NCBI GenBank assembly: GCA_965224025.1 | Contig: OZ245033.1 | Span: 1,632,001-1,696,000, forward strand | Origin: Candidatus Multivorans sp. | GTDB lineage: Bacteria > Acidobacteriota > Thermoanaerobaculia > Multivoradales > Multivoraceae | Reading direction: 5' to 3' | Length of the DNA stretch: 64,000 nt | Part shown: positions 1 to 64,000 of the stretch, piece after piece | Layout of the letters: each line of letters starts with the position of its first letter | Numbering within the stretch: position 1 is the first letter of the stretch | The notes under the pieces: generated by a model | The model's database searches: none | What the model was told of the DNA's origin: nothing | What the model saw: only the letters and a program-made list of their open reading frames with translations | Made by a program: the position numbers and the translations under genes

Positions 1-784
1 CCTTCGCCGCGAGGATCTCGATCGCACCCTCCAGGCCCAGTAGTTCGAAGTCCTCGGCACGACCCTCGGCGCCTACTGCCACCGGCGTCATCGTGAAGCG
101 AATCAGGGTCACTTCCTCCGGTGACGTACCGCCGGCGACCGAGAATCCTGGAGCAACCAGAGGCGCCTCGGCATCTCGCTCGATCCGCACCGCCAGCACC
201 TGGCTGTTGGAGAACACCGGTACGGTCCAGGACGCCGTCGCTCCAGGCTCGACCGGCTGTGCTGCCAACCGCCCGACCAGGTGTAAGAGCACCGACGGCT
301 CCGAGAGCGGCGCCTCAAGTCCGGACGGCACCTCGTGATGGAGGGGATAGCGGTGCGTCCACTCCGAAGTAGGCAGGCCGGCTTCGCCAGCCTTCGGCGT
401 CGCCCTCTCCGCCTCCACGCTGCCGTGGCAGAACGCATAGCTCTTGTAGCGGTTCCTGCTGCCCCGCTCCTCCTGAATACGGATGTGGGCCTTGAGGCTT
501 CCCGGATCGAACCACAGCGAAGACTGCGAACGCCGCCCCAACATTGAGGACTCGATGCGGATCCGGGCCGCAGAAGTCGGCATCGAGGCGTTGCCTCCAC
601 AAACGTCGCTCGGCGGAAGTTCAGCCACGGAATCGAACTCGATCGCGGCGTCAGCGGAGAGAAAGAGCTTCTTCGCCCGAAACTCGAGTCGTTGCCACGG
701 CGGCTCATCGCCGGCCGCCGCAACCGGCAATGCCGCCGCCAGAACGGCTACGGACGCGGCAGCAGCCCTCAGCTCTCGCTCCAC
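1..784 (-). CDS. Secreted hypothetical protein (partial, runs off window start)
   Basis: Manual translation from GTG 784: VERELRAAAASVAVLAAALPVAAAGDEPPWQRLEFRAKKLF..., open to position 1; signal-peptide-like N-terminus; overlaps the amidase stop. Confidence 0.6.
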   Translation of the reverse strand, partial: MERELRAAAASVAVLAAALPVAAAGDEPPWQRLEFRAKKLFLSADAAIEFDSVAELPPSDVCGGNASMPTSAARIRIESSMLGRRSQSSLWFDPGSLKAHIRIQEERGSRNRYKSYAFCHGSVEAERATPKAGEAGLPTSEWTHRYPLHHEVPSGLEAPLSEPSVLLHLVGRLAAQPVEPGATASWTVPVFSNSQVLAVRIERDAEAPLVAPGFSVAGGTSPEEVTLIRFTMTPVAVGAEGRAEDFELLGLEGAIEILAAK

Positions 785-2223
785 GCCGAATGTGGCGGTT
801 TGCGACCGATCCAGGGCCGAGCCTGTTCGAGCTGGCCGGCCAACCGCAACAGCAACCCCTCGCTTCCCATGGAGGCAGCAAGCTGAACGCCGATCGGCAG
901 ACCGCCACAGGAGTCGGTCCAGCCAAGCGGCACGGACGCGGCCGGATTCCCTGCCACGTTCATCAGTTGCGTGAAGCCGATCGTCTGCAGCAGCGCTGGA
1001 AGATAGTCGCCGCCCCGATTCGACAGCGAGAGGACGCCGAGCTTCGCCGGCGGCGCCGCCATCGTCGGCGACACGAGGACGTCGTAGCCGCCCGAGAAGA
1101 AGGCGGCGACCTGGCGGCCGACCGCGTGCACCGTGCGCGTCGCGCGGACATACGCCGCGGAATCATGATCCTCCGCCACGGCGGCCATGGCCCAGGTCAG
1201 CGGCTCGAGTTCCTCTTCGCGCGGCTTCCGGCCGAGCGCCTGGGAACGTTCCGTCACCGTGGCCCGGACGTTGGCGCCCACGATCAGCCGCGTTGCGCTG
1301 CCCAGTGCAGCGGCGTCGATTTCCGGCGCCGTCTCCTCGACCTCGTGTCCCAGCTCCAGGCAGAGGCGAGCCGTCTCCTCGGCGGCGGCAACACAAGACG
1401 GATGAACCGGGGCGCCGTTGAACGCCTGTGCGGTCAGGGCGATCCGCAATCGTCCCGGTTCCCGGCCGACTTCCTCCAGGAACGGACGCTCCGGCGCCGG
1501 CGCCGCGTAAGGGTCGCCCGCCACCGGTCCGGCCACCGCATCGAGCAGCGCGGCGCTGTCCCGCACCGTGCGGCTCACACAGTGCTGGACCGAGAGACCA
1601 GCCCAACCCTCGCCGGCATCCGGGGCCAGGGACACGCGGGCGCGGCTCGGCTTGAGGCCGAACAGCCCGCAGCACGACGCCGGGATCCGGATCGAGCCGC
1701 CACCGTCGCTGGCGTGGGCGGCCGGCAGGATGCCAGCCGCCACAGCGGCGGCGGCGCCGCCCGACGAGCCGCCCGCGATGTGCTCCAGGTTCCAGGGATT
1801 GCGGGTCTGACCGAAGATCGCCGACTCGGTGCTGGTCGTGAGTCCGAACTCCGGCGAGGCGCTGCGGCCCGCGATCACGAGGCCGGCCCGGCGGTAGCGG
1901 CGGACCATCTCGGAGTCGTGGTCGGGCACGTTGCCGGCGAACAGACGGCTGCCGTTCGTCATAGGCAGACCGTCGGCGGCGGCGTAGAGATCCTTCAAGA
2001 GGTACGGGACGCCGGCGAAGGGTCCACCTGCGGCCACCGCTTCCGGCGCGGCCGCCGCGGCGCTCTCGAAGTCCGAGTACACGATGGCATTCAAGCTGCC
2101 GTTCAACTCGGAGGCGATGGCGGCGGCGCACTCGACCGCCTCGGCCGGCGCCAGCTCTCCTGAACGCAACAGGTGCGCCAGTTCCAGCCCGTCACTCTCC
2201 AGGTACGTCGATCTAAGACTCAA
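769..2223 (-). CDS. Amidase (amidase signature family)
   Basis: GGSSGG, ASDGGGSIRIPAS, GLFGLKPSR, GLPIGVQL motifs; start placed at TTG 2223 after GGAGGGAG (ORF track extends to 2406). Confidence 0.9.
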   Translation of the reverse strand: MSLRSTYLESDGLELAHLLRSGELAPAEAVECAAAIASELNGSLNAIVYSDFESAAAAAPEAVAAGGPFAGVPYLLKDLYAAADGLPMTNGSRLFAGNVPDHDSEMVRRYRRAGLVIAGRSASPEFGLTTSTESAIFGQTRNPWNLEHIAGGSSGGAAAAVAAGILPAAHASDGGGSIRIPASCCGLFGLKPSRARVSLAPDAGEGWAGLSVQHCVSRTVRDSAALLDAVAGPVAGDPYAAPAPERPFLEEVGREPGRLRIALTAQAFNGAPVHPSCVAAAEETARLCLELGHEVEETAPEIDAAALGSATRLIVGANVRATVTERSQALGRKPREEELEPLTWAMAAVAEDHDSAAYVRATRTVHAVGRQVAAFFSGGYDVLVSPTMAAPPAKLGVLSLSNRGGDYLPALLQTIGFTQLMNVAGNPAASVPLGWTDSCGGLPIGVQLAASMGSEGLLLRLAGQLEQARPWIGRKPPHSAWSES

Positions 2224-2279
2224 AGGGGCTCCCTCCAGGTCCGGACAGATCCTTGCCCGGCAGACCGGAAGCGTACCGC

Positions 2280-2352
2280 GTTCCATCCGAGCGCCCGATG
2301 ACGGGCGCTCGGACTGGTTCACGGGTGGCGCAAGCTTGCGCCACCCGGGTTC
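2280..2352. repeat. Double-hairpin interspersed repeat, copy A
   Basis: Minus strand GAACCCGGGTGGCGC-AAGCTT-GCGCCACCCG-TGAACCAG-TCCGAGCGCCCG-TCAT-CGGGCGCTCGGA-TGGAAC; related copies at 10247, 61162, 63705. Confidence 0.85.
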
Positions 2353-2425
2353 GCCCTGAAGGATCGTCGCCCGTTCAGGCAACGGCCAGCGCCGCGACAT
2401 ATGCACGATCGTCTATAGTCAGGCT

Positions 2426-3259
2426 ATGATCGACCTCCGCTCGCTAGTCACACTGGTTTCCATCGTCGCGCTGTCCTCGGCGATCGCTGCTGCCGCGGCA
2501 GCCCAGACCGCGCCACCGGGCAGTCTCGTCCACTGGCAGGGCGACGAGATCACCCGCTGCCTGGTAGGCGACCGGGCGTTCGCACCCACCCATATCGACG
2601 GCCAATCAGGATGCCTGGTTCCGGTCGGCCTCACCCGAACAGACGACGTCGTGGCAGAGCGCGACCGGGACGGCCGTCGGGAGCGGCTACGCATCGGCCT
2701 CGCCGAGTACCCCTACTCGGTTCAGCGACTGACAATCAAGGACCGAAGCCGCGTCGATCTTTCGCCCGAAAACCTGGCGCGCGTGGCGCGCGAAAACGCC
2801 CTGATCGGCAGGCTCTGGGCACGGCAGGGCGAACCGCGGTCTTCCCTGCCTCTGGGAGCGCCGCTCGAAGAGATGCTGGATGGCGGCCGCTTCGGCGCCA
2901 AACGCATCATCAACGGCGAACCTCGCTCGCCGCACACCGGCGCCGACTACGCGGTGCCCCAGGGCACACCCGTGCTGGCGGTCGACGATGCCGTGGTCGC
3001 GCTGACCGGCGAGTTCTTCTTCTCCGGCAACGCCGTCTTTCTCGACCACGGCAACGGTCTGATCAGCATGTACTTCCACCTCCACGAGGTGTTCGTCGAG
3101 CAGGGCGAAGAGGTTTCGCGCGGCCGCCTGATCGGCACCGTCGGCTCAACCGGCCGTTCGACCGGACCGCACCTGCACTTCGGCATCCGTTGGCAGGGCG
3201 CGCGAGTCGACCCGGCGCTGCTGCTCGGCGCGCCAGCAGCGATTCAGACGGCGCGCTAG
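2426..3259 (+). CDS. M23 family metallopeptidase
   Basis: Signal peptide; HTGAD (HxxxD) and STGPHLHF (HxH) motifs. Confidence 0.92.
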   Translation: MIDLRSLVTLVSIVALSSAIAAAAAAQTAPPGSLVHWQGDEITRCLVGDRAFAPTHIDGQSGCLVPVGLTRTDDVVAERDRDGRRERLRIGLAEYPYSVQRLTIKDRSRVDLSPENLARVARENALIGRLWARQGEPRSSLPLGAPLEEMLDGGRFGAKRIINGEPRSPHTGADYAVPQGTPVLAVDDAVVALTGEFFFSGNAVFLDHGNGLISMYFHLHEVFVEQGEEVSRGRLIGTVGSTGRSTGPHLHFGIRWQGARVDPALLLGAPAAIQTAR

Positions 3260-3353
3260 GCGCCCAAGGCACAAAGGGCGCGAAGCCGCGGCGGCCCAGG
3301 AAACGGATTTCTGCTGGGCGCGCCTTGACGGGAATCCCGCTTCGACACTTGCC

Positions 3354-3665
3354 GTGCCCACCCGGAGCCGCGCCTTCAGACCCGACGGAACGGTCGGCCG
3401 GATCGCCCTCGCCGACGACTGGTCCTTCGTCATCTCCGGCGTCTCCGATGCCGCCTGGAACTTCAGCGTGAGCGGCTACCCGGTTCTCCACCGCTGGCTC
3501 AGGGCCCGCAACGGCCAGCGAGTCGACGCCGCTCTGCAGCGGGAGATCCTGGATGTCGTGGCCAGGATCGAGGAGCTCCCGCACCTGTTTCGCGAGGCGG
3601 ACCCCCTGCTGAAGCAGGCGATTCGGACGTCCCTCAGCCGGAAGCAACTGACCGGAGGAGGCTGA
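3354..3665 (+). pseudogene. C-terminal remnant of a type ISP (LlaBIII-like) restriction-modification enzyme
   Basis: AWNFSVSGYPVLHRWLRAR matches the W-x-F-x-I-G-G-Y-x-V-L-x-K-W-L-x-x-R end of the type ISP specificity domain; only ~100 aa present. Confidence 0.6.
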
Positions 3666-3895
3666 TGGCGCCGATGCATGCCCGACAACGCTCCCTGTTC
3701 CCGCCGAGTTCCGACGGGATGAAGATCCCGACGCCGAAGCCCGAGGACATCCGCCGCCGGTTCCGCAGTTGGCGCATCATGTTCCCCCAGATGACGAACT
3801 GGCTTCCCGACGATGAAGCCGAGGACCTGAAGGACGCCTTCGTGCGCGAAATCGACCGGTGGGGTGACGAGGCCCGCGACATCGACGAGGACTGA
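3665..3895 (+). CDS. Small hypothetical protein coupled to the RM remnant
   Basis: TGATG overlap and GGAGG SD; FPQMTNWLPDDEA motif; may carry an internal deletion. Confidence 0.55.
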   Translation: MAPMHARQRSLFPPSSDGMKIPTPKPEDIRRRFRSWRIMFPQMTNWLPDDEAEDLKDAFVREIDRWGDEARDIDED

Positions 3896-3928
3896 GGCGC
3901 CGAACCAGGGAACGGCCGCGATCGAGAC

Positions 3929-4693
3929 TCAACCGTACAACCGAGCCGTGTTCTCCCTGACCGCCGCCGCAACCTCTCCCTCGGCAACACTCTTCAGTTC
4001 CGCGATGGCGCGCAGGGAGACCACCGCGTTCGCCGGTTCGTTCCGCTGATCGCGCGTCGGGCCGAGCACCGGACTGTCCGTCTCGAGCAGCAGGCTGGAG
4101 AGCGGTAGCCGCCTCACGAGCTTCTGCTTCTGCGGCGAGCGGACGATGGATGGCGGCACGGAGAAGAAGAAGCCCGCCTCGACCGCCGGCTCGGCGCGGC
4201 TGGCGCGGCCGTCGAAGGCGTGGAGCTGCACCCGCTTCGCACCCCGCTCGCGCAGCAGGTCGATCGCGTAGTGCCCCGCCGAGCGGGAGTGAACGTTGAG
4301 CGGCAGGTCGAGCTCGATCGAGAGATCGATGAAGAGGGCGAAGATCTCCCTCTGCACGGCCAGATCCGGTTCTTCACGCACCTTCCAGCGGTCGAGACCA
4401 ACTTCACCGATGGCGGCCAGCCGCGACCGCTCCCCCCGGATCAGGTCGGCGACCCTCTCCGCCTCGGCCATATCGACGTGAGTCGGATAGAGACCCGCCG
4501 TGGGGCGGACGACACCGGGGAAGCGGTCGGCCAGCTCCAGGTTCCGCTCCGCGTCGTGCCGCGTCTCGCCGACCGCGACCACCGCCTCGACGCCCGCGTC
4601 GCGGGCCCGCGCCAGCACCTCGCCGAGGTCGGCGGCGAAGCTCGGGTCGCACAGGTGGGCGTGGCAGTCGGTGAGCCCGGAGTGTCCGTTCAC
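3929..4693 (-). CDS. tatD: TatD family deoxyribonuclease
   Basis: DCHAHL, AIGEVGLD, LNVHSR, LLLETDSP, RNEP motifs. Confidence 0.93.
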   Translation of the reverse strand: MNGHSGLTDCHAHLCDPSFAADLGEVLARARDAGVEAVVAVGETRHDAERNLELADRFPGVVRPTAGLYPTHVDMAEAERVADLIRGERSRLAAIGEVGLDRWKVREEPDLAVQREIFALFIDLSIELDLPLNVHSRSAGHYAIDLLRERGAKRVQLHAFDGRASRAEPAVEAGFFFSVPPSIVRSPQKQKLVRRLPLSSLLLETDSPVLGPTRDQRNEPANAVVSLRAIAELKSVAEGEVAAAVRENTARLYG

Positions 4694-4701
4694 AACGCCT
4701 A

Positions 4702-5637
4702 TCAGGGGCGCCCCCTACCGGCCTCAGCGCCGCCGGCGCCCAAACGCTCCTCCAACTCCTCCGCCGTCTTCGGCCAGTCGGACTTCAGCAGCCGCGAAAG
4801 TGCCCGATCGGCGAGCAGCCGGCCGCCGGTCTGGCAGCGCGCGCAGTAGTTGCATTCGGAGACCCTCTCGGCGTAGACGATGCGCTGAACCGGCGCGCCG
4901 CAACGGGGGCACGGCTCCCGGTAGCGGCCGTGGACCGCCATGTTTTCGTGAAAGGCGGTCACCTTCGCCGGAAAGCGGCCACGCGCCTGCGCGCGCAGGC
5001 GTTCCGTCCATTCGGTCAGCACGGCCACCGCGGACCGGTACAACTCGTCGATCTGCTCTTCGCTCAGCCGCGTGGTCCAGCGCATCGGCGACAGCCGAGC
5101 GCGATGGAGGATCTCGTCCGAGTAGGCGTTGCCGATGCCGCTGAACAGCCTGGGGTCGATCAACGCCCGCTTCAGGGTGTGGTTCTCGGCCACCAGCCGC
5201 GCCCGAAAAGCCTCCGCGCCGCACTCCAGCACTTCGAGTCCACCCCGGTCCAGGCTCGCCAGACTTTCCTCGCCCGCAACCACGCGCATCGCCGCGCGCC
5301 GCTTGGTGCCGGCCTCGGTCAGGAGCAGCGTGCCGTGTTCGAAGTCGAACGCCGCCAGACCCACCCGCCCCGGCAGCTTGGCCGCGGGTGCGCCCCAGCG
5401 GAAACGGCCCGCGATCATCAGGTGGATGGCGAGGAACAGCTCGCCTTCCAGGCAGAGGACGACCCGTTTTCCGACTCGTCGCACACCGACGACGGCGCGC
5501 CCCTCCGCGTCCGACAGCGGCGGTTTCACGGAGCGAAGGAGGAAGGGGCTGCGCACGCGGATGCGCGTCAGTTCACGGCCCGCGACCCGCTGTTCGATCG
5601 CCTCGCAGTAGACGACGACGTCAGGCAGTTCCGGCAT
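4702..5637 (-). CDS. Fpg/Nei family DNA glycosylase
   Basis: N-terminal MPELPDV, H2TH SGIGNAYSDEIL, C-terminal CPRC...CARCQ zinc finger. Confidence 0.93.
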   Translation of the reverse strand: MPELPDVVVYCEAIEQRVAGRELTRIRVRSPFLLRSVKPPLSDAEGRAVVGVRRVGKRVVLCLEGELFLAIHLMIAGRFRWGAPAAKLPGRVGLAAFDFEHGTLLLTEAGTKRRAAMRVVAGEESLASLDRGGLEVLECGAEAFRARLVAENHTLKRALIDPRLFSGIGNAYSDEILHRARLSPMRWTTRLSEEQIDELYRSAVAVLTEWTERLRAQARGRFPAKVTAFHENMAVHGRYREPCPRCGAPVQRIVYAERVSECNYCARCQTGGRLLADRALSRLLKSDWPKTAEELEERLGAGGAEAGRGRP

Positions 5638-5670
5638 CCGACTCCTGGCGGATCTTGCGGATGGGCGGCT

Positions 5671-6564
5671 TCATGGTCCGCCGCCGGCCATCGTTCGCCG
5701 CAGCGCGCGCGACTCGGCAAGCAACTCGCGAGCGGCCGCGAGAACGGAACCATCGTCCCCCCCGGCCGAGGCCGCGGCTTCCGTCGACGCGGCCGGAAGC
5801 GCCGGCACGGCCGACCGGTCGTCGGGATCGCCCAAGCCCGCGTCCCGACTCCGCCGCAGCGACGCCAGGAGCAGATCCCGAACCTCCTCGGCATTGTCCA
5901 GACCTTGTAGCAGCCCGCGGCTGAGAGCTTCGTCGTCGTCGTCCGACCCGGCTCCGCTGGCGGTGCGGATCTCCAGGTCGGCGATACCGAACAGCCGCTG
6001 CAGAGGACCACGTTTCACCGCCATGTTCTGGATGTTCAGGACCGTCATCGTCTGCTCGCGGAGGCTGTAGATGCCGTAGCGGATACGCAGCGCCCGGTCG
6101 CTGACCATGTACCAGCGCATCTCGTAACCCAGGCGGAGCACCGAGAACGACGTCACCAACTGAACGAGAAAGAGGACGATCAGGAACGGTGCAATCGCCG
6201 CGGTGAACCTGAGCCAGACACCGGCGCCGGCCGCATGGTCTTCGAGAAACTCGACGAACCCCAACCCGATCGCCGAGCCGACGAGGCCGAGCAGGGCGAA
6301 CATCTGCCCAAGGCCCCACTTGAGCACGCTGTACCCGAAGTACCGCGACGAAGCCCTGAACACGCGTAGCGATTCCGGCGATCCCGGGGGCGGCTCCGGA
6401 TGCTCGTCGACCTGAAACAGCCGAAGCAACAGGCGCTTCAGCCCCTTGGGTCGAAGTTCCGGGGGCTGACGCGGGAGAGTGTGTTGCGCCTGCGGCAACT
6501 TCGGCTCGGGGATCCGAGCGCCGCCTGCTCCGCCGTCCAGCCCGCCAGCCATGCGTTCCTTCAA
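5671..6564 (-). CDS. Membrane protein with bacterial PH domain (bPH_2/YdbS-like)
   Basis: Two TM helices, then RYGIYSLREQTMTVLNIQN...QRLFGIADLEIRTA. Confidence 0.8.
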   Translation of the reverse strand: MKERMAGGLDGGAGGARIPEPKLPQAQHTLPRQPPELRPKGLKRLLLRLFQVDEHPEPPPGSPESLRVFRASSRYFGYSVLKWGLGQMFALLGLVGSAIGLGFVEFLEDHAAGAGVWLRFTAAIAPFLIVLFLVQLVTSFSVLRLGYEMRWYMVSDRALRIRYGIYSLREQTMTVLNIQNMAVKRGPLQRLFGIADLEIRTASGAGSDDDDEALSRGLLQGLDNAEEVRDLLLASLRRSRDAGLGDPDDRSAVPALPAASTEAAASAGGDDGSVLAAARELLAESRALRRTMAGGGP

Positions 6565-7148
6565 TCCGAACCCAGCCGTTCCAAGTTCTCGCGGATCGCG
6601 GTGACCTCGACAGCGATCTCCCGCAGGGTCGCGGCGAGCGCTACCGCGTCACCCGCGGTACTTGGCGACGGCGCGGCGGCAATGGCGGCGGTGGCCGGCG
6701 CTGCAGCCCGCGCGCCGCGCATCCGGCTGTACATGAAGTTGCGCACCGCCGACAGCTCCAGCAGGCCCTCGACCTTCATCTCCGCCTTCGCCGAACCACT
6801 CGCGGTCTGGACCAGCAGGCGCGACAGGCCCAACCAGCGCTCGACCGCGTTGCTCCGCAGGTGGATGTCCTGGATCCGGCTGTAGGTGAGGCTGATCTCG
6901 CGCTTGAACAGGGCACCCCAACTCATCGTCACGCCTTCGTCGTCGAAGCGGTACTTCAGCGTGCGGAAGCGAAGAAAGAGGAAGGTGAAGACGAAGGGGA
7001 AGGCAGGACCGGTGATCAGTGAGAACAGAACGTAGTACCGGAACAGCTTGGAGTGGGGGCGGCGGATCGCACGCACACGCGCATCGGCATCGCTGTCGGG
7101 CCGCGGCGACGCCGCGACCGGCGATCCGCTCGCGGGGCCACCCGTCAT
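6561..7148 (-). CDS. Membrane protein with bacterial PH domain (bPH_2/YdbS-like)
   Basis: TM helix, then WGALFKREISLTYSRIQDI...ERWLGLSRLLVQTASG; ATGA overlap with rocD stop. Confidence 0.8.
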   Translation of the reverse strand: MTGGPASGSPVAASPRPDSDADARVRAIRRPHSKLFRYYVLFSLITGPAFPFVFTFLFLRFRTLKYRFDDEGVTMSWGALFKREISLTYSRIQDIHLRSNAVERWLGLSRLLVQTASGSAKAEMKVEGLLELSAVRNFMYSRMRGARAAAPATAAIAAAPSPSTAGDAVALAATLREIAVEVTAIRENLERLGSD

Positions 7149-8335
7149 GCCAGCAGCACCTCCTCGATCCGGTCCAACGCCCAATCCAGCTCGTCCTGCG
7201 CGATCACGAGGGGCGGCGCGAAGCGGACGACGTGGTCATGAGTTTCCTTGCACAGCAGTCCCAGTTCCGCCAAGCGCTCACAATAACGCCGCGCGCCGCC
7301 GGCCGATTCGTGAAGCTCGATCCCGATCCAGAGTCCGCGGCCCCTGACCTCGCGAACGCAGGACGCCTCGACGCCGCGCAGCCGGCGCAGAGCGCGCTCG
7401 CCGAGGCGGGCCGAGTTCTGGGCGAGCCGTTCCTCCCGCAGCACCGCGAGAGCCGCGCGCGCCACCGCCGCCCCCACAGGATTGCCGCCGTAGGTCGAAC
7501 CGTGGTCGCCGGGCCTGAACACGTCCATGATCTCGGCATCCGCGACCACGACCGAGACCGGGTACAGGCCGCCCGACAGGGCCTTCCCCAGGATCATCAC
7601 GTCCGGGCGGACGCCGTCATGCTCGCACGCGAACATCGTGCCCGTTCGGCCCAGGCCCGACTGAATCTCGTCGGCGATCAGGAGCGCGTTCCTTTCGCTG
7701 CAGACCTCTCGAAGCTCCGCCAGGAAACCGTCCGGAGGGACGATGATCCCCCCCTCGCCCTGGATCGGCTCGACGAGCACCGCCGCCGTGTTGGCGCCGA
7801 CCGCCGCCCTTGCCGCGGACGCATCGCCAAATGGCAGCAACTCGAAACCCGGCGTGAAGGGACCGAACCCGTCGCGGTACTGCGCTTCGCTCGAGAAGCC
7901 GACGATCGTCGTCGTGCGGCCGTGGAAGTTGTTGCCGAAGGCCAGAATCTCCGCCTTTCCCGGCTCGACGCCCTTCTTCGTGTAGGCCCACTTCCGCGCC
8001 AGCTTGATCGCGGTCTCCACCGCCTCGGCGCCCGTGTTCATCGGCAGGGCCCGCTCGTAGCCGGTCAACTCGCAGATATCGCGAAAGAACGCCCCGAGTT
8101 CGACGTTGCGAAAGGCCCGCGACGTGACCGCCACCTGCCGGCTCTGCCGGACCAGAGCCTCCACGATCCGCGGATGGCAGTGGCCCTGGTTGACCGCCGA
8201 GTAGGCCGCGAGGCAGTCGAGGTAGCGACGACCTTCGGTGTCCCAGACCCAGACGCCCTCGGCCCTCTCGATGACGATGTCGAGCGGCGCGTAGTTCCTC
8301 GCGCCGTATCGATCCTCCAGTTCCGTCGGCTTCAT
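7145..8335 (-). CDS. rocD: Ornithine--oxo-acid transaminase
   Basis: YSAVNQGHCHP, MNTGAEAVETAIK, DEIQSGLGRTG, GKALSGG, HGSTYGGNP. Confidence 0.95.
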   Translation of the reverse strand: MKPTELEDRYGARNYAPLDIVIERAEGVWVWDTEGRRYLDCLAAYSAVNQGHCHPRIVEALVRQSRQVAVTSRAFRNVELGAFFRDICELTGYERALPMNTGAEAVETAIKLARKWAYTKKGVEPGKAEILAFGNNFHGRTTTIVGFSSEAQYRDGFGPFTPGFELLPFGDASAARAAVGANTAAVLVEPIQGEGGIIVPPDGFLAELREVCSERNALLIADEIQSGLGRTGTMFACEHDGVRPDVMILGKALSGGLYPVSVVVADAEIMDVFRPGDHGSTYGGNPVGAAVARAALAVLREERLAQNSARLGERALRRLRGVEASCVREVRGRGLWIGIELHESAGGARRYCERLAELGLLCKETHDHVVRFAPPLVIAQDELDWALDRIEEVLLA

Positions 8336-8406
8336 GGCAACTCCGCGCGCAGTCGCCCGGCTGCTCGGGCTGAGGCGACCCTTCTTTCTCAGGTCGGATC
8401 GACGTT

Positions 8407-10359
8407 TCAGAAGTCGAACGCGATGCCCGCGTTCAGGTAGAGCGGACTCCGACCCAGTGACAACTCAGGCGCCTCTGCGCCGTCCGCGCCACTGATCGTA
8501 GCCGCCCCGGCCTCCATGGTCGAGTCCAACCACATCGCGCCCAGGTACACGCCGACCGGGCAGTCCTTCCAGAACGGGATCTTCATTCCCACGTTCGCGC
8601 CCAGGACGGTCTCCCCGCGCCACCCCGGCTGGTATCTCGCGTCGAGAGGCATTCCCTTCATCTCCACCGCGCTCAGAGACGGCGAGCTGTAGTCGAAGCG
8701 GCCGACCATCGGGCCAACCCAGAAATCGACCCGGCTGCCGGGCCGCGTCAGGTGGAAGTTCAGACCCGCGTACAGGAGGTTCGTGTCCACGTCGGCGTCG
8801 TCGTGACCCCAGAGGTCGCGCACGTCGTACTCCCAGAACGTCTCGCAGCGGCCGAAGTTGGCGCCGAACATCAGGCCGAGCCGGTAGTTCAGCTTGTACT
8901 CGGCCCCCACACCGAAGCCGACGCCGGCCTGGCAGGCCTTGACCTTCTGGCGGGCCGTTCCGCCGAGCACGTCGAACTGCCCGTCCTCGCCGCTGATGTC
9001 GTTCATCGCCGTAAGCAGAGTCCAGCGCTTGTCCACCTTGATCGAGGCGGAACTCTCGGTGCTTCCGCCCGCGTTCTCGACCCTGGCGGTATGCGTGAAG
9101 ACGCCGTCATCCTTGTGGACGACCTCTCTCGCGTAGGGAGCTTCGAGCGGCTCGCCGTCCAGAGTGACCGTCACCGGCGCGCCGTTGCCGTTGTTCGGCG
9201 CCACCGTGACAACGGCAGGCTGACGAACCAGCACGCGGTCCGGCGCGATCGAGGTCGTGCTCGTCGGCGCCACCTTCATCCCGGCCGAGCACCGGGCGCT
9301 CTGGCCGGTGTTCGTTTCGACCGTCACCATGTGCGTGAAGGCATCCGCACCCTCGTGCGTCATCTCTTTCGTGTACGGAGAGGCGAGCGGCTCACCGTCG
9401 ACGGTGACGCGGGTCACCTGGGCCCCATGCCCGGCGTTGGGAACAACCGTCAGAACAGACGACTGCCCCAGTTCGACCGCCTCCGGCGCGGCGGCAACAT
9501 TGCAACTCGGGCAGCCGACCGCGATCGCCTTGCTCAACGAGTCCTCGAGCGTGTCGCCGCGCGACGACATCGCGGTGCACGTCGCGGTGACCGTGTAGTC
9601 GCCCTGGGTCATGAAGGGGAAGGTTGCGTCGCCCGAGCCCACGGCCATTTCGCTGCCGTCCGGCAGCTTGACGGTCACCGAAGCGGCGCCGTCGGTGCAC
9701 GAACTCTGGAAGTCGAAGGTTTTGTCCGTGCAGGAGAGGCCTCCGATGTCGAGGTCGAGCGTGACCTTGGGCAGCGGCTGTTCCGCCAGGAGCGCCAGGT
9801 TGCCGCACGACTCGGGCACGATCATCGAGTACCAGTTCCCGTTCGAGTTGAAGCGGATCTCCCAGGCCGGGAACGCTTCGTTGCCGGCCCAGCACAGATT
9901 CGTGCCAACCCGCGGGGTTGTGCCGCGATAGCGGAAGAACATCCAGGGGATTCGCTGACCAGGCTCGAAGGCGCTCGACGTGATCCCCTGCCAGGCGGAG
10001 ACGGCCGCGAACAGATCGTCCGCCTCGCCCGACCAATTCGCTTCGCCGAGCATTGTGACAATCTCATCCCGATAGTCCACGAACAGGGCCTGGAGCGCCG
10101 CCTGGTCTTCCACCGGCGGCGAGAAGCGGTTGGCGCCCCCGAGGCGAGTGATCGACAGCGCGCCCTCACACTGCTGGGCAGTGACGGGCACGGCCGTCAG
10201 GCTCAGGCCTCCAACGAGGAGCAGAATCGGGATAAGCCGCACCGAAGTGCCACCCGAGCGCCCGATGACGGGCGCTCGGAACAAGTCACGGGTGACGCAA
10301 GATCGCGCCACCCGGGTTCGGGCGGCGGCGCAACAACCGAGCCAACGGCACTGGGACAT
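8407..10359 (-). CDS. Outer-membrane protein: Cys-containing N-domain, tandem Ig/PKD-like repeats, C-terminal OmpW-like beta-barrel
   Basis: AAGGAG SD before ATG 10359; hydrophobic signal; two internal repeats; alternating beta-strands ending YLNAGIAFDF. Confidence 0.75.
   Translation of the reverse strand: MSQCRWLGCCAAARTRVARSCVTRDLFRAPVIGRSGGTSVRLIPILLLVGGLSLTAVPVTAQQCEGALSITRLGGANRFSPPVEDQAALQALFVDYRDEIVTMLGEANWSGEADDLFAAVSAWQGITSSAFEPGQRIPWMFFRYRGTTPRVGTNLCWAGNEAFPAWEIRFNSNGNWYSMIVPESCGNLALLAEQPLPKVTLDLDIGGLSCTDKTFDFQSSCTDGAASVTVKLPDGSEMAVGSGDATFPFMTQGDYTVTATCTAMSSRGDTLEDSLSKAIAVGCPSCNVAAAPEAVELGQSSVLTVVPNAGHGAQVTRVTVDGEPLASPYTKEMTHEGADAFTHMVTVETNTGQSARCSAGMKVAPTSTTSIAPDRVLVRQPAVVTVAPNNGNGAPVTVTLDGEPLEAPYAREVVHKDDGVFTHTARVENAGGSTESSASIKVDKRWTLLTAMNDISGEDGQFDVLGGTARQKVKACQAGVGFGVGAEYKLNYRLGLMFGANFGRCETFWEYDVRDLWGHDDADVDTNLLYAGLNFHLTRPGSRVDFWVGPMVGRFDYSSPSLSAVEMKGMPLDARYQPGWRGETVLGANVGMKIPFWKDCPVGVYLGAMWLDSTMEAGAATISGADGAEAPELSLGRSPLYLNAGIAFDF
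10247..10319. repeat. Double-hairpin interspersed repeat, copy B (inside 5' end of OMP gene)
   Basis: Near-identical to 2280-2352. Confidence 0.85.
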
Positions 10360-10510
10360 GGCTTCGTCTCCTTGGGTTTCCCAGCCGCAGTCCGCGTGAC
10401 CGAGCGGGCCGGAGCGGCGTATATCTAATCATGTCAACACTTAGCCGCGTTGACAAATGCCGGCGACCGGCCGTGGCGCATCCCTGAACGGCGCCAGCAG
10501 GTACAGCGCT

Positions 10511-12013
10511 ATGATACCCGACCGATCGGCCCTCCCCGACACCACAACGGAAGCCGCGATTGCGGTGCGCGAAGGCGAGAAACGAGTGCATGAGACCCTC
10601 GAAGACCGGCCCCTCGGCAGCAGTGAACGACCGCTTCGGGTCGCCGTGATCGGCTCCGGGCCGAGCGGCTTCTACGCCATCGCCGCGCTGTTCAAGGCGG
10701 ACGGCATGGAAGCCGATGTCGACCTGTTCGACCGCCTGCCGACCCCCTTCGGCCTGGTGCGCGGCGGAGTCGCCCCCGATCACCAGAAAATCAAGAACGT
10801 GATTCGGGTCTACAACCGCACCGCACAGCATGAGCGTTTCCGCTTCTTCGGCAACGTGGAACTCGGCCGCGATATTTCGGTCGACGATCTTCGCCGGCAC
10901 TACGACCACATCGTCTACGCCACCGGCAACGAATCGGACCGCAAGATGGGGATCCCGGGTGAAGATCTTCCGGGCGTCCACTCGGCCACCGAGTTCGTCG
11001 GCTGGTACAACGGACATCCCGACTTCCAGGATCGCAGCTTCGATCTCGCTTCGGCGCGGCGCATCGCGGTGGTCGGCAACGGCAACGTGGCGATGGACGT
11101 GACTCGCGTCCTGGTGCGCAACCCGGACGAACTCGCTCCCACCGACATCACCGCCGAGTCCCTCGCGGTGCTCCGTCAGAGCGCGGTCGAGGAGGTCGTT
11201 CTGCTCGGCCGCCGAGGACCGGCCCAGGCGGCGTTTTCGCCCCAGGAGATCAAGGAGATCGGTTCGCTCGAGGGCGTGAGCCTGCTGGTGTCGGAAGAGG
11301 CGATGGACCTCGACGAGCTCAGCCGGAGCTGGCTGGAGGAGGGCGCGGCGCGCAGCGCCCAGAGAAACGTCGCCTATCTGACCGAAGTCGCCGGCGCCGA
11401 AGCCGGGGCCGGCGACCGCCTCGTCACCTGCCGATTCCTGGTCTCCCCGATCGACCTTCAGGCCGGCGACGACGGCCGCGTGGCTCGGGTCGTGATCGAG
11501 AAGAACGAGCTCTACGCCTCCGACGACGGCACACCGAGACCACGAGGCACCGGCGAAACCGAAACCCTGGACGTCGACCTGGTGTTCAAGGCGGTCGGCT
11601 ATCGCGGCGTGCCCCTGCCGGGCGTTCCCTTCCAGGAACGCTGGGGCATCCTGCCCAACGACGAGGGCCGGCTGCAGACCGAGCAGGACGGCGAGGTGGT
11701 TCCGGGCCAGTACGTCGTCGGCTGGGCCAAGCGCGGCCCGACCGGCCTCATCGGTACGAACAGCCCCGATTCGACGGCCACGGTCAAGAAGATGCTCGAG
11801 GACATCGACGGTGTCTCGGCGCCCGCCAACCCCGCCAAGGCGCCCGAGAAGATCGTCGAGCTGCTTCGCGAACGCGGCGTCGACTTCGTGACCTTCAACG
11901 ACTGGACCCGACTCGACGAAGACGAAGTCGATCTCGGCGAGGCGCAGAACAAGGTCCGCGAGAAGTACACCAACGTCGAATCAATGATGGCGGCAGTGAA
12001 CCGCCTGCGGTAG
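10511..12013 (+). CDS. Ferredoxin/adrenodoxin-type NADPH reductase (FprA-like)
   Basis: VAVIGSGPSG, PFGLVRGGVAPDH, VGNGNVAMD, GWAKRGPTGLIG; start uncertain (10457/10511/10586). Confidence 0.9.
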   Translation: MIPDRSALPDTTTEAAIAVREGEKRVHETLEDRPLGSSERPLRVAVIGSGPSGFYAIAALFKADGMEADVDLFDRLPTPFGLVRGGVAPDHQKIKNVIRVYNRTAQHERFRFFGNVELGRDISVDDLRRHYDHIVYATGNESDRKMGIPGEDLPGVHSATEFVGWYNGHPDFQDRSFDLASARRIAVVGNGNVAMDVTRVLVRNPDELAPTDITAESLAVLRQSAVEEVVLLGRRGPAQAAFSPQEIKEIGSLEGVSLLVSEEAMDLDELSRSWLEEGAARSAQRNVAYLTEVAGAEAGAGDRLVTCRFLVSPIDLQAGDDGRVARVVIEKNELYASDDGTPRPRGTGETETLDVDLVFKAVGYRGVPLPGVPFQERWGILPNDEGRLQTEQDGEVVPGQYVVGWAKRGPTGLIGTNSPDSTATVKKMLEDIDGVSAPANPAKAPEKIVELLRERGVDFVTFNDWTRLDEDEVDLGEAQNKVREKYTNVESMMAAVNRLR

Positions 12014-12058
12014 TACCGGCACCCTGCGCGATGAAGTCGGTAGCCCCCCTTCTTCACT

Positions 12059-14519
12059 TTGCCCGATCCTGAACTGAAAGCCGGCGTACGCTGTCGACTC
12101 AAGCACGACCCCGGTCGCATCGGGGTCCTGACGGGCAGATCGCGCTCATCTGGAGCGTTCACCAAGCTGCAGATCCAGTTCCCGGAAGGCGCACAGTTTG
12201 TGCCAGAGGACCAACTCGAAGCGATGCCGGCCGAAGAAGACGCCCTGGATCTTCTGGAGCGCGGTCGCCTCGGCGACGAACTCGATCTTCGACTCACTCT
12301 CGCCCACGCACGCCTTACGGGGAGACTGGCCGACGTCATCTACAGCATGGACGTCACCGGAACGGACTTCTACGCCCACCAGTTCAAGCCCGTTGTCCGA
12401 CTGCTGAACTCCGTGGCGCGCGGCATCCTGATCGCGGACGAGGTCGGGCTCGGGAAGACCATCGAGGCGGGTTTACTCTGGACCGAGCTTCGCACGAGAT
12501 ACGACTTTCGACGCTTGCTCGTCCTGTGTCCCGCGGTGTTACGCGAGAAGTGGCAGCGCGAACTGAAGAACCGCTTCGGCGTCGACGCGGAGATTCTCGA
12601 CGCGAGGGGAACACTGAGCAGGCTCCGCCAGGCAGCGAACGATGAGACTCCAAGCTTCGCGATCATCGCCAGCCTGCAAGGCCTCCGACCCAGGAAGAGA
12701 TGGCGAGAGACCACCGACGGCGGAGCGGCATCCGAACTGGCGCGGTTCCTGGTCGATCGGGAACAGGCCGACCCGTTGATCGACATGTGTGTCGTGGACG
12801 AGGCCCACCACCTCCGCAACCGGGAGACGACGACCTCTCAGCTCGCCCGGCTGGCCAGGACCGTCTCCGACTACATCGTCCTGCTGACAGCGACGCCGAT
12901 TCACCTCCGCAGCAACGATCTCCACGAGCTTCTCCGCCTGGTGGACGAGGGCATGTTCGACCGGGGGCAGTCGTTTTCCGAGCTCCTCGAGGCCAACGCC
13001 CCACTCGTCAGGGCCCGCGAACTCGTGGTCGGCGGAGCGCCTTCGGAGGCAGGCTCGCTCTCCGAGCACCTGGAACTGGAACTACGGAACGCCGACCCGG
13101 CCAACGTCGCGCGAGTGGCCGAACGCCTCGACCGACTGAACCTGCTCGGCCACACCGTAACTCGCACGCGCCGCCGGGAAGTCCAGGAACACCGCCCCTC
13201 CCGAGATGTCAAGGCAGTTCAGGTCGAGCCGACACCGGCCGAAATGGAGTTCTACAGCAACGTCACCAGGCTGGTGCGTGACTACTGCATGGCGAGCGAC
13301 GTCAGCGCCGCCTTCCTCGAAGTTACCCCTCAGCGACAGATGTCCAGCTCCATGCCCGCTGCCCTTCGGCTCTGGCAGCAGGGTGCCGCCGGCGGGCACG
13401 AAGCGCTCGACGACTGGACCGAAGAGGAAGGTCCGCTGAAGTCGGAGCTGACCGCTCAGGCGCGGCAACTTGGTGACCTGGACGCACTATGGACCAGGGA
13501 CAGCAAGTACGAACGTCTCTCCGCAATCCTGTCGGACTGGTTCAACAACGAGCCCGAGTCGAAGGTCATCGTCTTCTCCTCCTACCTTGCCACCCTTGAC
13601 TACCTCGAGGAACGCCTGAAGCAACGGGGAATCCCGTGCATGGTCCTGCAGGGCTCGACGCCCGACAAGGACCAGGCCGTCGAGCGGTTCCGCACATCTC
13701 CCAGCGCGCACGTTCTCCTCTCGTCCGAGGTGGGCAGCGAAGGAATCGACCTGCAGTTCGCCGAGGTCGTCATCAACTACGACCTGCCCTGGAACCCGAT
13801 TGGAGCGGCGAGAGAGCTCCACCGCTCCATATCGGCGTCCGATCTGGTCAAGTACGTCACTGACTACTTGCGTGTGCACTATCGGGGCTCACTCTTTCGC
13901 CAGGTCCCCGGGCACGATCTGCTGTTCGACATCGATCTCTCGAACGAGGCCCGATTCGACCTCGCCAACTTCATTCGGCAGGAGAAACTGGACGGAGACT
14001 CACGGCTGACACGGAGTTCGCTTCGCGAGGTGAGGCGACGCCGAGCTTCTCATCGGGACGGCCTCAAGCGAAGGAGCCGCCTGGCTGAGCGCACAGGGAG
14101 CAGTCGATACCCGCATCCTGACCGAGCAGGTCGAACAAGGCTGCGTCGAGCCCTCGGAGAGAGCCTTTGACGCCTACGTCGAAGAGCTCGAGGCCGAGAA
14201 TGAAGACCGCGCCGACATGCTCCAGCGGATGGCGGAGCGCAGGTTCGGGACCCAAAGGCAACGGTTGGAGCAGCAACTGCGGATCTTCGAGACGACCGGT
14301 CCAGCCCGGCTGGTCCCTCCGACCAAGGGCCGTCTCCGCGCTCTCGAAGCGAGGGCCGACTTCCGGCGGCGCGAAATCGAGAGAGACCGTGACCCGTGCC
14401 GGAGAACTCGTTCGAGCCCGACTTACTTCCGGCGGCGCGAAATCGAGAGAGACCGTGACCTAAAGCACGGTCCCGCCGAAACGGTGTGCGTGGGGTTGAT
14501 TCGAGTGGAGCCGGGTTGA
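12059..14519 (+). pseudogene. SNF2/RapA-like helicase, eroded (motif VI deleted, frameshift near 14030, 66-bp insertion)
   Basis: ADEVGLGKT, DEAHH, LLTATP, GSEGIDLQF, NYDLPWNP directly followed by IGAARE with no QRIGR; C-terminus continues in another frame (..ENEDRADMLQ..CVGLIRVEPG* at 14519). Confidence 0.8.
14359..14460. repeat. Exact 36-bp direct repeat flanking a 30-bp insert
   Basis: ACTTCCGGCGGCGCGAAATCGAGAGAGACCGTGACC at 14359-14394 and 14425-14460. Confidence 0.95.
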
Positions 14520-14537
14520 GGAGGGCGATACAACACG

Positions 14538-16133
14538 ATGGCAATTGGGAAGCTCAGGGACATCATTCGACGGCTGCTGCGTCCTGGCCGGAGGAGGCCT
14601 GCCGGGTCGGCGGTGCTCCGGGAGGAGGCCGGGCCGCCACCTGCCGACCCTTCGCCAACGGCAGAGGCACCGGCCGAAGCGGCCTTGAAGGCCGGTGCCG
14701 ACACGGAAAGAACGGACTCGGCCCTGCACTGGGACCCACCCCGGAACTCGGCCGGCGCAGCATGCACGCAGTTCAGAAACACCGGGCTCCGGGAGAAAGT
14801 GGATCTGTTGATCGGGCTGGACTTCGGCACGTCAAGCGCCAAGGTGGCCATTCGAAGCCCCTACTTCGGACGTGGGACCGTCACCGCCGTGACGTGGCCC
14901 GATGGCAGCGGACAACGCTCCTTCCTCCTGCCGACCAACCTGTCGGAGTCGGCACCGGGCTGCCGCCTCACTGCCGATGCCAAGCCAAGTCCCTCGGATC
15001 GCAGCCTCAAGGTCGACCTCATGGAAGACCCGGACTCGGTCGAGGCCCGCGCCATGGCCGCCTGCTATCTCGCGTGGGTTCTGCGCACATCCCGCTGCCA
15101 CGTCCTGAATTCCGAGCAGAAAATCTATGGCAGCTACTCCCTGCGATGGACCCTGAACCTAGGGATTCCCTCGGCAGGCTATGACGACGAGCAGATCAGG
15201 AAGGGCTTCTTGATCGCCGGAAAGGCCGCTTGGGCCCTATCCGTCGAAGACCGGCCGCCGACCAGATCGGAAGCAATCGCGGCGGTCAATCAACTGCGCG
15301 CGCCCGACTTCGATCCAAAGCCCCTTCTGAACCTGATCGGAGTCGAGGTTGTCCCGGAGATCGTAGCGGAGGCAGCGACGTACGCTCAGTCCTACGAGCG
15401 ACGGAACGGCCTGCACTTCCTGGTCGACGTCGGCGCCTCAACCAGCGATTCGCGCGGCTTCGTCCTCCATGAGCGCGAAGGCGAAGACCGCTGGGAACTC
15501 CTGAATGCACTCGTCGAACCTCTGGGCGCACTTCACCTTCACCTCAATCGCCTGGAGACTCTCGCCGATGCCGGATTCGCGATCGACCCGGAAGTTCCTC
15601 CCCGCGACGCAGGTCCTTTCGACCAGATACCTGACCGCGTCGACCGCTACCTGGCGGATCGAAGCGCATCCCCACCGGAGGATGCTCTCGCCGTCGACCG
15701 TGGCTATCGCGAACAGGTCGCGATGGCCCTCAGAAAGGTCATCTGGGACCTCAAGAAGAACAGAGATCCGAATTCTCCCCACTGGGAGGAAGGCCTGCTG
15801 GTTTTCGTCACCGGCGGAGGAGGCAGACTGTCGATCCTGCGGGACGCCCTCAGAACGGCAGAGTCTCAGATTCGCAGCGCTTCCTGGAACGTCGGCGACT
15901 TCCGCTACATGGACAACGCCGCCAGCGATGGCAGATCGGGATCGACGCCGTCCGACGATCCTCTGGAAGAAGAAGGCCCCCCAGAAGCCGTGAAGGCACG
16001 ACTGGGAGTGGCCTACGGCCTTAGCCTCCCGGACGTGGGGTCGATTACCCCGCCAGCGCGGATAGGCGACGTAGAGCCGCCACCTCCCAAACCGCCACCG
16101 CCGCTTCCTGACTACTGGGGCGGGAAACACTGA
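14538..16133 (+). CDS. Actin/Hsp70-fold (ASKHA) ATPase-like protein
   Basis: Phosphate-1 IGLDFGTSS, connect VPEIVAEA, phosphate-2 LVDVGAST, adenosine FVTGGGG, C-terminal VAYGL; GAGGAGG SD. Confidence 0.75.
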   Translation: MAIGKLRDIIRRLLRPGRRRPAGSAVLREEAGPPPADPSPTAEAPAEAALKAGADTERTDSALHWDPPRNSAGAACTQFRNTGLREKVDLLIGLDFGTSSAKVAIRSPYFGRGTVTAVTWPDGSGQRSFLLPTNLSESAPGCRLTADAKPSPSDRSLKVDLMEDPDSVEARAMAACYLAWVLRTSRCHVLNSEQKIYGSYSLRWTLNLGIPSAGYDDEQIRKGFLIAGKAAWALSVEDRPPTRSEAIAAVNQLRAPDFDPKPLLNLIGVEVVPEIVAEAATYAQSYERRNGLHFLVDVGASTSDSRGFVLHEREGEDRWELLNALVEPLGALHLHLNRLETLADAGFAIDPEVPPRDAGPFDQIPDRVDRYLADRSASPPEDALAVDRGYREQVAMALRKVIWDLKKNRDPNSPHWEEGLLVFVTGGGGRLSILRDALRTAESQIRSASWNVGDFRYMDNAASDGRSGSTPSDDPLEEEGPPEAVKARLGVAYGLSLPDVGSITPPARIGDVEPPPPKPPPPLPDYWGGKH

Positions 16134-16222
16134 CGCTCTCAGCGTCCGGGCGCCTGTGGGCGCCGTCTGATCGCGGCCGCCATCGAGCAAGAGCAACGGA
16201 ACTGCCCGTCAAGGGCAGGTCC

Positions 16223-16528
16223 TCATCCCCTCGCGTGCAACCCCTCGCCTGCATCCAACGTTGGCAGCCGAGCGATCTCCGAGCCGTTTTCCCGTTCCGC
16301 AAGCCGTAGCTCGTAGAGCTTCTGCAGGTTGAGCCAGAACTCCCCAGACGTGCCGAAGAAACGTCCGAGCCGAAGAGCCGTGTCGCCGGTAACGGCGCGC
16401 CGACCGTTGAGGATCCCTGTGATGCGGCTCACTGGCACATCGATCCGCCGCGCCAGTTCCGCCGCGCTCATGCCGAGCGCGTCGAGATCCTCGCGCAGCG
16501 TCTCACCGGGATGAATGGGCTCGCGCAT
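16223..16528 (-). CDS. higA: HigA family antitoxin
   Basis: PIHPGETLREDL...TALRLGRFFGTSGEFWLNLQKLYEL. Confidence 0.93.
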   Translation of the reverse strand: MREPIHPGETLREDLDALGMSAAELARRIDVPVSRITGILNGRRAVTGDTALRLGRFFGTSGEFWLNLQKLYELRLAERENGSEIARLPTLDAGEGLHARG

Positions 16529-16542
16529 GTTGTGCCTCCGTC

Positions 16543-16824
16543 TCAATGGTAGTCCACGATTTCCACGTCCGTGGGACCGGAGCTTCCCGCCGGCCACCTG
16601 AAACAGACTCGCCATTGGTCGTTGATGCGGATGCTCCACTGTCCTTTGCGGCGACCCTTGAGTGCCTTTAGACGGTTGCCCGGCCTGGCCAGGTCGCCCA
16701 GGCTTGCGGCCGCGTCGAGCTGGTCGAGCTTTCGCGAGGCCGTCCGGGCGAAGCCCGAGAAAGCCGCGACCCGGCGCCCCCTGTAGAACGCCTCGGTGCG
16801 CTTGTCCGAGCAATCGACGATCAC
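16543..16824 (-). CDS. higB: HigB (RelE/ParE superfamily) toxin
   Basis: PGNRLKALKGRRKGQWSIRINDQWRVCF...VEIVDYH. Confidence 0.93.
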   Translation of the reverse strand: MIVDCSDKRTEAFYRGRRVAAFSGFARTASRKLDQLDAAASLGDLARPGNRLKALKGRRKGQWSIRINDQWRVCFRWPAGSSGPTDVEIVDYH

Positions 16825-16839
16825 GTCGTGGCAGCCGCG

Positions 16840-18465
16840 TCAGCCCATGTGGGGATAACGGTAGTCCGTCGGCGGCGCGAAGGTCTCTTTGACGGCGCGC
16901 TGGGAGGTCCAGCGCATCAGGTTGGCCATCGAGCCCGCCTTGTCGTTCGTGCCGGAGGCGCGGGCGCCGCCGAAGGGCTGCTGACCGACCACGGCGCCGG
17001 TCGGCTTGTCGTTGATGTAGAAGTTGCCGGCGGCATGGCGCAACCGGGCGCCGATGCTGGCCACCGCCGCGCGGTCGCGCGCGAACACGGCGCCGGTGAG
17101 CGCGTACGGGCTCGTCGTGTCGCAGAGCTCCAGTGCGTCGCCGAGCGCGCCGTCCTCGTAGATGTAGACGGTCAGGACCGGACCGAAGATCTCCTCGCTC
17201 ATCAGGCGTGACCTCGGATCGCCGCTGCGGACAACGGTCGGTTCCACGAAGTAGCCGACCGAGTCGTCGCAGCCGCCGCCCGAGACAACCTCGTAGGTCG
17301 AGCCGCCGGAGGCCTCGGCGATGTAGCCGGAGATGTTGCCCCACGACGAGCGGTCGATGACCGCGGCCATGAAGTTCGAGAAATCGACCGGCGAGCCCAT
17401 CTTCACCGTCGCCAGCTCGTCGCACAGCCGCTCGCGCACCTCGCCCCAGAGCGACGCCGGGATGTAGGCCCGCGACGCCGCGGAGCACTTCTGCCCCTGG
17501 TACTCGAAGGCGCCGCGGATCAGCGCCGTGCTCAGGGCAGCCGCGTCGGCCGAGGGATGGGCGAACACGAAGTCCTTGCCGCCGGTCTCACCGACGATCC
17601 GCGGGTACGTGAGATAGTCCTGAATCCGGTCGCCGATCGTCCGCCACATGCGCTGGAAGACCGGCGTCGAGCCCGTGAAGTGGATGCCCGCCAGGTGGCG
17701 GCTGGCCAGCACCGGATCGCCCACCGTGGCGCCCGGTCCGGGCACGAAGTTGATCACTCCCGGGGGCAGACCGGCCTCCTCGAGGAGCTTCACGATGTAG
17801 TAGCCCGACAGCAGCGCCGTCGAGGCGGGCTTCCAGAGCACGGTGTTGCCCATGATCGCCGCCGAGGTCGGCAGGTTGCCCGCGATCGCCGTGAAGTTGA
17901 ACGGCGTGACCGCGAACACGAAGCCCTCGAGCGCCCGGTACTCGACGTAGTTCCAAATCCCGGGCGAAGACACCGGCTGCTGGCCGTAGAGCTCTTCCGC
18001 GAACGAGACGTTGAAACGCAGGAAGTCGATCAGTTCGCACGCCGAGTCGATCTCGGCCTGGTAGCACGTCTTCGACTGGTTCAGCATGGTGGCCGCATTG
18101 ACCGTCGACCGCCACGAGCCGGCGAGCAGTTCGGCGGCCCGCAGGAAGATCGCTGCGCGCTCCTCGAACGGCATCGTGGACCATTCCGGCCAGGCTTCCT
18201 GGGAGGCCGCCACCGCCGCCTCGACTTCGGCGGCGCCGGCCTGGTGGCACGTGCCCAGGACGTGACCGTGATCGTGAGGGCAGACGACCTCTTGCGTGCG
18301 GCCGGTGTGAACTTCGCGGCCGCCGACCAGGACCGGAATCTCGACCTGGTCGCCAAGCATCCGGTTCAGTCGCGCCTCAAGAGCTGCGCGCTCGGCCGAT
18401 CCGGGCGCGTAGTAGAGCACGGGCTCGTTACGGGGTGCGGGTACCTGCAAGGTGCCGTTCGGCAT
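16840..18465 (-). CDS. pruA: L-glutamate gamma-semialdehyde (P5C) dehydrogenase
   Basis: NEPVL, PFNFTAI, VGETGGKDF, FEYQGQKCSA, EEIFGPV, GQQPFGGARASGTNDKAG. Confidence 0.95.
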   Translation of the reverse strand: MPNGTLQVPAPRNEPVLYYAPGSAERAALEARLNRMLGDQVEIPVLVGGREVHTGRTQEVVCPHDHGHVLGTCHQAGAAEVEAAVAASQEAWPEWSTMPFEERAAIFLRAAELLAGSWRSTVNAATMLNQSKTCYQAEIDSACELIDFLRFNVSFAEELYGQQPVSSPGIWNYVEYRALEGFVFAVTPFNFTAIAGNLPTSAAIMGNTVLWKPASTALLSGYYIVKLLEEAGLPPGVINFVPGPGATVGDPVLASRHLAGIHFTGSTPVFQRMWRTIGDRIQDYLTYPRIVGETGGKDFVFAHPSADAAALSTALIRGAFEYQGQKCSAASRAYIPASLWGEVRERLCDELATVKMGSPVDFSNFMAAVIDRSSWGNISGYIAEASGGSTYEVVSGGGCDDSVGYFVEPTVVRSGDPRSRLMSEEIFGPVLTVYIYEDGALGDALELCDTTSPYALTGAVFARDRAAVASIGARLRHAAGNFYINDKPTGAVVGQQPFGGARASGTNDKAGSMANLMRWTSQRAVKETFAPPTDYRYPHMG

Positions 18466-18592
18466 TGTTGTTCATCTCCTGGGAAGGGTGTTTTCTGGCT
18501 GTGCCCCGCGCGGTTCACGCGGCAGCATAGCCGCGCCGGCGGGGGCGGCCAGTTCCATGCGCGTCAGGGCTGCGTACCCGCAGCGCCGACTT

Positions 18593-18973
18593 CTAGAAAC
18601 CCGCCCGGTTCGCCGGACCTTCCAGCATTCTCCAGGCGAGAACGAGAACGCCGGCGATCAGCAGGGAGCCGCCGATCGGTGTGATGGCGCCCAGCCACCG
18701 CGGGCCGCCAACCGCAATCACCGCCACCGATCCCGAGAAGATCAATGATCCGGCGAACAGCAACCAGCCGGCAAGTCGCAGGTCCGCGGTCGAAACGCGG
18801 CCGGCAAGGCCCAGGATGCACACGACGACTCCGCCGTACATGAAGTAGCGGGCCGCCGTCTCCCACAGCGCCAAGTGCTCCGCGTCGAGTGCTGACCGCA
18901 GCCCGTGGGCGCCGAAGGCGCCGGCGCCAACCGAGGCGGCGCACATCAGTAGTCCCACAACCAGCCAGTTCAT
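18593..18973 (-). CDS. DUF423 membrane protein
   Basis: GAFGAHGL, WETAARY, IFSGS, LGAITPIGG. Confidence 0.9.
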   Translation of the reverse strand: MNWLVVGLLMCAASVGAGAFGAHGLRSALDAEHLALWETAARYFMYGGVVVCILGLAGRVSTADLRLAGWLLFAGSLIFSGSVAVIAVGGPRWLGAITPIGGSLLIAGVLVLAWRMLEGPANRAGF

Positions 18974-19044
18974 TCGCAGCAGCCCAGCAGCCCCCAGCCC
19001 GTCCCAAGCGTCGGCTATCGTAGCAATCCCACCGACCCTCAGCC

Positions 19045-20172
19045 ATGGACGAAAGCAGCACCATCAGCCTGACCGCACTGGAAGAACGGCTCGCGGAGGT
19101 GCTGCCGATCTACGCCGAGAGCGCGTGGCTCCAACTGCTGGCGGTCGCGCTCCTCTCGGCGCTCACCGCCTGGCTCGTCTGGCTGTTCCTCAAGAAAGTC
19201 GTCGCGAGAGTCTTCGCCCGCACCGAGACCGAAGTCGACGACCGGCTGCTCGAAGCGGCGCACTGGCCCCTCTTCGTCTCGGTGTTCCTCATCGGGCTGC
19301 GCATCGGCATCAACCGCCTGCCAGTCGAGGACCGCGTCGAGATAGCGATCGGCAACTCCCTGCAAACCGCGGCGCTTCTGTTCTGGATCGTCGCGGGGCT
19401 ACGCGTGTCGACTGTTCTGCTCCGGGCGATATCCCGGCGCCGGCAGCGAGGAGCTCTCGTCTCCAGGCACACCCAGCCCTTGTTCGAGAACCTGGCCAAG
19501 GTAGCGATCGTCCTCCTGGGCGCCTACCTGGCGATCACGATCTGGGGCGCCGACGTCTCCGGCCTCCTCGCCGCCGGCGGCATCGCCGGTCTCACGATCG
19601 GCTTCGCGGCCCGCGACACGCTGGCGAACCTCTTCGCGGGCATCTTCATCTTCGCGGACGGCCCGTACAAGATCGGCGACTTCATCACGCTGGACTCCGG
19701 TGAACGCGGCATGGTCACCGAGATCGGCATCCGCAGTACCCGCCTGCTCACCCGCGACGACATCGAGGTCACGATCCCCAACGCCGTGATGGGGAACGCA
19801 AAGATCAACAACGAGAGCGGCGGTCCCCACGTCAAGTACCGCATCCGGGTGCGCGTCGGGGTCGCCTACGGCAGCGATGTGGACCATGTCGAAGCAGTCC
19901 AGCTCCAGGTGGCCGCCGACAACCCCAAGGTGTGCGAACAGCCCGAACCTCGTGTACGGTTCCGCACCTTCGGCCCCTCGTCGATCGCCTACGAGCTGCT
20001 GTGCTGGGTCGAGGAGCCGGTGCTCCGCGGCATCGTGACCCACGAACTGGTCAAGGCGACGCACAAGGCGTTCGCCGCCGCGGGGATCGAAATCCCCTTC
20101 AACCAGCACGACATCCACATCAAGGAAGCGCCCTCGCGGCAACCCCGGCTGGCCGAACCCGCGGCCGATTGA
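19045..20172 (+). CDS. MscS family mechanosensitive channel
   Basis: GFAARDTLANLFAGIFI, PYKIGDFI, EIGIRSTR, IPNA, GIEIPF. Confidence 0.93.
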   Translation: MDESSTISLTALEERLAEVLPIYAESAWLQLLAVALLSALTAWLVWLFLKKVVARVFARTETEVDDRLLEAAHWPLFVSVFLIGLRIGINRLPVEDRVEIAIGNSLQTAALLFWIVAGLRVSTVLLRAISRRRQRGALVSRHTQPLFENLAKVAIVLLGAYLAITIWGADVSGLLAAGGIAGLTIGFAARDTLANLFAGIFIFADGPYKIGDFITLDSGERGMVTEIGIRSTRLLTRDDIEVTIPNAVMGNAKINNESGGPHVKYRIRVRVGVAYGSDVDHVEAVQLQVAADNPKVCEQPEPRVRFRTFGPSSIAYELLCWVEEPVLRGIVTHELVKATHKAFAAAGIEIPFNQHDIHIKEAPSRQPRLAEPAAD

Positions 20173-20202
20173 CCAACACCGCGCTTGGCGCGCACGAGAG
20201 CG

Positions 20203-21579
20203 TCACTGCGCCAGTGCGCGCCACGTCCGGCGCGGGAACCGGCGGCCAAGCCCGCGCTGAATCTCGCGCCACTTGCGCTCTTCGTCCGGCGTGATGAAGG
20301 TCACCGCCTCGCCGAAACGCCCCATGCGCCCGGTCCGCCCGACGCGGTGCGTGAAGAGCTGCCGCGAGTCCGGCAGATCAAAGTTGACGACCTTGCCGAT
20401 GCCGTCAACGTCCAGGCCTCGGGCAGCCACGTTCGTCGCCACCAGGATCGGCGCGGCACCGGAACGAAAGCCCCTCATCACGCGCTCGCGTGCGCCCTGG
20501 CTGAGGTTCCCCTGAAGTGCCCCGACCGGATAGCCCAGCGAGCCGAGCTTCTTCGCCAGCTTCCTGACGCCGTGCCTGGTTCTGCCGAAGACGAGAATCG
20601 GGTCGCCGTTTCGTTCGTCCAGCAGCGTCTGCAGCGCGCTGATCTTGTCGTCCTTCCGGATCGAGAAGACCACATGCTCCACCGTGGGCGCTTGACCGCC
20701 GGGGTCGATTTCGACCCTTACCGGGTTGCGCAGGTACTGCTTCGCCGTCTGAGCCACCCAGTTGGGCATGGTCGCCGAGAAGAGCGCCGTCTGCCGTGAA
20801 GCGGGCGTGCGGCTGAGGATCGCCTCGACATCGCGGGCAAAACCCTGGTCCAGCATCTCGTCCGCCTCATCCAGGACGAGGAATCGCACGGCGCCCAGAT
20901 CGAGGGCGCCCCGACGCAGGTGGTCCAGCGTGCGGCCCGGAGTCCCGACGATCACTTGGGCGCCCCGCCTCAACGCCGCCTGATCACGTCTCACCGGCCG
21001 GCCGCCGTACAACGGCGTCACGCGCAGGCGCGATGAAGCCAGACCGGAAATGACTCCGGCCACCTGGATGGCCAGCTCCCGGGTCGGCGTCAGCACCAGC
21101 GCCTGCACCCGCCGTGCAGATGGATCGCAGAGCTCAGCGATGGGCGCCGCGAAGGCCAGGGTCTTCCCCGACCCCGTCTGCGCCTGCCCGAACAGGTCCC
21201 GCCCGGCCAGCAGATGGGGGATGGACTGCTCCTGAATCGGCGTCGGCTCGGAGATGCCCATGCGAGCAATCGCCGCCCGGGTCGCACTCGTGAGCGCGAT
21301 ACCGGGAAACACGCCGCTGCCGTCGGCGTCCCGGCCGCGATCGGCAATCGGTCCAACCGGGCGATGGACGCCGTTCACGGCGCCGTTGGCCGGAGCGGCG
21401 TTCACGGCGGCAGAAGGACCGCGCCGGCGGTTGGTGAAGCAGGAGCGGCAGTAGACCGGCCTGCCGGGGGCGGGCCGGAAGGGAACAGTTGTCGAGATAT
21501 CGCATTCGGCACAGACGGCGTCGTGGCGCGGTTTGCGGCCGGACGGACGTCGGCTGGTCGAGAAAGACTTCTTGGGCAT
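20203..21579 (-). CDS. DEAD-box RNA helicase with N-terminal CxxC-x17-CxxC zinc ribbon
   Basis: CAEC..VPFRP...PVYCRSC; PTPIQ, AQTGSGKT, PTRELA, DEAD, SAT, HRVGRTGR; AGAGGAG SD before ATG 21579. Confidence 0.92.
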   Translation of the reverse strand: MPKKSFSTSRRPSGRKPRHDAVCAECDISTTVPFRPAPGRPVYCRSCFTNRRRGPSAAVNAAPANGAVNGVHRPVGPIADRGRDADGSGVFPGIALTSATRAAIARMGISEPTPIQEQSIPHLLAGRDLFGQAQTGSGKTLAFAAPIAELCDPSARRVQALVLTPTRELAIQVAGVISGLASSRLRVTPLYGGRPVRRDQAALRRGAQVIVGTPGRTLDHLRRGALDLGAVRFLVLDEADEMLDQGFARDVEAILSRTPASRQTALFSATMPNWVAQTAKQYLRNPVRVEIDPGGQAPTVEHVVFSIRKDDKISALQTLLDERNGDPILVFGRTRHGVRKLAKKLGSLGYPVGALQGNLSQGARERVMRGFRSGAAPILVATNVAARGLDVDGIGKVVNFDLPDSRQLFTHRVGRTGRMGRFGEAVTFITPDEERKWREIQRGLGRRFPRRTWRALAQ

Positions 21580-21750
21580 ACGGAAACAGACTCCTCTGGT
21601 CGGGAGATAAGGGACAGTCGATTCGGCGCACGGGGGAGCAAGCAGGTGGAGGACGAACGCCCACCGCTGCATCAACCCTGGCGCGACAATCAAGCGTTGT
21701 TGGTCGTCATGGCGACCAGAGGACTGCAAGCTGGACCCGGCGGCAGGCGG

Positions 21751-21779
21751 AACGTACACGAGTTCCGCCTCCCAGTCAA
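21751..21779 (-). promoter_or_regulatory. Sigma70-like promoter of the DEAD-box helicase
   Basis: TTGACT-N17-TACGTT on minus strand, implying an ~165-nt leader. Confidence 0.5.
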
Positions 21780-21834
21780 AGCCGCCGGGCGGGCGCCCCC
21801 GCGAGCGCGAGGAAATGGGCCACAATGAGAGGAG

Positions 21835-22851
21835 ATGAAGGTCGCGTGCACCACCGCCGATGGCAACCTGGAACTCGCCGAGGCGCCGGAGCCGGCGACC
21901 AAGGGCGGCGAGGCGCTGATCGAACTCCTCTACTGCGGCCTCTGCGGCACGGACCTCTACAAGCTGGCCGACGGCGGGCGAACTGCGGGAGAGGTACTGG
22001 GTCACGAAGTCGTCGGCCGGGTGATCGACAGCCGCGACGACTCGCTCGAACCCGGCGACCGGGTCGTGGTCCCGCACCATGCCCCGTGCGGCGACTGCCG
22101 GCTGTGCCGGGGCGGGGCCGAGACGATGTGCCCCCGGTTCGCCGAGAACCTGCTCGATCCCGGCGGTTTCAGCGAACGGATCCGGCTGCGGGCCCGGGCG
22201 GTCGAACGCACCGTCCGGCGACTCGACGACCAGCTTCCCGACGACGCCGCGGTGTTCGTCGAACCGGCGGCCTGCGTGCTGCGCGGGATCGACCGCGCCG
22301 GGCTGCATAGGGAAGCGCCGGAAGTGGTCGTCATCGGCGCCGGATCGATGGGCCTGCTCCACCTGCTGGTGCTGCGCGCCGTGTTCCAGGAACCGCGGAT
22401 CGTCGTCGCCGAGCCGGACGCCAACCGCCGCAAGACGGCGCGGCGACTCGGCGCCGATGCCGCCGTCGCACCCGAGCGGATCGTCGATGTCTCGAGCGCT
22501 GGCAGGCCATCGGGCGGCGCCGACGCCGTCTTCGACACCGCCGGCGGACAGGCCGCGTTCGACCTGGCTCTCCAGGCCACCCGGCCGGGCGGACGGGTCG
22601 TGCTCTTCGCCCACGCCGGCCACGACGCGCGAGTCACGTTCGACATCAACGCGGTGTTCAGGTCCGAGCGCCAGGTCATCGGCGCCTACTCCGGTTCGCC
22701 CGCGGAGCAGATTCGCGTGCTCGACATGATGAGCCGGGGCGCGCTCGATCCGACGCCGCTGGTCACCCACCGCCTGCCGCTCGACAGAGCCGCCGAAGCG
22801 GTCGAGCTGTGCCGGCGGCGCGAAGCGCTCAAGGTACTGTTGCACCCTTGA
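21835..22851 (+). CDS. Zinc-dependent alcohol dehydrogenase (MDR family)
   Basis: CGLCGTD, GHE, CGDCRLC..C, GAGSMG. Confidence 0.9.
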   Translation: MKVACTTADGNLELAEAPEPATKGGEALIELLYCGLCGTDLYKLADGGRTAGEVLGHEVVGRVIDSRDDSLEPGDRVVVPHHAPCGDCRLCRGGAETMCPRFAENLLDPGGFSERIRLRARAVERTVRRLDDQLPDDAAVFVEPAACVLRGIDRAGLHREAPEVVVIGAGSMGLLHLLVLRAVFQEPRIVVAEPDANRRKTARRLGADAAVAPERIVDVSSAGRPSGGADAVFDTAGGQAAFDLALQATRPGGRVVLFAHAGHDARVTFDINAVFRSERQVIGAYSGSPAEQIRVLDMMSRGALDPTPLVTHRLPLDRAAEAVELCRRREALKVLLHP

Positions 22852-22877
22852 TTCGCTGCCTGCGCCCGAGTGGTTTC

Positions 22878-23921
22878 GTGATTCCAGAGCACCAGACGCA
22901 GGCGTTCCTGGTCGGACCAGGCGACGTGGAGCTGAGGCAAATGCCCATGCCGGAGCCCGGTCCGGGCGAACTCCTGATCCGGGTCGACGCCGCCACCACC
23001 TGCGGAACGGACGTGAAGGTGTTCCGCCGCGGCGGTCACCCGACGATGCTGACTCTGCCGGCGCCGTTCGGCCACGAGGTCACCGGCACCGTCGTCCGTG
23101 CCGCCGCCGGGACAGCACAGACGGAGGGCGACGCCGTGGTGGTCGGCAACAGCGCCGCCTGCGGCCAGTGCCAGCCATGCCGCCACGAGCGCGAGAATCT
23201 CTGCCGCGAGCTCGTCTACCTGAACGGGGCCTTCGCCGACTACCTGCTGGTACCGGCCGTGGTCGCGGAGCGCAGCGTCTACGCACGACCGCCCGGCCTG
23301 GAACCGGTCATCGCGGCGCTGGCCGAGCCGCTGGCCTGCGCCGTCCACTGTCTCGAACGCTCGCTCGCCGACTGGAGCGGTCCGCCGACCGAGGCGCGCG
23401 CGCTGATCATTGGTTGCGGCCCTCTCGGGCTCATGCTGATCGATCTGTTCCACAGCGTTCGAACGCACGTCTGTGTACTGGACCCCCATCCGCATCGGCT
23501 CGCGGTGGCCGAGACCTTCGGCGCCGCCGAGACGCACTGCGGGCGCGCCGGCGACGACGGCGCCCTGGCGGGCGAACTGTTCGACTTCACCGTCGATGCC
23601 ACGGGCAGTCCCGCCGGCTGGCGCCAAGCCGTTTCCTGTCTTGCTCCGGGCGGCGTGGCGGCACTCTTCGGGGGTTGCCGGCCCGGCGCGACCCTGAAGA
23701 TCGACGCGGAGGCGGTCCACTACCAGGAACAGACCCTGCTCGGCGTCTACCACTACCGGCCGGCATCGTTCCGCGCCGCGCTCGACCGGCTGATCGGTGC
23801 ATCGGAACGCTATGCCCGACTGATCGAAGCGGAGTTGCCGCTAGATCGCCTCACCGATGCGCTCGATCTGATGATCTCCCGCCGCGCGCTCAAGGTGGCG
23901 ATCCGGCCGCATCCGGACTAG
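22878..23921 (+). CDS. Zinc-dependent alcohol dehydrogenase (MDR family)
   Basis: TCGTD, GHE, CGQCQPC..C, GCGPLG; start 22848 or 22878. Confidence 0.9.
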   Translation: MIPEHQTQAFLVGPGDVELRQMPMPEPGPGELLIRVDAATTCGTDVKVFRRGGHPTMLTLPAPFGHEVTGTVVRAAAGTAQTEGDAVVVGNSAACGQCQPCRHERENLCRELVYLNGAFADYLLVPAVVAERSVYARPPGLEPVIAALAEPLACAVHCLERSLADWSGPPTEARALIIGCGPLGLMLIDLFHSVRTHVCVLDPHPHRLAVAETFGAAETHCGRAGDDGALAGELFDFTVDATGSPAGWRQAVSCLAPGGVAALFGGCRPGATLKIDAEAVHYQEQTLLGVYHYRPASFRAALDRLIGASERYARLIEAELPLDRLTDALDLMISRRALKVAIRPHPD

Positions 23922-23939
23922 GTGCTCACGCGGCGGAAA

Positions 23940-23984
23940 CTGGGTGCGCGGGCCTTCCGGCCGGCATCCGGCGCGAAGCGCCGG
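23940..23984. repeat. REP-like palindrome (family 2)
   Basis: CTGGGTGCGCGGGCCTTCCGGCCGGCATCC followed by a CCGGCGC-GAA-GCGCCGG hairpin; same 5' end as 32858. Confidence 0.55.
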
Positions 23985-24058
23985 CCCTCGGGAGTTCTGC
24001 CACGCCCGCCGTATACTGCGCGCCCGCGGCCTTGGTGCCGCGATGAATCGAGCACATC

Positions 24059-25246
24059 ATGTCCACAGCCGCCGAGCATGACCTGCAGCCCGATCTCGAG
24101 GCGATACGCCGGGAACTGGAGCAGATTGACCGGGACCTGCTGAGCGGTTTCCGGCGACGCGTCGAGTTGTCGCGGGAAGTCGCCGGCGCCAAGATCGCCG
24201 CCGCTTTCCCGTTCCGCGACCAGTTGCGCGAGGAGCAGTTGCTGACCCGAGTGCGCACGATCGCCGCCGAACTCGACCTCGACCCGCACCAGACGGAACG
24301 GATCTTCCGCCTGCTGATCGAGATGTCGATCGCGGCGCAGCAGGGCTACATCCGCGATCTCGACAAGGCGCCGCTGCGAGTCGCCTACCAGGGCGTCGAG
24401 GGCTCCTTCAGCCATCTCACGGCTCAGCGGCAGTACGCCGGCCGCCCCGGCGGCGTTGTGCTGCGCGGCTACGAGCTGTTCCGGGAGGCCGCCGAAGGCG
24501 TCCTCAGCGGGCGCCACGACATCGCCCTGCTGCCGATCGAGAACAGCACCGCGGGCAGCATCAACGAGACCTACGACCTGCTGGCGGAAGGCGGCCTCGT
24601 GATCACGGCTGAAGTGATCAGCCAGGTCGCGCACTGCCTGTTGGCCCTGACCGGCACGAAGATCGAGGATCTGCGCGTCGTGCTCTCCCATCCGCAGGCG
24701 CTCCGTCAATGCGACCAGTTCTTCCGCGACCGCAACTGGCTGCGAGCCCAACCGGAATTCGACACCGCCGGCGCTGCCGCCCGCGTTCGCGAAGGCAATG
24801 ACCCCAGCGTCGGCGCCATCGCCAGCGAGCCCGCAGCCCGCGTCTTCGGCCTCGAGATTCTCGCCTACGGCATCCAGAACCAGGCCGGCAACTTCACCCG
24901 CTTCGTGGAGGTCGCTCGCGAGGCCGCGCCCTGCCCTCCGGAACAGCCGTGCAAGACCTCTCTGCTGCTTGCCACCGGAAACCACCCCGGCGACCTGGGC
25001 GAGGTCCTGCGCAGCTTCTCCCGCCGCGGATTGAACCTGACCAAGCTCGAATCGAGGCCGATCCCGGCCACGCCCTGGCGTTATCGCTTCTACCTCGACA
25101 TCGAAGGACACGTCGCCTCCGCACCGGTCACCGAGGCGCTGCAAGCGGTCGAAGCGAAGACGTCCGAACTCCGCATTCTGGGTACCTATCCTCGGGCCGA
25201 GCTGCCGGGCGCACCCGTCGACGAGGGCGGCGCGGTCGACGACTGA
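24059..25246 (+). CDS. pheA: Chorismate mutase / prephenate dehydratase (P-protein)
   Basis: AroQ-like N-domain; VAYQGVEGSFS, PIENSTAG, SHPQAL, NFTRF, ACT domain LNLTKLESRP. Confidence 0.93.
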   Translation: MSTAAEHDLQPDLEAIRRELEQIDRDLLSGFRRRVELSREVAGAKIAAAFPFRDQLREEQLLTRVRTIAAELDLDPHQTERIFRLLIEMSIAAQQGYIRDLDKAPLRVAYQGVEGSFSHLTAQRQYAGRPGGVVLRGYELFREAAEGVLSGRHDIALLPIENSTAGSINETYDLLAEGGLVITAEVISQVAHCLLALTGTKIEDLRVVLSHPQALRQCDQFFRDRNWLRAQPEFDTAGAAARVREGNDPSVGAIASEPAARVFGLEILAYGIQNQAGNFTRFVEVAREAAPCPPEQPCKTSLLLATGNHPGDLGEVLRSFSRRGLNLTKLESRPIPATPWRYRFYLDIEGHVASAPVTEALQAVEAKTSELRILGTYPRAELPGAPVDEGGAVDD

Positions 25247-25254
25247 AGCCCGCC

Positions 25255-26466
25255 ATGCCACAGCGCGCCGACGTCGTCTGCATCGGAGCCGGGATCATCG
25301 GCTTGGCCACCGCTCGCAGCCTCTCCCGCCGATACCGACAGCTCGACATCCTCGTGGTCGAGGCCGAACCCCGGCCCGCCGTCCACCAGACCGGACACAA
25401 CAGCGGCGTCATCCATTCCGGCCTCTACTACAAGCCCGGCTCGCTCAAGGCGCAGAACTGCGTCGCCGGGCGCCGGCGGCTGATCGAGTTCTGCGACCGT
25501 CGCGACATCCCCTACGAGATCTGCGGCAAGCTCGTCATCGCGACCGACGGGAGCGAGGCGCCCCGTCTCGACGAGCTGGAGCGGCGCGGCCGAGCGAACG
25601 GCCTTGCCGGCCTGGAGCGGTTGCCGCCCGAGCGGATCCCGGAGTTCGAACCGCACGCGACCGGAGTCGACGCGCTCTGGGTTCCCGAGACCGGCATCGT
25701 CGACTACAAGGCCGTGGCGAACGCCTACGCCGCCGAATTGGAGGACGCCGGGGTCCCGCTCCACCTCCGGACCCGGGTCACCGGCATCCGGCCACGGCCC
25801 GACGGCGTCGTCGTCGAGACCACGGCCGGCGACTTCGAGGCTGGCCATGCGATCAACTGCGCCGGCCTCCAGTCGGACCGCGTGGCGCGCACGGCGGGGC
25901 TCGACCCCGACGTGCGCATCGTCCCCTTCCGCGGCGAGTACTTGCGACTAGCGCCCGAACGCCGGCATCTGCTGCGGGGATTGATCTACCCCGTCCCCGA
26001 TCCACGCTTCCCCTTCCTCGGCGTGCACCTGACCCGCCGCGTCGACGGCTCGGTCGAGGCCGGCCCGAACGCGGTGCTGGCGCTCAAACGCGAGGGCTAC
26101 GACCGCGGCAGCTTCGACGCCCGCGACACCTGGAGCAGTCTCAGCTACCCGGGCTTCTGGAGAATGTCGCTGCGCTACTGGAAGGTCGGCCTCGGCGAGA
26201 TGGCCCGCTCCGGCAGCCGCGCACGCTTCGCGCGCGACCTCCGTCGCTTCGTGCCCGATCTCAGCGACTCCGACCTGATGCCCGGCGGTGCCGGCATCCG
26301 CGCCCAGGCGCTGGACCGCCGGGGCAATCTGGTGGACGACTTCGCGATCGAAACGAGCCCCCGAATGCTCCACGTCCTGAACGCGCCGTCACCCGGCGCC
26401 ACCGCCTCGCTCGCGATCGGCGACACGCTCGCAGATCGGGCGGCAGAGACGTTCGGGCTTGAGTGA
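25255..26466 (+). CDS. lhgO: L-2-hydroxyglutarate oxidase
   Basis: HQTGHNSGVIHSGLYYKPGSLKA, IYPVPDPRFPFLGVH, HVLNAPSPGATASL. Confidence 0.93.
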   Translation: MPQRADVVCIGAGIIGLATARSLSRRYRQLDILVVEAEPRPAVHQTGHNSGVIHSGLYYKPGSLKAQNCVAGRRRLIEFCDRRDIPYEICGKLVIATDGSEAPRLDELERRGRANGLAGLERLPPERIPEFEPHATGVDALWVPETGIVDYKAVANAYAAELEDAGVPLHLRTRVTGIRPRPDGVVVETTAGDFEAGHAINCAGLQSDRVARTAGLDPDVRIVPFRGEYLRLAPERRHLLRGLIYPVPDPRFPFLGVHLTRRVDGSVEAGPNAVLALKREGYDRGSFDARDTWSSLSYPGFWRMSLRYWKVGLGEMARSGSRARFARDLRRFVPDLSDSDLMPGGAGIRAQALDRRGNLVDDFAIETSPRMLHVLNAPSPGATASLAIGDTLADRAAETFGLE

Positions 26467-26502
26467 AGAAGAGATGCAGAGCTGCGGAAGTCCCGGCCAT
26501 CC

Positions 26503-27063
26503 CTACTTGGCGTCAAGGCCAAAGGCCTTGTCGATGAGAGGCGAGAGCTCGCACCATGCCTTGAGGAGCTCGTCGATCAGGACCTGCCTGTACTCACGCA
26601 ACTTGTCGGCTTCCCAGTACCGTTCCGGTCGTCCGCCCCTGACATCGATGTCCCTGAAGCGCCACATCCGGCTCTTCTTCGGATACAACTCCTTGCAACC
26701 CTCAAAGAGCTCGCCGTACTTTTCCTGATTCGCTCTGACGCCGCAGTAAGGCCCCGGACCCGAACCGAACCCGGTGTCTCGTTTGTGCCACTGAAGCCGA
26801 ACGTCGGGATCATCGTCGTCCTCGGGCCAACTGTGGCGCCGCAGACCGATCGTCGGCCAGCTCTTGTCACCGCCGTCGTCTTCGATGAATGACTTCACGT
26901 CATTCATCCGTCGTGCCTTGAGTGCACATCGCAGCGACTCCCGGAGGCTGCGATAGAACTTGTCTGCAAGTTCGTGGGCTTCTCTCTTGATGCCCGCCCA
27001 TTCTTCGATCTGTTCTTCGTGTTCCAGGTAGAATTTGATCCGTTCATCCTTGATCCGGTTCAT
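26503..27063 (-). CDS. Hypothetical protein coupled to PD-(D/E)XK nuclease
   Basis: ATGA overlap with upstream nuclease; lower GC; FYLEH motif near N-terminus. Confidence 0.75.
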   Translation of the reverse strand: MNRIKDERIKFYLEHEEQIEEWAGIKREAHELADKFYRSLRESLRCALKARRMNDVKSFIEDDGGDKSWPTIGLRRHSWPEDDDDPDVRLQWHKRDTGFGSGPGPYCGVRANQEKYGELFEGCKELYPKKSRMWRFRDIDVRGGRPERYWEADKLREYRQVLIDELLKAWCELSPLIDKAFGLDAK

Positions 27064-27722
27064 CCGAACTGCTCCTTCAACGTAGACAAGTAGTTCTCGA
27101 CAGCTCCGACAGGTGCATCTGAAGCGACGCGCTCGACGATCTGGCGAACCTGGCGCCAGGACAGTGTCGTGAACGCCTCTCGAGCTTCGGCGCTGTATGC
27201 GGTCTGCGGTTTGCGGCCATCCGGAGTCAGGAACAGGAAGAGCGGCCCCTCCTCACGTTGGAAGTTCTTGTACAGATCCTCACACTGAGACGGTTGCTCC
27301 TCCGCATCGACCTTGATTTCGATCACGAGGGTGAATCTCCTGCCCCGGGCGACGACGTCGGCTTCCCGTGCTTTTCCCCGGTAGCTCGCATCCACACGCT
27401 TGACGGCAAACGCGTCGCCACCGGAGTCGCCGCCGCAACATGCGACCAAGGACCCAATGACCGCCGTACCGAGCTCGTGCCGACCCATCGGATCGAGGAG
27501 CCACCTCAACATGTACGTATGGGCCAACTCGTCCCGCTCCCTGCGCATGATCGCCATCAGGTCAGAAGGGCCAGACAACCACTTCCCCTCTCGAACGAGG
27601 CGCTGTTGATGCGCCCTCATCCTCCTCATGGTTCGAATCCAGTCCTCGACGCGCGCGGACTCGATCCGCTTCCACTGGCACCGCATCCCCCGAAACCGTT
27701 CGACGTGTGAAGAAGTCGTCAT
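27060..27722 (-). CDS. PD-(D/E)XK nuclease (PDDEXK_4-like)
   Basis: ELAHTYMLRWLLDP..H.LG, ADVV...LVIEIKV..E..Q, FLFLTPDG; start 27722 or 27770. Confidence 0.82.
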   Translation of the reverse strand: MTTSSHVERFRGMRCQWKRIESARVEDWIRTMRRMRAHQQRLVREGKWLSGPSDLMAIMRRERDELAHTYMLRWLLDPMGRHELGTAVIGSLVACCGGDSGGDAFAVKRVDASYRGKAREADVVARGRRFTLVIEIKVDAEEQPSQCEDLYKNFQREEGPLFLFLTPDGRKPQTAYSAEAREAFTTLSWRQVRQIVERVASDAPVGAVENYLSTLKEQFG

Positions 27723-27839
27723 GCCCGTCTCGGCCGCAAACTGGAACTCAGTTCGACGCCGCGGGCCCAAAGGCGCTCGGAGTGCTCGACATGATAAACA
27801 CCACAGATCCTAGAACAATGGAGCTGCGCGAGACCGCCG

Positions 27840-28523
27840 ATGAACTCCACCCCAGCCACGCAAACCAGCATCCAGGCCTCCGACGGCCAGCCCGTCAGCG
27901 CGATCCTGCTCGAGCCCGACGGCGCACGCTGTCTGCTCGTCTTCGCCCATGGCGCCGGCGCGGGCATGCGCCACGCAACGATGGAAACCTTCTCCCACGG
28001 CGTGGCGGATCTTGGAATCGCTACGTTCCGATTTCAGTTTCCCTATACCGAGAAGGGCAGCCGCCGTCCGGACCCGCGGCCTGTGCTGCAGCGATCCGTC
28101 CGGGCGGCGGTGGCCCAAGCCAAAGCCCTGCGGCCCGACTTGCCGCTCCTCGCAGGCGGCCGGTCGATGGGTGGCCGAATGGCCTCGGGCGCCGAGGCCA
28201 GCGAAGCACTCGACGTCGACGGCTTCGTCTTTCATGCCTTTCCGCTGCACCCGCCAAGCAAACCCGGAACATCGCGCGCCGACCACCTCGACGAGGTCGC
28301 CAAGCCGATGCTCTTCCTGAACGGCACCCGGGATCGGCTCGCAGACCGCGATCTGCTGGCCGGCGTCTGTGATCGGCTCGGTGCACGCGCCACGCTCCAC
28401 CAAGTCGAGGGCGGCGACCACAGCCTGCAAGTGCTGAAGCGGTCCGGTCGCAGGCAGGAGGACGTGGATCGGGAAGTGGCCGAGGCGGTCAGCGGGTGGT
28501 GCCGGGAAGTGCTCGGGCTCTAG
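27840..28523 (+). CDS. Alpha/beta hydrolase (KANL3/Tex30-like)
   Basis: AHGAGAG, GGRSMGGR, FPLHPP, GTRD, GDHS. Confidence 0.88.
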   Translation: MNSTPATQTSIQASDGQPVSAILLEPDGARCLLVFAHGAGAGMRHATMETFSHGVADLGIATFRFQFPYTEKGSRRPDPRPVLQRSVRAAVAQAKALRPDLPLLAGGRSMGGRMASGAEASEALDVDGFVFHAFPLHPPSKPGTSRADHLDEVAKPMLFLNGTRDRLADRDLLAGVCDRLGARATLHQVEGGDHSLQVLKRSGRRQEDVDREVAEAVSGWCREVLGL

Positions 28524-28552
28524 GGCGCTCTGGACAGCGGATGTGCGGCCTC

Positions 28553-28681
28553 TCAGCACGCCGATTCGAGGACGAACCGCGCACTTTCCAGGCGAAGCAT
28601 CTGAAACGGAGTCATGAAGTCGAAGCCATAGTGGAGGTTCTGCGCCGCAATCATGACGTTCGCGTCCAGGAGATAGCCCAT
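28553..28681 (-). pseudogene. DUF4411 (PIN-like) gene collapsed by a large in-frame deletion
   Basis: 42 aa MGYLLDANVMIAAQNLHYGFDF joined to MTPFQMLRLESARFVL, i.e. family N-terminus fused to family C-terminus; TGATG-coupled to the ImmA/IrrE gene. Confidence 0.75.
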
Positions 28682-29844
28682 CAGTAGCCAACCCCCAGCG
28701 TGCGGCCGAGCTCGTTGAAGGTCTCCATCTTCTTCACGCCGAGCATCCCGAACGCCTCGGTAAACCCCGTTCGACCTTCGAGGGTGCTCTCCACCAGTGC
28801 CCGGGCAAAGCGTTTGCTGACCCGTGCGCCCAACGTCAAGTAGAAGTTCCCACCGCTACCCTTCGACAGGCCACGCAAGCGGGCGAGCTCGTCGTCACAG
28901 GCGGCCCACAGCTCTTCACGGGAGAGGGCTCCGGCATCGTGGATGCGCCTCAGAACCACCAACGTGCTGACCTTGAAGCGGCGAGCGAGGCGACTCACCT
29001 CGCCGTCGAGACCCGCATGGACATCGAGTTCCCTGCGGAGGACTTGGAGCGGCACCAGAAGCTCCGCCGCTACTCGATTGCACCACCGCTCGGTTTCCTC
29101 GTCGGGCACCGCAGGGATCCGTGCATCGGACGCCGCGGACTGGCCCAGCCAGATGTGGGCGATCTCATGTGCCAGAGTGAACATCTGGGCGGCCTTGGTG
29201 CCCGCTCAGTTGACGAAGACGAGAGGCGCAAGCGGGTCAGCGAGCGCGAAACCTCGAAACTCCTCGGGATCAAGCGGTCGGCGGTTGTTGCTGCCGACCA
29301 CGCCACTGACCATGACGAGAACGCCTAGAACGTCCGCTTGCCCGATGAACCGCCGCAGTGCGTCCGTCCAGGCGCCGAACCGCTTCCGTTCTTCCAAGTC
29401 GAGGCCGAACGCTCGACGGATGACAGCCGCCGTCGCCACGACATCATCTCCAACGCGAGCCGACCCAACGAACGCGTGCGGCGTCTCATGCGCCATTCGG
29501 GCGTAGTCCCGATACCAACTCTGGCGCTGCTGACAGAGGTGAACCATGTCCAGCAGGTTGGGACCGACCCAGTTGAGCCTTCACCCCAGTGCGGAAGTCA
29601 GGAATCGGTACGGACTCGACCGGCGGCTCTCCAAGAACTCGACCGGCGGCTCTCCAAGAAACAGGTGGCCGAACGGCGCGTGTGTCGCCTTCGCGAAGTC
29701 CTCCAACTGCCCGAAGGTGGGCTGCACTTCGCCACGCTCCCATGCTTCAATCTTCGGAAGACGCCGCGACGGATCCCCCCTCGATCGACCGGCTCGCTCA
29801 CGAGCCCACCTCAGGAGATCGGGCTGTACGGGGACGCGCATCAT
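28681..29844 (-). pseudogene. XRE-HTH + ImmA/IrrE metallopeptidase, disrupted
   Basis: LLRWARERAG..WERGEVQPT, EEFRGFAL, FTLAHEIAH, ERWCNRVAAELLVP; 23-bp tandem duplication at 29614-29659, second frameshift near 29565, in-frame TGA at 29206. Confidence 0.85.
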
Positions 29845-29949
29845 GGGTGAACCTCAGGCTCCCTGCTGGTTGCGGGAATCGTCGCCGTCCTGGCGCTAGA
29901 GGGCAGCATCCGCTTCGGTGGCGCTCAGGAGGCCTTCTCACTGAGTTCC

Positions 29950-30177
29950 GTGACCGGCCCGCGGCGCGCCTGGCTCTTCTGCGGTCATCTCGTCGTCGCC
30001 TTCGCGACGTCCATCGCCTGGTTCACGCTGGTGGTCCTGTCCTGGCGGCGCTTCGCGCACACCCTGCCTGGCTCGTTCGGCGGGCCGCACCGGCGCACGG
30101 GAGCGCTGACCTTCGTCGGCCTGTTCTTGACCTCCGCCAGCGGCACCGCCTTGTACGTCGTCAGTTTCGCGCTCTGA
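29950..30177 (+). CDS. Small membrane protein, possibly a C-terminal fragment of a DUF420-like gene
   Basis: Two TM helices with HRRTG..LTSASG..LY. Confidence 0.4.
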   Translation: MTGPRRAWLFCGHLVVAFATSIAWFTLVVLSWRRFAHTLPGSFGGPHRRTGALTFVGLFLTSASGTALYVVSFAL

Positions 30178-30234
30178 AGGTCGGACGGGAGCCGGAGCAC
30201 CGGGCAGTGCTCCCCTCTATAATCCGGCCCCATC

Positions 30235-32409
30235 ATGAGACCCACTCTTCGCCGGCTCGCTCCGGCTCTTGTTCTCCCCCTCTTGGCCTGCTCCACCGAC
30301 ACCTTCGACCCCGGGCCCGTCGAGTATCCGGAAACCCGGCAGGTGGACCAGGTCGACGACTACTTCGGGGTCGAGGTCGCCGACCCCTACCGCTGGCTCG
30401 AGGACCTCGACGGCGAGGAGACCGCGGCCTGGGTGGCGGCGCAGAACGCCGTTGCCGAGCCGTTCCTGGCCGCGCTTCCCGGCCGCTCGGCGATCGAGGA
30501 CCGGTTGCGGGAGATCTGGAACTACGAGCGCTGGAGCACGCCGAGCAAGCGCGGCGAGCGCTACTTCTACAACCACAACGACGGGCTCCAGGACCAGAGC
30601 GTCATGTACGTGGCGGAACAAGTGGACCGGGTGGGCGACGAGCCGCCGGGCCGCGTGCTGCTGGACCCGAACAGTTGGAGCGACGACGCGACGGTGGCGC
30701 TGGCCGGGTTCGCGCCCAGCCGGGACGGTCGCTTCGTGGCCTACGCGCAGTCGGACGGCGGTTCGGACTGGCGGACGTGGAAGGTCCACGATGTCGAAAG
30801 CGGCAAGGACACCGGCGACCTGATCGATTTCACGAAGTTCACGTCCATCTCCTGGATGCCCGACAACTCCGGCTTCTTCTACAGCCGCTACCCCCCGCGC
30901 GAAGACGATCCGACGAAGGGCGACGGTTCGAAGGCCGTTTCCGTCTACTTCCACGCCCTGGGCACGGACCAGGCGGAGGACCGGCTGGTCTTCAGCCAGC
31001 CGGAGCATCCACGCCGCAATCCGTACGCCTCGGTCTCCGAGGACGGCGAGTACCTGCTCGTCAACCTCCAGGAGGGCTACCTGGAGAACGCGGTGCACTA
31101 TCGGAAGATCGACGAGCCGGATTCCGCGATCCGGCCCCTGCTCGACCAGTGGGATGCGCTCTACGGTTACGTCGTGAACCTCGGTTCCGTGTTCCTGTTC
31201 GAAACGAACAAGGATGCGTCGCGCAACCGCATCGTCGCGGTGGACGTCGACGAGAAGGGCACGCCCGGCAACCCGACGCTCCATGAGGTCCTTCCCGAGT
31301 CCGAGGACACGCTGTCCTACGTGTCGGCGGTCGGCGGCAAGCTGGTCCTGAACTACCTGCACGACGCCCGCACCGTGGTCCGCCTTGCCGATCCGAACGG
31401 CACCCAGCCGGCAACTCCGGCCGGCGAGGTCGAACTGCCCGGAATCGGCACCGCCGGCGGCTTCGGCGGCCGCTGGGAGGACACCGAGACCTACTACTCG
31501 TACTCCAGCTTCGGCACGCCGTCGCAGATCCATCGCTACGACGTGGCGTCAGGCGAGAGCCAGTTGATCCGCAGCCCCGCGATTGACGCCGACCTCGACG
31601 GCTACGAAACGGAGCAGGTCTTCTACGAGAGCGCCGACGGCACCCGCATCCCGATGTTCATCACCCACCGCGCGGGTATCGAGAGGAACGGCGACAATCC
31701 GACTCTGCTCTACGGCTACGGCGGCTTCAACATCTCGCTCACGCCCGGATTCTCCTCGTCGCGGCTGGCGTGGCTCGAGATGGGCGGCGTGCTGGCGATC
31801 CCGAACCTGCGCGGCGGCGGCGAGTACGGCCGCGAGTGGCACCTGGCGGGCACGAAGCAGGACAAGCAGAACGTCTTCGACGACTTCATCGGCGCCGCTG
31901 AATGGTTGATCGCCGAGGGCTACACGAGCGCCGGGGGGATCGCGATCCAGGGCGGCAGCAACGGCGGCCTCCTGGTCGGCGCGACGCTCAACCAGCGCCC
32001 CGACCTGTTCGGGGCGGCCCTGCCTGCCGTCGGCGTCCTCGACATGTTGCGCTACCACCTGCCGAGCGCGAACGCCCGCAACTGGTCAACCGACTACGGC
32101 CTGTCGGAGAACGAGGAGGAGTTCCGGGCCCAGTACGCTTACTCGCCTCTTCACAACGTGCAGGAAGGCGGCTGCTACCCGCCGACGCTGGTCACCACCG
32201 CCGATCACGACGACCGGGTGGTGCCGTGGCACAGCTTCAAGTACGCCGCCGAAATGCAACGCGGCCAGGGCTGCGACAGCCCGGTCCTGATCCGGGTCGA
32301 GACCCGGGCCGGCCACGGCGCCGGCAAGCCGACCTGGATGCAGATCGAGGACGTTGCCGACCAGTGGGCCTTCGCGGCCTGGGCACTGGGTCTCGAGCCG
32401 AGCTTCTGA
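30235..32409 (+). CDS. Prolyl oligopeptidase (S9A), lipoprotein
   Basis: LLAC lipobox; DPYRWLE, GGSNGG, DHDDRV, GHG. Confidence 0.95.
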   Translation: MRPTLRRLAPALVLPLLACSTDTFDPGPVEYPETRQVDQVDDYFGVEVADPYRWLEDLDGEETAAWVAAQNAVAEPFLAALPGRSAIEDRLREIWNYERWSTPSKRGERYFYNHNDGLQDQSVMYVAEQVDRVGDEPPGRVLLDPNSWSDDATVALAGFAPSRDGRFVAYAQSDGGSDWRTWKVHDVESGKDTGDLIDFTKFTSISWMPDNSGFFYSRYPPREDDPTKGDGSKAVSVYFHALGTDQAEDRLVFSQPEHPRRNPYASVSEDGEYLLVNLQEGYLENAVHYRKIDEPDSAIRPLLDQWDALYGYVVNLGSVFLFETNKDASRNRIVAVDVDEKGTPGNPTLHEVLPESEDTLSYVSAVGGKLVLNYLHDARTVVRLADPNGTQPATPAGEVELPGIGTAGGFGGRWEDTETYYSYSSFGTPSQIHRYDVASGESQLIRSPAIDADLDGYETEQVFYESADGTRIPMFITHRAGIERNGDNPTLLYGYGGFNISLTPGFSSSRLAWLEMGGVLAIPNLRGGGEYGREWHLAGTKQDKQNVFDDFIGAAEWLIAEGYTSAGGIAIQGGSNGGLLVGATLNQRPDLFGAALPAVGVLDMLRYHLPSANARNWSTDYGLSENEEEFRAQYAYSPLHNVQEGGCYPPTLVTTADHDDRVVPWHSFKYAAEMQRGQGCDSPVLIRVETRAGHGAGKPTWMQIEDVADQWAFAAWALGLEPSF

Positions 32410-32420
32410 GCTCCTCCCCA

Positions 32421-32837
32421 ATGACCACGCCCTACCGGCACACGATCCGCGTCCGCTACGGCGAGGTCGACAAGCAGGGCGTCGTGTTCAACGCCCACTA
32501 CATGGCGTACATGGACGACGCTCTGGAGAACTGGCTGCTCGGCATCCGCGAACTCCGGGCGAAGCTCGGTTGGGAGATGATGCTCCGCCGCTGCACGATC
32601 GACTTCCTCGGTTCGGTGACCGACGGCGACCTGCTGGACATCGATCTGGCCATCAAGCACTGGGGACGGACCTCGTGGACGCTCGGCTACCGCGGCACCC
32701 ACGAGGGCCGGCTCGTGTTCACCGGGGAAGTGCTCTACGTCAGCGTGCAGGCCCCCGAGTACACGAAGATGGAGACCCCGGCCGGGATCCGGGCCTACAT
32801 GGGGCCGGAGACCGATCTGGACGAGGCAGCCAACTGA
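32421..32837 (+). CDS. Acyl-CoA thioesterase (YbgC/4HBT family)
   Basis: VRYGEVDKQGVVFNAHY. Confidence 0.88.
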   Translation: MTTPYRHTIRVRYGEVDKQGVVFNAHYMAYMDDALENWLLGIRELRAKLGWEMMLRRCTIDFLGSVTDGDLLDIDLAIKHWGRTSWTLGYRGTHEGRLVFTGEVLYVSVQAPEYTKMETPAGIRAYMGPETDLDEAAN

Positions 32838-32857
32838 GGCGCACCGACCTCCCCACA

Positions 32858-32917
32858 CTGGGTGCGCCGGCGCCCCCGCCGGCTTTCCGGAAAGACGCGC
32901 CGCGCAGCGGCGACCAT
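32858..32917. repeat. REP-like 60-bp repeat (family 2)
   Basis: CTGGGTGCGCCGGCGCCCCCGCCGGCTTTCCGGAAAGACGCGCCGCGCAGCGGCGACCAT; near-identical inverted copy at 35903-35962. Confidence 0.8.
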
Positions 32918-32958
32918 AGCTTCCGCCCCCCCGATCCCGGTTTGACCCGGCACCTCAC

Positions 32959-33627
32959 GTGAACCTCGATCTCCCGCCCCTCCCCCGCTCGTTCTACGCC
33001 CGCACCGCGCTCGAGGTCGCTCCCGAGTTGCTCAACAAGGTGCTGATCCGCGGCCGACGTGCGGCCCGCATCGTCGAAGTCGAGGCCTACGAGGGATCGA
33101 ACGACCCCTCCAGCCACGGTCACCGCGGGATGACGGACCGGAACCGGACGATGTTCGGGCCGCCCGGGCACCTCTACGTGTACTTCACCTACGGCATGCA
33201 CCACTGCGCGAATGTCGTCTGCGGTGAGGAAGCCGTGTGTTCCGCCGTCCTTCTGCGCGCCGTCGCACCGCTAGCCGGCCAGGACGTCATGCGCCGCGCT
33301 CGCAACGCGGCCAGCAGGCGCCGCTCCACCAAGCCGTTTCGATCCGTCAACCTCTGCTCCGGCCCCGCCCGCCTGTGCCAGGCCTTCGGCCTCGACCGCC
33401 GCGACGACGGCGTCGACCTGGTCGCGGCATCGGCCGCTGGAAGTCGCCTGCCCATCGTCATCGTGGACGACGGCACGCCTCCTCCGGACCAGCCCGGCCG
33501 CAGCGGCCGCATCGGCGTCTCGCGGGCCCCGAACCGACCCTGGCGCTTCTATGTCGCCGGCGAACCGAACGTGTCCAGGTCCCGTGGGCCCAACACCGGC
33601 AGCCACGCCGGGCCCGCCACCGCCTGA
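32959..33627 (+). CDS. DNA-3-methyladenine glycosylase (MPG/AAG)
   Basis: IVEVEAY, MFGPPGHLYVYFTYGMH, AVLLRA, SGPARLCQA, RIGVS, WRFY. Confidence 0.93.
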   Translation: MNLDLPPLPRSFYARTALEVAPELLNKVLIRGRRAARIVEVEAYEGSNDPSSHGHRGMTDRNRTMFGPPGHLYVYFTYGMHHCANVVCGEEAVCSAVLLRAVAPLAGQDVMRRARNAASRRRSTKPFRSVNLCSGPARLCQAFGLDRRDDGVDLVAASAAGSRLPIVIVDDGTPPPDQPGRSGRIGVSRAPNRPWRFYVAGEPNVSRSRGPNTGSHAGPATA

Positions 33628-33639
33628 TCCCCGAATCAC

Positions 33640-34842
33640 TCAGGCGGAGGCAAGCACCTCCGCCATCTCTCGAAGCCCGATCGCTTCGACGCCGCCCCCT
33701 TTCGGGTATTTCTCCTCCCCGCTGTGAACCAGGAAGGCCGAGTCGGGACTCACGTCATCAAGGGCGACCCTGAGTCCCTTGCCAACTGAAGGCGCCGCGC
33801 TGCGCTTGATCTCCACGGCCCAGGTCCGATTGCCCGGCAGCTCCAGCACGAGGTCGATCTCGACACCGGTCGCCGTCCGAAAGAAAGACGCCTGAGTACG
33901 TTCCGGCGCCGCGCGAATCAGCGTCTCGACGACGAACCCCTCCCAACTTGCGCCGGCCACCGGATGACCCAGCACTGCTTCTTCGTCGTCGAGGCGCAGC
34001 AGGCTGTGGACCACTCCACTGTCCCGCAGATAGACCTTGGGCGACTTGACCAGCCGTTTGCGGACGTTGGCGTGAAACGGCGGCAACCGTCGCGCCAGCA
34101 ACAGATCGACCATCAGGTCCACGTACTTCGCAACGGTCTTGCCGTCGACCGCCAGGCTCCGGGCCAGCGCGGCGGCGTTCCAGACTCCGCCCTGGGCATG
34201 CGCAAGCATGGTCCAGAAACGCCGCAGGGTTTGCGCAGGAATCCGCGGCCCCAAGGCCGGAACGTCCCGCTCCAGGTATGTGTGGATGAAGTTCTCCCGC
34301 CACAGAACACTGTCCGCGTCCGAAGGCGCCATGAAAGCGGGCGGAAAGCCGCCCCGAATCCAAAGCTGCGTCTGTTCGTTCCGGTCGACCTCGCGAACAT
34401 CCAGGGGAGCCAGCTCGAGATAGGCAATGCGCCCGGCCAGGCTCTCTCCCGATTGGCGCAGAAGATCCATGGAGGCCGATACCAGGAGGAGGAACTGTCC
34501 CGTCCGGTCGCCGGCTCGAATGCGATCGTCGATGAGCCCACGCAAGACCTCGAACAGCCCTGGCGTACGGTGGATTTCGTCCAGGACGACGAGCCGGCCC
34601 CGATGTCGGCTGAGGTAACCCCGCGCATCCGCCAGTTTCTCCCGATCGGCTGGGTTCTCGAGGTCGAGATACAGACCCTTGCTTCCGGGCCCCCGCCCAG
34701 GTTGGCCGCCAGCGTCCGCGATGGCTCGAGCCAGCGTCGTCTTGCCGACCTGGCGCGGCCCCATCAGGGCCACCGCAGGGAAGAACCGCAGTCGGTCTTC
34801 TACGCGCGCCCTCAGTATTCGTGGGACTACCTCGTCAATCAT
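33640..34842 (-). CDS. AAA_14 ATPase with DUF4143 domain
   Basis: GPRQVGKT, LDEIH, LAGR, YLERD, KRLVKSPKVYLRDSG, GASWEG, EIDLV..VEIK. Confidence 0.92.
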   Translation of the reverse strand: MIDEVVPRILRARVEDRLRFFPAVALMGPRQVGKTTLARAIADAGGQPGRGPGSKGLYLDLENPADREKLADARGYLSRHRGRLVVLDEIHRTPGLFEVLRGLIDDRIRAGDRTGQFLLLVSASMDLLRQSGESLAGRIAYLELAPLDVREVDRNEQTQLWIRGGFPPAFMAPSDADSVLWRENFIHTYLERDVPALGPRIPAQTLRRFWTMLAHAQGGVWNAAALARSLAVDGKTVAKYVDLMVDLLLARRLPPFHANVRKRLVKSPKVYLRDSGVVHSLLRLDDEEAVLGHPVAGASWEGFVVETLIRAAPERTQASFFRTATGVEIDLVLELPGNRTWAVEIKRSAAPSVGKGLRVALDDVSPDSAFLVHSGEEKYPKGGGVEAIGLREMAEVLASA

Positions 34843-34879
34843 CCTTGCAATTATGGACTAACGGTCCAGAATTGCAAGG
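34843..34879. promoter_or_regulatory. Long inverted repeat (putative operator) abutting the start codon
   Basis: CCTTGCAATTATGGAC-TAACG-GTCCAGAATTGCAAGG. Confidence 0.65.
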
Positions 34880-34947
34880 TTGTGAGCGGTCAAAGGTACC
34901 GCGCTTGAGGAATTCACGAGCCCCAAGACGGAGGTGGCCGCAAGTCG

Positions 34948-35832
34948 TTAGTCGGAGCCTCCACTCATCGCCCGAAGCCGCGCCACCAGGCTCGACGTGT
35001 CCCAGCGCAGGCCGCCGAGCGCGGTGACCTCGCTGTAGAACTGGTCGACCAGGGCCGCCACGGGCAGGTGGGCCCCGTTCTGACGGGCCTCTTCCAGGGC
35101 GATCCCCAGGTCCTTGCGCATCCACTGGACCGCGAAGCCGTAGTCGAACTTCCCCTGGACCATCGTCTCGGCGCGGTTGTCCATCTGCCATGACCCGGCG
35201 GCGCCGGTCGAGATCGCGCCGATGACCGCCAGCGGGTCGAGACCGGCCTTCTCGGCGAAGTGAATGCCCTCGGAGAGGCCCTGAACGATGCCGGCGATGC
35301 AGAGCTGGTTGACAGCCTTGGTCAACTGGCCGCTGCCGGCGGGGCCGAGCAGGCTGACCGCCCGGCTGTAGCAGTCGATGACCGCGTTCACCCGCTCGAA
35401 GACGTCCGGTTCGCCGCCGCACATGACGGTCAGCGCGCCATTCTCGGCGCCTGCCTGGCCGCCCGAGACCGGCGCGTCGACGAAGCCGAAGTCCTTTTCA
35501 GCGCAGGCCTCGGCGAGTTCGCGGGCCAACCGCGCCGACGCGGTCGTGTGGTCGACGAGGACACTGCCCGCGACCATGCCATCGAGCGCGCCGCCCGACT
35601 CGAGCGTCACCGCCCGCACGTCGTCATCGTTGCCGACGCAGCAAAACACGAACTCGGCACCGGCCGCCGCCTCGGCGGGAGTCGGAGCGCTGCTGCCGCC
35701 GTGCTCCTCTACCCATTGCTCCGCCTTCGCCGTGGTGCGGTTGTACACCGTCACCCGGTGGCCGGCTGCCGCCAGGTGGCCAGCCATCGGGTAGCCCATG
35801 ACTCCAAGTCCGACGAACGCTACGTCTGCCAT
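34948..35832 (-). CDS. NAD(P)-dependent beta-hydroxyacid dehydrogenase (3-hydroxyisobutyrate DH family)
   Basis: GLGVMG, DAPVSGGQAGA, GSGQLTK, KDL; GGAGG SD. Confidence 0.93.
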   Translation of the reverse strand: MADVAFVGLGVMGYPMAGHLAAAGHRVTVYNRTTAKAEQWVEEHGGSSAPTPAEAAAGAEFVFCCVGNDDDVRAVTLESGGALDGMVAGSVLVDHTTASARLARELAEACAEKDFGFVDAPVSGGQAGAENGALTVMCGGEPDVFERVNAVIDCYSRAVSLLGPAGSGQLTKAVNQLCIAGIVQGLSEGIHFAEKAGLDPLAVIGAISTGAAGSWQMDNRAETMVQGKFDYGFAVQWMRKDLGIALEEARQNGAHLPVAALVDQFYSEVTALGGLRWDTSSLVARLRAMSGGSD

Positions 35833-35902
35833 ATGGCGCACCTCCCCAGCGGCGAATGTTGCCCCTGGCTTCGTGAATGAGGCGCGATCCTAGCGCCGCG
35901 GA

Positions 35903-35962
35903 ATGGTCGCCGCTCCGCGGCGCGTCTCTTCCGGAAGCCGGCGAGGGCGCCGGCGCAGCCAG
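35903..35962. repeat. REP-like 60-bp repeat (family 2), inverted
   Basis: Reverse complement matches 32858-32917 with few differences. Confidence 0.8.
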
Positions 35963-36052
35963 TCTTTGCCGCACGGGCCATCGGCGGCCAAGGAAGAAGG
36001 GCGGGCGCCCGAAGGACGCCCGCCTGTTGAACGAATGCAGGTTGGCCGCAGC

Positions 36053-36568
36053 CTAGTTCCGCGGACGCGGACCGCGACCACCTGGACCGAAGGACCCCCG
36101 GGAACCGCGCCGACCGTTCTCCCGCAGGGCTTCCCAGCGGATCGTCTGGTCACGGTCGAGCAGACGTGCCAGGTCCTCGTCGACCTGAGTCCGCGACGCC
36201 CTCAACTGGCGCCCGATGTTCCGGCGGTCGAGCTCCAACTGGCCTACGACAGTCGGATCGGGGTTCTCCAGATTCGCCTCGGTCTCGAGACGTTCCGAGA
36301 TGTCGCGCATCTGGCTCAACAGTGGGCGGACGTTCTCTTCATGCTGCTCGCGGACCCGACGCCACTCTTCCCGCTGGTCCTCAGCGAGTTGGAGCACTCG
36401 CGCCATGCGCTCGGCGTCGCGCTCCGCGAAGTCGCCGCGCATCCCGCGTTTGGACTGCCGACCCTCGCCCTCCTCGGCCGCCGCGAACGCGGCCGTGGCC
36501 ACAAGCAGCAGACCGGGGAGCACGGTGCGGGCTACCAGGATGGAGCGGTTCAGTAGTGATTTCTTCAT
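36053..36568 (-). CDS. Spy/CpxP-like periplasmic protein
   Basis: Signal peptide; LQLAEDQ and LLDRDQ (LTxxQ-like) helices; AGGAGG SD; divergent from a two-component system. Confidence 0.75.
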   Translation of the reverse strand: MKKSLLNRSILVARTVLPGLLLVATAAFAAAEEGEGRQSKRGMRGDFAERDAERMARVLQLAEDQREEWRRVREQHEENVRPLLSQMRDISERLETEANLENPDPTVVGQLELDRRNIGRQLRASRTQVDEDLARLLDRDQTIRWEALRENGRRGSRGSFGPGGRGPRPRN

Positions 36569-36716
36569 TTCAAGCACCTCCTAAGGGGGCTGAGAATCAA
36601 ACGTGAAGAGACAGTACGGGGTTAGCCGGAGGTCAGTCATCAAGCCGGCGCAAGATGTTTGTAACGCTTGTAAAGCCCTACAATGACGAGGTTTCCGCGG
36701 CGCTACACTGCCAACC

Positions 36717-38516
36717 ATGCCTGTTGCCGGCAGCCCGCGGAGCGCGCGCGGTTCGAGCGATCGCTGGACCCTGATCGTCGCGGCGGTCGCCTCGTTGCTG
36801 CTGGTGACGCTCGCCGTCCTGCAGTACCGGTGGACCGGCGAACTGAGCGCCGCCGCCAACGAACGGATGCGGGCGAACCTGGAGGAGTCGAGCCGGCTGC
36901 TTGCCAACGACATCGACGTCCCGCTGGCCCAGCTCCGTGCCTCGTTCCTGCGCACCGTGGCTCGGGTCGATCCGCGCCGGAGCCGGGACGGCGCATCCGA
37001 GCGGCTGGAGGCGCTGCTTGCGCGAGTCGTCCTGGACTGGCGCGAGAGCGCCGCCTTCCCGGACCTTCTGGACCGGACCTGGATCGTGGTCGCCGACCGC
37101 CGCGAAGGGAGACTCGGTGTCCTCAGGCTCGACGAGGACGGCGGCCGGTTCCAGCCCGACCCCGGACCCGACGACCTGGAAGAGCTCGTTCGCCCCTTGC
37201 GGCCGCCAGGCCGCCGGCTACCCGAGGCCCGCACGGATCGACTGGTGATCCCGGTCCCCGCCCGGACGCCTGGCGGCCGACCCGGACCGCCGACGACCCT
37301 GATCGTGGCCAGCCTGGACGTCTCGGTACTCGAACGGGAGATGCTGCCCGCGCTGATCGAACGCCACTTCGGCGCCACACCTTCAGGCGAGGAGCCGCCC
37401 TATCGGGTTTCGGTGACCGACGTGTCCGGTCCCGCGCCGCGCCAGGTCTTTCCCGACCCGGCCGCTCCAGGGCACACGTCCACCGCTCCAGCCGACGCTG
37501 CGGACATCGAGTTCCGGGCGCTGCGGATGCGGCCGTTCCCCGAACGCCGCGACGACCGCGACCGACCGGGCTTCCGACCAAACGACCGCGACGACCGGCG
37601 TCCCTCGCCCGGCGAACGAGCACGTCGCGGCCGCACCGAACCCGACCCGCCGGACGGCGCCTGGCTGGTGCGGATCACGCACCGCCGCGGATCGCTCGAA
37701 GCCGTTACGGAAATGGCCCGCCGGCGCAATCTCTACGTCAGTTCCGGTGCCCTGTTCCTGATCGGCGTCGCCTTCGCCCTGGTCCTGGTGTCCGCCCGTC
37801 GCGCCCGAGCTCTGGCCGCTCAGCAGGTCGACTTCGTGGCCGGTGTCTCCCATGAGTTGAACACGCCGCTGCAGGCGATCCGTTCGGCGGGTGAGAACCT
37901 GCGCGCCGGGATCGTGCGCGAGCCCGCGGACGTCCGCGGCTACGGCGAGTTGATCGACCGCGAGGGGCGGCGGCTCCTGCGCCTGGTCGAGCAGGTACTC
38001 CAGTGGGCAGGCATCGGCCGTCGCCCCGAGCCGGTGCAGACCGAGCAACTCGACGCGGGCGCACTCCTCCGCACGGTCATCGCCGAGTCGAACTGGTTCC
38101 TGGAGGAACACGGAGTCGAGCTCGACGTGTCCGGTCTCGACGATCTGCCCGCGATCCAGGGCGACCGCGACGCCCTCAACCTGGCCTTTGCCAACATCCT
38201 CCACAACGCGGCCAAGTACGGAGCGGACGAAGACGGTTCGGTCCGCGTGCGCGTCGATGCCGGATTCGACGGGGACCGGCAACGGGTAGTCGTCAGGGTC
38301 ACCGACGGCGGTCCCGGCATCCCGGCCGCGGAGCGGCAACGCATCTTCGAACCCTTCGTTCGCGGCCGCCGAGCGACCGAGGGAACGATCGCCGGCTCCG
38401 GCCTCGGACTGAGCCTCGCGCGAAAGACGATCGAAGGTCACGGCGGCTCGATCACCGTCGACAGCGAACCCGGCCACACGACGTTCCGCGTCTCCCTGCC
38501 GGCGAACACCGAATGA
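36717..38516 (+). CDS. Sensor histidine kinase
   Basis: Two TM segments; SHELNTPL H-box, NAAKY, DGGPG, GSGLGL. Confidence 0.93.
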   Translation: MPVAGSPRSARGSSDRWTLIVAAVASLLLVTLAVLQYRWTGELSAAANERMRANLEESSRLLANDIDVPLAQLRASFLRTVARVDPRRSRDGASERLEALLARVVLDWRESAAFPDLLDRTWIVVADRREGRLGVLRLDEDGGRFQPDPGPDDLEELVRPLRPPGRRLPEARTDRLVIPVPARTPGGRPGPPTTLIVASLDVSVLEREMLPALIERHFGATPSGEEPPYRVSVTDVSGPAPRQVFPDPAAPGHTSTAPADAADIEFRALRMRPFPERRDDRDRPGFRPNDRDDRRPSPGERARRGRTEPDPPDGAWLVRITHRRGSLEAVTEMARRRNLYVSSGALFLIGVAFALVLVSARRARALAAQQVDFVAGVSHELNTPLQAIRSAGENLRAGIVREPADVRGYGELIDREGRRLLRLVEQVLQWAGIGRRPEPVQTEQLDAGALLRTVIAESNWFLEEHGVELDVSGLDDLPAIQGDRDALNLAFANILHNAAKYGADEDGSVRVRVDAGFDGDRQRVVVRVTDGGPGIPAAERQRIFEPFVRGRRATEGTIAGSGLGLSLARKTIEGHGGSITVDSEPGHTTFRVSLPANTE

Positions 38517-38536
38517 CCGCCCGGCATCCGCCGCCC

Positions 38537-38565
38537 CCGGGAACGGAGGCCTCCAGCCGGCATCC
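38537..38565. repeat. Degenerate REP-like palindrome (family 2)
   Basis: CCGGGAACGGAGGCCTCCAGCCGGCATCC shares GGCC(T)TCC.GCCGGCATCC with 23940. Confidence 0.4.
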
Positions 38566-38583
38566 CCGAACTTCGGGCGTCCC

Positions 38584-39306
38584 ATGACCGCCCATCGCCT
38601 GCTACTGGTCGAAGACGAACCGAGCCTGGCGCGCACGGTGAGCGACCGCCTGGTCGCCGAAGGCTACGACGTCGAAGTCGCGGCCGACGGCCCTTCGGGC
38701 GAACGGATGGCCACCGAGGGCGGCTTCGACCTCGTGCTGCTCGACATCAGCCTGCCGAGGAAGAACGGCTTCGACGTCTGCCGCGATCTCCGCCAGCAAG
38801 GCGTCACAACGCCAATCCTGATGTTGACCGCCCGCAACGAGCTCGTCGACCGCGTCCTCGGCCTGAAGCTGGGCGCCGACGACTACCTCTCCAAACCCTT
38901 CGAGACGCTGGAACTCCTGGCGCGGATCGAGGCGCTGCTACGACGGAGCCAGGCGGGGACAGCGGCGTCAAGCGCGGTTGCCGACACTGCCCACGGCTAC
39001 CGTTTCGGCGACGTCCGCGTCGACTTCGACCGCGCACAGGTGTGGCGCACCGGCGAAGACGGCACCGAGGCCGAGATCGCCCGCTCGGCGCTCGAGTACC
39101 GGCTGCTGCGGTTCCTGATCGAGCGCCGCGGCCAGGTCCACGACCGCGACCGTCTGCTCGACGAGGTGTGGGGCTACGACGCCACTCCGACGACCCGCAC
39201 CGTCGACGTGCACGTGTCGTCACTGCGGCAGAAGGTGGAACCGAACCCGGGCCAGCCGGAGTTCATCGTCACGGTCCACGGGCTCGGCTATCGGTTCGAC
39301 GGCTGA
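38584..39306 (+). CDS. OmpR/PhoB family response regulator
   Basis: LVEDE, LLD, GADDYLSKPF, RTVDVHV, TVHGLGYRF. Confidence 0.95.
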   Translation: MTAHRLLLVEDEPSLARTVSDRLVAEGYDVEVAADGPSGERMATEGGFDLVLLDISLPRKNGFDVCRDLRQQGVTTPILMLTARNELVDRVLGLKLGADDYLSKPFETLELLARIEALLRRSQAGTAASSAVADTAHGYRFGDVRVDFDRAQVWRTGEDGTEAEIARSALEYRLLRFLIERRGQVHDRDRLLDEVWGYDATPTTRTVDVHVSSLRQKVEPNPGQPEFIVTVHGLGYRFDG

Positions 39307-39449
39307 TGACGCGCGCCCGGGCGCGATAACCTCCGCTGCTCCGCAGCAAGCGCCGCGTCGCCCACGCCGCCAGCATACGTGCTGGTCGCCGGCCGGCGCC
39401 AGAACTGGAACCGCCGCCGCCAGCCTGTCGCCCCATGCTAGATTCCGCC

Positions 39450-40316
39450 ATGGCTCCGGAGCTGTTCCTGCGACGAATCAAGGAGGAGTTCCCGGAGATT
39501 GCCTGGAACACGTATCGTCACCTGACGCACGGCTGGGACCACGCCGTTCTGATCCTCGACGAAGCACTTGTCTTCAGGGCCCCGAAGGCTCCGACGAGCC
39601 TGAGCGAAGTCGAGAACGAAGCCGGGCTGCTGCGCCACCTCGAACGCAAGCTCCAGGTCGGCATTCCTCGGTACATCTACCAGGCGGCGGACGGCTCGTT
39701 CGGCGGCTACAGGCTCCTTTCCGGCCGTGAGCTGGATCCGGGCACGTTCCGGAAACTCTCCGCGGAGGAAAGCGAGACCATCGCGGGGCAGCTCGCCGCA
39801 TTCCTGACCTCGATGCACGAGATACCGAAGTCCGTCGCCCGACGGCACCAGGTACCGGAGGAAGATGCCGCGAAGGACTACGAAGATCTCGTTCGCGACA
39901 CCGAAGCGCTTGTGTTCCCGCATCTCGCACGTCGGGATACGCTGGCCATCGAGGCATTCCTCACCGAGCTGGCTGCCGAGCTGGAGCAAGGCAGTCCAAC
40001 CGGTCTCCTGCACGGCGACCTCAGCGGCGAGCACATCTTGTGGGACGCGGGGAAGCGGCAGGTCAACATCATCGACTTCAGCGATCGCATGCTGGGGGAC
40101 CCCGCCATCGATTTCGCCGGTCTGCTCGCCTACGGGCGGGGGTTCGCTGAACGCGTATTCGAGGAGTACGGCGGGCCGGGGGACGAGCGGACGTTCCGGA
40201 GGGCGCGGCTGTGCTTCAAGCGGACCGCGCTCGAGACGATGGTGCATTCGCTCCAGGGCTATCCGTGCACTTTCGAGGAAGGCTACGCGGAGTTTGAGGA
40301 GAGGTTCGACGGATGA
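39450..40316 (+). CDS. Aminoglycoside phosphotransferase (APH) family kinase
   Basis: GWDH, VFR, HGDLSGEHIL, IIDFSD, GDPAIDFA. Confidence 0.85.
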   Translation: MAPELFLRRIKEEFPEIAWNTYRHLTHGWDHAVLILDEALVFRAPKAPTSLSEVENEAGLLRHLERKLQVGIPRYIYQAADGSFGGYRLLSGRELDPGTFRKLSAEESETIAGQLAAFLTSMHEIPKSVARRHQVPEEDAAKDYEDLVRDTEALVFPHLARRDTLAIEAFLTELAAELEQGSPTGLLHGDLSGEHILWDAGKRQVNIIDFSDRMLGDPAIDFAGLLAYGRGFAERVFEEYGGPGDERTFRRARLCFKRTALETMVHSLQGYPCTFEEGYAEFEERFDG

Positions 40317-40382
40317 ACGCCGCCAGGGCGGCGATCCGATAGCCTTCGCTGCTTCGCAGCAAGCGCCTCGGCTCCAGCCGCC

Positions 40383-43300
40383 ATGACCGACGACACGACG
40401 ACTTCCAGGCCCCTCGACTTCATCCGCGAGCGGGTGCGCGCCGATGTCGCGGCCGGCAAGCACGGCGGCAGCGTCGTCACCCGATTCCCTCCGGAGCCGA
40501 ACGGCTACCTCCACATCGGCCACGCGAAGGCGATCTGCCTCGACTTCGGCGTCGCCGAGGAGCACGGCGGCCACTGCAACCTGCGCTTCGACGACACGAA
40601 CCCGACCGCGGAGGACACCGAGTACGTCGAGGCGATCGAGCGCGACGTGCACTGGCTCGGTTTCGACTGGGGCGGCGAGACGCTCTACGCGTCGGACTAC
40701 TTCGACCAGCTCTACGAATGGGCGGTCGAGCTGATCCGCAAGGGCAAGGCCTACGTCTGCAGCCTGAGTCCGGAGGAGGCGCGCGCCTACCGCGGGCGCT
40801 GGAACGAGCCGGGCCGCGAGAGCCCCGACCGCAACCGCTCCGTGGAAGAGAATCTCGACCTGTTCGAACGGATGAAGAACGGCGAGTTCGCGAACGGAGC
40901 GCACACGTTGCGCGCCAAGATCGACATGTCGTCGTCGAACATGAACCTGCGCGACCCGGTGCTCTACCGGATCCTCCACGCCGAGCACCACCGCACGGGC
41001 TCCAGGTGGTGCATCTACCCCATGTACGACTGGGCCCACGGCCAGTCCGACGCGATCGAGGGCGTGACCCACTCGCTTTGCACCCTCGAGTTCGAGGACC
41101 ACCGGCCTCTCTACGACTGGTTCCTCGACCACATCGACGGCATCCACCTGCCGCAGCAGATCGAGTTCGCCCGCCTCAACCTGACTTACGCCCTGACCTC
41201 GAAGCGCAAGCTCAGGCGGCTGATCGACGAAGGTCTCGTCGACGGCTGGGACGATCCGCGCATGCCCACGCTGACGGCGCTACGCCGCCGAGGCTGCCCG
41301 CCCGAAGCGATCCGCGACCTCTGCGCGCGCGTCGGCCTGACCAAGAATGACTCGGTCGTCGACCTGAGCCAGCTCGAGTTCGCGATCCGCAACGAACTGA
41401 ACCGGACCGCGCCGCGGGTCATGGGCGTGCTTCGCCCGCTCAAGGTGGTGATCGAGAACTACCCCGATGACCACGAAGAGGAACTCGAGGCGATCAACAA
41501 CCCGGAGGATGCTTCCGCCGGGACACGCAAGGTGCCGTTCTCCAAGGTCCTCTACATCGAACGGGACGACTTCCGCCGCGACCCGCCGCGGAAGTTCTTC
41601 CGCCTCGCGCCGGGGCGAGAGGTGCGGCTCCGCTACGCCTATTTCATCACCTGCACCGAGGCGATCGAGGACGAAGAGGGGAACGTCGTCGAACTCCGCT
41701 GCACCTACGATCCGGCGACGCGCGGCGGCGACGCGCCGGACGGCCGCAAGGTCAAGGCCACCCTGCACTGGGTGTCTGCGGCGCACGCGATCCCGGCCGA
41801 GGTCCGGCTCTACGACCGGCTGTTCAACCACCCGAATCCGGCCGGCGCACCCGGCGAGATCGACGATCACCTGAACCTCGGTTCGCTTGAAGTGCTGAAC
41901 GACTGCCGGCTGGAGCCGAGCCTAGCCGGCGCCGAGCCGGGTGACCGGGTCCAGTTCGAGCGGCTCGGCTACTTCTGTGTCGACCCAGACAGTACGCCCG
42001 GCGCGCCGGTGTTCAACCGGACTGTGACCCTTCGGGATACCTGGGCGAAGATCGAGCGGGCACAGAAGGCGGCCGGGAAGCGCTGGGCTTCGGTGCGACC
42101 CGACACCGCCGCCAACACCCGCTCGGCGCTACAGCATGCGGGAGCGGCACTGGATCGTCTCCGACAAACGGTGAACCAGTACGACGCCGAGCGAATCGAA
42201 CGGCTGCTCGCCGCACGTCTCGGCCTCGGCGAACTGAAACAGCGACTGAAGCGGCAACGTGACAAAGAAACCGCAGCGCTTCACGACCTCGCCCAAAGCA
42301 GGTCCGAACTGGACGAGCTTCAACGGGTCGGCGCCACCGAGCCACGTCGGGAACTCGACTTCTTCCAGATACTCAACGTTCACCACGCAGAGGAGGCCCA
42401 TTCCAATTTTCTCGGCTGGCTCCTCGATCCCGAGGGAACCCACGAAACAGGCAGCTCCTTCCTCAGGGAGTTCCTGACCAAGACCGCGAAAACAGCGGAA
42501 GAGCGGCGCATGTCAGGAATCGCCCTCTCGAGAGTGCAGGCAGCGGACTGGTCGGATACCGAAGTCAGGCGGGAATGGAAGTACATTGACATCCTGCTCT
42601 TGAACGACCGGGAGAAGGTCGTTTGTGCCATCGAGAACAAGGTCCGGGCGCCCGAAGGCATAGGCCAAGAAGGCGTGAGTCAACTCACCCGCTACCGACG
42701 ACTGCTGGAAGCGGAGTTCCCGAACCATGAGCGGCACTTCGTGTTCCTGACGCCGTCTGGCAAGGAATCAGGTATCAAAGACGAGCGGCGCTTCTGGATA
42801 CCCGAGGGCTACGCCGCCATTCATCAAACGCTAAAGGACCTGCTGGAACAGAGCGATGCGTTGGAGGGGTCCGACGCCCTCTACGCCCTGGCTCAGTACG
42901 AAACAACCCTGCGGAGGAACATCGTGACATCGGAAAGCGAAGTCGCCAAGCTGGCGAGGCGTATCTACCTGGAGCACCGAACGGCCCTGGAACTTGCCTT
43001 TCGACACAAGCCGGACTACAAGGCCGAACTCGGCCAGATGCTCAAGGAGGCCATCGCTGAGACCGATGGCTGGCTACTAGACTGGTCTACGCCCGCGTAC
43101 GTCCGGTTTCGGCCTACGAGTTGGGACCGCTTCGACTCTCAGCGTTCCGGCACGGGCTGGCCACCCTCCAAGACCTTGATCCTGTTCGAGGTCAACTGCG
43201 GAGAAGATCCGCTCAATTCGAAGCTACAGCTATGCTTAGGGTCGGGCGAGACCGCACCGATCCGTGAACAGGTCTACGCCCGCGCCCGACAGGACCCTTC

Positions 43301-43508
43301 TGTGTTCAAAGCCGGCGGTCGTCTGCAGGACTACACACACCTGCTCAAGCCTGTGGACCTTCTGGAGGAGGAAGACTTCGGCCCCGCTTGGGACAGCGGC
43401 GCAACCGCAGCCAGACTTCGCGATCGGTTGAGCCGTTTCTTCGAGGAACAGTTCCCGGCGATCGACGAACTCATCAACAGGTGCTTCGAGAACGCCGACT
43501 CCCGCTGA
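40383..43508 (+). CDS. glnS: Glutamine--tRNA ligase fused in frame to a PD-(D/E)XK (PDDEXK_4-like) nuclease
   Basis: [38 protein letters not shown] (to ~42070); helical linker; [31 protein letters not shown]. Confidence 0.9.
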
Positions 43509-43849
43509 GAGCCGGATAGAGCCACGGCCGGAACGGCACGTCGCACGCTCCTCCGGCAGCGTTCGGGGAACGCGTGGAGCCACCCCTGAATGCGTAATGG
43601 ATCCTGGAGTGGCGCCATGCCCAGTCCCGGGAGGTTCGTGAAAATCAGGTCTCCTCTCAAGGAACTCACCGCCGTTGAGCTGCGAACGACGAAAGCGGCG
43701 CTCGCCGTAGTACTCGGCTTGGGGCAGGACGCCGTTTCGGGTGCCTCACCGATCAGGGCCAGGGCTCGGGAGTTGGAGATGCACGAAGGGCACCCATGGC
43801 ACCCCTTCGTGCGCCGGCGACTCCCGGTCCGGCCTACAATCAAGGAGAC

Positions 43850-44392
43850 ATGGCTGACCGCCGATCATCCGATCAGAGCCGCGCGACCGCGCGACTGCTG
43901 AGCCAGTACGACAACCTCCTGGACACCGTCCTCAAGGCCTGCAAGGCACACTACGGGAGCCGACTGGCCGCCCTCGCCGTCTACGGATCCGTCGGCCGCG
44001 CCACGCCCAGGGCCGACTCCGACATAGACCTCCTCCTAGTCGCGGACGATCTGCCGGATGGTCGGATCGCTCGGGTCGAGGAGTTCCGCGCCATAGAGGA
44101 CCGGCTGCGGCCGTTGTTCGACACGGCCGCCGACCTCGGAATCCACACCCGTCTGGCGCCGATCTTCAAGACGCCCCGGGAACTCCGCCGCGGAACCCCG
44201 CTCCTGCTCGACATGACCGAGGACGCGCGCATCCTCCATGACCCCGATGGCTGCCTGGCCGACACCCTCGATCGCCTGCGCGACCGCCTCCGTGAACTGG
44301 GCTCGAAGCGGGTCTGGAAGGGCGACGAGTGGTACTGGGACCTGAAGCCCGACTACAAGCCCGGCGATGTCTTTGAACTGTTCCCAAGATGA
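43850..44392 (+). CDS. Minimal nucleotidyltransferase (MNT) antitoxin
   Basis: YGSVGR...DSDIDLL; AAGGAG SD and TACAAT upstream. Confidence 0.88.
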   Translation: MADRRSSDQSRATARLLSQYDNLLDTVLKACKAHYGSRLAALAVYGSVGRATPRADSDIDLLLVADDLPDGRIARVEEFRAIEDRLRPLFDTAADLGIHTRLAPIFKTPRELRRGTPLLLDMTEDARILHDPDGCLADTLDRLRDRLRELGSKRVWKGDEWYWDLKPDYKPGDVFELFPR

Positions 44393-44805
44393 CGACGAAC
44401 GGCGCTCTGGCGAGAAGCTACCTGGCCAAGGCGCAAGTGCGGCTCCGCGCCCTGGCTGTGTTCGTGGCCGAAGAGGCGCATTCCGACGTCATCCGGGAGG
44501 CGCAGGAACTCGTCGAGCTCGCGCTCAAGGGAATGCTCCGGCAGGCAGGCGTGGAGCCGCCCCACTGGCACGACGTAGGCAGCCTGTTCCGGGAACTGGC
44601 CGACCGCTTCGCCGGCCTCGACTCGGCCGACCTCGACCGAATCGCCGCCATCTCCTCCTGGCTGCACGCCGAACGGGAGCCGTCCTTCTACGGGGAACCG
44701 GGCCTGACCCCCACCGAGCGCTACACGGAAGCCGACGCGAAGCGGGCGTTCGACGACGCGTCGTGGGTTGTCTCAGTCGCTGCTCTCGTGATTCCTGCGG
44801 AGTAG
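44389..44805 (+). CDS. HEPN domain protein
   Basis: ATGA overlap with MNT; AQELVELALKG, PPHWHDV, REPSFYG. Confidence 0.85.
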   Translation: MTTNGALARSYLAKAQVRLRALAVFVAEEAHSDVIREAQELVELALKGMLRQAGVEPPHWHDVGSLFRELADRFAGLDSADLDRIAAISSWLHAEREPSFYGEPGLTPTERYTEADAKRAFDDASWVVSVAALVIPAE

Positions 44806-44811
44806 GATCCG

Positions 44812-47800
44812 TCAGATACTTGGTCCACTCCGTCGCACCCGGGTGACGAGGTCCACCACATGGGTGGCTGGCCTCGATCCGTAATCCTCCGGGTGACAGG
44901 TCAGAACGACGATCTGGATCCTCGCCGCCGCTTCCTCCAGGAGTTCGCGAAGCCACGCCATCCGGCTCTCGTCGGTCTGCGTCAACTGATCGTCCAGAAC
45001 GACGAAGGCGCCCAACGCTTCGGCGATGGAGATCCGAAGGAGTATGGCGATCTGCTCTCTGGCGCCGACCGAGAGCTCGCTGAACGTCCGCTCTGCGCCG
45101 GCGAAGCGGATGCCCCCGGCGTCCAGTTCCGGGCCGATCGCCAAGTCGCCGTACCGGCCGCCGGTCAGCTCCGAGATGCGTGAACTCACTGGCCCTACCA
45201 ATGCCTTGCCGAGATGCGCGGTCTCCTGCTTCTCCACTTCCCGCAGCGTCTCGACCAGGAGCTTCCATGCCTCGTACTCGACCTCGAGGCCTCCCTCCCG
45301 CTCCCGGATCGCCTCGACCCGCTCTTGTGCTTGAAGCGCCTGCTCCTCGGCGTAGGCGCCGCCGACCTGTTCCAGGGCGCCCCGGCGCTTCAGTAACTCC
45401 TCCGTGATCCGCAAGACCTTCGCCTCGGCCTCTCCGGCGGCACGCTCCAGTTCTCCGGTGTCGGTCGGCGCCGCTCCCGCGAGGTCCTCCTCCAGTCCCT
45501 CGAGGATCTCCCGGCACCGCTTCCTCTCCCCGCGAGCGGCCTCCACGTCCTCCCGCTCCAGCGCATCCTCGTGGACCCTGATTTCGCTCTCCAGCCCTGC
45601 CAGCTCCTCGCGCTGCGAGGCAAGGCCCCGGCCTACGTCGTCCCGTTGGCTCCGGACGCAGGCGGCCTCCTGCTCGATCTTCTCCAGGTTCTCCCTGGCC
45701 TCGTCGACCTGATCGGCCGCCTCGGAGCGCACGGCCTCGAGCCGGCTTTCCGCCGCCTCGTTCTGACGCGCAAGCTCCGCACGCCGCGCCGCCGCGCCCG
45801 CAAGCAGGCCCCGCCAGTCCGAATCGGCCCGGAGCAGCTCGTTCCGCTTGGCCTCCTGCTCCTGCCGGTCGCGGACCAGGTCGTTTGCGTCGTGCTCCAC
45901 CTTCGACTCAAGGCCACGACTCCGTTCCCGAAGCTCGGAAACGCGGCGCTCCACGCTCTCAGTGTCATCGCCAATCTCCGACTCTTCTCGCGGCTGCGCA
46001 TCCAGATTGCGGATGTGCTCCTCCACCGAAGCGCCCTCGCCAAGCGCCTCGGCGAGGGCGGACCGGCTGCGGTCCAGGTCACCGCGCGCCAGAGCCTCGC
46101 CACGCTCCAGCATCTCCAGACGCTCCGCTCGTATCCGTGCCTCATCGGCGCTCCGATCCCCTTGGTCGGCGTCGTCGCGCAGGGACTCGGCCTGGCGATG
46201 GAGCTTCTCGAGCTCCCGACCCGTAGCGACGCCTGCCCGCTCCAGGAGCGGCCGCCGGACAGTCTCGAGCTCCCGCTCGGCGGCGTCGGCGGCCGTTGCG
46301 AGTTCCTTGCCGCCGCCGCGCACATGCACCGCGCCAACGCCCGGGATGTCGACTCGCAGTTCGCGCTTAGCCTCGAAGTCCGTGTGCCGCCCCTCTCCGA
46401 CCCGCACGGCCTCCGTTTCGCTGTCCGCGCGCACCTCGGCCTTCGCTCCGGCCTGAAGCTCCAGATCGACGACCAGGCCCACGGCGAGCTTCTCCCGAGC
46501 AATCTGTCGATCGGTCTCCAGCTTCTTCAGACGCTCGATCTCCTCGCTGCTCGGCGCTCGCAGATCTGCAGCCGCCTTTCGCAGTGACACCGCCTCTTCC
46601 TCGGCGGCCGCCGCCGCGCTCGCATGCTTCCGGGCCTCCTCGTGCTCGCTAGCGCGCCGTTTCACGTCTTCGCAAGCTGTCAGGTAGCGGGCGCCCAGGC
46701 GCTCGACCTGAAGATCCCGCAATCGGCTTCGATCGGACCCGACCTCCTGCTCAGCCTCCTCAACAAGGGCTCGCGCCTCGGCCAGATTCCGCTCCTTCTC
46801 CTCGATCCGGCCGCCCAGCTCCCCGACCTGGCGGTCGAGTTCGGCGAACCGCTCGGCGTCCTCGATCTGGCGGTCGAACTCCTCCTGTTCCCTGCCGACC
46901 TTGAGCCGAGCATTCTCAGCCTCCTGCTCCCGCAGGCGCCGCTCCTGCTCGCCGCCGCCGGCCTCGACCTCGCGCACTCGTTCGCGCGCCTCCGCGAACT
47001 GCCGGGCGAGACCTTCACCGGCGCGCTCCAGCTCGGCACGCTCGCTCGACAGTTCAGCGACCCGCTTGCGCGCCACCTCGGCGGCTGCGAGCTTCTCGTC
47101 GCGCGTTCGAATCAGCGTCTCGATCCGCGTCGCCTCCTTGTCAGCAGAACGAAACGCTTCCTCGGCCTTCTCCAGTTCGCCGCGTCGGGCGTCGGCTGCC
47201 CGCGCTTCCTCGAGCTTCCGCCGGACCGCATCCCGGACGGCCTCCGCCTCGGTCTGCTCCTGCTGCAGTTCGTTCACTCGCCTGCGAACGCCCTCGCTCT
47301 CCTCCTGCTGCGATCGGACTTCCTGCCGCCGTTCCTCAGCGGCACGGCGTTCCTCTTTCAATCGCGTCCACGGCGAGTCCCGGCCGCTTCGCCGCCGGCC
47401 TGTGGCGGTGTACGCCAGGTCGACCTTCACCTGAACCGCGTCGAGCAGCTTCTTCAGTCGAGGATCCTCGGCCAGACCCTCGAGCGCGCGCATGAGCTGC
47501 TCACGACCGGACTCCGTCGGATCCTCAGCCAGGCTGCCCTCGAGGATGGCGCCCACTTCGTCCTGCCGGCCCAGCAGCGCGGTGGTGATCAGGGTGCTGG
47601 GCATCCCGCGCGGCCCGCCCTTGCCGCCCGGAGGCGTGGCGCCCCAGCCGAGCATCTCGTTCAGTTTGCCGTCGACTTCGCGGCCCCGGCTGTCCGTGCT
47701 GAAGTCGCGGCCGTCCCGGGAGAACGCCAGGTAACTCTTGCCGCCGCCGACCTTGAAGGTCTTCCGCACCTGCCACACCTTCTGAGCTTCCTGCTCAAAG

Positions 47801-48018
47801 GTCAGGGCGACCGACGGCGGCCCTTCGCTGTGCCAGTCATCGAGGACTCTGGCGGCGCTCGAGCCGGACTGAAGCAGAAGCACCGCCCGCACCGCTTCCG
47901 CGAGACTCGACTTGCCGAGTTCGTTCGGCCCGTGGAGCACGTTCAGGCCGGGTTCGAGATCGACCGAAGCCTCGGCGATGCCCGCGCAGTCGACGACCTC
48001 CAGACGGCGGATCCACAC
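44812..48018 (-). CDS. SMC/Rad50-like (YhaN-type) coiled-coil ABC ATPase
   Basis: Walker A GPNELGKS, long coiled coil, signature LSVGAREQ, Walker B VVLDD, LTCH; GTG 4 nt after the phosphoesterase stop; no CxxC hook seen. Confidence 0.88.
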   Translation of the reverse strand: MWIRRLEVVDCAGIAEASVDLEPGLNVLHGPNELGKSSLAEAVRAVLLLQSGSSAARVLDDWHSEGPPSVALTFEQEAQKVWQVRKTFKVGGGKSYLAFSRDGRDFSTDSRGREVDGKLNEMLGWGATPPGGKGGPRGMPSTLITTALLGRQDEVGAILEGSLAEDPTESGREQLMRALEGLAEDPRLKKLLDAVQVKVDLAYTATGRRRSGRDSPWTRLKEERRAAEERRQEVRSQQEESEGVRRRVNELQQEQTEAEAVRDAVRRKLEEARAADARRGELEKAEEAFRSADKEATRIETLIRTRDEKLAAAEVARKRVAELSSERAELERAGEGLARQFAEARERVREVEAGGGEQERRLREQEAENARLKVGREQEEFDRQIEDAERFAELDRQVGELGGRIEEKERNLAEARALVEEAEQEVGSDRSRLRDLQVERLGARYLTACEDVKRRASEHEEARKHASAAAAAEEEAVSLRKAAADLRAPSSEEIERLKKLETDRQIAREKLAVGLVVDLELQAGAKAEVRADSETEAVRVGEGRHTDFEAKRELRVDIPGVGAVHVRGGGKELATAADAAERELETVRRPLLERAGVATGRELEKLHRQAESLRDDADQGDRSADEARIRAERLEMLERGEALARGDLDRSRSALAEALGEGASVEEHIRNLDAQPREESEIGDDTESVERRVSELRERSRGLESKVEHDANDLVRDRQEQEAKRNELLRADSDWRGLLAGAAARRAELARQNEAAESRLEAVRSEAADQVDEARENLEKIEQEAACVRSQRDDVGRGLASQREELAGLESEIRVHEDALEREDVEAARGERKRCREILEGLEEDLAGAAPTDTGELERAAGEAEAKVLRITEELLKRRGALEQVGGAYAEEQALQAQERVEAIREREGGLEVEYEAWKLLVETLREVEKQETAHLGKALVGPVSSRISELTGGRYGDLAIGPELDAGGIRFAGAERTFSELSVGAREQIAILLRISIAEALGAFVVLDDQLTQTDESRMAWLRELLEEAAARIQIVVLTCHPEDYGSRPATHVVDLVTRVRRSGPSI

Positions 48019-48022
48019 GGCG

Positions 48023-49153
48023 TCAGGCCTGTTCCCGCACGAGCCGGTAGAGATGATGAAGCGCCCGCTCGACGACCTCAGGACGCGCCTGGGCGTGTTC
48101 CCGCAGGCGTTCGACGGCCGTCTCGAGCACCGGCATCTCGCTTCCGAAGTCGATCGTTGCGGCCGACGCGAGGCGGAACCCCCTTCGCTCGACATCGAGC
48201 ACGCCGACCTTCGGCGTCGAGGCCATCGAACCGCCCAACTCGGTGAGGATGCGTTCCGCCTCGTCGTACTCCGCCATCGGAAGCTCCATCTCCAACACGA
48301 GCCTGAGCACGGTCTTGCGCAGGTTCGTCTCCTGCTTCAGGCGGCGGAGTTCGTCCATCGATCGACACGTCTCCTCTCGCCAGTTCCAGCTTCCGACGGG
48401 TTCGCACAGCACCCAAGCGCGCCGGCGGCGGTCGAGCGGGAAGAACACGATCGCCACATGACCGGCATTCCGCTCGCCGAAGGTCGTGGCCTCCGGCGTG
48501 CCGGGGTACACGGTCGGCGCAGCCGCATCGGGTTCGACCTCCCGGAACCCGTGGGTATCGCCGAGAGCCAGGTAGTCGAAGCCCCGTTCGACCGCACTCC
48601 CGCGGGCGATCGGGAAGTTCGTCTGGTGACCCTTGATGTCGAAGGTCTGACCGTGGACCATGCCGACGCGAATCCGCTCGTCCCCGGGAGCGCGGCGGGG
48701 CAGCGAAGCGACGAGATCCGTCTGACCGGCCCGCGATTCGCAGGGGCTCGCGTAGAGAACGGCGCCGTCGCCGAGCGGCAGCTCCCATCCACTCCGGTCC
48801 ACGACGTGAACGTAGTCCGGCAGCCCCTGTCGAAACGAGTGGGCCGCGGCGTACACGGAACCCCGCCCGATCGGATCGTGGTTGCCGGGCAGAAGGATCA
48901 CCGGCCGCCGCCATTCCCGCCGGCGCTGGAACTCGTGAAGGAGTCCTTTCCACCACAGTTCTTTCGGCGCCGGCTCTTCGAACAAGTCGCCTGCGCACAA
49001 CACGGCGTCGACGTCGGAACCCGCCGCCAGATCGAGAGTCCGGCGGACGGCCTCGAGCCGAGCCCGGGTCAAGCGCTCCTCCTGGCCCTTCTCGAACTGC
49101 GGGAATCGGCGGCCCAGATGCCAGTCGGCGGTGTGCAGCAGTTTGAGCGCCAC
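48023..49153 (-). CDS. Mre11/SbcD-like metallophosphoesterase nuclease
   Basis: HTADWHLG, AGDLF, PGNHD, HG, ALGDTH, YPGTPE; GTG 49153 after GAGGAG. Confidence 0.9.
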   Translation of the reverse strand: MALKLLHTADWHLGRRFPQFEKGQEERLTRARLEAVRRTLDLAAGSDVDAVLCAGDLFEEPAPKELWWKGLLHEFQRRREWRRPVILLPGNHDPIGRGSVYAAAHSFRQGLPDYVHVVDRSGWELPLGDGAVLYASPCESRAGQTDLVASLPRRAPGDERIRVGMVHGQTFDIKGHQTNFPIARGSAVERGFDYLALGDTHGFREVEPDAAAPTVYPGTPEATTFGERNAGHVAIVFFPLDRRRRAWVLCEPVGSWNWREETCRSMDELRRLKQETNLRKTVLRLVLEMELPMAEYDEAERILTELGGSMASTPKVGVLDVERRGFRLASAATIDFGSEMPVLETAVERLREHAQARPEVVERALHHLYRLVREQA

Positions 49154-49235
49154 GTCGTTCTCCTCCAGAGGGTGGACCGTTTCCCGGCCGCGCGTCATTC
49201 GGCAGTCTCCCGCGCGGGACTCGGCTCGCAGGGAA

Positions 49236-52217
49236 TCATCCGATGACGAACTCCGCGGTGAGCAGCCGCTCCGTCTCGGGCTTGCGGTAGCGACGGCCGT
49301 GGGCGTGGTCCCGCCACCGACGGTACGTCTCGTCGTCGCCCGTCGCCATAGCCTCGATCTGCGAGTCGAGCGACTCGATCTTCTGCTCGATGGCCCGCGT
49401 CTGGGACTCTGCCCTCGCACGGTTCTCCGCGCCGATGGCACTGTCACGGCGACGTTCGGCGGCCGTGAGACGAGTGCTCTCGCGGCGCCGGTCGCGCCGC
49501 AACACGAGGAGACGATCGGCCAGATACTGATCCAGTTGATCCATCGCCGCCTCGAAGTTCGCCTGGTCGCCCCCGGCCCCGCCGGCCTGGTCCAGGAAGA
49601 GCTCCTCGTCGACCACTTCGTCGAGGTGATCCGCAGTCACGCCAAGCGGCGGTCTGAACTCGCCGACGTCCACACAGGGCTGGCGCAGCAGATCGATGGC
49701 GGCATCCGCCGGGCGCAGCACTTCCGCGTCCTCGAACACTGCGGTGACGCACAGCCGGTCCTCGCGCTCGAAGCGGGCGTTCGTCACTCGAGTCAGGGCC
49801 AATCGACCGCGTTCGCCTCGGCGACGACGCAGCGCTTCGGGAGCGCCGGCTGCGAGATCGAAGCGGACGCGGAAGGCGCCGTTCCCCGCAATCCGTGCTT
49901 CCTCCACCGCGGCGCCGATCAGGGGGTGGGCGAGATGAAGTGACTCGGTGTCGCCCAGGTCGCGGGCCGGTCCCAGGGCAACCGAGACGCCGCCGGCCAG
50001 CGGACCGGGCAACGACCGCGAAGCCCGAACGTGGATCACGCGGCGCCCTGCCCGCTCCGCGGCGCCCCAGGGGACGCCCCTGGCATCCAGGTACGCCGTC
50101 ACCACCCGCTCGAGTTCAGCGTCGAGCGCTGCGAGGGTCGCCGGAAGTTCCGACTCGATGTTGCGGAAGACCTCCCGCACGGACTCGTCGAACTGCCTTT
50201 GGATCAGCGACGTCGTGCGCTCGCGCACCTGGTCCAACCGCTGCCTGCGCTCCTCCAACTCATCCCGGAGCCGGCGCAACTCGTCCTCGACCTCCCGCAC
50301 CGACCTGGAACGATCCCAGATGCGCCGCACCTGCGCCTCGAAATCCGGCCCCAGAGCCGAGGCGAGTTCGTCGGACGAGTCGGAGCGCGGGGTCTGCAGG
50401 ACAACGTCCGACATGTCGAGCACCTTGCCGAACAGATCGAGCTTCGTGCTGAGAATCTCGAACGTGAGCCGCTGGGCCTCGTTGTCCTTCGCCAGAAAGC
50501 TGATCACCGTGACATCGCGCTTCTGCCCGTAGCGGTGACAGCGGCCGATCCTCTGTTCGATGCGCTGCGGGTTCCAGGGCAGGTCGTAGTTCACCAACGT
50601 GTCGCAGAACTGGAGGTTCAACCCCTTGGCACCGGCCTCCGAAGAGATGAAGACCCTGGAGCGGGTGCGGAACTCGTGGACCAACGCCAGGCGAACCGCA
50701 ACGGCCGGGCTGGGTCGCAGGCGCGGCTCGATGTCGCACTCCACCTCCTCGCGCCACGCGCCGAGCGCCTCCGCCGCACGCGCCGAGTCGTTGACGCCCC
50801 GAAACAGCGTGATGTCGCCCCGAGAGAGCTCCGTCTGCTCGAGCAGCAGATCGCGCAGGTAGTCCTGCGTCGTCAACGATTCGGTGAACACGACGACTTT
50901 CTGCCGACCCTCAGGGCGTTCCAGGACCAGGCGCACCGCCTCCACCAGGCTCTCCGCCTTGCTGTCTCGCGGCAGGCGCCGGGCCCGGCGCACGAAATCC
51001 TGGACCCGCGCCCGTTCCGCCCGTACGCCAGCCGCGTCGACAGCACGTTCATCGGCGGGGTCCTCACCGGCGGTGGGCGGGGGGTCGGGGCCAACCTCCG
51101 TCTCTTCTTCCTCCTCCAGGTCGCCGGCGAACAACTCCGCCGCCGCGGCGATCGCCGCCCCACCACCCCGGAGCATCCCGCGCAGTCGCTGGGAGACCCG
51201 CTCCAGGCTGTCTGCCAGCGCCGCGGTCGAGGACGCCATGCGCCGATGGAAGCCGAGCAGCAACAACTGCCGCGAACTGCCGCTGAACGCGTGCAGCGTC
51301 GGTTCCAGCAGGTAGGCGGTCACGTCGTCGTAGAGCGAGCGCTCTTCGGCGCTCATCGCGTACTCGAACAACTGGGCCCGCCGACCGACGAACGGCTTGT
51401 CGAGGAACTCCTGAGCCTGTCGGCGCAGCGTCCGCTGGACGACGACGCCAAGCCGCCTCTGGAGTTCTTCGGCCTGCTCGGCGACGACCTGCCGCCCCGC
51501 GTTGTCCGCGCAGAAGACGTCCTCGAAGACTGGTTTCGAGCCCAGCAGCGTGCCGGTGCGGTCGATGTACTGCACCAGCCCCCAGAGTTCCGCCAGTGAG
51601 TTCTGGATCGGCGTGGCGGTCAGGAGAAGCACCGGGGCGACGCCCATGATCTGTCGCAAGCGGTGCGCGACCTGCGCGTAGCGGCTGTCCTCGTCGTACG
51701 AACCGTAACGGTCGAACCGCCGGTGAATGGCGGCGAAGACCTCGTGAGCCTCGTCGATCAGGTAGAGATCGAACGGCGGCGCATTCCGCAGCCGTTCGAA
51801 GCCCCTGGCCCCGCCCGCGTACTCCCGGCCCACCAGGAACACGCCCGGCGCATCGAGATCGATCGCCGGATCCGTAGCCTCGACCGCCTCGATCCCGAAC
51901 AGGGTGTACAACTCGCTCTGCCACTGGCCAAGCAACGGGCGCGGCAGGACAATGAGGATTCTCTCGGCGCCCTCCGCCATCAACTGGGCGATGACGAGGC
52001 CGGCCTCGATCGTCTTGCCCAGGCCCACCTCGTCCGCAAGGATGCACCCTCCTTCCGGAATGCGGCGCAACGCGAACATGACCGCGTCGATCTGGTGCGG
52101 GTTCGGGTCGATCCGCGCACGTCGCTGCGAGGCGACCTGCCGCCTGCGCTCGCTGGCCCGGCGGGCGCGAACAAGTTCCTCCGCGTAGTAGCGGCGATGG
52201 ATCGGGTGTGCCGGCAC
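49236..52217 (-). CDS. SNF2/RapA-like helicase (intact)
   Basis: DPNPHQ, ADEVGLGKT, DEAH, LLTATPIQN, GAKGLNLQF, NYDLPWNPQRIEQRIGRCHRYGQ; start GTG 52217 (ORF open to 52277). Confidence 0.92.
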   Translation of the reverse strand: MPAHPIHRRYYAEELVRARRASERRRQVASQRRARIDPNPHQIDAVMFALRRIPEGGCILADEVGLGKTIEAGLVIAQLMAEGAERILIVLPRPLLGQWQSELYTLFGIEAVEATDPAIDLDAPGVFLVGREYAGGARGFERLRNAPPFDLYLIDEAHEVFAAIHRRFDRYGSYDEDSRYAQVAHRLRQIMGVAPVLLLTATPIQNSLAELWGLVQYIDRTGTLLGSKPVFEDVFCADNAGRQVVAEQAEELQRRLGVVVQRTLRRQAQEFLDKPFVGRRAQLFEYAMSAEERSLYDDVTAYLLEPTLHAFSGSSRQLLLLGFHRRMASSTAALADSLERVSQRLRGMLRGGGAAIAAAAELFAGDLEEEEETEVGPDPPPTAGEDPADERAVDAAGVRAERARVQDFVRRARRLPRDSKAESLVEAVRLVLERPEGRQKVVVFTESLTTQDYLRDLLLEQTELSRGDITLFRGVNDSARAAEALGAWREEVECDIEPRLRPSPAVAVRLALVHEFRTRSRVFISSEAGAKGLNLQFCDTLVNYDLPWNPQRIEQRIGRCHRYGQKRDVTVISFLAKDNEAQRLTFEILSTKLDLFGKVLDMSDVVLQTPRSDSSDELASALGPDFEAQVRRIWDRSRSVREVEDELRRLRDELEERRQRLDQVRERTTSLIQRQFDESVREVFRNIESELPATLAALDAELERVVTAYLDARGVPWGAAERAGRRVIHVRASRSLPGPLAGGVSVALGPARDLGDTESLHLAHPLIGAAVEEARIAGNGAFRVRFDLAAGAPEALRRRRGERGRLALTRVTNARFEREDRLCVTAVFEDAEVLRPADAAIDLLRQPCVDVGEFRPPLGVTADHLDEVVDEELFLDQAGGAGGDQANFEAAMDQLDQYLADRLLVLRRDRRRESTRLTAAERRRDSAIGAENRARAESQTRAIEQKIESLDSQIEAMATGDDETYRRWRDHAHGRRYRKPETERLLTAEFVIG

Positions 52218-52266
52218 TTTGGGGCGGTCAACGTCGACAGCAACGCCAACGGGCAGGCGATTGTAG

Positions 52267-52315
52267 CGGCGCCTCAACGACGGCGCCTCAACGACGGCAC
52301 TACAACGACGGCAAC
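52267..52315. repeat. 14-bp tandem repeat (~3.5 units)
   Basis: CGGCGCCTCAACGA x2, CGGCACTACAACGA, CGGCAAC. Confidence 0.85.
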
Positions 52316-52459
52316 GCCCCGCCAGAGCGAGCCGTGACGACCTCGGCAGTGAGTCCGCTCACGCTCGAGCACCCAGAGCATGAACTGAAGCGCCTCCGCG
52401 CCCCGGGACTCTGCCAATCTCCGAAACACGTGGAATCACGCTAGAATGCGTCATGAACT

Positions 52460-52822
52460 GTGGGGTGCTGCCGTACTCTTCGGGAACTCGTCGAAGGTCA
52501 GAACTTCTCTCCAGTGTTCATCGCCGCTGAGTTGCGCACCACGAAGGCAGAGATCGCCGGCACACTTGGTTTGGGGCGTGACGCCCTCTCGCGTGCCTCA
52601 CGGATCAGGGCCCGAAAGACCCAGATCCGCCTCCGCCAGATGCTGGAGATTCTGAACCGCGTCGAAGCCGAGACTGGATCGCCGCTTGCGGCCTACGCCT
52701 GGTTCCGCGCCGAGCGGCTGCCGGGCTTTGGCGGTGCCACCGCGGATCTGCTGCTGCGAGAAGGCAAGGCCGACCACGTCCATGCCTATCTCCACAGGGT
52801 GGCGGCAGGCGGCTATGCATAG
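52460..52822 (+). CDS. Xre/MbcA/ParS-like antitoxin
   Basis: HTH-like N-part; AYAWFRAERLPGFGGATA..L...G...V..YL..V..GGYA; upstream of a RES gene. Confidence 0.8.
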   Translation: MGCCRTLRELVEGQNFSPVFIAAELRTTKAEIAGTLGLGRDALSRASRIRARKTQIRLRQMLEILNRVEAETGSPLAAYAWFRAERLPGFGGATADLLLREGKADHVHAYLHRVAAGGYA

Positions 52823-52837
52823 GGCACTTGCCTGCCG

Positions 52838-52966
52838 ATGCGGTTCCGAAGGGTCGTCTATCGGGCCCACAATCCTCAATGGTCCTGGACGCCGCTCTCA
52901 GGTGAAGGCGCTCGCCGCCATGGTGGGCGTTTCAACCGTCGCGGTGTACCGGCGCTCTACAGCTAG
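52838..52966 (+). pseudogene. RES-domain toxin, truncated after 42 codons
   Basis: MRFRRVVYRAHNPQWSWTPLSGEGARRHGGRFNRRGVPALYS*. Confidence 0.8.
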
Positions 52967-52968
52967 AG

Positions 52969-53232
52969 CTAGTCGTCATACCAGCCTTCCCAGAAGGTGC
53001 CCTTTGTGCCGGTTTGCCTTTGCCGGCACCCGAAATGCGCGCCGCTCTGGAGGTAGCCGCTGACATTGCGCGGCCTGTCAGTGACCGTCTCCCGAATGCG
53101 CGACCCCGAGTGTTGTTGAATGCTGCTCAGGCATTCGTCGAGGCTGCGGAACTCCGCTCTCCGGACTGAGCCGGGCGAGCAAGCCAGAGCAGCGAGACTT
53201 ACGGACAGGAGTCCGCCACGGGCCCACGACAT
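52969..53232 (-). CDS. Small putative lipoprotein
   Basis: MSWARGGLLSVSLAALAC lipobox; two further Cys; start uncertain (ORF open to 53316). Confidence 0.55.
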   Translation of the reverse strand: MSWARGGLLSVSLAALACSPGSVRRAEFRSLDECLSSIQQHSGSRIRETVTDRPRNVSGYLQSGAHFGCRQRQTGTKGTFWEGWYDD

Positions 53233-53391
53233 CCGCACGAAGAGGCTGCGGCGGCAAACCGCGAACTGCCTGCCAACCCGGATACAACATTCGTTCCAAG
53301 CAACGAAACTCCGCACTACTTCCTCCTCTTCGTCAAGAGCCGACCGCTTCTTTTACTATTCGGCTGTTCCGGCTTCTTCCGAACTCTCTGG

Positions 53392-54897
53392 TCAGATGCT
53401 AGCAACTCGGTCGAGCCCCTCGAACCGCTTCTGCAACCTCTTCATCCGCTTGCCCGAAATGCCGCCGAGCGCCTCGATGGCGCGGCGGATGCGGGCCCGC
53501 ACGAGATCAGGGCCAAGAATCTCCATCGACTGGAACAACGGCAGCGAGGCCGTCTCGCCCGACATGGCGACGTAGAAGGGTCGGGTCAGGTCGCGCAGGC
53601 TGAGCCCCAGGGCCTCCGACAGGCGCCGGAATCGGCCTTGGATGACGTCGGCAGTGAAGGTCTGCTCACGCTCCAGCACCCAAAGCACGCACTGCAACGC
53701 TTCGGCAACCTGGGCCTCTTCGAGACCTTTGACGGCCAGCTTCTCCCGATCGACCAGCGGCGCGTCGACGAACAGGAAGTTCGTGAGCCGGCCCCAGTCG
53801 CCCAGGGTCTCGAGCCGCGGCTGGGCCAGGGCGGCGATCGCCGCGAGCCGCTCCTCCCCCATCGACCACTCGCGCACGAGCGCCGCCAAGCCCTCCGCGT
53901 CGTAGTCCTCGCGCAGGTAGCGGGCGTTCAGCCAGCGCAGCTTGTCGAGGTCGAAGACGGGGCCGCCGAGCGAGATGTCTTCCAAGGTGAAGCCGTCCGC
54001 GAGCCGGTCGAAACCGAATTTCTCCTCGCCCTCCGAGCGGCTCGACACCATCAGGCCAAGGAAGTTGAGCAGCGCCTGGGGCAGGAAGCCCGCGTCCCGA
54101 AACCAGGTGATCGAGGTCGGGTTGCGCCGCTTGGAGAGCTTGGAACGGTTCGCGTCGTTGTTACGCAACAGGGGCAGGTGGCAGAACGTCGGCGGCTCGT
54201 AGCCGAGCGCCTCGTAGAGCCGCAGGTGCTTCGGCAGGGAGTTGATCCACTCTTCGCCGCGGATCACGTGGCTGATCGCCATTGCGTGATCGTCGACCAC
54301 GCACGCGAGGTGGTAGGTCGGGTGCCCGTCGGCCTTCAGGATCACCTGGTCGTCGATCAGTTCCCACTCGCGCCGGATCTCGCCGCGCAACAGGTCGTGC
54401 ATCACGCATTCGCCCTCGGTGGGCATCCCGATTCGCACGACGTGCTCTTCGCCGGCGGCGGCTCTCCGCTCCGCCTCTTCTGGCGAGAGGCTCCGGCAGC
54501 GCCGGTCGTAGCCGGGGAAGCGCTGCTGCGCGCGGTTCTCGCGCCGCATCTCGTCCAGCCGCTCCCGGGTGCAGAAGCAGCGGTAGGCGCTGCCCTCGGC
54601 AAGCAGCCGGTCGACCTCGGCGCGGTACGACTCCAGGCGTTCGCTCTGGCGGTATGGGCCCTCGTCCCAGTTCAGACCCAGCCAGCGCAGGGCGTCGAGG
54701 ATCGCGGCCTCCGACGCACGGGTCGAGCGGGCGCGGTCCGTGTCCTCGATCCGCAGCACGAAGGCGCCGCCGCAGCTGCGCGCGAAGGCCAGGTTGACCA
54801 GCGCCTGGTAGGCGGTGCCGACGTGCGGGTCGCCGGTCGGCGACGGCGCTACGCGCACCCGTACTGGAGCACTGGCCCCGAGTCCCGAATCACTCAT
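53392..54897 (-). CDS. gltX: Glutamate--tRNA ligase
   Basis: APSPTGDPHVGT, LRIEDTD, GPYRQSER, HVIRGEEW, KLSKR. Confidence 0.96.
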   Translation of the reverse strand: MSDSGLGASAPVRVRVAPSPTGDPHVGTAYQALVNLAFARSCGGAFVLRIEDTDRARSTRASEAAILDALRWLGLNWDEGPYRQSERLESYRAEVDRLLAEGSAYRCFCTRERLDEMRRENRAQQRFPGYDRRCRSLSPEEAERRAAAGEEHVVRIGMPTEGECVMHDLLRGEIRREWELIDDQVILKADGHPTYHLACVVDDHAMAISHVIRGEEWINSLPKHLRLYEALGYEPPTFCHLPLLRNNDANRSKLSKRRNPTSITWFRDAGFLPQALLNFLGLMVSSRSEGEEKFGFDRLADGFTLEDISLGGPVFDLDKLRWLNARYLREDYDAEGLAALVREWSMGEERLAAIAALAQPRLETLGDWGRLTNFLFVDAPLVDREKLAVKGLEEAQVAEALQCVLWVLEREQTFTADVIQGRFRRLSEALGLSLRDLTRPFYVAMSGETASLPLFQSMEILGPDLVRARIRRAIEALGGISGKRMKRLQKRFEGLDRVASI

Positions 54898-56255
54898 CCG
54901 CGCACCTTCCCCCGGTAGTCCTCGAGCCGCCGCCGGAGCGGTCGAAGCTCCGCCTCGCCGGTTCCGGCCCGCTCCAGTGTTTCGATCACCTGCTCGATCC
55001 GCCGTCCCGCGTCATCGTAGAGACCGGCGCCTCCCAGGGCGTCGGCCAGTTCCAATTGAAGCTGGACCATCAGATCACGCAGGTAGGGGTCGGAGGCGCC
55101 GGCGGCGGCCGCCCGGTCCAGCCGCTCGAGTGCGCGGCCGACATCGTTCGCCCTCATCGCCAGCATCGTGGTCACGAGCAGCATGTGAACGTCGGCGGGA
55201 TCGTCCGCCAGCACCCGCTCCGCCTCGACCGCCGCCTGCTCGAAACTCCCCAGCTTGAACAGGGCGCCTGCCAGCACCGCACGGCCGCCGGCCAGGTCGG
55301 CGTCGATCTCGAGCGCGCGCCGCGCCGAGGCCGCCGCTTCCCGGGAACGGTTCATCCGGTCGTAGACGCCGGCGGCGGCGAAGTGGGCCTGAGCGTTGCC
55401 GGGTTCGAACTCGATCAACCGGAGGAGTTCCGCGAGCGAGGCCCGCAACTGGCCGGTCTCCCGGTAGGTCTTGCTGCGCCGAAGAAAGCTCTCCGAGTCC
55501 ACGGCCAGAACGTCGACTTCGGCCCGGCGCGGATCGCGGTGGTGGATCATCGGCGGCAGCCCGCGCGCCGCCTGCGCCAGCCGCCGTGCGCCGTCCCGAT
55601 CGCCTGCCCGGTGCCGGGCGCGCGACAGCGTGGCCACGATCGCCTGGGTTTCGGGAGTCAGTTCGTACGCGCGTTCGAGATGTCGCACGGCCTGGTCGAC
55701 CTCGCCGCGGGCGAGCGCCAATCGGCCCAGGCCGAGATGCGCCACCGCGTTGTCGGGCGCCAGGCGGGCCGCCTGCTGGTAGTGGGTTTCCGCTTCACGC
55801 GCCTCGCCCACCTTCTCAAGGCTCGCGGCGAGCCGGACGCGGGCGGGCGCGTAGCCCGGATCGATTTCGACGGCCCGCCGGTAGAGGCCGACCGCGGCAA
55901 CCGGATCGTGGGCATCGGCGAGGACCGCTCGCAGGTAGACCCAGCGAAAATCAGCGGGCGCGAAGCGCGAGGCCTTTGTGTAGGCGAACTCGGCCTCCTC
56001 GTCGAACTGGTGGGCGTGGAGGACCATGCCGAGACGGCCCCAGGCCGCAGGCGACTCGGGTTTGCTGCGGGCGGTGGCGAGTTGGGTCTCGATCGCGGTG
56101 CGGACGCGGGGTTCGACGGCGGTGAGGTCGGGGGTTGGGAGTTCGGCGGCTTGGGCGGCGGCGGCGAGGAGGAGAATCGTTACGCCGGTGCCAAACCACC
56201 GGATGCGGGCGAGACGCCCGGGTTCCCAGGGGCCGATGCGGGCCACAGCCGTCAC
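54894..56255 (-). CDS. Tetratricopeptide repeat protein (secreted)
   Basis: Signal peptide; multiple TPR motifs (AWGRLG, AHLGLG, AHFAAA). Confidence 0.85.
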   Translation of the reverse strand: MTAVARIGPWEPGRLARIRWFGTGVTILLLAAAAQAAELPTPDLTAVEPRVRTAIETQLATARSKPESPAAWGRLGMVLHAHQFDEEAEFAYTKASRFAPADFRWVYLRAVLADAHDPVAAVGLYRRAVEIDPGYAPARVRLAASLEKVGEAREAETHYQQAARLAPDNAVAHLGLGRLALARGEVDQAVRHLERAYELTPETQAIVATLSRARHRAGDRDGARRLAQAARGLPPMIHHRDPRRAEVDVLAVDSESFLRRSKTYRETGQLRASLAELLRLIEFEPGNAQAHFAAAGVYDRMNRSREAAASARRALEIDADLAGGRAVLAGALFKLGSFEQAAVEAERVLADDPADVHMLLVTTMLAMRANDVGRALERLDRAAAAGASDPYLRDLMVQLQLELADALGGAGLYDDAGRRIEQVIETLERAGTGEAELRPLRRRLEDYRGKVRG

Positions 56256-57997
56256 CGGCCTTCTCCGCGTGCCAGCACAACCTCGCTGCCGCTCTCGGCG
56301 CCGTCGAACTCCTCGACCTCGCCGCCGGGCCAGGTCACCTCGAAGCGCTCTACTCCCGCGGCGTCGCCGAGTCCGATGTGAACAGGCGCTTCGCCGCCGG
56401 TCAGGTAGCCGCCCAACGGCAGCACGCGGCGCCGAACCGGGCGGCCGGCGATCCAGGCGACGACCGAGGCGCCGAAGACAGTGCGCCGCAGGTCGGGATC
56501 GACCACCCGCAGACTCACCCAGCCGGCCGGGCCTGCGGTCGACTCGTTCCGGTAGATGCGCGCCGGCCCCTCCAGGTTGCTGACCAGGAGGTCGAGGTCG
56601 CCGTCGCCCTCCAGGTCGAACGGCACCAGACCGCGGCCGACGTCGAGCGCCGCGCCGTAGTCACCCGAGGCGGCGCTGACATCGGCGAAGGCGCCCGCGC
56701 CGTCACCCAGCATCAGCAGGTTCGGTTCGGCATAGCCGCGCCAGAACCAGTCGTCACGGTTCGAGAGCGCGGCCGGCCGCCGCTTCACCGCGCCGTTGAC
56801 CACGGCGAGGTCGAGGTCACCGTCGTTGTCGGCGTCGAAGAACGCGGAGCCGAAGCCCGTGTAGGGCGTACTCGGCGCGGCCAAACCGGCCTCCGCGGCC
56901 CGGTCGTCGAAACCGTCGGAGGCGCCCGGTGCGCCCCCAAGGTTCACGTACAGAGTGTTCGTCTCCTCGATCAGGTGGCTCAGAAACAGGTCGAGGTCCC
57001 GGTCGCCGTCGATGTCACCCAGCGCAATGCCCATGCCCGCCTCGCCGACACCGAACCGATTGTAGGCCGCTCCGAGCAGCACCGCGTCGTCCTCGAAGGT
57101 CCCGTCGCCCCGGTTGATCCAGAGCTGGTTCGGGTCGGCGTCGTTCGCAACGTACACGTCGGGCCGGCCGTCGTCGTCGAAGTCGGCGGCTGCGGCGCCC
57201 AGGCCGGCGTCCGCGATCAACGACACACCGGCATCCCGGCTGCGGTCGACGAAGCGCCGCCCCCCCTCGTTGACGTAGAACACATCCGCCTCGCCCTCGA
57301 ACTGCTGCGGGCCGCAGTAGTCGACCCGTCCGCCCTGCACCTGGCACTCGCGCCCCTCGTTCCACTGGACGTAGCGGGCCACGTAGAGATCGAGCCAGCC
57401 GTCGAGGTTCGGGTCGAAGAACACGGCCGAGGTCGACCACTCGGGCGTCGCCAGGCCGAGCGCCGCCGTCGCGTCGACGAAGCGGCCGCCGCCCTCGTTC
57501 CGGTAGAGCACGTCGGCGCCGAAGTTCGTCACGTAGAGGTCGAGGTCGCCGTCGTTGTCGATGTCGGCCACAGCGGCGCCCATGCCGTAGCCCGGGTTGT
57601 CGAGCCCGGATCCGTCCGTAGCGTCGACGAGGCGGCCGCGCGGCCGCTGCAGGTAGAGCCGGTTGCGCCCCGACTCGCCGGCGACGCCGCTGCCCGCGTT
57701 CGGGAAATAGAGGTCGAGCAGACCGTCGCCGTCGGCATCGAAGACCGCCACGCCGCCGCCCATGATCGCCGGCATCGGGTACGACCCCGCCGAACCCGTG
57801 GCGTGGACGAAGTCGAGTCCGGTCTCGGCGGTCACGTCGACGAAGCGGACGCCGGCCGGCGGCGCCGCGTCTTTCGGCGCGGACGGAGCCTCGGCTGTGA
57901 CGGAGGCCGGATCCCCGTCCGCCTGGGTGCAGCTCCAAGCCGCCGACAACGTGGCGCCGAGGACGAGAGGCCCCTTCCACGCAACCGTGGAGATCAT
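56252..57997 (-). CDS. CRTAC1-family FG-GAP / ASPIC-UnbV protein
   Basis: Repeated DxDxDGxxDL motifs; C-terminal GGYL...HIGLG...VTWPGG. Confidence 0.9.
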   Translation of the reverse strand: MISTVAWKGPLVLGATLSAAWSCTQADGDPASVTAEAPSAPKDAAPPAGVRFVDVTAETGLDFVHATGSAGSYPMPAIMGGGVAVFDADGDGLLDLYFPNAGSGVAGESGRNRLYLQRPRGRLVDATDGSGLDNPGYGMGAAVADIDNDGDLDLYVTNFGADVLYRNEGGGRFVDATAALGLATPEWSTSAVFFDPNLDGWLDLYVARYVQWNEGRECQVQGGRVDYCGPQQFEGEADVFYVNEGGRRFVDRSRDAGVSLIADAGLGAAAADFDDDGRPDVYVANDADPNQLWINRGDGTFEDDAVLLGAAYNRFGVGEAGMGIALGDIDGDRDLDLFLSHLIEETNTLYVNLGGAPGASDGFDDRAAEAGLAAPSTPYTGFGSAFFDADNDGDLDLAVVNGAVKRRPAALSNRDDWFWRGYAEPNLLMLGDGAGAFADVSAASGDYGAALDVGRGLVPFDLEGDGDLDLLVSNLEGPARIYRNESTAGPAGWVSLRVVDPDLRRTVFGASVVAWIAGRPVRRRVLPLGGYLTGGEAPVHIGLGDAAGVERFEVTWPGGEVEEFDGAESGSEVVLARGEGR

Positions 57998-58707
57998 CAG
58001 TTCACCCCGACGGCCGTCTCTGCCTCCAGCCGGCGGCGCCGGCGGGCATAGCGCTGGATCATTCCCAGCATCGTCCCCTCGTCGTGGATGCCGCAAAGCG
58101 GAAAGGCATCGAACATCAGTGTCGGCGCCCCCTCGACGCCCGCCGCAACCGCGCTCCTCGTCGCTGCCGCCAAGCGGCGGCCGGCGGCCAGGTCGTCGAT
58201 CGAGGCGACGCCATGCGTCCCGAAGTGGCCGCGGCGCTCGAAGTCGTGGAAGAGGTGTTCGACAGCGCCACCCTGCTCGTAGAACGCCGCGAACGCGGCC
58301 TGCCGCCACTCCCGTTCGACGGTCGGGTCGAGTCCTCGATCGATGGCGGCGTCAAGTGTCACCGCCACCTCGCCGGCGAGCCGCGAGTCCGGCCAGCGAG
58401 CGGGCGGGTCGAGTTCGACATGAAGCGCCGCCGAGACCTCGATCAGACTCCGCCGACGCTCGGGATCGAGCAACCGCCCGCGCTGGAAGCGGCCGATTCC
58501 GGTCAGATCGATCGCCTTCCAGCGCAGCTCGATCCGTTCCTCCGCAAGCTCCTGGTCGATGCGCGCCAACACCCGGTGGGCGACGTAACTCAGGCAGGAG
58601 GCGAAGTCGTAATAGACGAACACCTCAAGCGGCGAATCGCCAGAGCCCCGTGTCTCTTCCTCGCTCAAGTCCCGTACCCTTCCGGGTTCTCGCTCTGCCA
58701 CCGCCAC
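57997..58707 (-). CDS. DsbA/FrnE-like thioredoxin-fold protein
   Basis: YYDFASCLSY at the CxxC position; GVEGAPT cis-Pro loop. Confidence 0.75.
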   Translation of the reverse strand: MAVAEREPGRVRDLSEEETRGSGDSPLEVFVYYDFASCLSYVAHRVLARIDQELAEERIELRWKAIDLTGIGRFQRGRLLDPERRRSLIEVSAALHVELDPPARWPDSRLAGEVAVTLDAAIDRGLDPTVEREWRQAAFAAFYEQGGAVEHLFHDFERRGHFGTHGVASIDDLAAGRRLAAATRSAVAAGVEGAPTLMFDAFPLCGIHDEGTMLGMIQRYARRRRRLEAETAVGVN

Positions 58708-59690
58708 GCGTCGGCGCAGATGTCATCGAGATCGCGCTCCGCCTTCCAGCCCAGGTCGCGTTCGGCAAGCGCCGGATCCGCCCAGACCGCCGTCGCGTCA
58801 CCCGGCCGCCGCGACTCCACGACGCATGGCACCTCGCGGCCGCTGGCCCGGCGCACGGCCTCGATCACCTCGAACACCGTGGCGCCCCGACCGGTGCCCA
58901 GGTTGTACTCGGCGCAGTTGGCAACGGCCTGGAGATGGTCCAGGGCCCGCAGGTGCCCGCTCGCGACGTCGACCACGTGGAGATAGTCCCGGATCGCCGT
59001 GCCGTCCCGGGTCGGGTAGTCCGTCCCGAACACGCGGAGCTGCGGCATCGTGCCGACGGCGACCTGCATCGCGCTCGGCAGCAGGTTCTCGGGCAGCCCG
59101 CGCGGGTCCTCACCGATTCGGCCGCTCGGATGGGCGCCGGCGGGGTTGAAGTAGCGCAGCGACAGGATCTGCCAGCCGCTTTCTGACGCAGCGAGATCGC
59201 GCAGCATCCGCTCGACGCAGAGCTTCGTGCGCCCGTAGGGATTGGACGGCCTGAGCGGGGCATCTTCCGCCAGTGGGCAGGCGCCCGGACCCGGATCACC
59301 GTAGACAGTGGCCGATGAGGAGAACACGAGCCGGCGCACACCATGACGCCGCATTGCCCGCAGCAGACTGAGCGTGCCGCCCACGTTGGTGCGGTAGTAG
59401 CCGAGTGGATCCGCGCAGGACTCCCCGACCGCCTTCTTCGCCGCGAAGTGAATCACCGCCGCGCAGCCGCCGTCGCCAAACGCCTCCTCCAGCGCCGCGT
59501 CGTCCAGTACGTCCCCCTCGACGAAGCGGAGCCCGCGTCCGGCTAGTTCCTCAGCCCGCCGCAGAGCCTCCCGTGAGCTGTTCGAGAGATCGTCGATGAC
59601 CGTCACGTCCCAGCCGGCAGCCAGCAGTTCGACACACGTGTGGCTGCCGATGAACCCGGCGCCGCCGGTGACCAGAACGCGCTCCGCCAT
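58665..59690 (-). CDS. galE: UDP-glucose 4-epimerase
   Basis: [47 protein letters not shown]. Confidence 0.96.
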
Positions 59691-60134
59691 GAGCCGGAGT
59701 CTATGGGCGGCCGCCCGGCCGGTAGACTGCAACCGAGGCGGCAACATCTCCAGACGTCGGAGCGGTGGCCAAGTGGGTCCAGAGGCGCGAGTAGCCGAGA
59801 TCGCGCGGGCTCTCGCCACGCACGATCCAGGCGCTTGTCGGCCCCTCAAGAGTCAACGTGCGGAAAGCGCGTCTCTGGAACTCAAGCGGCGGCAGCAGTG
59901 TGTCCGTCTCTGGCCCCACAAGCAGATTGGCCAATGAGGCGGCGCCGACGTCGCGACAGCCACGGAACACCCGCCGTTCAAGACGCGATGCCGCATGAGT
60001 CCCTCCCTCTAAAGAGACTACGAATCGACCGAACGACCCGTCTATGCCCTCTCCACCACCGATGGCGCCACCTCCGCCGCACATCCCACGGCGGTGCTAC
60101 GATCGCGCGCCGGATTCTGGGAGGAAACCAAGCC

Positions 60135-61115
60135 ATGCAGACACCCGTTCGAGTCGCCGTCACCGGAGCCGCCGGTCAGATCGGCTATTCCCTGATCTTC
60201 CGCATCGCCGCCGGCGAGATGCTGGGCCCGGACCGGCCGGTGAGCCTTCACCTGCTGGAGATTCCGCCGGCGATGGACGCCCTCGCGGGCGTGGTCATGG
60301 AACTCCGCGATTCCGCGTACGCGCTGCTCCACGATGTGGTGCCCACCTCGGACGCTGCCGAGGCCTTCGACGGCGTCGACATCGCGATGCTGGTCGGGGC
60401 ACGGCCGCGCGGACCGGGCATGGAGCGCAAGGACCTGCTGCGGGCGAACGCGCATATCTTCTCGGTCCAGGGCAAGGCGCTCGACCAGGGCGCCAGCCGT
60501 GACGTACGCGTGGTCGTGGTCGGCAACCCGGCCAACACGAATGCCCTGATCGCGGCCAGCAACGCGCCGAGTCTCGACCGGCGGCAGTTCACGGCGATGA
60601 CCCGGCTCGACCACAACCGGGCGATCAGCCAGCTCGCCGAGAAGACCGGCGCCCACACCGCCGATGTGCGCCGGATGACGATCTGGGGCAACCACTCGGC
60701 GACCCAGTACCCGGACCTCACGCACGCCCTCGCCTTTGGCCGGCCGGCGCCCGAACTGGTCGACGAGGCTTGGACGCGCGAGGAGTTCATTCCCACCGTG
60801 CAGCAGCGCGGCGCGGCGATCATCAAGGCCCGCGGCGCCTCGTCGGCGGCCTCCGCGGCCGCCGCGGCGATCGACCACATCCGCACCTGGGTCCACGGCA
60901 CCGCCGACGGCGACTGGGTGAGCATGGCGATCCCGGCCGACGGCAGCTACGGGGCCCGGGAAGGCGTCGTCTACTCCTTCCCGGTCACCACCAGCGGAGG
61001 CGACTACGAGATCGTCCAGGGCCTCGACATCGACGACTTCAGCCGCGGGCGGATGCAGGCGACGCTGGACGAGTTGTTCGAAGAGCGCGCCGGCGTCGAA
61101 GAATTGCTGCCGTAG
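60135..61115 (+). CDS. mdh: Malate dehydrogenase
   Basis: [47 protein letters not shown]. Confidence 0.97.
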
Positions 61116-61161
61116 GCGCCGACCGGGACGGCTTCGGTCAGAGTGCGGGCAAGATGCCCGG

Positions 61162-61233
61162 GTGCCATCAGTGCGCCCGATGGCGAGCGCACTGAGTGGT
61201 TCGCGCGTGGCGCGGATCGCGCCACCCGGGTTC
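61162..61233. repeat. Double-hairpin interspersed repeat, copy C
   Basis: Same architecture with compensatory stem changes; adjoined by a CGGGC-AAGAT-GCCCG hairpin at 61146-61160. Confidence 0.8.
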
Positions 61234-61346
61234 CCAGGCAGTTGGGCGGTTCTGCGAGGGAACACTTCTCGCGCTTCATCGGGTTTCCATCATGCGGCGC
61301 TATGCTCGCGCCGAGTCCCCCACTCAACCACCCCACGGAGGACACG

Positions 61347-61874
61347 ATGGACCAGACCCTCCACGCCCGTCTGAATGCACATCTGCAACTCGAGTTCGAG
61401 GCGGCCCACCGCTACCTGTCCATGGCTCTCTGGCTCGAGCGCATGGACCTGCCCGGCTTCGGCACCTGGCTGCGCGGCCAGTCCGCCGACGAACTCGGCC
61501 ACGCGCACCGCATCATCGACCACCTCGCCGACCGCGATCTCCTGGTCAGGATCCCCGAAATCCCGGCGCAGCCCACCGAGTGGGATTCGCCCGAGGCCGC
61601 TGTCGCCGCGATCCTCGACAGCGAGCAGCACGTCACCCGTGCGATTGAGGATCTCTACGATCTCTCCGAGAGCGTCCACGACCGCGCCGCGTCGATCATG
61701 CTCCAGTGGTTCATCAACGAACAGGTCGAAGAGGAGAACGTCGCCCGCACCCTGCTCGGCCGGATACGGCTGGTAGGCGGCGACGGGGTCGGTATGCTGA
61801 TGATCGACCAGGAACTGGCGAAGGGCACGGTGCCCGGCGCCATGGCGGAACCCGGCGCGACCGGCGCCGAATGA
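61347..61874 (+). CDS. Ferritin (non-heme)
   Basis: EFEAAHRYLSMA, DELGHA, EQHVT, LQWFINEQVEEE; GGAGG SD. Confidence 0.92.
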   Translation: MDQTLHARLNAHLQLEFEAAHRYLSMALWLERMDLPGFGTWLRGQSADELGHAHRIIDHLADRDLLVRIPEIPAQPTEWDSPEAAVAAILDSEQHVTRAIEDLYDLSESVHDRAASIMLQWFINEQVEEENVARTLLGRIRLVGGDGVGMLMIDQELAKGTVPGAMAEPGATGAE

Positions 61875-62002
61875 CACCAGGAGCGGAATGAGGTCCGGCA
61901 GTCCGTTGCGAAATCCCGGCGCGGCGTCGAGACCGGCGCGGCGCTCGGCTGACAAGGCGCGACGAGGGAACATACCGGGCTGCATTTGACCAAGGAGCAA
62001 CG

Positions 62003-63661
62003 ATGTCAGACGAGATGAATCGCCGGTCGAATGCAAGCGGGGTTCCGCAACGGATTGCTGGAGACCAGGATCGCCAGAACCCAGCCCCGCAGGCGCCCAG
62101 CCGGCGGTACTCGAACTACGTCCTGGGCGTTCTCGTCCTGGTCTACGTCTTCAACTTCATCGACCGCCAGATCCTCTCCATCCTGGCGGAGGACATCCGC
62201 GCCGATCTGGGGATCGACGACGCCCAACTCGGCTTCCTCTACGGCACCGCGTTCGCCGTCTTCTACGCCATCTTCGGCATTCCGATCGGCCGTCTGGCCG
62301 ACATGTGGACCCGCAAGAACCTGATCTCGATCGGTCTGGCCGCCTGGAGCCTGATGACGGCGCTGTCCGGCACCGCCCGCGGGTTCGGCTCACTCGCCGC
62401 CTACCGGATCGGTGTCGGCATCGGCGAGTCGAGCGCCGGCCCAGCGGCGTTCTCGATGCTGGGGGACTACTACCCGCCGCGGCTGCGCGCCACGGTGACC
62501 GCCATCTACTCGAGCGGCGTCTACATCGGCGCCGGTCTCGGCATCCTGATCGGCGGGCAAGTCGTTGACCGATGGAACAGCGCCTACAGCGACGGCGGGG
62601 CGCCGTTCGGCCTGGTCGGCTGGCAAGTCGCCTTCTTCGCCGTAGGCCTTCCCGGACTCCTCATGGCGATCTGGGTGTGGACCCTGCGCGAGCCCGTACG
62701 GGGCCAGAGCGAGGGCATCGTCACTCCCCCGCACCCGGCACCGTTCAAGGCTCTGGGCCGCGAAACGGCCGCCATCCTGCCGCCGCTGACCGTGTTCTCG
62801 CTGTTCGGCAACGGCGGCACTCGCGCGGTCGGTTCGAACCTGCTGATCGCGCTCGGGTGCGCCGGCGGCTCCTTCCTTCTGATTCAGGTCTTCGGCAGGC
62901 CGTCGCAATGGATCGCACTCGCGATTGGCGCCTACGCTTTCTTCTCCTGGGTACAGGGACTTCGCCTGAGGGACCGGCCGACCTTCGAACTGATCTATGG
63001 CACGCGGTCCATGATCTACGGCATGGTCGGCTTCGGCTGGATCGCGTTCGTCGGCTACGGCGCCGGCTTCTGGGCGCCGACGTTCTTCCGGCGAGTTCAC
63101 GAGCAGAGCGCCGGCCAGGCCGGCCTGATCCTCGGTGTCACGGCCGCCGTCGCAGGCTGGCTTGGCGTGGCCGGCGGCGGCTACTTCTCCGACTGGATGA
63201 AGCAGCGAAAGGCGAACGCCCGGCCGCTATGCGGCGCGATCGCCGCCCTGGCTTCGATACCGCTCGGCGCCGCCTTCTTACTCGCCGAGAGCGTGACCAC
63301 AGCCTACGTCTTCAACTTCCTGTTCACGATCACCTCGGCGTGCTGGATCGGTTCCGCCGTTGCGATGGCCAACGACCTCGTGCTGCCCAGGATGCGCGCC
63401 ACGGCCTCCGCGTTTTACATCCTCACGATGACCTTCGTCGGCCTCGCCCTGGGACCTTTCCTGATGGGCTGGATGAGCGGCACGTTCGAGGCCGGCGGCG
63501 CCGACTCCGGTCGTTCCCTGCAACTGGCCATGCTGATCGGGCTCGGCGCCTACGTCTTGGGCGCGATCTTCTTCTGGCTCGCGAGCCGCACCCTGGCCGC
63601 GGACGAAGGCAGCCGGATCGAGCGCGCCCAGGCTGCCGGCGAAGTCGTCGAGGCGGCCTGA
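62003..63661 (+). CDS. MFS transporter (spinster-like)
   Basis: FNFIDRQIL, GRLAD..RK, RIGVGIGE; many TM helices. Confidence 0.92.
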   Translation: MSDEMNRRSNASGVPQRIAGDQDRQNPAPQAPSRRYSNYVLGVLVLVYVFNFIDRQILSILAEDIRADLGIDDAQLGFLYGTAFAVFYAIFGIPIGRLADMWTRKNLISIGLAAWSLMTALSGTARGFGSLAAYRIGVGIGESSAGPAAFSMLGDYYPPRLRATVTAIYSSGVYIGAGLGILIGGQVVDRWNSAYSDGGAPFGLVGWQVAFFAVGLPGLLMAIWVWTLREPVRGQSEGIVTPPHPAPFKALGRETAAILPPLTVFSLFGNGGTRAVGSNLLIALGCAGGSFLLIQVFGRPSQWIALAIGAYAFFSWVQGLRLRDRPTFELIYGTRSMIYGMVGFGWIAFVGYGAGFWAPTFFRRVHEQSAGQAGLILGVTAAVAGWLGVAGGGYFSDWMKQRKANARPLCGAIAALASIPLGAAFLLAESVTTAYVFNFLFTITSACWIGSAVAMANDLVLPRMRATASAFYILTMTFVGLALGPFLMGWMSGTFEAGGADSGRSLQLAMLIGLGAYVLGAIFFWLASRTLAADEGSRIERAQAAGEVVEAA

Positions 63662-63704
63662 ACGACAAGTTGCCCAACCACCTCCAAGGCCGACATCCCT
63701 CCGG

Positions 63705-63777
63705 GAACCCGGCTGGCGCGCTCCCCGCGCCAGCCGTGAGCCATGCGTGTGCCCGTCAGCGGGCACACGCATGAAAC
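63705..63777. repeat. Double-hairpin interspersed repeat, copy D (overlaps 3' end of last gene)
   Basis: GAACCCGGCTGGCGC-GCTCCCC-GCGCCAGCCG-TGAGCCA-TGCGTGTGCCCG-TCAG-CGGGCACACGCA-TGAAAC. Confidence 0.75.
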
Positions 63778-64000
63778 GCCATCGCATCGGTGATTGCCGG
63801 CGCCGGGACGCCCGGCTCGTTCCGGTACTCCTTCACCACACCCGTCACCGTGTCGGTCACCTGGATCGTGTAGCCGAGGTCCGTCGTCGAGGCGCCGTAC
63901 ACCCACACGTGTCCGTTGAGTGTGCAGCCGTCCAGCACCTTGATCAGAATCTCCCAGTTCTCACGGTTGAAGAACGTGAACAGACCCGAGTCGTTCGTTC
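63756..64000 (-). CDS. C-terminus of a probable surface/secreted protein (partial)
   Basis: DSGLFTFFNRENWEILIKVLDGCTLNGHVWVYGASTTDLGYTIQVTDT; resembles a C-terminal domain recurrent in Thermoanaerobaculia-like Acidobacteria. Confidence 0.75.
   Translation of the reverse strand, partial: TNDSGLFTFFNRENWEILIKVLDGCTLNGHVWVYGASTTDLGYTIQVTDTVTGVVKEYRNEPGVPAPAITDAMAFHACAR

Follow-up and report, generated by a model that had tools for sequence, protein, structure and literature searches.

A rare cassette of SNF2 ATPase, Mre11-like nuclease and hookless Rad50/YhaN-like ATPase genes in a Candidatus Multivorans genome

The window analysed here, a stretch of 64,000 nucleotides, carries at 44812-52217 on its minus strand three co-directional genes that encode, in 5′ to 3′ order, an SNF2 ATPase, an Mre11/SbcD-like nuclease and a Rad50/YhaN-like ATPase, with the catalytic motifs intact in all three (Table 1). 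This 7.4 kb cassette had been singled out in an earlier, sequence-only reading as three co-directional genes with intact motifs and gaps of 82 and 4 nt. The minus-strand open reading frames, together with motifs that stay invariant in homologue alignments, bear out the first part of that description. The 4-nt gap stands, with the GTG start of the ATPase lying 4 nt past the nuclease stop; the 82-nt gap holds only if the nuclease starts at its alternative GTG, 49156, and the stop codon is counted. The SNF2 frame is open over 49236..52277, as far as a TTG at 52277, and by comparison with homologues the protein likely starts at GTG 52217, directly before a conserved HPIHRRY N-terminus. A promoter and terminator scan of the locus gave no signal above shuffles.

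Table 1. Features of the cassette and of the hotspot in which it lies, in order along the window.
Feature	Position	Strand	Evidence
glnS (GlnRS, about residues 1-570) with a PD-(D/E)XK (PDDEXK_4) segment in frame; left border of the hotspot	40383..43508	+	Pfam
MNT (nucleotidyltransferase)/HEPN toxin-antitoxin pair; neighbour of the cassette	43796..44805	+	Pfam NTP_transf_2, HEPN
Hookless Rad50/YhaN-like ABC ATPase, 1068 aa, GTG start	44812..48018	-	Pfam, PDB, Atlas, alignment, AF2
Mre11/SbcD-like binuclear metallophosphoesterase, 392 aa from ATG	48023..49201	-	Pfam, TIGR00619, PDB
SNF2-family ATPase, RapA/DrmD-like, 993 aa	49236..52217	-	Pfam, NCBIfam, PDB, AF2, Foldseek
Xre/ParS-type antitoxin (52460-52822) and truncated RES toxin remnant (52838-52963)	52460..52963	+	Pfam Xre_MbcA_ParS_C, RES
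gltX (GluRS); right border of the hotspot, convergent with glnS	53392..54897	-	Pfam tRNA-synt_1c, Anticodon_2

The SNF2 protein consists of two RecA lobes, an acidic variable linker and a C-terminal module of long helices and a beta domain, and it matches the Pfam families SNF2-rel_dom (82 bits) and Helicase_C (53 bits). All 18 aligned homologues share motifs I (DEVGLGKT), II (DEAH), III (TATP) and VI (QRIGRCHRYGQ) without change. Its closest relatives in the PADLOC and NCBIfam libraries are the defence helicases DrmD, BrxH, HmaA and DpdE; the PADLOC DrmD match (E 8e-122) spans the helicase core and reaches into the C-terminus, and the NCBIfam models DISARM_DrmD_b and DrmD score 408 and 209 bits, both below their cut-offs of 950 and 610. 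Among solved structures RapA is the best relative by PDB sequence search (111 bits), with the NCBIfam RapA model reaching 133 bits against a cut-off of 576. Residues 625-1013 of the 1013-aa open frame were modelled with AF2 at a pLDDT of 85.5, and a Foldseek search with the C-terminal module returned the C-terminal part of RapA as the sole significant match (E 3.6e-7, TM 0.36 on the query). A wide VIA-align search with the models of this module and of the ATPase centre found helical hairpins only (Z of at most 11.4) and is uninformative for beta domains.

The nuclease matches Pfam Metallophos at 48 bits and the TIGR00619 sbcd model at 60.4 bits, under the cut-off of 77.65, and a PDB sequence search retrieves T. 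maritima Mre11 and E. coli SbcD at 44-60 bits. Its metal ligands D26, H28, D72, N107, H108, H183, D215 and H217, which we take to belong to Mre11 motifs I-V, are invariant in all 22 sequences compared. No family of PADLOC-DB v2.0.0 matches this protein.

The ATPase scores 31.7 bits with Pfam SMC_N (cut-off 40), 44 bits with Rad50 heads in the PDB and 16-33 bits with the NCBIfam Rad50 models, whose cut-offs are 700-1087. Invariant in the ATPase alignment are GPNELGKS at Walker A, the Q-loop glutamine, the LSVGxREQ signature and the D-loop; Walker B reads LDDQ, with Asp-Asp rather than Asp-Glu, and the H-loop reads TC(H/R)P, the window copy having His. The sequence-only reading had described a very long coiled coil and no CxxC hook, and both features are confirmed: an AF2 model of residues 400-720 (pLDDT 90.8) has a long helical arm broken by a six-strand beta domain, and CxxC is absent from 19 of 19 homologues. 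This central domain, which contains the invariant P490, occupies the place of the zinc hook and appears to be soluble rather than hydrophobic; Foldseek found no match to the ATPase centre at E of 0.001 or less. The nearest Atlas clusters carry AAA_23/AAA_27, and the window ATPase itself has no AAA_27 or AAA_23 match at E 0.01.

The cassette lies in a hotspot between two convergent aminoacyl-tRNA synthetase genes. Throughout the genus, cassettes are always found between glnS and gltX, where toxin-antitoxin (TA) modules also come and go, and gltX is found in 41 of the 42 genomes. In 20 further congeners the gap between the two genes is empty in 6 and holds TA modules only in 11, and in one genome (G034) the hotspot holds a nuclease-ATPase pair that lacks SNF2, with an ATPase matching AAA_27 and AAA_23. 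The extension of the glnS frame into PDDEXK_4 is unique to the window genome, since the GlnRS of congeners aligns only to residues 1-560/618, and no ATG was seen at the junction. Of the TA modules described earlier on both flanks, the right one is decayed. As for the left one, four congeners (L117-L120) have the MNT/HEPN pair but no triad, and several triad loci lack it; the pair is a hotspot neighbour outside the cassette. On the right, an Xre/ParS antitoxin is followed by a toxin decayed to 42 residues (Pfam RES, 39 bits); intact RES toxins of 165 aa are present in congeners, that of L134 scoring 88 bits. This remnant module, too, is a neighbour outside the cassette.

Conservation of gene order ties the three genes to one another. 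Linkage was counted in the clade of nucleases with at least 44% identity, at loci with enough flank. SNF2 lies directly upstream of the nuclease at 64 of 65 such loci (18/18 genome loci, 9/9 congeners and 37/38 metagenome loci that have 400 nt or more of upstream sequence), and the ATPase lies downstream at 58 of 62 (17/18, 9/9 and 32/35, respectively). The spacing from nuclease to ATPase is at most 10 nt in 21 of 25 loci, and the SNF2 and nuclease genes overlap in 14 of 25. Among distant nuclease-ATPase pairs (25-39% identity, at least 3 kb upstream), none of 18 has an adjacent SNF2 gene. An adjacent SNF2 gene thus marks one nuclease clade only, and the SNF2 linkage, on whose conservation the sequence-only reading had staked its case, is kept. 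Given these counts, the cassette is not a chance juxtaposition of three genes.

Structure prediction points to physical contact as well. For the C-terminal domain (CTD) of SNF2 with the nuclease, the median ipSAE is 0.66 (runs 0.72, 0.51 and 0.66) and that of the best control 0.00; a value of 0.66 is reached by 116 of 157 solved complexes versus 2 of 215 mismatched pairs. Between runs, 64% or more of the contacts agree, with partner pLDDT of at least 71. Invariant or near-invariant residues line the predicted interface on both sides, namely R46, R54, D57, P255 and D257 of the nuclease and E267, F270, H369, R372 and P376 of the SNF2 CTD. Among the matches to SNF2 and nuclease profile searches, no PDB entry holds both SNF2 and Mre11 chains. 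The prediction favours an SNF2 protein that binds the nuclease by its C-terminal domain, and so lends weight to the earlier suggestion that the translocase works with the nuclease. We consider it likely that the composition of the cassette and its physical coupling are as described here.

The three-gene set recurs in several bacterial phyla as a cassette that is rare, mobile and hitherto undescribed. Ten of the 41 readable genomes of the genus carry it, and in the phylum the counts are 8 of 401 genomes and 3 of 227 genera. It is therefore not core, as the earlier reading required of a defence system. That reading had also called for a search for a separate housekeeping sbcCD; of 42 genomes in the genus, 41 do have a core nuclease-ATPase pair elsewhere, and the pair of the window genome is of the type with a hydrophobic central domain. 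Genomes whose GluRS shares only 30-52% identity have copies that match the SNF2 protein and nuclease at 46-71% identity. In the SNF2 tree, copies from five phyla interleave, and Acidobacteriota rows fall in at least four places among Pseudomonadota, Verrucomicrobiota, Rokubacteria and Myxococcota. In this quick tree the copies of the genus group as a single clade (97 SH-aLRT), so that, within the genus, vertical descent with losses explains the pattern as well as repeated gain. One congener (G016) has a GluRS 94% identical and SNF2, nuclease and ATPase proteins only 77, 70 and 53% identical, which suggested replacement by transfer within the genus; this idea was dropped on account of the single clade.

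Another reading is that the cassette serves a mobile element, processing the element's own or competing DNA, for example in exclusion of rival plasmids or in handling transfer intermediates, and not in protecting the host from phages. Two loci (L046 and L182) adjoin genes for a TrwC relaxase and the coupling protein TrwB, L046 also has a VirB11-type ATPase, and an IS66 fragment and a PcfJ-like gene occur at L176 and L168; the hotspot location and the mixing across phyla fit the same idea. However, searches of 72,556 plasmid records (and of 50,697 phage records and viral contigs) brought up no close copy, and most loci, including all ten of the genus, have no conjugation or integration genes in the stretch read. 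Such a selfish function, which overlaps with anti-plasmid defence and is hard to tell apart from it, appears to us very improbable.

The genes around the cassette do not single it out as part of a defence island. PADLOC neighbours scoring at least 200 bits, a rule chosen after the data had been seen and with look-alikes among transporters, kinases and polymerases set aside, flank 4 of 15 genome loci and 7 of 23 metagenome loci, and the resulting 11 of 38 triad loci is no excess over the 4 of 13 random windows of the window genome. The scan covered 107 flank ORFs at the genome loci and 86 at the metagenome loci (25 chosen, 2 without a flank ORF), as called by a home-made caller based on codon usage, and the baseline comprised 109 ORFs of random 14-kb windows from the genome itself (18 drawn, of which the first 13 within the size limit were used). 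The intended comparator, 14 pairs lacking SNF2 (19 chosen, 5 dropped for the residue limit), is defence-rich in 6 of 14 and is therefore no neutral control. Individual cassettes abut Avs2 (862 bits) and Gabija (664 and 677 bits) at two loci, many lie amid ordinary metabolic genes (L037, L043, L051, L155, L157, L184 and L187), and at L048 Ku and LigD lie 2-6 kb away. No methyltransferase or other evident discriminator of self from non-self was found at the cassette. The proposal of a defence machine is thus supported in part, in that the triad is not core, keeps its SNF2 gene and is uncatalogued, and it gains no support from any excess of defence genes nearby.

One neighbour does recur. A giant AAA_11/AAA_12 helicase-MTES_1575 endonuclease of the PDC-S37/Hhe-like type directly adjoins 6 of the 38 triad loci, in each case upstream (L045, L046, L162, L173, L180 and L182), and none of the 13 random windows. 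The triad might accordingly be the nuclease arm of a larger system that comprises, in one subclade, this helicase-nuclease and a MotB/OmpA-like/unknown pair, the window form being reduced or differently triggered. At L182 and L046 a same-strand ORF of an unknown family (549 aa; 227 aa at the contig end in L046) and a 245-aa ORF precede the helicase-nuclease, and the 245-aa ORF of L046 matches OmpA and, weakly, ZorB. The same type of gene also flanks 2 of 14 pairs lacking SNF2. Against this, 32 of 38 triad loci, including every copy of the genus, have no helicase-nuclease, its orientation varies (divergent in L045), and co-location in islands explains the pattern equally well; Hhe, the nearest model family, is moreover presumably a single-gene system. 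We therefore regard a larger system as improbable.

A comparison of the cassette with known systems helps to place it. No single system of PADLOC-DB v2.0.0 (2023 library) is matched by all components, the SNF2 protein matching helicases of several systems, and no description of the triad was found in the libraries and literature searched; the ABC-ATPase classification of Krishnan et al. 2020 may list the neighbourhood. The earlier statement that no named system has this triad holds within that scope, with a nuclease that has no PADLOC model and an SNF2 protein under the NCBIfam DrmD cut-offs. The closest characterised families are SbcE (YhaN) and SbcF (YhaO) of Bacillus subtilis, hookless proteins with a proline-conserving central domain that PMC2811018 links to double-strand-break repair and competence. 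They share with the cassette a nuclease gene followed by that of a CxxC-less, SMC-like ATPase, whose coiled-coil arms flank a proline-bearing central domain (PMC2811018). They differ in having no SNF2 partner, and the central beta domain of the cassette ATPase looks soluble, not hydrophobic; the cassette ATPase has no AAA_27/AAA_23 match at E 0.01, although its nearest Atlas clusters carry these domains, and the cassette nuclease is only 25-39% identical to its SNF2-less relatives. With SbcCD and Mre11-Rad50 the cassette shares phosphoesterase ligands, ABC head motifs, an antiparallel coiled coil and a nuclease-ATPase operon. In contrast to these, its ATPase has no zinc hook and an Asp-Asp Walker B, its proteins fall under every NCBIfam cut-off for SbcD, SbcC, Mre11 and Rad50, it is accessory and not core, and its nuclease, by prediction, carries a docked SNF2 motor.

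The likeness to defence systems is confined to parts. Nothing in the libraries matches the SNF2 protein better than DrmD of DISARM, yet the scores are far under the curated cut-offs; DrmA, DrmB, DrmC and DrmMI are absent from the locus neighbours, and the four MZB/DUF1998 matches in the genome all lie at least 240 kb from the cassette. RapA (HepA) matches the C-terminal module, but the short N-terminus of the cassette SNF2 protein leaves no room for the RapA N-terminal domain, and the gene, scoring below the RapA cut-off, sits in an operon with a nuclease. Like Lamassu (LmuB) and Wadjet (JetC), the accessory cassette combines an SMC/Rad50-like coiled-coil ATPase with a nuclease. Its ATPase, however, matches those proteins only at the level of the P-loop (LmuB 36 bits over residues 17-53, JetC 12 bits), its effector is an Mre11-type phosphoesterase and not LmuA or JetD, and it has an SNF2 motor and no kleisin-like subunit. 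Lamassu is reported to sense DNA ends (PMC12663957).

Together, the three genes likely encode one accessory, horizontally mobile DNA-processing machine, which probably cuts foreign or broken DNA. The Mre11-like nuclease and the hookless ATPase would assemble into a complex of the SbcCD type, with DNA ends, hairpins or blocked termini as its targets. The RapA/DrmD-like SNF2 protein would act as a double-strand DNA translocase that its conserved C-terminal helical module holds on the nuclease, where it would most likely either feed DNA to the nuclease or strip off blocking proteins such as end-protecting proteins, polymerases or nucleoid proteins. The outcome would be the degradation of linear or replicating foreign DNA without a methylation mark.

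Defence against phages or plasmids is the leading reading of this activity, and we put it at about an even chance. It is weakened by the strong conservation of the SNF2 and nuclease sequences, which is unlike that of many arms-race genes, and by the repair function of the nearest characterised relatives, SbcE/SbcF and SbcCD (PMC2811018). These same observations, conservation across phyla included, favour a specialised accessory DNA-repair module, in which an SbcE/SbcF-like complex would be joined by an SNF2 protein that clears RNA polymerase, nucleoid proteins or protein adducts at breaks and stalled forks. The RapA-like fold of the SNF2 C-terminal module, the many loci among housekeeping genes, the Ku and LigD genes near one cassette and defence neighbours no commoner than baseline are all consistent with such a module. 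RapA removes RNA polymerase from DNA, and in eukaryotes Fun30/SMARCAD1 or INO80 help MRX in a functionally similar way. Nearly every genome of the genus, however, already has a core nuclease-ATPase pair, to which the sparsely distributed triad would be an addition; the triad shares its hotspot with TA modules, interleaves across phyla in the tree and has conjugation genes beside two loci, and its nearest library SNF2 relatives are defence helicases. A repair module seems to us less likely than defence.

A more specific form of the defence reading, which we advance tentatively, is that the cassette encodes a methylation-independent immune nuclease of a new class, in which an SNF2 motor of the chromatin-remodeller type on a hookless Mre11-Rad50 complex destroys protein-capped or protein-coated phage or plasmid DNA, and that it is one of a wider modular set of accessory Mre11/Rad50-like cores with swappable third subunits, SNF2 here and PDC-S06-type ATPases in relatives. 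If true, this immune nuclease would parallel, in prokaryotes, the MRX resection that remodellers assist.

Break processing by Mre11-Rad50/SbcCD is universal, and SNF2 motors are known chiefly for chromatin remodelling and for their part in the poorly understood defence systems DISARM, BREX, Zorya and Dpd. An operon that apparently couples the two physically would offer a tractable bacterial model of how a translocase may aid an end-processing nuclease past protein obstacles, and its strict synteny, its small size and the predicted interface make the cassette directly testable by cloning. DrmD-like helicases would gain a concrete partner and, with it, a role that can be tested, and the candidates for anti-phage or anti-plasmid immunity would be joined by an SMC-like cassette that does not depend on DNA modification.

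Three long minus-strand ORFs occupy 44812-52277 of the window; their high G+C at third codon positions is typical of real genes in this genome, which has 68% G+C. The sequence-only reading had described three co-directional genes with intact catalytic motifs and a hookless ATPase, and this is borne out by Pfam assignments, invariant motifs and a search for CxxC that found it in 0/19 ATPase homologues. Across 18 SNF2 homologues, motifs I (DEVGLGKT), II (DEAH), III (TATP) and VI (QRIGRCHRYGQ) are invariant. The start proposed in that reading, GTG 52217, is likely the SNF2 start, because the homologues begin a few residues ahead of a conserved HPIHRRY. Just upstream, in the intergenic region from which SNF2 and the Xre gene diverge, lies a short tandem duplication. 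The nuclease residues D26, H28, D72, N107, H108, H183, D215 and H217 are invariant in 22/22 sequences, as are the ATPase head motifs GPNELGKS, the Q-loop Q, LSVGxREQ and the D-loop; the ATPase has LDDQ at Walker B in place of hhhhDE, and TC(H/R)P at the H-loop.

Features of the triad, its surroundings and related loci
Feature	Location	Strand	Description
SNF2 ATPase, first gene	window 49236..52217	-	Pfam SNF2-rel_dom + Helicase_C
Mre11/SbcD-like phosphoesterase, second gene	window 48023..49201	-	Metallophos, 48 bits
ABC ATPase, third gene	window 44812..48018	-	1068 aa from GTG 48018, 4 nt past nuclease stop
Tandem duplication	window 52270-52305	-	GCCGTCGTTGAGGCGCC, x2
glnS, left hotspot border	window 40383..43508	+	GlnRS frame with PDDEXK_4 extension
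gltX, right hotspot border	window 53392..54897	-	GluRS
Core nuclease-ATPase pair	G000:C1:3027719-3031854		window's genome, outside window
SNF2-less hotspot pair, congener G034	L121:12129-16570		Metallophos (447 aa) + AAA_27/AAA_23/SMC_N (1079 aa)
SNF2-less hotspot pair, congener G002	G002:C154 near 1752-2873		Metallophos + AAA_27/AAA_23/SMC_N
Genes upstream of triad	L182:101-7029; L046:2-6021		three same-strand genes
PDC-S06 candidates, full length	L200:13787-16597; L219:12232-14670		585, 560 bits; Pfam AAA_13 in L200
DSP-PTPase	L166:14801-15349; L168:14206-14754		'Swiss Army Knife' / polymorphic-toxin phosphatase; Pfam PTP-SAK, Tc-R-P

The best library matches of the SNF2 protein are defence helicases (PADLOC DrmD, E 8e-122, followed by BrxH, HmaA and DpdE); against NCBIfam DrmD_b it scores 408 bits, with a cut-off of 950. 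RapA is its best solved relative (111 bits in a PDB sequence search). An AlphaFold2 model of residues 625-1013 (pLDDT 85.5) combines a helix of 74 residues with a beta domain, a long hairpin of helices and one last strand. Foldseek gives it significant structural matches only in RapA, in the C-terminal part (E 3.6e-7 to 2.5e-5; query TM 0.30-0.36). The nuclease scores 60 bits against TIGR00619 (sbcd), under the cut-off of 77.65, and among solved structures it is closest to T. maritima Mre11 and E. coli SbcD. Rad50 heads are the best solved relatives of the ATPase, which a language-model atlas places among AAA_23/AAA_27 clusters. The AlphaFold2 model of its residues 400-720 (pLDDT 90.8) shows a helical arm broken at the invariant P490, then a six-strand beta domain and further helices. 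The triad ATPase shares its logic with B. subtilis SbcE (YhaN), which is described as lacking CxxC and having a unique central domain in which a proline is conserved, and which is reported to act in double-strand-break repair and competence (PMC2811018). The triad differs from SbcE/SbcF in its dedicated SNF2 motor, and we class the cassette as an SbcE/SbcF-type nuclease complex that acquired this motor. PADLOC-DB 2.0.0 holds no match for the nuclease, no NCBIfam or Pfam model names the trio as such, and a literature search found no description of it; a 2020 classification of ABC ATPases, outside that search, may mention the neighbourhood. Five of the 19 ATPase homologues (L031, L037, L039, L040, L045) carry a low-complexity C-terminal tail, at about columns 1230-1340 of the ATPase alignment A2, that ends in a common short motif (a basic run, then DL..AL+.S); the window's ATPase lacks it.

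The three genes form one unit. A nuclease search of 36 congeners found strong orthologues (71-92% identity) in 7, all with the full triad at the same place and in an identical gene order (7/7); two more triad carriers, G062 and G063, emerged from loci fetched from 20 further congeners. In a collection of one genome per species, 18 loci encode a nuclease 46-70% identical, from Gammaproteobacteria, Acidobacteriota (Vicinamibacterales, Bryobacteraceae, Terriglobales, Acidiferrales), Myxococcota, Rokubacteria and Chthoniobacterales, with SNF2 directly upstream in 18/18 and the ATPase downstream in 17/18. Two are probably decayed copies: at L054 the nuclease match ends with residue 191 and the ATPase is absent beside a full-length SNF2, and at L053 SNF2 and ATPase are in pieces. 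Metagenome contigs supplied 44 loci at ≥44% nuclease identity; of the 38 with ≥400 nt upstream, 37 have SNF2 next to the nuclease (exception L188), and of the 35 with ≥400 nt downstream, 32 have the ATPase next to it (exceptions L189, L191 and L169, where an unmatched 837-aa frame takes the place of the ATPase). Among 36 metagenome contigs with a nuclease only 25-39% identical, many show a Rad50-like partner; none of the 18 with ≥3 kb upstream has an adjacent SNF2 gene, nor do nine distant loci from genomes. With starts set by script, nuclease and ATPase lie ≤10 nt apart in 21/25 loci and SNF2 overlaps the nuclease in 14/25. The triad-type nuclease family, with 107 representatives at E ≤1e-30 (50% clustering), is small but real. 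A small DSP-PTPase gene directly follows the triad at two related metagenome loci.

The triad is accessory and sits in a hotspot. glnS and gltX are convergent neighbours in the genus, with a variable gap between them. In the 20 additional congeners whose gap was read, it is empty (0-222 nt) in six (L122, L125, L129, L132, L135, L136), holds MNT/HEPN only in four (L117-L120), Xre-RES with or without extras in six (L124, L127, L128, L131, L133, L134), MNT plus Xre in one (L123), a different Metallophos plus AAA_27/AAA_23 pair without SNF2 in one (L121) and the triad in two (L126, L130). Genus-wide, 10 of the 41 genomes of readable status carry the triad (G061 left out). Against the triad nuclease, the Metallophos proteins of the two SNF2-less hotspot pairs show 31% identity; against the core nuclease, 37%. 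Toxin-antitoxin modules had been claimed on both flanks, which holds only in part: the right one pairs an Xre/ParS antitoxin with a 42-residue stump of a RES toxin that is intact (165 aa) in congeners. On the left, the GlnRS frame passes the congeners' end (about residue 565) and continues in frame for ~470 residues with a PDDEXK_4 PD-(D/E)XK domain (81 bits), an extension absent from all 27 congener loci read; no ATG was seen at the junction, and the frame may be a fusion or include a separate gene that starts at GTG or TTG.

Across the phylum, a triad-type nuclease (E ≤1e-60) occurs in 8/401 genomes and 3/227 genera. Compared with the copies of five other genomes, SNF2/nuclease identity is 68/70, 71/70, 65/59, 51/54 and 52/46%; GluRS identity to the same genomes is, in order, 52, 48 (partial), 38-40, 38 and 30%. 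A quick maximum-likelihood SNF2 tree of 41 sequences, which omitted rows with a stop or a best match <90% of the query (including L028, L039, L040, L047, L053, L130 and L182), unites eight genus copies in one clade (SH-aLRT 97), sister to a Vicinamibacterales copy and then to two gammaproteobacterial copies. The Acidobacteriota sequences are scattered over four or more separate positions in the tree, and a Chthoniobacterales copy lies within a tight clade with a Bryobacteraceae copy. Transfer between phyla thus has good support; within the genus, a single gain and later losses are compatible with the data.

Complex prediction supports docking of the SNF2 motor on the nuclease through its C-terminal module. 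Modelled from alignments of 22 nuclease and 18 SNF2 sequences, the pair gave a median ipSAE of 0.66 (runs 0.72, 0.51, 0.66) against 0.00 for the best of three controls, a 'supports binding' verdict; the mark is reached by 116/157 solved complexes and 2/215 mismatched pairs, counts that are rough because the analysis used its own alignments. At least 64% of contacts agree between runs, and partner pLDDT is ≥71. The predicted contacts join nuclease helix 39-63 and strands ~251-271 to module residues 263-296 and 354-376 (887-920 and 978-1000 of the 1013-aa frame), a segment that contains the conserved C-terminal motif H..RRY..P, and both faces present invariant or near-invariant residues. Sequence searches with the SNF2 and nuclease profiles list no PDB entry that holds both an SNF2 chain and an Mre11 chain, which makes it unlikely that the score reflects a solved complex already known to the predictor.

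Defence and specialised repair are the two main readings of the cassette. The sequence-only reading had called for a check for a separate housekeeping sbcCD. The core nuclease occurs in 41/42 genomes of the genus, the sole genome without a match (G003) being a triad carrier, and therefore an SbcCD-like housekeeping pair stands apart from the triad. The core ATPase, about 970 aa long, carries a hydrophobic, membrane-like stretch midway along its coiled coil. This core pair speaks against repair and for a defence or anti-plasmid role, as do the triad's rarity, hotspot and mobility, the kinship of SNF2 with defence helicases, the relaxase and coupling-protein genes adjoining two triad loci, and a PDC-S37/Hhe-like helicase-nuclease directly adjacent to 6/38 triad loci (2/14 SNF2-less pairs, 0/13 random windows). 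Repair is favoured by the nearest characterised relatives, which act in it, by strong sequence conservation, by housekeeping genes around many triad loci and by the lack of an obvious self/non-self discriminator. Generic defence-island enrichment, also raised in that reading, is not shown: with a home-made gene caller, a PADLOC scan at ≥200 bits (a threshold set after data inspection) and look-alikes set aside (ABC transporters, Ser/Thr kinases, PolA), neighbours were found at 4/15 triad genome loci (L039, L044, L045, L050) and 7/23 metagenome loci (L158 Avs2; L162, L173, L180 PDC-S37/Hhe-like; L166; L178 Gabija; L182), against 4/13 random 14-kb windows of the window's own genome; SNF2-less relatives gave 6/14. 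That genome is itself rich in defence-type genes, its 13 random windows yielding two full-length Type IIG restriction-methylases (1112, 1103 bits), SIR2 (349 bits) and SoFic (367 bits), with L229, L231 and L240 singled out. Taken together, defence claims about half of our belief and specialised repair is a distinctly weaker candidate, the remainder being shared by a larger, composite system and a selfish role for the carrying element.

At L182 and L046, the genes upstream of the triad have a Zorya-like look: an ORF of no recognised family (549 aa in L182, truncated to 227 aa by the end of the contig in L046), a 245-aa ORF that in L046 matches OmpA, and ZorB at E 5e-11, and a PDC-S37/Hhe-like protein of 1513-1536 aa that joins an AAA_11/AAA_12 helicase to an MTES_1575 endonuclease domain. 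Downstream come the relaxase and coupling-protein genes.

In SbcCD and Mre11-Rad50, the ATPase is a dimer that closes as a clamp on DNA ends, hairpins or blocked termini and licenses nuclease activity. By analogy, the triad ATPase would do the same, its arms bearing a predicted beta domain in place of a hook, while the SNF2 motor, docked on the nuclease by its C-terminal helices in our models, would translocate on duplex DNA as SNF2 enzymes do and either draw DNA into the nuclease or clear bound proteins ahead of it; its likeness to RapA hints at removal of polymerases or other roadblocks. Such a machine would degrade DNA whose ends are free or capped by protein, for example a phage genome on entry, a rolling-circle intermediate or a linear plasmid, and would spare the circular chromosome because it has no ends. 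The PDC-S06 candidates directly 3′ of two SNF2-less nuclease-ATPase pairs suggest, more broadly, that accessory Mre11/Rad50-like cores form a family with interchangeable third genes.
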